This document shows, in pieces, positions 1-25,254 of a stretch of 25,254 bases of DNA. Origin of the DNA: Pseudomonadota bacterium (GTDB lineage: Bacteria > Myxococcota > JACRCW01 > JAFGSX01); assembly GCA_043821645.1 (NCBI GenBank), contig JBDRCO010000133.1, positions 1 to 25,254 of the forward strand. Direction: 5' to 3'. The notes under the pieces are model-generated. The model worked only from the letters and a program-made list of their open reading frames with translations. It ran no database searches and had not been told where the DNA came from. The first letter of the stretch is position 1, and each line of letters starts with the position of its first letter. A program made the translations under genes and the position numbers.

Positions 1-2
1 CG

Positions 3-593
3 CCGGCGCCTGCTGCGCCCTTTGCCGCACCACCGCGACCTGCTGCGCCGCCGCCGGCCATGCCTGCCGCTGCGCCCAGGCCGCCTGCGCCCCCGGCACC
101 GGCGGGCTTCGCCTGGCAACCGGCTCCCGCCATGGCCGCCACCCCGGTGAGTCCGCCACTCGCCGCGTCACCTCCTGCCGTCGCGCCGCCGGCGGCACCG
201 TCCCGGGCTGCCTTCGATCCCTTCGGGCTTTCCCTCGACGACGCGAGCAGCGACGACGTGGATATCAGCTTCGAGGACGTGGGCAACGCGCCCCTCGCCG
301 ACATCACCCTGGAACCACCGCCGCGTCCCGCTGCTCCTCCCCCTCCCCCACCGGCGCCGGCTGCGCCCGCCCCGCCTCCAGCACCCGTGGCACCCGCTGT
401 CGCGGTGGCAACACCCCCGGCGGCGGCTCCCCTCGCCGAGCTGACGCCGGGCGCTGGTGTGAGCCAGGCCCAGCTCAGCGCTGCGGTGCGCGAGATCATC
501 GAGCAGGTGGTGTGGGAGGTCGTGCCCGAGCTCGCCGAGACCCTGATCCGTGAGGAGCTGGATCGCCTGCTGCGCGAGCGCGGCGCCACGTGA
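3..593 (+). CDS. romR: 5'-truncated RomR-like polarity response regulator (Pro/Ala-rich linker plus conserved C-terminal helix)
   Basis: The frame is open from the window edge. A long Pro/Ala linker ends in [30 protein letters not shown], which matches the RomR C-terminal motif. The gene lies directly upstream of valS, as I recall for myxobacterial romR. The receiver domain would be outside the window. Confidence 0.7.
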
Positions 594-747
594 GTCGCCG
601 CGCGACCCGGGTCGCGCCTCGTTCACGCATGCTCGCTCGCGTGCCCGCGCTGCCGACAAGCGCGTTGCCGCCAGCCCGCCACATTGCACGCTGACCTGTC
701 GGCCCACGCTGCCCGCGCAGCCGGCCGTCACCCCGAGGACACCGAAC

Positions 748-3607
748 ATGAGCTTCGACATGGACAAGGCCTACGACCCGCGCGCGGCCGAGGCCCGCTG
801 GTACCCGTACTGGATGGAGCAGGGCCACTTCCACGCTCACACCGCCAGCGACAAGCCTCCCTACGTCATCATGATCCCGCTGCCCAACGTCACCGGCACG
901 CTGCACATGGGCCACGCGCTGATGGTGACCATCCAGGACATCCTGATCCGCCACCACCGCATGAAGGGCTTCAACGCCCTGTGGATGCCGGGGACGGACC
1001 ACGCGGGCATCGCCACCCAGGTGGTGGTCGAGCGCGAGCTCGGCAAGCAGGGCATCAGCCGCCATGACATCGGGCGCGCAGCTTTTTTGGACAAGGTCTG
1101 GGCCTGGAAGGACAAGAACGGCAATCGCATCCTCGAGCAGCTCAAGGGCCTGGGCGCCAGCCTGGACTGGGATCGCCTGCGCTTCACCATGGACGACGTG
1201 TGCTCACGCGCGGTGGTCGAAGCCTTCGTGCGCCTGCACGACGAGGGACTGATCTACCGTGGCCACCGCCTGATCAACTGGTGCCCGCGCTGCTTGACCG
1301 CCCTGAGCAACGAGGAGGTCGAGCACGAGGACTGCCAGGGCGAGCTGTGGAGCTTTGCCTATCCCCTCGAGGACGGCGGCGAGATCGTGGTCGCCACCAC
1401 CCGGCCCGAGACCATGCTCGGCGACACCGCGGTGGCCGTGCATCCCGATGACGAGCGCTACAAGAACGTCGTCGGCAAGACCATCGTTCACCCCTTCACC
1501 GGGTACAGGCTCCGCGTCATCGCCGACAGCTACGTCGACAAGGAGTTTGGCACCGGCGCGGTCAAGATCACACCCGCCCACGACTTCAACGACTTCGAGA
1601 TGGGGCAAGCGCCACGGCCTCGACAACGTCAACATCCTCACCGACGACGGCCACATCAACGACACCGGCGCGCAGTTTGCGAAGCTGGATCGCTTCGAGG
1701 CCCGCGAGGCGGTCAAGCAGGCCCTGGTCGAGAAGGAGCTGTTCCGCGGCCGCCAGGAACACGCCATGGCCATCGGTCACTGCCAGCGCTGCAGCACCGT
1801 GGTCGAGCCCTACCTGTCCTGGCAGTGGTTCGTGAAGTGCAAGCCGCTCGCCGACAAGGCCATCGACGCCGTGGACAGCGGTCGCACCCGCATCCTGCCC
1901 GAGCTGTGGAAGAAGACCTGGGACCACTGGATGCACAACATCCAGGACTGGTGCATCAGCCGCCAGCTGTGGTGGGGCCACCAGATCCCGGCCTGGTACT
2001 GCGATGCCTGCGGCGAGATCCTCGTCGCGCGAACAGCGCCGGACGCCTGCCATGCCTGCGGTTCCAAGAAGCTGCGCCAGGACGAGGACGTGCTCGATAC
2101 CTGGTTCTCGTCGGCCATGTGGCCCTTCTCGACCCTGCACTGGCCCGACGCCACGCCCGACCTCAAGATGTTCTACCCGGGCGCCGTGCTCGAGACAGGC
2201 TTCGATATCCTGTTCTTCTGGGTAGCCCGCATGATGATGATGGGCCTGCACTTTTTGGACGACGTGCCCTTTGCGGACGTGTACCTGCACCCCATGGTGC
2301 GCGACGCCCAGGGCCGCAAGATGTCCAAGAGCCTGGGCAATGCCATCGACCCCCTCGACGTCATCGAGGGCATCACCCTCGACAAGCTGGTCGCCAAGAC
2401 ACGCACCTATCCGGTGCCCGAGAGAAAGCTGCCCCAGGTCATCGACTGGTTGAAGAAGGAGTTCGCGGACGGCATCCCGCCCTCGGGCGCGGACGGCCTG
2501 CGCTTCACCCTGGCCATCCACGCGGCCCAGGCCACCGACGTCAAGCTGAGCATCCCGCGGGTGGCCGGCTACCGCGCGTTCCTGAACAAGATCTGGAACG
2601 CAGCGCGCTTTGCCCTGATGCGCATAGCCGACGCCGAGGTGCGTCCCCTCGCCGAGGTGAAGGGCCAGCTGTCCCTGGCGGATCGCTGGATCCTGTCGCG
2701 GCTGGATCGCGCCGTGGAGGCCGCCGACCAGGCCCTGCTCGAATACCGCTTCGACGACGCGGCCAACGCCATCTACCACTTCTTCTGGAGCGAGTTCTGC
2801 GACTGGTACATCGAGTTGTCCAAGCCTACTTTGTTTGGGGGCGGTCGGCCCGCCCCCTCTGACGACGGAGCGAGTCCGTCGTCATTCACCCCTGGCAGCA
2901 CACCCACGCCCGGCGTCGAGGACGAAACGCCCGCCAAGGCAGCCACGCGCGCGACCCTGGTGCACGTGCTCGACACCTCGCTGCGCCTGCTGCACCCCAT
3001 CTGTCCCTATGCCACCGAGGAGATCTGGCAGAAGCTCCCGTCGCTGGCGCGCTGGAAGGCCCAGGGCGTCGCTTCGATCATGATCGCCCCGTACCCGCAA
3101 CCCGAGCCCTTGCAGCGTGACGAGGCCGCCGAGAAGCAGGTCGGGCGTCTGATCGAGGCGGTCACGGCGCTGCGCAACCTGCGTGCCGAGAGCAACGTCC
3201 CCGCGGGGAAGAAGATCGTGGCAGCGGTGCAGGCGCCCGACGGCTTCGACCGCGAGGTCCTGCTGGGTTTTGCCGACGAGATCCGCCAGCTCGCCAGCCT
3301 GTCCCAGCTCGAGATCACCCCACCGTCGACGGAGCAGCCAGGCGAGGTCGCCGTGGCGCACCTCGAGTGGTGCACCGTGATCGTGCCGCTGGCCGGGGCC
3401 ATAGACCTCGACGCCGAGCGGGCGCGCCTCACCAGGGAGATCGACAAGAGCGTCAAGGAGCGCCAGAGGCTGGACGCCAAGCTGCAGAACCAGGGCTTTC
3501 TGGCCAAGGCCCCGCCCGAGGTGGTGGCCAAGGACAAGGCGCGCCTCGAAGAGCTGAGCCTGGTCGTGGACAGGCTGCAGCAGAGCCTCAGTAGCTTGGG
3601 TGGCTGA
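748..3607 (+). CDS. valS: Valine--tRNA ligase, split by one extra nucleotide at 1602-1605 (probably a sequencing error)
   Basis: GAGGA at 735-739 precedes ATG 748. The first frame has the HIGH-like [30 protein letters not shown] and [15 protein letters not shown]. The second frame (ORF 1355..3607) has [28 protein letters not shown], the anticodon-binding domain and the C-terminal coiled-coil arm. Removing one G from ATGGGGCAAG restores E-M-G-K-R-H-G-L. Confidence 0.95.
2837..2884. repeat. Two tandem perfect inverted repeats inside an in-frame insertion in valS
   Basis: GGGGGCGG (2837-2844) pairs with CCGCCCCC (2850-2857). TGACGACGGA (2860-2869) pairs with TCCGTCGTCA (2875-2884). Both loops are 5 nt. 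Confidence 0.75.
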
Positions 3608-3627
3608 GTCCACCCGTCGTCACCCCG

Positions 3628-5148
3628 TCACCCCAGGCGCCGATCCAGACACCTGTAGCCAATGGCCTCGGCCACATGCGCCGCGCTGATCTCGTCCTTG
3701 CCCTCGAGGTCCGCGATGGTGCGCGCGACCTTGAGGATGCGGTCGTGAGCGCGGGCGCTCATGCCCAGTCTGTCCACCACGGTCTCGAGCAGGCGCTCAC
3801 TCTCGCCATCGGGCCTGGCGTGACGACGGAGCTGGGCCGCGCTCATGGTGGCGTTGCAGCGTGCAGCGCTGTTCTTGAACCGCTGGCGCTGGCGCTCCCG
3901 AGCTGCCTCGACGCGCGCCTGCACCACCGCGCTGGTCTCGCCCCGGCGCTCGCCACGTAGCTCGCGGTAGGCCACGGCCGGCACCTCCACGTGCAGGTCG
4001 ATGCGATCGAGCAAGGGACCGCTGAGCCGCGCTCGGTAACGCGCCACGTCGACCGAGGAGCAGGTACAGGCGCGCTTGGGATCGCCAGCATAGCCGCAGG
4101 GACAGGGATTCATGGCCGACACCAGCATCATGCGACCCGGGTAGACCACGCTGGCCAGGGCCCGGCTGATCACCACACGCCCCTCTTCGAGAGGCTGCCT
4201 GAGCACCTCGAGCACGTGCTTCTTGAACTCGGGCAGCTCGTCGAGAAAGAGCAAGCCGTTGTGCGCCAGCGACACCTCGCCGGGACGCGGCACGCTGCCG
4301 CCGCCGACCAGGCCCACATCGCTGATGGTATGGTGCGGCGCTCTGAACGGCCGCTCGCGGATCAAGCCACAGCCGCTGAGCAAGCCCATGACCGAGTACA
4401 CCTTGGTGGTCTCGAGCGATTCTTCAAAACTCATGGCCGGCAGGATCGTCGCCAGGCGCCTGGCCAGCATGGTCTTGCCCGAGCCGGGCGGGCCAATGAG
4501 CAGGAGATTGTGACCTCCGGCCGCCGCCACCTCGAGGGCGCGCTTGGCTTGCTCCTGTCCCGCCACGTCAGCCAGGTCCAGCTCACCCAGCGCGTGCGAG
4601 CTCGCGGGCTTTTCCTCTCCGGGACCGCTGAGTTCGTCCTGACCGCTGAAGAAGGCCACGATCTCGTCGAGCCGACGCGCGCAGCGCACCTCGAGCCCCT
4701 CGACCACGGCCGCCTCGGCACCGTTGTCGGGCGGCAGGATGATGCCCCGCGCGCCGTGCGCCCGTGCGGCCACCGCGAGCGGCAAGGCCCCACGCACCGG
4801 CCGCATGTCGCCGGTGAGCGACAGCTCGCCGCACAGAAACCAGGGCTGCACCTGCTCGGGGTCGACCAGCCCTGCCGCGCCCAGGATGCCCAGGGCGATG
4901 GGCAGGTCGAAGGCCGTGCCGTCCTTGCGCACGTCGGCGGGTGCCAGGTTCACGGTGATGCGGCGCTCGGGCATGGCGTAGCCCGAGTTCTTGAGCGCAG
5001 CGCCCACCCGCACCTTGCTCTCCTTGACCGCGCCCTCGGGCAGGCCCACGGTGTTGAAGTAGGGCAGGCCCAGAGCCAGGTCTACCTCGACGTCGACGCG
5101 GTAGGCATCCACGCCCAGCACCGCGCCCGATTGCACACGAAACACCAT
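3628..5148 (-). CDS. comM: YifB/ComM-family Mg-chelatase-like AAA+ ATPase
   Basis: GAGGAGG precedes ATG 5148 (MVFRVQSGAVLGVDAY). Motifs: VGLPEGAVKESKVRV, NLAPADVRKDGTAFDLPIA, Walker A GPPGSGKT, RPFRAPHHTIS, PGEVSLAHNGLLFLDELPEF, MNPCPCG, SGPLLDRID, ARTIADL. Confidence 0.93.
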   Translation of the reverse strand: MVFRVQSGAVLGVDAYRVDVEVDLALGLPYFNTVGLPEGAVKESKVRVGAALKNSGYAMPERRITVNLAPADVRKDGTAFDLPIALGILGAAGLVDPEQVQPWFLCGELSLTGDMRPVRGALPLAVAARAHGARGIILPPDNGAEAAVVEGLEVRCARRLDEIVAFFSGQDELSGPGEEKPASSHALGELDLADVAGQEQAKRALEVAAAGGHNLLLIGPPGSGKTMLARRLATILPAMSFEESLETTKVYSVMGLLSGCGLIRERPFRAPHHTISDVGLVGGGSVPRPGEVSLAHNGLLFLDELPEFKKHVLEVLRQPLEEGRVVISRALASVVYPGRMMLVSAMNPCPCGYAGDPKRACTCSSVDVARYRARLSGPLLDRIDLHVEVPAVAYRELRGERRGETSAVVQARVEAARERQRQRFKNSAARCNATMSAAQLRRHARPDGESERLLETVVDRLGMSARAHDRILKVARTIADLEGKDEISAAHVAEAIGYRCLDRRLG

Positions 5149-5259
5149 GACCGCCTCCTCGTCATCGCTGTCGCAGTGGTCAGGACTCCCGCGTTGTCGA
5201 GCCAGGACTGGCGGGACGGGCCGGCCTGGTTCGCTCGACACGCCTCGGGAGAGCGACAA

Positions 5260-5276
5260 AGCAAGTGCCTTGCCAG
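5260..5276 (-). promoter_or_regulatory. Putative sigma-54 (-24/-12) promoter upstream of comM
   Basis: The minus strand reads CTGGCAAGGCACTTGCT, giving TGGCA...TTGC with exact GG-N10-GC spacing, about 110 nt upstream of the comM start. Confidence 0.55.
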
Positions 5277-5460
5277 GCGGCGGAAGACACCGAGAGTCCG
5301 TTGCAAAGGCTCCGAGGACCACGGCACCGCGTTCGGACTGGGGCAGGCTGCGGCGGTCTGATGCAAGATGCACCACCCGCGGACGCTTGCCAGATCGGAG
5401 GCGATGGGTTTAGGGTCAAAGCGTCACTCAACTTTGCGTGACGCTTTTCTGGAGCCTGAA

Positions 5461-7812
5461 ATGAGCCTGTGCAGAGCAATAGTGGTGGTGAGCGCAGCCC
5501 TGGTGCTGCTGGCCTGTGATCCGCCGCCCGAACCGCCCCCCAGCACCGTGGTGGACGCCAACTTCAATCCGCGCGACGCCGCGGGCCAGGACAGCGCAGC
5601 CGTCGATGGCGCGACAGGTCAGGACGTGATCACGGCCCACGACGCGGCGAGCCAGGACACGAGCACCTTCTTGGACGCCGGGCGCGATGCGTCCAGTGCG
5701 GCGGATGCCGCTGCGCAGGACAGCTCGGGCCACGACGCGGGCCCCGGGGCAGATGCCGCGGCAAGCAGCGACGCCAGCACAGAGCCGGACGCTTCCGCGG
5801 GCAACGATGCGGCGAGCGGAGTGGATGGAGCGAGCTCCAGCGACGCGGCCACAGCCGACGCAGGCAGCGGCCAGACCTGCGAGACCGTGACCTTTGTCTT
5901 CAACCCGGGAGCGAGTGCCGCGACGATCCTGGTCGCAGGCGATTTTAACGGCTGGGCCGCATCGGTGTCCGCCGGCGCCTGGGCCATGAGCGATCCTGAG
6001 AGCGACGGCACGTGGACTGCCACCCGCGCCCTGAGCCCAGGCCTGTACCAGTACAAGTTCATCGTCGACGGCAACTGGCAGCACGACCCCAGCCAGCCCA
6101 CCGTGCAGGAGGGCAACAACATCAACAACCTGCTCACCTGGCGCGGCTGCACCGCGAGCTGCCCGGGCGAGTTCGACTGGCGCGATGCGGTCATGTACTT
6201 CGCCCTGGTCGACCGCTTCTTCGACAGCGACAACCAGGCCGACCCGGTGGCCGACGCCACGGACGGCGACGCCACCACCGGTCCCAGCGGCCAGTACGAG
6301 GGCGGCGACCTCGCCGGCGTCACCGACAAGATGAGCTACCTGGCAGATCTTGGCGTGACCGCGCTGTGGATCTCGGCGCCCTACGAGAACCGCAACACGG
6401 CCGGTGACTCCATCGACCCGCAGAGCGATTCGCGAAAATATTCGGCCTACCACGGCTACTGGCCCTCCCCCGCGAGCGTGGACTTTTCAGATCCTTACAG
6501 CCCCACGCCCCCGCCAGCGGTCGAGACTCGCATCGGCGACGAGACGGACCTGCGCGACCTCATCGCAGCGGCGCACGGTGCCCAGAGTGCCGATGGCCAC
6601 GGCATCAAGGTGCTGTTCGATTACGTGATGAACCACGTCGACAAGGAAAGCGGGCTGTACGCCCAGCACGACACCTGGTTCGTGCCGCCCTGGGACGGCA
6701 CCGGCTCCCAGCCGCCCGGCGCCGAGGCCAACAAGCTGGTGCTGTGCCAGCCCGGGGACCTGTGGAACGACAGCTACTGGGGCACGCGCTGCGCCTTCAC
6801 GTCCTACCTGCCCGCCTTTGACTTCTACAACCCACTGGCGCGCGGCTGGTCGATCAACGATGCCCTGTGGTGGGCAGCCGAGTATGGGATCGACGGCTAC
6901 CGACTCGACGCCATCAAGCACGTGCCCCTGAGCTGGCTCACCGAGCTGCGTACGCGGCTCACCACAGACCTCGGCGCCCCGTCCGGCGATCGCTTCTACC
7001 TGGTGGGCGAAACCTTTGACTACTACAACCGCGACACCCTGAAGACCTACATCGACCCCAGCACCATGCTCGACGGACAGTTTGACTTCCCGTTCAAGCG
7101 CAAGGTGTGCGAGGCCCTGTTTGCCAGCACCATCACCATGAACGAGCTGTCGATCTGGATGGGCGGCAACGACACTTTTTACGGCCGCAACGCCATCATG
7201 ACGACGTGGATTGGCAATCACGACATCCCGCGCGCCATTCACTTTGCCGAGCGCAATGGCCAGCTGTGGAACTCGAACCCGTCGGTGCTGGACTGCGGGC
7301 GCGGCAGCAACGCCGCCAACGGCTGGTCGCCGCAGAACTTCGTGCAACCCACGGCGGCCGAGCCCTACCAGCGCCTGGCCCTGGCCTACGCGGTGATGAT
7401 GACCAGCCCGGGCATCCCGCTGATCTACTACGGCGACGAGATCGGCCTGGCTGGCGGTGGCGATCCGGACAACAGACGCATGATGAACTGGGCCAGCCTG
7501 CCCTCGTCAGACCCGCGCGAGCAGCTGCGCAGCACCGTCAGGAAGCTCGCCCACCTGCGCGCCCAGCACCACGCCTTGAGCCGGGGCTTCCGGCTGTGGA
7601 TCAGCTCCGACGATGACACCTGGGTGTATCGCATGACGGGCTGTGGTGAGCAGGGCGAGATCGTGGTGGCCATCAACCGCGCCGACGCGGATCGCCAGGT
7701 GACCTTGCCTGCGGGAAGCTACGACGACCTGATGGCGGATCCTGTGACGACGAGAAATGGCGGGCTCACCACCCTGCCAGCTCGGTCGTTCCTGGTTCTC
7801 AGGCCGCACTGA
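5461..7812 (+). CDS. Lipoprotein alpha-amylase family glycoside hydrolase (GH13) with Asp/Ala-rich linker and CBM48/AMPK-like carbohydrate-binding module
   Basis: Signal peptide with lipobox (VLLA-C) and DA/DAA/DAG linker. CBM48-like motif LVAGDFNGW...PGLYQYKFIVDGNWQHDP. GH13 conserved regions DYVMNH, GYRLDAIKH, GETFD and WIGNHD, plus PGIPLIYYGDEIG. Confidence 0.9.
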   Translation: MSLCRAIVVVSAALVLLACDPPPEPPPSTVVDANFNPRDAAGQDSAAVDGATGQDVITAHDAASQDTSTFLDAGRDASSAADAAAQDSSGHDAGPGADAAASSDASTEPDASAGNDAASGVDGASSSDAATADAGSGQTCETVTFVFNPGASAATILVAGDFNGWAASVSAGAWAMSDPESDGTWTATRALSPGLYQYKFIVDGNWQHDPSQPTVQEGNNINNLLTWRGCTASCPGEFDWRDAVMYFALVDRFFDSDNQADPVADATDGDATTGPSGQYEGGDLAGVTDKMSYLADLGVTALWISAPYENRNTAGDSIDPQSDSRKYSAYHGYWPSPASVDFSDPYSPTPPPAVETRIGDETDLRDLIAAAHGAQSADGHGIKVLFDYVMNHVDKESGLYAQHDTWFVPPWDGTGSQPPGAEANKLVLCQPGDLWNDSYWGTRCAFTSYLPAFDFYNPLARGWSINDALWWAAEYGIDGYRLDAIKHVPLSWLTELRTRLTTDLGAPSGDRFYLVGETFDYYNRDTLKTYIDPSTMLDGQFDFPFKRKVCEALFASTITMNELSIWMGGNDTFYGRNAIMTTWIGNHDIPRAIHFAERNGQLWNSNPSVLDCGRGSNAANGWSPQNFVQPTAAEPYQRLALAYAVMMTSPGIPLIYYGDEIGLAGGGDPDNRRMMNWASLPSSDPREQLRSTVRKLAHLRAQHHALSRGFRLWISSDDDTWVYRMTGCGEQGEIVVAINRADADRQVTLPAGSYDDLMADPVTTRNGGLTTLPARSFLVLRPH

Positions 7813-7997
7813 CGGGCTCAGGCACTCCCGTCGACCGCCACCCATGTACGCACACGCACTCTCTATTTCACCGCACGCAGCCCGGACATGCTGATGCGCC
7901 GACGAGGAGACGCAGCAGTGCGTTCGGACTGGCGGTCGCATCGCGGGTTCTTGCCAATCGCCTTGAGTAGGTTTCGCACGCGCGATATCACCCAAAG

Positions 7998-8729
7998 ATG
8001 ACCACCGCAGCCAAGGTCCTCGACGCCACAGAAACACTGCGCGACGCCGTGGACAGACTGCGCTTCGCACCCCCCGTCGACGTGGTCTACAACCCCCTGC
8101 GCTACGCGATGCAGCCCTACCGGCGCTACCTCGAGAAGTTCGCAGCGGGCCCGCGCCGGGTGATCTTTCTGGGCATGAACCCCGGCCCCTTTGGCATGGC
8201 CCAGACCGGCGTGCCCTTTGGCGAGGTGGCGGCAGCGCGCGACTTCCTGGGCGTCGAGGCTCCCGTCGCCAGGCCGCGCCGCGAGCACCCCAAGCGGCCG
8301 GTGCAGGGCTTTGCCTGCACCCGCGCCGAGGTCAGCGGCCAGCGCCTGTGGGGGGCCGTGCAGCAGCACTGGGGTCAGGCCGAAAAGTTCTTCGCGCACC
8401 ACTTCGTGTCCAACTACTGTCCGCTGGTCTTCGTCGAAGCGGGGGGTAAGAACCGCACGCCTGACAAGCTGCCCGTCGACGAGCGGGAACCCCTGTTCGC
8501 GGCCTGCGATCGCCACCTGCTTCGCCTGGTCGAACTGCTCGAGGCCGAATGGGTCATCGGCGTGGGACGCTTTGCCACGGACCGTGCGCGCGAGGCCCTG
8601 TCCGGTCAGGACACGAAGATAGGCACGGTGCTGCATCCCAGCCCGGCCAGTCCCCTCGCCAACAAGGGCTGGGCCGAGCAGGCGGCCAGACAGCTCGCCG
8701 AGCTCGGGCTGTGCACCAAAAAAGTGTGA
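7998..8729 (+). CDS. SMUG1-type (family 3) uracil-DNA glycosylase
   Basis: Signature GMNPGPFGMAQTGVPFG, EVSGQRLWG, NYCPL, NRTPDKL and HPSPASP. Confidence 0.9.
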   Translation: MTTAAKVLDATETLRDAVDRLRFAPPVDVVYNPLRYAMQPYRRYLEKFAAGPRRVIFLGMNPGPFGMAQTGVPFGEVAAARDFLGVEAPVARPRREHPKRPVQGFACTRAEVSGQRLWGAVQQHWGQAEKFFAHHFVSNYCPLVFVEAGGKNRTPDKLPVDEREPLFAACDRHLLRLVELLEAEWVIGVGRFATDRAREALSGQDTKIGTVLHPSPASPLANKGWAEQAARQLAELGLCTKKV

Positions 8730-8779
8730 GTATCGCTACGGCCCGTTGAGGAAGGTGCCGGGGCGTGGCGCGTAGCGGC

Positions 8780-10099
8780 TCAGGCCTTGTCAGGCAGCGG
8801 CTGCAGGCTCTGCGCGGCGACCGCCCGGACCTCGAAGCGCAGCAGCCCCTTGCGCAGTATCGCCCGCAGCGGGGCATCGACCTGCATCACATCAGCGCGG
8901 ATCTGCCGCTCGAGTTCGCGGGCCCGAGCATCGAAGATGTTTGGATCCAAGCGGAGCTCGACGTCGAGCCGCGCATGCCGGGGTGAGTTCTCGTCGATGT
9001 GAAGCTGCCAGCGCGGCAGACCGATGTCGCGACAGCGCAAGAACCCGAGCTTGACCATGGGGTGCTCGCCACGCTCGACCTCGGGCATGGCCTCGAGCAC
9101 ATCCTGTACGTGCAGGGGCGACAACACGAAGCGCCCTCGCTCGCCGTCCCGCACCACCACGCCGCGCCGCAGGCGGCCCAGGCAGCGCAGGCCACGCTGT
9201 CCCGTGACCTTGCAGCGGGGTCCCAGCTCGACGACATCGCCGGTGTCGTAGCGAATGAGCGGCATGGTCTGCACGTAGGGGAATATACCCGTCAGCAGCA
9301 GCAAGCCCTCGCCGCGCGTGCGACGCTGGCCCGTGCACAGGTCCACGACTTCGTAGATCACAGGCGGCCAGCCCCAGTGTAGCCAGCCGCAGTGCGAACA
9401 CTCTGTGGCTGGGGTGGCGAACTCGCTCAGGCTGTAGTTGTCGACGAGGGTGGCCCCGAAGGCACGGCCAATGCGCTCGCGCCAAAACGGAGACAGCCGG
9501 AAGCTGTTGGTGCCGATGACCCGAAGCCCGAAGCGACGCGGGTCCCGGCCCTGTTCGAGTTGCCAGACGGTAAAGCAGCGCAGAGCACCCACGCTGATGC
9601 GCAGGACGTCGGCATGCCTGCCATCAGGAGTCGGGCTCTCGAGCGCCGCCTCGAGCAGGTGCATCGCGTTGGGATGATGCAGCCAGGGCACCAGGATCTC
9701 GCGCGGCGGTGGCGGGCCCGCAGGCAAACCGTGCTTGACGTTGACCACCACCACGGTCCAGCCGGTGTCTGCGGGATCGCCGTCCACGTCGTCGACGGCC
9801 ATGGCCTCGGCCTCGGCGTCCGATGTGCGCACCATCAAGGGTGCGTGGTCGCCACTGTTGCGCGTGGTGCCAGAGGACGCGATGCCCACGCCCGGCGGCA
9901 CCGGACCCACCAGCAGCTCGTGCTGATGGGCCATGGCCGTGACCTTGTCGAGCACGGGCAGCAGGGCCAGGTCGTCGAGCGTGTGCACTCGCCGCCAGCG
10001 CTGCCCGAATGCCCGGCGATAGTAAGGGGCACGCACGGCGTGACCGAGGGTGTCCGCCAGCAACTCGCGCCAGGACTGTCGACGAGATCCGGGCATCAT
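8780..10099 (-). CDS. Divergent phenylacetate-CoA ligase/CapK-like adenylate-forming (ANL) enzyme
   Basis: PYYRR...LALLPVLDK N-terminus, SSGTT P-loop, NYSLSEF (YGxxE-like), MPLIRYDTGD and LGR. The start could be 10096, 10099 or 10114. Confidence 0.7.
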   Translation of the reverse strand: MMPGSRRQSWRELLADTLGHAVRAPYYRRAFGQRWRRVHTLDDLALLPVLDKVTAMAHQHELLVGPVPPGVGIASSGTTRNSGDHAPLMVRTSDAEAEAMAVDDVDGDPADTGWTVVVVNVKHGLPAGPPPPREILVPWLHHPNAMHLLEAALESPTPDGRHADVLRISVGALRCFTVWQLEQGRDPRRFGLRVIGTNSFRLSPFWRERIGRAFGATLVDNYSLSEFATPATECSHCGWLHWGWPPVIYEVVDLCTGQRRTRGEGLLLLTGIFPYVQTMPLIRYDTGDVVELGPRCKVTGQRGLRCLGRLRRGVVVRDGERGRFVLSPLHVQDVLEAMPEVERGEHPMVKLGFLRCRDIGLPRWQLHIDENSPRHARLDVELRLDPNIFDARARELERQIRADVMQVDAPLRAILRKGLLRFEVRAVAAQSLQPLPDKA

Positions 10100-10164
10100 G
10101 CCACGCGGAACCAAGGTGTTGAAGACGTCGCGCGGTCGAGCACCGTGCAGGGGAGGCTCAGGTC

Positions 10165-10659
10165 CTAGCGCTCACCGCCGCTGTAGCCACCGCCAGAGCC
10201 GCCGTAGGAGCTGCTGCTGGACGAGCGATAGCTCGAGCGGTTGGACTCGCCACCAGAGCTGCGTCGCGGAGCGGGACGCACGCTGCTCTCGCTGCTCGAG
10301 GTCCGGCGCCGGGGCGCGGTCTCACCGCCCGAGGCCCTGGAGCGCCCCGTGTAGATGCCGATGCGCGGATCCGCGTCGAGGAGCTTCTGCACATCGCCTT
10401 CCTTGACGTTGGGCAGGTGCACCTTCTTGGTCGAGCTCCACGAACGTTCCATGCGCCCGAGGAAGGCATCGAAGGCCTTTGCCGCCTGCGGCGTGAACTT
10501 GTCGCCGTGCTGCTCGCGGAGCTTGCGCAGTTCCGCGGCCTCGGTCTTGCTGATGCCGGCTCCGTCGAGGGCGCTCGCGACGAGTTTCTGCACGTCGTTC
10601 TTGCCCACCCGGCCGTCGGCGGCGATCTGCTTGAAGGTATTGCGAATGCTGGTGACCAT
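10165..10659 (-). CDS. Hypothetical protein with helical N-terminal domain and Ser/Gly/Arg-rich tail containing repeated SGGE motifs
   Basis: AGGGGA precedes ATG 10659 and codon usage is GC3-rich. The tail contains ASGGET, SSGGES and YSGGER. Confidence 0.75.
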   Translation of the reverse strand: MVTSIRNTFKQIAADGRVGKNDVQKLVASALDGAGISKTEAAELRKLREQHGDKFTPQAAKAFDAFLGRMERSWSSTKKVHLPNVKEGDVQKLLDADPRIGIYTGRSRASGGETAPRRRTSSSESSVRPAPRRSSGGESNRSSYRSSSSSSYGGSGGGYSGGER

Positions 10660-10692
10660 GGGATCCCCTGTGCTTGGTGAGGAGCGGAATCT

Positions 10693-10708
10693 AGCACCTT
10701 TGCTGCCA
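10693..10708 (-). promoter_or_regulatory. Possible weak sigma-54 site upstream of the SGGE-tail gene
   Basis: The minus strand reads TGGCAGCAAAGGTGCT. GG-N10-GC spacing is correct, but the -12 box is GTGC rather than TTGC. Confidence 0.3.
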
Positions 10709-10808
10709 TCTGGGGAATCCTGGCGTGGTCACGGCTGGACCCGGATGGTCACCCTGCCGCACAATGTGATCGAGCCCTGGACCGGAGTGCACGAACAGGA
10801 GGCCTGAC

Positions 10809-11111
10809 ATGCATCCGCACGATCCGCTGGTCGAGCTGTTCAAGAGCTTCGCGTGCGCGGTGCAGCAGGGTGACGCCGAGGCTTTTCGCGGGCTGTGCAA
10901 CGCCGAGGCGGCCCAGGACACGGCCCTGTTCGAGGCCAACAGCCACCGCATACGCAGTTTGGGCTGGCACCTGGAGCTTGACGCCGTCGTGCAGGAAGGC
11001 GGCGTCGCCGAGGTCCGCTTTCAGGTCGTGCAGGGTGACAAGGACGTCGTGGACAGGGCCAGCCTGACCTGCGTGCAGGACGCGCAGGGCTGGAAGATCG
11101 CATCCATGTAG
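10809..11111 (+). CDS. Small hypothetical protein, possibly NTF2/SnoaL-like fold
   Basis: AGGAGG RBS. The pattern 'F..AV..GD.EAFR.L' followed by beta strands and a C-terminal 'QGWKI' is typical of NTF2-like small proteins. Confidence 0.65.
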   Translation: MHPHDPLVELFKSFACAVQQGDAEAFRGLCNAEAAQDTALFEANSHRIRSLGWHLELDAVVQEGGVAEVRFQVVQGDKDVVDRASLTCVQDAQGWKIASM

Positions 11112-11147
11112 CAACGGGCTGGCGACGCCATCAGAACCGTCGCGCGC

Positions 11148-11357
11148 TCAGTGTCCGGCGTAGGCCACCAGCTGCACGCAGTGCTTCTTCTCGAGCTTCT
11201 TGATCTTGGCGAGCTGCGCCTTCTTCAGCTTGGCAGGCACCGATGGCGTGGCGAAGGCGATGACCGTGCCCTTGAGTTCCTTCTCGATGGCCCGGATCTC
11301 GACCAGGGCCTCGGGGCTCAGATAGGTCGCGTACTCGGGTGCCGGCTGGTTCTTCAT
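11148..11357 (-). CDS. 69-aa hypothetical protein built from two tandem ~30-aa repeats
   Basis: GGGAGGA precedes ATG 11357. The repeats are LSPEALVEIRAIEKELKGTVIAF and LKKAQLAKIKKLEKKHCVQLVAY. Confidence 0.75.
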   Translation of the reverse strand: MKNQPAPEYATYLSPEALVEIRAIEKELKGTVIAFATPSVPAKLKKAQLAKIKKLEKKHCVQLVAYAGH

Positions 11358-11556
11358 GATGTCCTCCCGTGGGTGCGTACCGCAGCGATCTGCCGTCGCA
11401 GGGCTGCACGATATCGCGCCCACCCGGGCTGGCAAGTCGCCGCTGCGCCGGGCTTGAGATCGGGATGTCCTTGGCGGGTGAGGCAGCGACCTGGCACCGG
11501 GGTCACGCCGTGGGGTGACCGCGGTATGCTGGACGGGTCCCTGGCGGGAGGTTCTC

Positions 11557-13656
11557 ATGAAGGCGCAGGCTCTCGCTCCACTCGTGATGGTCTGGACGCT
11601 GATGGCCTGTCCCACGACGCCGCCCATCACAGCGCACGGTGGCGACACAGGCTCCGCCGGTCACGACGGTGGCGTGGACGCGACACGCCTGGATGCCGCG
11701 GGCCAGGATCAGGAGCCGGGAGATCGCCAGGCCGACCGCGCGTCGACCACGGACGCGACGGGAGCGGATGGGCCACGACCCGACACGGCGACGGGCACCG
11801 ATGCGAGCACCGCGCAGGATGTCGCTGTCGCGCCGGACGCGACCAGCAGCGACGCCGGCGCGACGGACGGTGCGGCGTCGAGCCTGGCCCTGAGCTGGTA
11901 CATCCTGGTCGATCAGTTCGGTTATCGCCTCGGCGACCCCAAGGTGGCGGTGCTGCGCGATCCGCAGCAGGGCTTTGACGCGAACGAGAGCTATGGCCCG
12001 GGCAGCAGCTTCGAGGTACGGCGCTGGTCCGATGGCGCTGTGGTGCACAGCGGAGTCGCCACGCCCTGGAACGGCGGTGCGGTACAGGCCTCGAGTGGCG
12101 ACCGCGGCTGGTGGTACGACTTCTCGTCGCTGACCACCCCGGGCAGCTACGTAGTGGTCGACGTGGATCAGGGCCTGCGCTCGGCCCGCTTCGACATCGA
12201 CGCGCAGGTGTACAGGCAGGTGCTGCGGGCCGCCGTGCGCATGTACTTTTACAACCGCTGCGGCGCCGACAAGAGCGCAGTTTTGGCCGGCGCCTGCTGG
12301 GCGGACAGTCCGTCCTTTCTGGGTGCTAGCCAGGATACCGAGGCGCGCTCGGTCGACGACAAGCAGAACGCGAGCACGGCTCGGGACCTGCGCGGCGGCT
12401 GGTTCGACGCTGGCGACACCAACAAGTACGTGACCTTTGCCCAGGGCCCCGTGCACAGGCTGCTGACCGCCTACAGCGAGAAGCCGACCCTGTGGGGCGA
12501 CGACCACGGCATCCCCGAGTCCGGCAACGGCGTGCCCGACCTGCTCGACGAGGTGAAGTGGGAGGTCGACTGGTTCAAGCGCATGCAGGAGGCGGACGGT
12601 GGCGTGCTGCTCAAGCTCGGCACCCTGGACTACAACGACCCCACCCCGCCCAGCGCCGACACGCGGCCGCGGTACTACGTGCCGGCCTGCTCGTCGTCGG
12701 CCATCGCCGCGGCGGGTGTGTTTGCCCACGCGGCCCTGGTCTATGCCACGGTCCCCGCCCTCGCCGGCGAGGTGGCGGACCTGCAGCAGCGCGCCGCGGA
12801 CGCCTGGACCTGGTATCAAGGCCACACCCGCCGCAGCGACTGCGACAGCCAGGAGGTCCTGGCCGGCGACGCCGATTGGGATCTGAACACCCAGGACCAG
12901 GTCGCGGTGGTCGCCGCGGTCTACCTGTTCGCGCTGACGGCGACGGCGAACTACGGCCAGTACGTCATCGACCACTACCAGGTGACGCGGCCCTACCACG
13001 ACATCGGCTGGAGCCGCTACAACGCCGAGCAGGGCGAGGCTCTGCTCTTTTACTCCGCACTGCCTGCGGCAGATGCAACCCTGGCGGCCCGTATTCTCGC
13101 GGACAAGAAGGCCGACGCCGAGAGCGCCGACGACGTCTATCGCTTTCTTGTGCTCAAGGATCTGTACCGCGCCTTCATCACGGACCCCAGCTATCACTGG
13201 GGCAGCAACCAGGTGCGCGCGGACAACGGCACCAGCAACCTCGACGTCTTGACCCATGGGATCCTGGTCAGCGATCCGGTGAGCTACCGCGATCGGGCGC
13301 TGGGCATCGTGCACTACTTTCACGGGGTCAACCCGCTGGGTCTGGTCTATCTGAGCAACATGAGCAGCCTGGGCGCCGAGCGCAGCGCCAGCGAGATCTA
13401 CCACTCGTGGTTCCGCGACGGCAGCCGCTGGGACAGTGCGCTGACGTCGGAATGTGGACCACCGCCAGGCTTCGTTTCGGGAGGGCCCAACGCCAGCAAC
13501 AGCGTGCCCAGGAACCCCCCCGCGGGTCAGCCCCTGCAGAAGAGCTACCTCGACTTCAACACGGGCTGGCCTGACAACTCGTGGGAGATCACCGAGCCCG
13601 GCATCTACTACCAGGCGGCCTACATCAAGCTGCTGGCGGGCTTCGTCGACCCCTGA
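11557..13656 (+). CDS. Lipoprotein glycoside hydrolase family 9 (cellulase-like) with N-terminal Ig-like domain
   Basis: GGGAGG RBS, lipobox TLMA-C and an Asp/Ala/Thr linker. Ig-like start ILVDQFGYRLGDPKVAV. GH9 motifs FYNRCG, DLRGGWFDAGDTNKY, PDLLDEVKWEVDWF, HYFHGVNP and WEITEPGIYYQA. Confidence 0.9.
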   Translation: MKAQALAPLVMVWTLMACPTTPPITAHGGDTGSAGHDGGVDATRLDAAGQDQEPGDRQADRASTTDATGADGPRPDTATGTDASTAQDVAVAPDATSSDAGATDGAASSLALSWYILVDQFGYRLGDPKVAVLRDPQQGFDANESYGPGSSFEVRRWSDGAVVHSGVATPWNGGAVQASSGDRGWWYDFSSLTTPGSYVVVDVDQGLRSARFDIDAQVYRQVLRAAVRMYFYNRCGADKSAVLAGACWADSPSFLGASQDTEARSVDDKQNASTARDLRGGWFDAGDTNKYVTFAQGPVHRLLTAYSEKPTLWGDDHGIPESGNGVPDLLDEVKWEVDWFKRMQEADGGVLLKLGTLDYNDPTPPSADTRPRYYVPACSSSAIAAAGVFAHAALVYATVPALAGEVADLQQRAADAWTWYQGHTRRSDCDSQEVLAGDADWDLNTQDQVAVVAAVYLFALTATANYGQYVIDHYQVTRPYHDIGWSRYNAEQGEALLFYSALPAADATLAARILADKKADAESADDVYRFLVLKDLYRAFITDPSYHWGSNQVRADNGTSNLDVLTHGILVSDPVSYRDRALGIVHYFHGVNPLGLVYLSNMSSLGAERSASEIYHSWFRDGSRWDSALTSECGPPPGFVSGGPNASNSVPRNPPAGQPLQKSYLDFNTGWPDNSWEITEPGIYYQAAYIKLLAGFVDP

Positions 13657-13665
13657 GAAAGCGCG

Positions 13666-14382
13666 TCAGCTGTCGAGCCGACACTCGAAGTCGACACAGG
13701 TCATGCCACTCCACGGGCAGCCCCCGCCATTGCCGTCGGGATCGTAGCAGTAGCCCGTGCAGTAACCGTCGCGCCGCGTGTTGCCCGAGGTGAGGTCGGT
13801 ACACGAGATGCCGCCGCACTGCGCGAACTGGTCGCCGGACAGGTCGCAGGGCGTGCCGTAATACTCGGCGCACACGTTCCAGATGCCGCAGGTGCTGCCC
13901 GGGCAGTCCGAGCCGTGCGAGCAGATCTTCCGGCACTTGTCGGCGACACAGCGCTGGGTCAGGTCGCAGTCGTCGTCGTGCCCGCACTCGGGCGGTGGCC
14001 CGCTGTCGACGACCGCGTCGCGCGACGCCGCATCGCGCAGGCCCGCATCCACCCCGGGATCGGGATCAGGGCAACTGGCACAGGTTCGTTTGTCGCAGGC
14101 GCCCTGGTAGCTCGCGGGATCCACGCAGGCGTTGTCCTCGGGATGACAGCACTGATCCGCCGCGCAGTCGGCGACGCTGCCGCAGCTCCCGGGCTCGCAG
14201 GTTCCTGCGGCAAAGAAGCAGCCCAGCTCGAAGGCCCGGCGCAATCGACACACCTGACCGGCGCCACAATCCGCAGCCGTGTCACAGGGCGCTCCCGAGA
14301 GCACACACAGGTCCACACAGGCTGGCCCCGCCGTCAGCGCGACGGCCAGGAACAATCCGTGGGTCCAGCTCTTGGCATGCAT
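13666..14382 (-). CDS. Cys-rich secreted/lipoprotein with repeated C-x4-DC-x5-C modules
   Basis: Signal peptide ending GPA-C. Repeated modules CDTAADCGAGQVC, CGSVADCAADQCC, CGHDDDCDLTQRC and CSHGSDCPGSTC, with a DAG/DAA linker. Alternative start at 14412. Confidence 0.75.
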   Translation of the reverse strand: MHAKSWTHGLFLAVALTAGPACVDLCVLSGAPCDTAADCGAGQVCRLRRAFELGCFFAAGTCEPGSCGSVADCAADQCCHPEDNACVDPASYQGACDKRTCASCPDPDPGVDAGLRDAASRDAVVDSGPPPECGHDDDCDLTQRCVADKCRKICSHGSDCPGSTCGIWNVCAEYYGTPCDLSGDQFAQCGGISCTDLTSGNTRRDGYCTGYCYDPDGNGGGCPWSGMTCVDFECRLDS

Positions 14383-14525
14383 CCCGGGGTCCCTCGAATT
14401 CGGAGCGGACATGGTACTACGGCAGGCGCAAGGCCTTCACCTGTGGCCGTGTCGCCCCGAGAGCCCGTGCTTGCGCCACCGGCACGTCTCCACGATGCTG
14501 CCCAACCAGACCTCGCGGAGGAGAC

Positions 14526-15635
14526 GTGTCTCGACGCCGATCCCAGCTGCTCGTTCTCGCTGTGCTCGGTCTGATGCTGAGTGCAGCTGCCTGCCTGCCG
14601 CTGCTCGGCCAGGGCCTGCTGTGGATGATCCGACCTGCGGCCAGCTTCGACGCGCTGCCCGTTCCCGACGCCCCGGACTACACGAGACCCCAGGCGTGGG
14701 CAGCTCGGCCGGATCTGGTCGACGGCGCGGATAGACTTCCCCCGGGCGCAGGCCTGGTCGACGGCCAGGCCAGCGCCGGGGTCGACTGCTTCATCGTCCA
14801 CCCCACGACCTACGCGGGCACCGAGTCCTGGAACCAGCCCATTGACGACCCCACGGCCAGGCGCTTGCTCGACGAGCTGGTGCTACCGGTGCAGGCTGCG
14901 GTGTTCAACGACGCGTGCCGGGTGTTCGCGCCCCACTACAGGCAGGCCACCCTGTATGCTTTTCGCGACCGGGACGACAACGCCACGAAAGCCCTCGACC
15001 TGGCCTACAGCGACGTTGAGCGCGCCTTCGACACCTTCGTGCAGCAGCTCAACCGGGATCGACCCTACGTGCTGGCGGGCCACAGCCAGGGCACGCTCCT
15101 GCTGCTGCGCCTGCTCAGGCAGCGCATCTCCGGCACGGGGCTGCAAGCACGGCTCGTGGTGGCCTACCTGCCCGGCTGGACCGTCGCCGCCCAGGACCTG
15201 CTCCAGCTGCCTGACATCCCTGTGTGCCGCGAGGCAGCACAGACGGGCTGCCTGGTGTCCTGGAACACCGAGCAGGCCGACGCACGCCCGGCCTTCGTCG
15301 ACCTCACCTCGCCGGACACGGTGTGCGTCAACCCCCTGTCCTGGACCCGCGACGGGCAGTACCTGGGTCACGCGTTCAACCATGGTGGCCTGGCGCTCGA
15401 CCGCGAGCAGCCTCTGCAGCTGCCGCACCTGGAGCCCGGCATCAGCGACGCGCAGTGCGTGCGCGGCGCCTTGCGCGTGTCGCCCGTCGACGACGCGCGC
15501 TTCCGCAATGACCTCGTCGCGGACGCGCTGCTCGGGCCAGGTGTGCTGCACAACGTCGACTACGGCCTGTTCTACCTCGACCTCAGGACCAACCTGGGTC
15601 AGCGCGTGGCGGCCTTCATGACGCGGGGCCGCTGA
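14526..15635 (+). CDS. DUF3089-like alpha/beta hydrolase (putative esterase/lipase) with N-terminal hydrophobic anchor
   Basis: GGAGG precedes GTG 14526. Motifs PDYTRPQAWAARP, DCFIVHPTTY, FAPHYRQAT, nucleophile elbow GHSQG, CVNPLSW and LHNVDYGLFY. Confidence 0.85.
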   Translation: MSRRRSQLLVLAVLGLMLSAAACLPLLGQGLLWMIRPAASFDALPVPDAPDYTRPQAWAARPDLVDGADRLPPGAGLVDGQASAGVDCFIVHPTTYAGTESWNQPIDDPTARRLLDELVLPVQAAVFNDACRVFAPHYRQATLYAFRDRDDNATKALDLAYSDVERAFDTFVQQLNRDRPYVLAGHSQGTLLLLRLLRQRISGTGLQARLVVAYLPGWTVAAQDLLQLPDIPVCREAAQTGCLVSWNTEQADARPAFVDLTSPDTVCVNPLSWTRDGQYLGHAFNHGGLALDREQPLQLPHLEPGISDAQCVRGALRVSPVDDARFRNDLVADALLGPGVLHNVDYGLFYLDLRTNLGQRVAAFMTRGR

Positions 15636-15738
15636 GGCGCACGCGCGCCCGGGCATGGGGTGAATGCCGCCGCCCCCGCCACGCGTTTGACCCCTGGCGC
15701 CCGGCTCTTTATTGTCCGCCAGTCGCGAGGCTCGCCCC

Positions 15739-16524
15739 ATGCCCAGCATTCGTCGGTCCCAGGCCCTGGCAGGCCCCTCCCCGCTCGCCCCTCGCCTGGT
15801 CCTGGGCCTGGTGTGGCTACTCGCGGCCGCGAGCGACGATCTGGCACCCGCACTGCAAGATCTCGACGTGCTGGATCGCGAGGCCTACCTCAACCTCCGG
15901 GCCGAGGCTTCCACGGCGCGCGTGCGCGAGGTGCTCGCCGCCCACCCCGACAGCTACGATGTGGCCTGGCGCCTCGCTCGCAGCACGTTCAAGCAGGCCT
16001 ACTCGACCTCGGAGGCGAAGCAGAAGATGGCGCTCGGGGACGAGGGCTACCAGGCGAGCCAACGTGCCCTGAAGCTCCGGCCCGACGGCGTCGAGGCCCT
16101 GTACTGGGGGACCTGCGCCATGGGCATGTACGCCCAGAGCGCCGGCGTGATGCGCGCGATCATGGATGGCGTGGCGGGCAAGATACAGGACGGCTTCGAG
16201 CGCGCGGTGCGCGTCGATCGCCGCTACAACGAGGCAGGCCCGCTCGAGGCCCTGGGTCGATACCTGTACGAGGTGCCCTGGCCCCTGCGCGACAGGCAAC
16301 GCGCCCTCGCGCTGTTCGAGGAGGCCGCGCGCATCGCGCCGCACAAGCTCCGCGTGCAGGCCTTTCTGGGCGACGCCTACCGCGCCCTGGACAGGCCCAC
16401 CGAGGCCCGCCGCGCCTACCAACGCTGCGCCCGCGCCGCGATCCGGCGCGAGGTCGAGATCGACGCGCCCATCTGGCAGGCGCACTGCACCAGGACCCTG
16501 GGGGAGTGGACAAAGGGACCATGA
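15739..16524 (+). CDS. Secreted tetratricopeptide-repeat protein
   Basis: Hydrophobic N-terminal segment, then helical repeats (PDSYDVAWRLAR, RALKLRPDGVEALYW, EALGRYLYEVPWP, FEEAARIAPHKLRVQAFLGDAY). Its stop overlaps the next start (ATGA 16521-16524). Confidence 0.8.
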   Translation: MPSIRRSQALAGPSPLAPRLVLGLVWLLAAASDDLAPALQDLDVLDREAYLNLRAEASTARVREVLAAHPDSYDVAWRLARSTFKQAYSTSEAKQKMALGDEGYQASQRALKLRPDGVEALYWGTCAMGMYAQSAGVMRAIMDGVAGKIQDGFERAVRVDRRYNEAGPLEALGRYLYEVPWPLRDRQRALALFEEAARIAPHKLRVQAFLGDAYRALDRPTEARRAYQRCARAAIRREVEIDAPIWQAHCTRTLGEWTKGP

Positions 16525-17282
16525 ACCCACCCAACTGGTTCGACGTGGCGAGCTGGGGCTGGATGGCGCTGGCGGTGCTCATCGCCGTGCTGCTGCTGTT
16601 CGTCGACGCGCCCTACGGTCGCCACGGCCGCCGCGGCTGGGGGCCCGAGATACAGGCCCGCCTCGGCTGGCTGATCATGGAATCGGTATCGCCGCTGGTC
16701 CTGCTTGGGCTGTTCGCCATCAGCCTGCGCCCAGCCGAGCCCCTGTCCTGGATCTTCGCCGGCCTGTGGCTGCTGCACTACGGGCACCGCGCCTGGATCT
16801 TTCCGTTCCGTCTGCACAGCAAAGGCCGCCGCATGCCCGTCGTCGTCATGGGGATGGCCATGTGCTTCAACGCGGTCAATGCGAGCCTGAACGGTCTGCG
16901 GCTCTTTGTCTGGGGTCCCGTGCACGACGCGAGCTGGCTCACCGATCCACGCCTGGGGATCGGCCTGGCGCTGTTTGCGGCCGGTCTCGTCGTCAACCTG
17001 CACTCGGATACGATCCTGATCGGGTTGCGCCGCGGCGCGGAGAGCGGCTACCAGGTCCCCCGGGGAGGCCTGTTCTGCTGGGTGTCCTGCCCCAACTACC
17101 TGGGCGAGATCCTCGAGTGGTGCGGCTGGGCCCTGGCCACCTGGTCCCTGGCCGGGCTCAGCTTCGCGGTGTGGACCGTGGCCAACCTGGCGCCGCGCGC
17201 CCTGGCGCATCACCGCTGGTACAAGCAGCAGTTCAGCGACTACCCCGCCGAGCGACGCGCCCTGATCCCCTTCGTGCTGTGA
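16521..17282 (+). CDS. Steroid 5-alpha-reductase family (3-oxo-5-alpha-steroid 4-dehydrogenase-like) membrane protein
   Basis: APYGRH, GWLIMES, HYGHRAWIFP, NLHSDTILIGLR, YQVPRGGLFCWVSCPNYLGEILEWCGWA, NLAPRALAHHRWY and RRALIPFVL are all hallmarks of the SRD5A family. Confidence 0.92.
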   Translation: MNPPNWFDVASWGWMALAVLIAVLLLFVDAPYGRHGRRGWGPEIQARLGWLIMESVSPLVLLGLFAISLRPAEPLSWIFAGLWLLHYGHRAWIFPFRLHSKGRRMPVVVMGMAMCFNAVNASLNGLRLFVWGPVHDASWLTDPRLGIGLALFAAGLVVNLHSDTILIGLRRGAESGYQVPRGGLFCWVSCPNYLGEILEWCGWALATWSLAGLSFAVWTVANLAPRALAHHRWYKQQFSDYPAERRALIPFVL

Positions 17283-17294
17283 GTGCAGGGGCGG

Positions 17295-17924
17295 TCAGCG
17301 CAGCTTTGCCTTCACCTCGTCGAGGGCCAGAGCCTTGAGGCTCGACGAGCCACAGCCCTCGCCCACGGCGAACACGAAGCGCTGCTTGGGGTCGACGTAG
17401 GGACCCTGACAGCCGGCCGGGTCCATCACCGTCGACGAGCCCGGGCACGCCTTGGCCAGGAGCACCGTGACCTTCTTGCCTTGCACGGCCACCAGATCGC
17501 GCGGAGCGATGCCCCCTGGACTCTTGGCGCGGCGCAGCTCGAGCTTGACCGCGGGATCTTTTAATTCCGTCGTCGCCGCCGGCTCCTTGCTGAACGCGAA
17601 GCCCTGGCCCGTCAGCTCCTTCTCGATGCGGCTCCAGTTGCGGGCGCGGGCGCTGGGCTTCACCTGGGGCAGGCACTGCTCGCGGTCCGCACAGATCAGG
17701 TGCGTGGCCGCCGTTGTGCCATCGGCCAGGGACACCAGGCGCAGCTGCAGCTTGGTGACGTCGTCCTCGCCCATGTCCCAGGCCTCGCGCAGGATCACGG
17801 TGCCACCGTCGGCGCTGAAGCCCACCACCTTGGCCGAGAAGCCGACCTCGCAGGCCCTCGCGGGCGTCTGCCCCAATACTTGCAGCAGCAGGAAACAAGC
17901 GATGAGTCCCACGAAGACGCGCAT
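17295..17924 (-). CDS. Hypothetical secreted protein
   Basis: GGGGAGG RBS, signal peptide ending PARA-C, paired cysteines and GC3-rich codons. No family recognised. Confidence 0.7.
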   Translation of the reverse strand: MRVFVGLIACFLLLQVLGQTPARACEVGFSAKVVGFSADGGTVILREAWDMGEDDVTKLQLRLVSLADGTTAATHLICADREQCLPQVKPSARARNWSRIEKELTGQGFAFSKEPAATTELKDPAVKLELRRAKSPGGIAPRDLVAVQGKKVTVLLAKACPGSSTVMDPAGCQGPYVDPKQRFVFAVGEGCGSSSLKALALDEVKAKLR

Positions 17925-17984
17925 GGAAACCTCCCCCTGTGACCTCGAAACCAGGCCCCAGGTTCGATCCCGCCGCGCGAGCTG

Positions 17985-18515
17985 TCAACGATCCGGAGCC
18001 TCGGGGGGCGACGACTCGGCCGCGTCGCGCAGACGTTTGAAGAGCTCTCGCCGTGCCCGCCTGTCGGCGTAGATCTGAACCTGCTCGGCGAGGCGCTGCA
18101 GGGTCGGCAGGTCAAGCTGCGGCCACTTCTCCTGCACCTCGCGCAGGGCCGACTCCATGCGGTCCGGCTCACACAGGCGGTCGCGCAGAGCCTCGACGCT
18201 GTGGAACAGAATTTGGTCGCTGTGGTGGGACAGGTGCAGGCGCTGCACCGAGGCGATCACCTGCTGTGTTTCGTCGGCGTGGCGGTGCAGGAACCCTGCC
18301 AGAAACTTGGCCTGGCGCTTGCGCGAGTTTGGCCCCTTGGTCCGTCGGGCGAGGTCCACCTCGTCACGCAATATGTCGGGCAAGTCCACCTGGGCGTACT
18401 GATTGACCGTCATCTCGGCCAGCTCGTGGGCCAGTACCTCATAGGGCTCGACCACGCGCTTCTTCTGCGCGCGGGAGGGGCGGGACCGGGGCGGGCTGTC
18501 GTCGGATCTCGTCAC
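17985..18515 (-). CDS. darP: DarP/YjgA (DUF615) ribosome-associated protein
   Basis: RPSRAQKKR, LPDILRDEVDLARR, SRKRQAKFLAG, FHSVEALRDRLC, LDLPTLQRLA and ARRELFKRLR follow the YjgA pattern. GTG 18515 is preferred because it avoids overlap with the upstream microprotein. Confidence 0.8.
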   Translation of the reverse strand: MTRSDDSPPRSRPSRAQKKRVVEPYEVLAHELAEMTVNQYAQVDLPDILRDEVDLARRTKGPNSRKRQAKFLAGFLHRHADETQQVIASVQRLHLSHHSDQILFHSVEALRDRLCEPDRMESALREVQEKWPQLDLPTLQRLAEQVQIYADRRARRELFKRLRDAAESSPPEAPDR

Positions 18516-18522
18516 TGCCAGC

Positions 18523-18693
18523 TCAGTCCTTCCACTCGATCTCGATGGTCTCATCACCCAGCCGGTCGCGCACCAGGCGTGCGAAGGTGCGGATCTCGTC
18601 GACGCAGCAATCGATGGTCTGCTTGTCTTCGATGCGCTTGAGCAGCTCGTCCACGAAATCCCGGATGCGAACCTTCTTGAGGGTCTTGTTCAC
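18523..18693 (-). CDS. 56-aa microprotein with a vicinal Cys-Cys (absent from the ORF track)
   Basis: GGAGG precedes GTG 18693. It translates as MNKTLKKVRIRDFVDELLKRIEDKQTIDCCVDEIRTFARLVRDRLGDETIEIEWKD with strongly GC3-biased codons and fills the gap between the TrxR fusion and darP. Confidence 0.8.
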   Translation of the reverse strand: MNKTLKKVRIRDFVDELLKRIEDKQTIDCCVDEIRTFARLVRDRLGDETIEIEWKD

Positions 18694-18751
18694 GGTCTAC
18701 CTCCGCTGCACGGTGATGTGGACGTGGTGCTGGATCCTGGACCTTTTTACG

Positions 18752-20041
18752 TCAGGCGCCAAGCTCGCGCGACAGTGCCATGGCCGCCACCGTGCCATCG
18801 GCCACCGCGGTGGTCATCTGGCGGTAGCGTGTGGCGCGCACATCCCCGGCCGCGAACACCCCCGGCAGGTTCGTGTGCATGTCGCTGTCGACGCGCACGT
18901 AGCCCCAGTCATCGAGGGTCAACTGCTCAGCCAGGGGCTCGAGGTTGGGCTGCATGCCGGCGAAGATGAACACGCCATCGCAGGCCAGAACACGGCGCTG
19001 GTGCGTCTTGAGGTCCTCGACCTCGACCTCGCCCACGGTGTCGCCTTTCTGCAGGAAGGCGCGCGGCTCGTGCTCCATCAGGAATTCGAACTTGGGATTC
19101 TGGCGCACCGCCTCCTGGGCCTGGCGGTTGGCCTGGAACTCGGCGAACTGGTGCACCAGGGTGATGCGCGAGGCGAACTTGGCGATGAGCTGCGCTTCCT
19201 CGAGGGCCGAGTTGCCACCGCCGATCACCACCACGTGCTTGCCCTCGTAGTACTTGGCGTCGCAGGTGGCGCAGTAGGAGATGCCGCGACCTCGAAACTC
19301 GAGCTCGCCAGGCAAGCCCAGGGGACGCGGCGACGAGCCCGTGGCCACCACCACGGTGCGCCCCCGGATGGTCTCCAGACCATCGATCTCGACCTCGCGC
19401 CGGGCCAGGTCCACGCGCGTGATGTCGACAGCCTGCCGCATCTCCACCCCGGCGTGGCGAGCTTGCTCGGACATGTTGTGGGCAAGCAGGTAGCCAGGCT
19501 GCGGCTCGATGAAGCCTGGGTAGTTGGACACGGTGTGGGTAAGCGCCACGTTGCCACCGGCCAGACCGCGGTCGACGAGCACGGTGTGCAGCTTGGCCTG
19601 GGCCGTGTAGATGCCTGCGGTGAGACCTGCGGGGCCACCGCCCAGGATCAGCACATCGCAGTCTGTGACCGTGCGCTGTTTGCGCGTCTGTATGGCCTGC
19701 GCCCGCTCGGGGGCGATGAGCTTGACCAGGTTGTCCTCGACGGCCGCGCGCTTGATGCCACCGGTGAGGCGGTCACCCACACGATCGCCGCGACGGTAGA
19801 AGATCACCGTGGGCGAGCCTGTGATGCCCAGCGAACTGGCCAGGTCACGGTTCTCCTGGCGAAAGATCTTGATGAACTTGACGTCGTCACCGTACAGCTC
19901 GGCCAGGGCCTCGTACTTGGCGGCCAGGGCCTCGCAGGGCGGGCACTCGCTGGAGTAAAAATCCACCACCACGGGCTGCTCGGCCTCGAGCACCTCGCGC
20001 TGCCACTGGCTGTGATCGATGTAGGTGATCTTGTCGCTCAT
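18752..20041 (-). CDS. Thioredoxin-thioredoxin reductase fusion (N-terminal Trx, C-terminal flavin TrxR)
   Basis: Trx domain VVVDFYSSECPPC...ITGSPT. TrxR motifs GGGPAGLTAG, NYPGF, ATGS, GISYCATCD, GGGNSALEEA and TNLPGVFAAGDV. HQFAEFQA replaces HRRxxxR. Confidence 0.92.
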   Translation of the reverse strand: MSDKITYIDHSQWQREVLEAEQPVVVDFYSSECPPCEALAAKYEALAELYGDDVKFIKIFRQENRDLASSLGITGSPTVIFYRRGDRVGDRLTGGIKRAAVEDNLVKLIAPERAQAIQTRKQRTVTDCDVLILGGGPAGLTAGIYTAQAKLHTVLVDRGLAGGNVALTHTVSNYPGFIEPQPGYLLAHNMSEQARHAGVEMRQAVDITRVDLARREVEIDGLETIRGRTVVVATGSSPRPLGLPGELEFRGRGISYCATCDAKYYEGKHVVVIGGGNSALEEAQLIAKFASRITLVHQFAEFQANRQAQEAVRQNPKFEFLMEHEPRAFLQKGDTVGEVEVEDLKTHQRRVLACDGVFIFAGMQPNLEPLAEQLTLDDWGYVRVDSDMHTNLPGVFAAGDVRATRYRQMTTAVADGTVAAMALSRELGA

Positions 20042-20047
20042 GGTGAT

Positions 20048-21457
20048 CTACCTTTCCTGGGAGGGCTGTGCCCGCCCCTCGTCGGTACAGGCGCATCCCG
20101 TCGACGCCGTTGCATGCGCCCCGACATCCTCGTCGTCGATATACAGCGCCAGGCCCAGCCCGATCATCTCGGGCACGGGCCGGCAGTCGGGAGCGGCGAT
20201 GCGCCCGTGCTGGTTCTTGGCCAGGGCACCGCAGCCCCCCCCGCACACCAGTTTGCTCGGGCAGTCGCGGCACTCAGGAATGGCGAGCACGTCTCGGTCC
20301 TGCCAGGCAGCGACCTTTTCCTCGTCGAGGCTGGCCACGGGGTAGAAGCTGCCGACCTGCTCGCCGGCCTTGCCCACGGTCGCGGTGCACGGGTAGATGG
20401 CGCCCGTGAAGTCATAGGCCCACTCGGTCTTGCAGGCCGGACAGGCGTCGAACAGGGGCTCGGGCAGCTCCCCGGTGTCCGCGAGCTGACGCGCCACGTG
20501 AAACGACGGCCTGTGCAGCTCGAGCACCTCGGGATGCGCCCGGGCCAGCTCGAAGAAGGCCTGGTACAGCGCGAGCCTGTCGTACAGGGCGGTGCGGTCG
20601 GCCTGGCACTCGTGCAGCTCGTAGTTGCGGCCGAGCTGGGTCTTGAAGCCCGGCGCGGCGAGCCAGCCATGCGCGCGCGCCAGGGCGGCGAGTTCAACCA
20701 GGCTGGCCAGGTTGTCCTTGTCCACGACGACGCGCAGGTTGATGGGCAGGCCGCGGGCGATGGCCGCGTCAATGCCGCGTACCACCGCGTCGAAGGTGGC
20801 GCCACCGCCCTTGAGGGGCCGGCGCTGATCGTGCACTGCCGCCGGGCCGTCGAGGGTCACCTGGATCTCACGCAGGGTGGCCCGCCCCAGCAGGTCCAGG
20901 TAGCTCTCGAGGTGGTAGCCATTGGTGACAACAGCAAGATCAACGCCGCGACGACTTGCTTCGTCGACCATCTGCGCGAGATCGCGTCGCGCTCGCGGGC
21001 CGGGCAGCAGGGGCTCGCCGCCGAACACCGTGACGTAGAAGCGACGGCCCGCGAAGCGCCGCGCCAGGTCGTCGAAGAAGGCGGGGATCACGGCCGGGTC
21101 GTGGTCGGGCGCGGGCTGCGCATAGCTGTTCTGAAAGCAGTAGCCGCAGCCGAAGTTGCAGGCGTAGGTCGGCACGTAGAAGACCTGCACCTCGTCCTGC
21201 GCGCGGCCGTCGAGAAAGCGCAGAAAGGCCTGGCGCAGCAGGCGCTGCTCCTCGTCGGGAGGCAGCAGGTAGTCGCGCTCGGCCAGGTCGGGGACGGCCT
21301 CCGGGTGGCCGCTGCCCAGGGCCTCGGCCTCGTCGTGGCTGAGCAGGTCGGCCTCGCCGGTGAGCGGCGAGATCACGAAGCTCGCGTCGCGCCCGGGCAG
21401 GCGAGCCACGATGAGGTTGCGAGCCAGGGCCCTGGCCATGGTCGGTGTCTCCGGCAT
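20048..21457 (-). CDS. Radical SAM/SPASM-domain peptide maturase-like enzyme
   Basis: CNFGCGYC (CxxxCxxC), FGGEPLL, VTNG and QVTLDGPAAVHDQRR. SPASM cysteines CPAC...GAIYPC...CRDCPSKLVCGGGC-x15-C. An ~85-aa N-terminal extension resembles an RRE. The start is 21457 or 21439. Confidence 0.92.
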   Translation of the reverse strand: MPETPTMARALARNLIVARLPGRDASFVISPLTGEADLLSHDEAEALGSGHPEAVPDLAERDYLLPPDEEQRLLRQAFLRFLDGRAQDEVQVFYVPTYACNFGCGYCFQNSYAQPAPDHDPAVIPAFFDDLARRFAGRRFYVTVFGGEPLLPGPRARRDLAQMVDEASRRGVDLAVVTNGYHLESYLDLLGRATLREIQVTLDGPAAVHDQRRPLKGGGATFDAVVRGIDAAIARGLPINLRVVVDKDNLASLVELAALARAHGWLAAPGFKTQLGRNYELHECQADRTALYDRLALYQAFFELARAHPEVLELHRPSFHVARQLADTGELPEPLFDACPACKTEWAYDFTGAIYPCTATVGKAGEQVGSFYPVASLDEEKVAAWQDRDVLAIPECRDCPSKLVCGGGCGALAKNQHGRIAAPDCRPVPEMIGLGLALYIDDEDVGAHATASTGCACTDEGRAQPSQER

Positions 21458-21464
21458 GTCCCGC

Positions 21465-21605
21465 TCAGTCGTGGCAACCGGCGACGTGGCGCGACACCTT
21501 GGCACAGCACTGGGCCTCGGTGCTGGCACGCTCCGGGGTGCGGGCAGGCTTCTTGCCCTTGCTGGGCTGGGTGGTCGCGGGCTTCTTGCGGTTCAGGGAC
21601 TTCAT
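21465..21605 (-). CDS. Putative 46-aa RiPP precursor peptide
   Basis: GGAG 7 nt before ATG 21605. Sequence MKSLNRKKPATTQPSKGKKPARTPERASTEAQCCAKVSRHVAGCHD has a basic leader-like part and all three Cys in the last 14 aa. It ends 7 nt before the rSAM/SPASM start. Confidence 0.8.
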   Translation of the reverse strand: MKSLNRKKPATTQPSKGKKPARTPERASTEAQCCAKVSRHVAGCHD

Positions 21606-21654
21606 GGATGCACTCCGTCGTCGTGGTGCAGGTGGTGAATACGCTCGAACGATC

Positions 21655-22320
21655 TCAGCTGCCACCGTGGCAGCCGCAGGAGGCTGGTCGCGTGCCGGCG
21701 AGGGTGATGCTGCAGACCTGGATGTGGCCCTTGGCATAGGGTGCGCTCTCCTCGAGCACCTGAACACTGTTGAAGCCGCTGTCGACCAGCGTCTCGAGGT
21801 AAGCGTCGCGGGTCACCGCCCCGGCCCAGCACTCGGCCACGGCCACCGGGTCGTTGCGGTAGGCCGCTGGCACCTCCTCGGTGGCGTAGATGTCGCTGAC
21901 CACGAAGCGGCCTCCGGGCTTGAGCACCCTGAAGATCTCGGCCCACACCGCCTTCTTGTCGCCGGCGTGGTTGATGGTGCAGTTGCTGATCACGAGGTCC
22001 GCCGTGCGCGCGGGCAGGTCCAGCTGCTCGAGCTCGCAGCGCACGAACCGCGCATTGGTCACGCCCAGCTTCTCGGCGGTGCGCCTGGCCGTCGCGAGCA
22101 TACCCTCGGCCACGTCGACCCCGTAGGCCAGGCCCGTGGGCCCCACCGCCTCGGCCAGCCGGATCACGTCCTGGCCGCGACCGCTGCCCAGATCCACGCA
22201 CACTTCGCCGGGGCGCGGCTGGGCCAGGTCGATGGCGCCGCCGCAGGACAGGCAGCAGCTGCTGCTGGCCAGCTCCGAGTAGCGTTGCGCGATGGATTCG
22301 GTGGCCCGGGTGATCTGCAT
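21655..22320 (-). CDS. ArsM/AS3MT-like SAM-dependent methyltransferase
   Basis: SAM motif VDLGSGRGQD and FRVLKPGGRFVVSD. ArsM-type Cys contexts SCCLSCGG, ISNCTIN and AECWAGA. C-terminal CGCH tail. Confidence 0.85.
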   Translation of the reverse strand: MQITRATESIAQRYSELASSSCCLSCGGAIDLAQPRPGEVCVDLGSGRGQDVIRLAEAVGPTGLAYGVDVAEGMLATARRTAEKLGVTNARFVRCELEQLDLPARTADLVISNCTINHAGDKKAVWAEIFRVLKPGGRFVVSDIYATEEVPAAYRNDPVAVAECWAGAVTRDAYLETLVDSGFNSVQVLEESAPYAKGHIQVCSITLAGTRPASCGCHGGS

Positions 22321-22584
22321 GGGGACTCTCTGCTAGCCGGCTGTCGGCGGCCTTTACTGTTCGCGCACCTCCTGGTGCATCGCCTGGGTGGGAGCCTCGC
22401 CCATAAAAAGGGATTCGTCACGGCCGGGCAAGGGCTGCCCGGGACCCCAGCGCACCCGCGATGGGCGGAGGCCTGGGTCCGCTGGCCGGCGAGAAGGGCG
22501 CCACGCCGCCCGCGATGCCGCCGGTGGGTGAGCTGAATAAGTCGAGCGAGGATGGGAGAAAAGAGAAGCGAAAGACCGCTGACG

Positions 22585-23406
22585 CTAGCCCCGCGCCCCG
22601 CCGAACTGCATGTTCTCGAGCTGGTAGCGCGTGAGGTTGGCGAAGAACCACGCGCCGTAGATGCCGAAGGTGATCGAGGTCAGCAGACCGCCCACGAGCG
22701 ACAGCACGAAGAGCTGGCCGCCGGTGCCCACGAAGTCGCCGGTCAGGGCCTGATTGTCGACGGTGAGCTTGGTGTTCTGAGCCATGAACTGCATCATCTT
22801 GACCTGGAACCAGAAGCTGTAGATGCCCAGGGTGACCATGGTCAGCAGGTAGCCGACCAGGAAGGTCACGAACAGGTTGCCACCGGTGCCGCTGAAGGCC
22901 ACCGTGCCCACCTTGGTGTCGCCGCGCAGGATGTCGGTCTTCTCGGCGAACAGGGTGTACAGCTTGCACATGAACCAGGGCGCGTAGATGCCGAAGGTGA
23001 TCGAGGTCAGCAGGATGCCCACCAGGTAGGCCACGAAGAGCTCACCACCGGTGGCGGTGAAGCGCAGGCGGTAGGTCGTGCCGTCTGCGGCCTTGGCCGT
23101 GGTGTTGTCGGCGTAGAAGCGCATCAGGTTGGCCATGAACCAGGCTCCGTAGATACCGAAGGTGATCGAGGTGAGCAGGGCGCCCACCAAGCCCACCACG
23201 AACAGCTGACCACCCGTGCCCTTGAACTCCACTTGCAGCGAGCCCTTGGGCCCGCCCTCGATGGTGGTCTTGGAGGCGGCATACTGCATGATGCTGACCA
23301 TGAACCAGGGCATGTAGATACCCATGGTGATGGCCGTCAGGATCATGCCGACCAGAAACTTCACGAAGATCTCGCCACCCGTACCCGTGAACTTGAACTT
23401 CCTCAT
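22585..23406 (-). CDS. DUF898/YjgN-like inner membrane protein made of five ~57-aa repeats
   Basis: GGAGGGG precedes ATG 23406. Five copies of F-x-(G/A)TGG-x-(L/I)FV-x2-LVG-x-(L/I)LT-x-(I/V)T-x-GIY-x2-WF. Confidence 0.85.
   Translation of the reverse strand: MRKFKFTGTGGEIFVKFLVGMILTAITMGIYMPWFMVSIMQYAASKTTIEGGPKGSLQVEFKGTGGQLFVVGLVGALLTSITFGIYGAWFMANLMRFYADNTTAKAADGTTYRLRFTATGGELFVAYLVGILLTSITFGIYAPWFMCKLYTLFAEKTDILRGDTKVGTVAFSGTGGNLFVTFLVGYLLTMVTLGIYSFWFQVKMMQFMAQNTKLTVDNQALTGDFVGTGGQLFVLSLVGGLLTSITFGIYGAWFFANLTRYQLENMQFGGARG
22656..23178. repeat. 31-nt intragenic direct repeat, three copies
   Basis: CGTAGATGCCGAAGGTGATCGAGGTCAGCAG is exact at 22656-22686 and 22983-23013, with a two-mismatch copy at 23148-23178. 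It encodes LLTSITFGIY in the DUF898-like repeats. Confidence 0.8.
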
Positions 23407-23600
23407 GGTCGTGGCCCCTCCACCTGTGTGAGCGGTTGCGGTCGTAGCCATACTCGCGAATGCGCAGAGCCTTGCAGAGGTCGGACATCGCAGCAAGGGG
23501 TGTTGCCTGCTCCGGGCACTTCGACTCAGAGAAGAAACGTCTCGCGCCCTGGCTTGCCAGCCCGCGCGACGCGACCTATGACATCGAGATGCTGCCAATC

Positions 23601-25254
23601 ATGACTGGACCTCATCGCGACCCAACCGCCAAGCGGCGAACACTCGCCTGGGGCACCGTGCTGAGTGCGGTGCTCAGCGCCCTGATCGCCTGCCCGCCCC
23701 CGACCCCGCCCCCCGACGAGGGCGGCATGGACAGCCGCATCATCGCCGACGCGCGAGGCATCGTGCCGCCCTTGCTGTGCCCGGGCGCCCGCGGCTGCGA
23801 GCACGCCACCGGGGCGCTGCGGGTGGGCGTGGCCGCGCGCACCATCACCCCCAAGGTCGAGACCTGGCAGGACCTGGATGGCAACGGGGTGCACAACGGC
23901 GACGAGCCCTTTGACGACCTCGACCACGACGGGGTGTGGGACCCGGTGTGGATCGCGGGCTACGGCCCGGGTCGCGCCGCCACCGGCGTGCACGACGACA
24001 CCTGGGTGCGCGTACTCACCTTTTCCCGGGGTGCGTTGCGGGTGGCCCTGGTCAGCGTCGACATCGTGGGTCTGTTTCACGACGACGTGGTGCGCCTGCG
24101 CCAGGCCGCCGTGGATGCCGGCCTGGACCTCGATCACATCCTGGTGACCTCGACCCACGTGCACGAGGGCAAGGACACCATGGGCTACTGGGGCGAGGTC
24201 TTTGGCCGCAGCGGCTACGACCCCGACTACATGCAGTGGATGCAAGAGCGCAGCATCGAGGCCCTGGCCGAGGCCATCACGGGCGAGCGGGAGACGCGGA
24301 TCCGGGCCATTCGTACCCCGGCACCACCCTTTGCCCGGGACTCGCGGCGACCCCAGGTGATGGATCCCGATCTGCTCGTCGTCGCCTTCGAGGACGCCCA
24401 GCAGCAGACCTTTGCCTCGTTGGTGTCCTGGGCCAACCACCCCGAGACCCTGGATAACGAGAACACCCTGCTGACCTCGGACTTCGCCCACTACCTGCGC
24501 GATGAGATGGAGGCGGGCCTGCCTGGCAGCCTGAGCATCTACATGCAGGGCGCGGTGGGAGGGCAGATGGTGCCCTTCGGCTTCGTGGCCTGCCCTGGTG
24601 CCCAGGACGAGGAGACCTGCCCCCAGGGCACCTTCGAGCGCGCCGAGAAGATTGGCCGCGAGGCGGCCCGGTCTGCCCTGGCCGGACTACAGTCCAGCGC
24701 CGTCGTCGTCGATACCGACCCCGTGCTCGCCCTGCGTCGCCAGCCCTTCTTCGCCAGCACCCAGAACTCGGTGTTCGTGGCCCTGTTTCAGTGGGGCGTG
24801 TTCCCGCGGCGCATCTACGACAGCAAAGGTGAACCCTATGAGCAGGAGTACATCGAGTACCTGACCCTCGAGGATGCCCTGGCCGGCGAGCTGCTGGTGC
24901 ACACCGAGACCAACGCCCTGAGCCTGGGACCACTGGAGCTGATCACCGCGCCGGGGGAGCTGTACAACGAGCTGTGGCTGCAACCCGAGGGTGGCGGCAG
25001 TTTTATCGAGCATCCCGAGGGTGCGGACTTCCCGGACGCCCCGGCCGAGACGCCCCTGTCAAGCTACGTGCCGCCGGGCAAGATCGGCGTGCTGGTCGGC
25101 CTGGGCAACGACGAGCTGGGCTACATCATCCCCAAGGCGCAGTACGACGCGGTGCTGCCCGGGGCCTACAATCCCGACGGGCAGTACGGCGAGTACAACT
25201 CGTTTGGCTACGAGATGGCGCCCACCGTCGCGGGCGCAGTCGAGGCCATGTACA
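23601..25254 (+). CDS. 3'-truncated lipoprotein with neutral/alkaline ceramidase-like metallohydrolase domain
   Basis: The frame stays open from ATG 23601 (or 23589) to the window end, so it is missing from the ORF track. Lipobox ALIA-C. Motifs LRVGVAARTITP, WIAGYG, GVHDDTWVR, STHVHEG, WANHPE, TSDFAHY, QGAVGG, TAPGELY and GLGNDELGYI, plus inserted DLDGNG/DLDHDG Ca-binding-like loops. Confidence 0.8.
   Translation, partial: MTGPHRDPTAKRRTLAWGTVLSAVLSALIACPPPTPPPDEGGMDSRIIADARGIVPPLLCPGARGCEHATGALRVGVAARTITPKVETWQDLDGNGVHNGDEPFDDLDHDGVWDPVWIAGYGPGRAATGVHDDTWVRVLTFSRGALRVALVSVDIVGLFHDDVVRLRQAAVDAGLDLDHILVTSTHVHEGKDTMGYWGEVFGRSGYDPDYMQWMQERSIEALAEAITGERETRIRAIRTPAPPFARDSRRPQVMDPDLLVVAFEDAQQQTFASLVSWANHPETLDNENTLLTSDFAHYLRDEMEAGLPGSLSIYMQGAVGGQMVPFGFVACPGAQDEETCPQGTFERAEKIGREAARSALAGLQSSAVVVDTDPVLALRRQPFFASTQNSVFVALFQWGVFPRRIYDSKGEPYEQEYIEYLTLEDALAGELLVHTETNALSLGPLELITAPGELYNELWLQPEGGGSFIEHPEGADFPDAPAETPLSSYVPPGKIGVLVGLGNDELGYIIPKAQYDAVLPGAYNPDGQYGEYNSFGYEMAPTVAGAVEAMY

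Follow-up and report, generated by a model that had tools for sequence, protein, structure and literature searches.

The stretch of DNA analysed here, 25,254 nucleotides long and called the window below, carries four adjoining genes on its reverse strand. They encode, in the order of reading, a small methyltransferase (MT), a precursor-like peptide, a radical SAM/SPASM enzyme (rSAM) and a thioredoxin–thioredoxin reductase (Trx-TrxR) fusion (Table 1). The peptide reading frame, the radical SAM enzyme and the fusion, on which the original prediction of a peptide cluster had relied, are borne out by translation, Pfam and NCBIfam. Our data show that the four genes are not neighbours by local accident: together they form a conserved unit of ∼3.6 kb.

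Table 1. Position of the genes, motifs and flanking region of the cassette in the window
Feature	Position	Strand	Basis or remark
Trx-TrxR fusion, thioredoxin (CPPC)–thioredoxin reductase (CATC), 429 aa (P0277)	18752..20041	-	last operon gene
Radical SAM/SPASM peptide maturase, 469 aa	20048..21457	-	Pfam Radical_SAM; ATG at 21457
Precursor-like peptide, 46 aa (P0122), MKSLNRKK...AQCCAKVSRHVAGCHD	21465..21605, stop included	-	translation
Peptide C-terminal core, 16 residues (A31-D46; C33, C34, C44, H45)	21468..21515	-	conservation across 78 cores
MT gene, ArsM-clade SAM-dependent, 221 aa (P0001)	21655..22320	-	operon gene 1; ORF, translation, Pfam, NCBIfam, PDB, AF2
MT C-terminal CGC tail (C215, C217)	21670..21678	-	C-x0-1-C within last 12 residues, 71/80 homologues
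C164 codon (ECWAGA)	21829..21831	-	CmArsM C224 equivalent; [EQ]CWAG in 80/80 homologues
C114 codon (SNCTINHA)	21979..21981	-	CmArsM C174 equivalent; SNCT[IL]NHA in 80/80 homologues
CCLSC codons (C22, C23, C26), compressed N-terminal Cys cluster	22243..22257	-	CCLSCG[GA]A in 80/80 locus homologues
Intergenic region 5' of MT, presumed promoter/regulatory	22321..22584	-	no element identified

The MT reading frame is open from an ATG and has a GC3 of 0.92, which is coding-like for a window of 64–73% GC. Two long forward-strand reading frames that lie over it (21445–22536 and 18545–21739) were rejected as genes, as those scanned with Pfam gave no match and their GC3 is not coding-like. In the intergenic region upstream of the MT a promoter scan gave no sigma-70-like site, and a scan of the whole window with Rfam matched no family. 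A terminator-like hairpin is found at 22567–22580, 3' of the upstream DUF898 gene, though such sites occur at chance frequency (2 found versus 1.7 expected).

The MT protein belongs to Pfam Methyltransf_31 (E 6.2e-30), and its best sequence match in the PDB is the ArsM of Chlamydomonas (5evj, phmmer E 6.4e-23), a resemblance which cannot be put down to chance. The AF2 model (pLDDT 86.5) has the class I SAM methyltransferase fold of ArsM/AS3MT (4fr0, 5evj, 8xt7), whose structures alone fill Foldseek ranks 1–12 in the PDB (top 4fr0, E 4e-19, TMq 0.79). The curated NCBIfam model for ArsM, NF008823, however, gives it only 189.5 bits against a cutoff of 263, with profile positions 59–233 of 272 matched; the family representatives P0062 and P0123 fall short of E 1e-60 with this model, and most representatives of 250–450 aa score above the cutoff. 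The phylogeny that had been proposed as a check likewise places the MT family in a clade apart from canonical ArsM. Since the family lies below the curated cutoff and has a clade of its own, the name ArsM overstates its membership, and we place the MT, which is compact (∼215 aa in the family versus 250–400 aa), in a clade sister to ArsM/AS3MT. What had been predicted, an ArsM-type enzyme in a peptide cluster, thus holds for sequence, Cys positions, fold and conserved operon, and not for ArsM in the strict sense. The family is large: among clusters at 90% identity the search gave 5,914 matches, and in species-representative genomes at least 585 stretches were confirmed. In the plasmid collection no member of it was found: 272 records matched the MT, all at <60% identity, and those listed were canonical arsM.

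All the Cys contexts on which the original prediction rested are present in the translation: SSSCCLSCGGA (C22, C23, C26), ISNCTINH (C114) and AECWAGA (C164). They also stand where ArsM has its cysteines. C26, C114 and C164 correspond to C72, C174 and C224 of the Cyanidioschyzon enzyme (CmArsM, 4kw7/4fr0; phmmer E 1.9e-21), that is, to the three As(III)-binding residues, and C22 and C23 to the N-terminal Cys pair. Each of the five is found in 81/81 family members, with equivalents in 29–30 of the 30 canonical ArsM representatives aligned with MAFFT, all of which score above the NCBIfam cutoff. The predicted compression of the N-terminus is real as well: the MT reads CC-LS-C, while in canonical ArsM ∼25–35 residues lie between the CC pair and the Cys of L-G-C-G-N-P. 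The pair itself aligns with the CC of 29–30/30 canonical representatives and it is the loop in between that is missing; the segment has a pLDDT of 45–60 in the model. ArsM uses a fourth, N-terminal Cys (C44) in its disulfide cascade, for which the CC pair of the MT is a candidate equivalent. Some canonical members share with the MT a Cys-rich C-terminal tail, which is probably flexible here, judging from a model pLDDT below 50 for residues 217–221.

While the cysteines are kept, their surroundings are not. Beside the catalytic Cys the family has invariant residues of its own, S25, G28-A29, T115, H118, Y145, E163 and W165, at positions where ArsM has G, N-P, V, L, V, G and I/V. Position 115 is Val in 30/30 canonical ArsM, and the C-x3-H that H118 forms with C114 is present in 81/81 family members, against Leu in 30/30 canonical proteins. 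As such replacements are found at every catalytic Cys, they suggest that the substrate of the MT is not the canonical ArsM substrate.

The peptide gene is preceded by a Shine-Dalgarno-like GGAG (21613–21616, 7 nt 5' of the ATG). Its C-terminal motif QCCAK.S....GCHD, directly followed by the stop, occurs once per locus in 77/80 related loci, always just 3' of the MT, and has no other occurrence in 983 kb of six-frame translation; across loci the reading frame varies from 31 to 53 aa and ends in AQCCAK.S....GCHD. The 78 cores are encoded by 74 distinct DNA versions, 11 of the 16 residues are invariant in 78/78, and there is synonymous variation at every invariant codon. Invariant residues despite synonymous codon variation, with the Shine-Dalgarno-like element also counted, mean that the peptide is a real gene product constrained by purifying selection. 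It has no match in NCBIfam; Pfam reports a weak BTK-motif (E 0.018–0.057) in 3 of 4 peptides, and the CC-x9-C spacing is that of this zinc knuckle, which we treat as a lead only. A homologue search among 5.8 billion clusters gave only six candidates, and the five other proteins returned all had E values of at least 0.47. This near-absence from protein databases is due to the gene being too small to be called, not to rarity. With its Cys3-His composition kept across six phyla, the core points to a cofactor or carrier more than to an antibiotic.

For the rSAM, a GTG at 21529 is an alternative start that would make the protein longer and let its gene overlap the peptide gene. The best NCBIfam matches are peptide maturases only and all are below cutoff (TIGR04463, also CefB and PapB); both the window enzyme and a Bacteroidota homologue are far below the cutoffs of the named maturase families (TIGR04463, CefB, PapB, SCIFF, mycofactocin), and a search of the ESM Atlas gave generic radical SAM clusters only. 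CNFxCxYC and the SPASM cysteines are invariant in 20/20 aligned homologues, and the AF2 model (pLDDT 75.6) has CteB as its best Foldseek match (5wgg, E 6.4e-16, 477 columns including the N-terminal domain), followed by anSME and SuiB. The invariant SPASM Cys and a full-length fold match to CteB identify the enzyme as a RiPP-type maturase. Its N-terminus gives no Pfam RRE or PqqD match, and the domain appears RRE-like from the model.

The Trx-TrxR gene starts 6 nt past the rSAM stop. The fusion has Pfam Thioredoxin at residues 7–104 and Pyr_redox_2 at 129–416, and scores 309.4 bits with NCBIfam TRX_reduct (cutoff 343.45); among 61 full-length homologues CPPC is kept in 57 and CATC in 60. Trx, TrxR and NADPH are the reductant in the catalytic cycle of ArsM/AS3MT, in which one disulfide is formed per turnover. 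A dedicated and conserved disulfide reductase fits such a cycle, whereas plain S-methylation has no such need.

We compared 80 related genomic loci from six phyla. Where at least 500 nt are available downstream (76 loci), the rSAM gene comes directly after the MT–peptide pair, in the same orientation, in 74 cases; the Trx-TrxR fusion lies further 3' in 52 of the 54 loci with at least 4.5 kb. No leader protease or exporter is among the genes that recur with the cassette in the 80 loci, whose single-copy neighbours are annotated in part, and as the core cassette has neither, its product is probably intracellular. Accessory genes do recur: extra thioredoxin (41 loci), DUF302 (37), DUF6132 (33), SQR-like (16), OsmC (14), methionine gamma-lyase (7) and rhodanese (4), and the cassettes of Bacteroidota lie within thiol/sulfur-stress islands. 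These genes speak of thiol and sulfur redox in general and name no acceptor atom. They do invite an explanation in which the peptide is a thiol redox cofactor or carrier, analogous to low-molecular-weight thiols, with Trx-TrxR as its reductase, and the MT acts on a small molecule (sulfide, methanethiol, selenide and As(III) being candidates) for which the peptide is only a reductant or chaperone. The stress islands would be in line with it, as would a core conserved across six phyla in the manner of a cofactor and not of a diversifying antibiotic, and the lack of exporter and protease. Yet the tight order of MT and then peptide, together with patterns of co-loss (loci L046 and L066), points to a direct relation between enzyme and peptide, and the need for an ArsM-type site would be left unexplained, so we regard this explanation as unlikely.

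The cassette seems to be new to the literature and databases we covered. No family model for it was found in the family databases searched, and literature searches, whose coverage ends at subscription journals, gave no paper in which an ArsM-like enzyme is joined by both a precursor peptide and an rSAM/SPASM enzyme. Passages of PMC13188914, bioRxiv 10.1101/2022.07.06.499078 and PMC10352776 do not mention it. A literature search for the string QCCAK led only to an unrelated paper on snake venom.

Is the MT then simply an arsenic-resistance enzyme that stands by chance next to an unrelated peptide cluster? The ArsM-like sequence and fold would agree with this, and several homologues are labelled 'arsenite methyltransferase' in the JGI annotation. 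The surrounding genes, however, are not those of arsenic resistance. As originally stated, the window has no arsR, arsC or acr3: Pfam on 26 candidate reading frames and tblastn with ArsR, ArsC, Acr3 and ArsP-type queries from other loci both came back empty. Nor are ars genes present in the gene clusters that recur in at least 4 of the 80 loci. Acr3 together with ArsC was seen in 1/80 and a regulator of the ArsR/SmtB family nearby in 6/80, so the ars-free setting holds for the window and for most relatives, though not for all. The one exception with a full set, L062, has arsR-arsC-acr3-arsP-type genes directly upstream of the cassette on the same strand and would speak for an ordinary ArsM; a single case in 80 is near chance adjacency (∼0.4 expected by a rough estimate), and for this reason we do not count it as enrichment. 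By comparison, both canonical plasmid arsM loci used as controls (2/2) have an adjacent ArsR/SmtB gene, and one of them also two ArsC genes and a permease. The synteny with peptide, rSAM and Trx-TrxR across six phyla argues strongly against a chance neighbour, and so do the separate clade and the score below the ArsM cutoff. We consider this possibility very improbable.

Comparison with known systems sets the cassette apart from each of them. ArsM occurs with radical SAM enzymes in ArsM-ArsL (arsinothricin) and ArsM-ArsS (arsenosugars), and the encoding of an ArsM-type MT with a radical SAM enzyme is what the cassette shares with these pairs. The difference is that the MT does not reach the cutoffs of the arsinothricin/arsenosugar ArsM subtypes (NF040538, 110.7 versus 500 bits; NF040539, 71 versus 240; NF038099, 68.5 versus 400), that the rSAM is a SPASM-domain, CteB-like enzyme with an RRE-like N-terminus and not of the ArsL/ArsS type, and that the cassette has two further obligatory partners, a ribosomal peptide and a Trx-TrxR fusion. 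From ArsM/AS3MT at large the MT differs in belonging to this fixed operon rather than to ars operons. With the thioether-forming rSAM/SPASM RiPPs (CteB/SCIFF, ranthipeptides/PapB, CefB, TIGR04463) it has in common a short precursor with a basic leader and a Cys-rich C-terminal core, an adjoining rSAM/SPASM enzyme, and a maturase whose best fold and family matches come from these classes. The rSAM scores are well short of the cutoffs, though (106.6 bits versus 525 for TIGR04463; also 100.1 versus 600 and 75.4 versus 340), the core is invariant across phyla instead of diversified, and the core cassette lacks protease and exporter. Our literature searches on these classes found neither an ArsM-like MT nor a Trx-TrxR fusion as a partner. 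Mycofactocin (MftA/MftC) and PQQ (PqqA/PqqE) are peptide-derived cofactors made by rSAM/SPASM enzymes. As in the cassette, their precursor is tiny, highly conserved and exact at its C-terminus, the maturase is of the rSAM/SPASM type and the spread is wide but patchy; the product is intracellular, which is probable for the cassette too. They differ in that the cassette lacks a peptidase of its own and additional genes for cofactor tailoring, and has a core rich in Cys3-His where theirs is Val-Tyr or Glu/Tyr; the rSAM reaches 71.4 bits with the mycofactocin rSAM model (cutoff 265).

Taken as a whole, the data are best read as a dedicated four-gene cytoplasmic system in which a soft atom, borne by the peptide, is methylated in an ArsM-type thiol clamp, and we put the probability of this at about 0.45. 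The anatomy of the operon, the Cys equivalences, the folds, the synteny and the purifying selection on the peptide are established by the data; the chemistry we infer from folds, conserved residues and the ArsM/AS3MT cycle. The RRE-like domain of the rSAM would bind the basic leader MKSLxKK, and the enzyme would modify the invariant core, most plausibly, in view of its fold, by a thioether-type crosslink as in CteB. The conserved residues suggest that the MT keeps ArsM-type chemistry, in which C22/C23, C26, C114, C164 and the flexible CxC tail would clamp a soft nucleophilic atom beside the SAM methyl group, where it would be methylated; this atom may be handed over by, or tethered to, a free Cys of the peptide core. 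Disulfides formed in enzyme or peptide at turnover would be reduced by Trx-TrxR with NAD(P)H. As(III) or Sb(III) is a tentative choice for the acceptor; slightly more doubtful is a peptide Cys that bears sulfane sulfur or selenium. Both readings originally offered, an organoarsenical route on a peptide scaffold and an ArsM fold turned to peptide S-methylation, are compatible with the data, as is a third, in which another soft atom held by a thiol, such as sulfane sulfur or selenium, is methylated. Several points weigh against the thiol clamp. The score below cutoff and the remodelled second shell are also what an enzyme that has lost metalloid chemistry might show, the cassette has next to no ars genes around it, and if all three peptide Cys went into rSAM crosslinks none would be left to carry an atom.

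Another point against it is the usual role of a methyltransferase encoded next to a RiPP precursor, which is simply to methylate the peptide. The MT may be an ArsM fold repurposed for tailoring, which methylates the peptide after maturation, on the sulfur of one Cys or on another side chain, while Trx-TrxR keeps the thiols reduced. Its Cys triad, perhaps with H118, may hold a metal such as Zn, structural or catalytic, that activates the thiolate, or may be merely structural; Ada and MetE are enzymes in which Zn activates the substrate thiolate. The position of the MT immediately upstream of the precursor is the usual layout for RiPP tailoring, and the second shell with its invariant His, the lack of ars context and the score below the ArsM cutoff would all be expected of such an enzyme. 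Methylation of a thiolate, however, requires neither four to five invariant Cys in the enzyme nor a conserved Trx-TrxR fusion, and we know of no RiPP with Cys S-methylation by an ArsM-like enzyme, nor did our literature searches find one. This makes plain tailoring possible, if somewhat unlikely. A more daring reading makes the ribosomal peptide a metalloid carrier: As(III) or Sb(III) would be bound by the three invariant Cys of the core, the rSAM would generate a radical at a peptide carbon and form a C–As bond there, analogous to its thioether chemistry, the MT would methylate the peptide-bound arsenic and Trx-TrxR would close the redox cycle. We hold this to be improbable.

The clade of 'ArsM-like' proteins, which are short, numerous and tightly conserved, is locked to a peptide system and not to ars genes. 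The 16-residue Cys3-His core, which has an rSAM/SPASM maturase and a disulfide reductase to itself, is of relevance to the study of peptide natural products and cofactors. If the clade does not methylate free arsenite, surveys of arsM that count it would overestimate the potential for arsenic methylation in anoxic habitats. If it methylates arsenic on the peptide, it would represent a new branch of organoarsenical biochemistry, and a metalloid-carrying peptide, if true, would be the first peptide-templated organoarsenical, with hundreds of mostly anaerobic species as its producers.

The methyltransferase gene of the window is part of a conserved unit. Relatives were found by scanning one genome per species of the GTDB set with two family-specific motifs, which matched at least 600 stretches and gave at least 585 confirmed relatives; the best 80 loci (individually L007, L046 and so on) were compared, each with as much as 8 kb of flanking sequence. 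They come from Bacteroidota (66), Ignavibacteriota (7), Myxococcota (2), and Spirochaetota, Bacillota and Cyanobacteriota (1 each), with 2 unassigned. The motif QCCAK.S....GCHD plus a stop codon is found just downstream of the methyltransferase at 77/80 loci, one copy each, and nowhere else in a six-frame translation of 983 kb. A radical SAM/SPASM gene (rSAM) directly follows in the same orientation at 74 of the 76 loci offering at least 500 nt of downstream sequence, and a thioredoxin-thioredoxin reductase fusion (Trx-TrxR) follows at 52 of the 54 with at least 4.5 kb. The original prediction of an ArsM-type enzyme in a peptide cluster thus describes a conserved unit. Some loci deviate: L064, with only 127 nt of sequence past the methyltransferase, lacks the peptide motif; in L046 the methyltransferase runs straight into rSAM, with neither peptide nor Trx-TrxR; L066 has the methyltransferase, Trx and Trx-TrxR, and neither peptide nor rSAM; in L030 rSAM is upstream on the opposite strand; and in L079 the Trx-TrxR alignment starts only at residue 24. 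L046, L066 and L030 are degenerate or rearranged cassettes.

Features of the window, with the cassette and its surroundings
Feature	Position	Strand	Remarks
Valyl-tRNA synthetase, first ORF	550-2862	+	tRNA-synt_1 profile positions 2-185
Valyl-tRNA synthetase, second ORF	1355-3607	+	tRNA-synt_1 positions 185-414, anticodon-binding and C-terminal arm domains
ComM/YifB-type Mg-chelatase-like ATPase	3628-5376	-	
GH13 alpha-amylase-family protein	5368-7812	+	AMPK1_CBM glycogen-binding module
UDG-superfamily protein	7998-8729	+	
ORFs with coding-like GC3, no Pfam match	8780-10114, 10165-10659, 13666-14412, 17295-17924	-	
GH9 cellulase	11515-13656	+	CelD_N domain
DUF3089 protein	within 13995-15635	+	
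TPR protein	15712-16524	+	
Trx-TrxR, 429 aa	starts 6 nt past rSAM stop	-	thioredoxin (CPPC) and thioredoxin reductase (CATC)
rSAM, radical SAM/SPASM, 469 aa	ATG 21457	-	7 nt past peptide stop
Peptide ORF, 46 codons	begins 49 nt downstream of methyltransferase	-	GGAG 7 nt before ATG
Methyltransferase stop	21655	-	methyltransferase is upstream end of cassette
Methyltransferase ORF	21655-22320	-	ATG start, 221 codons and stop
DUF898/DUF4234/DUF6693 membrane protein with repeats	22585-23598	-	upstream of operon; not conserved beside cassette elsewhere

In the window the cassette lies between the gene of the DUF898/DUF4234 membrane protein, upstream, and DarP/YjgA, downstream; neither recurs at related loci. 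A longer form of rSAM, from a GTG start, would run into the peptide gene, and its alignment with homologues begins only at about residue 26-36. Elsewhere in the window the valyl-tRNA synthetase gene is split across two reading frames (550-3607, +), which points to a frameshift at about 1.4-1.8 kb; this may be an error of sequencing or assembly, or the gene may be a pseudogene.

The methyltransferase gene has a third-position GC of 0.92, matching the coding signature of the 64-73% GC window, and its product carries the class I SAM methyltransferase domain Methyltransf_31 (Pfam, E 6.2e-30). The top NCBIfam match is the arsenite methyltransferase model NF008823, over profile positions 59-233 of 272, at 189.5 bits and so below the curated cutoff of 263. 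Five ArsM/AS3MT sequences lead the phmmer matches among all PDB sequences (E 6.4e-23 to 2.8e-18), and the 12 best Foldseek matches in the PDB of an AlphaFold2 model (input 18 homologues, mean pLDDT 86.5) are all ArsM/AS3MT, the top one being 4fr0 (E 4e-19, query-normalised TM 0.79). This likeness exceeds chance. The proposed parallel with the arsenic-binding cysteines is borne out: SSSCCLSCGGA, ISNCTINH and AECWAGA are all present, and in the phmmer alignments C26, C114 and C164 fall on C72, C174 and C224 of the enzyme from Cyanidioschyzon. When 81 family members were aligned by MAFFT with 30 proteins above the NF008823 cutoff, C22, C23, C26, C114 and C164 occurred in 81/81 of the former and 29-30/30 of the latter. 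The N-terminal compression suspected earlier is real as well, since the CC pair, which in canonical ArsMs stands about 25-35 residues before the LGCGNP cysteine, is reduced here to CC-LS-C by deletion of the residues between.

Within this likeness the methyltransferase is a member of a separate family. Searched against 5.8 billion protein clusters, the window protein had 5,914 matches, the best 120 of which are almost all 209-232 aa long, 64-80% identical to the window protein and, where named, labelled 'arsenite methyltransferase', 'UbiE' or 'methyltransferase domain-containing protein'. At 50%-identity clustering the family comes down to two full-length representatives (71% and 58% identical), and the next full-length proteins in that library are at most 49% identical. 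Most of the more distant representatives of 250-450 aa exceed the ArsM cutoff. Neither the window protein nor either of its two representatives attains E 1e-60 with the ArsM model, and several further proteins of about 205-228 aa likewise fall short of it. In the phylogeny suggested at the outset, an IQ-TREE quick search of 63 rows with long branches on several short ones, 12 cassette-family rows group with 9 other short proteins (SH-aLRT 97), apart from all 30 cutoff-passing ArsMs (SH-aLRT 99). Residues invariant in the family and different in the ArsM set are S25/G, G28-A29/N-P, C41/V, R48/G and R54/L in the N-terminal half and T115/V, H118/L, Y145/V, E163/G and W165/I or V in the remainder, so that every catalytic cysteine has family-specific invariant residues beside it. 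We infer from this remodelled second shell a substrate different from the one used by canonical ArsM. An ordinary ArsM in a chance neighbourhood is a very improbable description of this enzyme.

The precursors (31-53 aa; in the window MKSLNRKKPATTQPSKGKKPARTPERASTEAQCCAKVSRHVAGCHD) begin with a basic conserved N-terminus, MKSL[IV]KKK, and end with a 16-mer core, the two being joined by a linker whose length varies. The 78 copies of the core include 74 distinct DNA versions, and 11 of its 16 positions never vary among the 78 (A, Q, C, C, A, K, S, G, C, H, D), each being encoded by two to five synonymous codons; the peptide is therefore under purifying selection at the protein level. All three stop codons are used directly after the core Asp, and the exact C-terminus matters. 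Gene callers almost never predict this ORF despite its motif in 77/80 loci: among the 5.8 billion protein clusters it appears as a called gene in 6 candidates, including the window's own. It is captured by no Pfam or NCBIfam model (June 2026 release); the only Pfam signal, in 3 of 4 peptides tested and not in the window's own, was the BTK motif at chance level (E 0.018-0.057). The core (21468-21515, -) and the BTK zinc-binding motif share the CC-x9-C spacing; with the invariant His added, this hints at a metal knuckle of Cys3-His type. The methyltransferase of the window ends in SCGCHGGS (21655-21680, -), having G-C-H in common with the final GCHD of the peptide (21465-21480, -). It is conceivable that the tail mimics the end of the substrate; the CxC tails of other members vary (CGCGN, CCCG and others), and so the sharing is probably a coincidence.

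The CNFxCxYC cluster motif and the full SPASM cysteine set of rSAM are invariant in 20/20 aligned homologues. Its top family matches are all peptide maturases (TIGR04463, CefB, geopeptide, Clo7bot, DynA, PapB, mycofactocin), and the window protein and a Bacteroidota homologue both score far under the cutoffs. The rSAM model (pLDDT 75.6) most resembles CteB, a thioether-forming maturase (E 6.4e-16, 477 alignment columns, including the N-terminal three-strand/helix domain), followed by anSME, SuiB, SkfB, ChlB and TigE; by this analogy it would most plausibly put a thioether-type crosslink into the peptide. Full-length copies of Trx-TrxR carry CPPC in 57/61 and CATC in 60/61. The core cassette has neither protease nor exporter, which suggests an intracellular product.

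In Bacteroidota the cassette is often found within a larger thiol/sulfur-redox island. Recurrent neighbours among the 80 loci are an extra thioredoxin (41), DUF302 (37), the small Cys-rich membrane protein DUF6132 (33), a second Trx-like protein of 116 aa (20), an SQR-like flavoprotein (16), a NapH-like ferredoxin (15), OsmC, a Crp-family regulator and DUF1847 (14 each), methionine gamma-lyase (7), and rhodanese, HdrB-like and HdrC-like proteins (4 each). In the extended form (e.g. L012, L023, L051) the island spans about -3.4 kb to +7 kb relative to the methyltransferase, with the Crp-family regulator, OsmC, the 116-aa protein, a separate TrxR (about 43% identity with Trx-TrxR), Trx and DUF6132 upstream, and DUF302, the SQR-like flavoprotein, the NapH-like ferredoxin and Trx downstream; DUF1847 is sometimes inserted between rSAM and Trx-TrxR. 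Against this background a thiol-cofactor role for the peptide, with the methyltransferase acting on small molecules, can be imagined, and we consider it improbable.

No ars family is among the gene clusters occurring in at least 4 of the 80 loci. The other flanking proteins numbered 296 (230 single-copy ORFs and 66 small-cluster representatives); ArsR, ArsC, permease and Acr3 from two canonical arsM plasmid loci and L062 served as tblastn probes, and Pfam was additionally run on 20 flanking ORFs. ArsR/SmtB-family genes occur at 6/80 loci, an ArsP_1-type permease with a Thioredoxin_3 protein at 3/80, and Acr3 (Pfam SBF) and LMWP-type ArsC at 1/80 (L062). In two Bacteroidota loci the ArsR/SmtB-family gene (L007:7473-7760, L063:7496-7783, +), followed by a 70-78-aa ORF without Pfam match, immediately precedes the methyltransferase in the same orientation; this regulator family also includes persulfide sensors. 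On the Ignavibacteriaceae chromosome of L062 an ars-type run (1432-7975, +) of ArsR (HTH_5), LMWP-type ArsC, F420_oxidored-like protein, Thioredoxin_3, SBF-family (Acr3-type) carrier, ArsP_1 permease, Trx-like protein, DsbD_TM and AhpC/TSA redoxin leads on the same strand into the cassette at 8001. L062 alone among the 80 has the full set, by rough estimate about what chance adjacency would give, and is a lead rather than an enrichment. Of two canonical plasmid arsM genes taken as a control, both have ArsR adjacent and one also two ArsC genes and a permease. Among 72,556 plasmids there is no member of the methyltransferase family at 60% identity or above.

The operon layout, the matching cysteines, the folds, the conserved gene order and the selection acting on the peptide are established, and the mechanism proposed here is an inference. 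The methyltransferase seems obligatorily coupled to the peptide, and therefore the peptide, or something carried by it, would be its substrate or partner. In ArsM chemistry thiolates hold a soft atom close to SAM, the methyl group is transferred, and the resulting disulfide cascade is reset by Trx/TrxR/NADPH; the retained thiols and the private Trx-TrxR appear to fit such chemistry. Simple S-methylation of the peptide, with the Cys triad reused as a zinc or structural site, is the main rival, and one that the family's own invariant H118, four residues past C114, would suit. A plain tailoring S-methyltransferase needs neither enzyme thiols nor a reductant, however, and the apparent retention of all ArsM thiols, including the N-terminal pair, with an equally conserved private Trx-TrxR would fit it poorly, so that we regard this rival as rather unlikely. 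Given the fit to ArsM chemistry and the remodelled second shell, we tentatively favour, with a probability of roughly 0.45, the methylation of a soft atom that the peptide's cysteines present. The atom would be held by the methyltransferase thiols next to SAM, and disulfides from turnover would be reset by the cassette's Trx-TrxR. As acceptor, As(III) or Sb(III) is a doubtful assignment, and sulfane sulfur or selenium, to which the SQR, rhodanese and methionine-lyase neighbours would be suited, a slightly more doubtful one.

Neither the methyltransferase clade nor the rSAM maturase is captured by a Pfam or NCBIfam model at curated cutoff (June 2026 release), and an ArsM-like methyltransferase with rSAM/SPASM and peptide was not found in a full-text literature that excludes supplements and most subscription journals. 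Both kinds of system are known; within the literature searched, what is new is the combination of an ArsM-clade enzyme with a radical SAM/SPASM peptide system.
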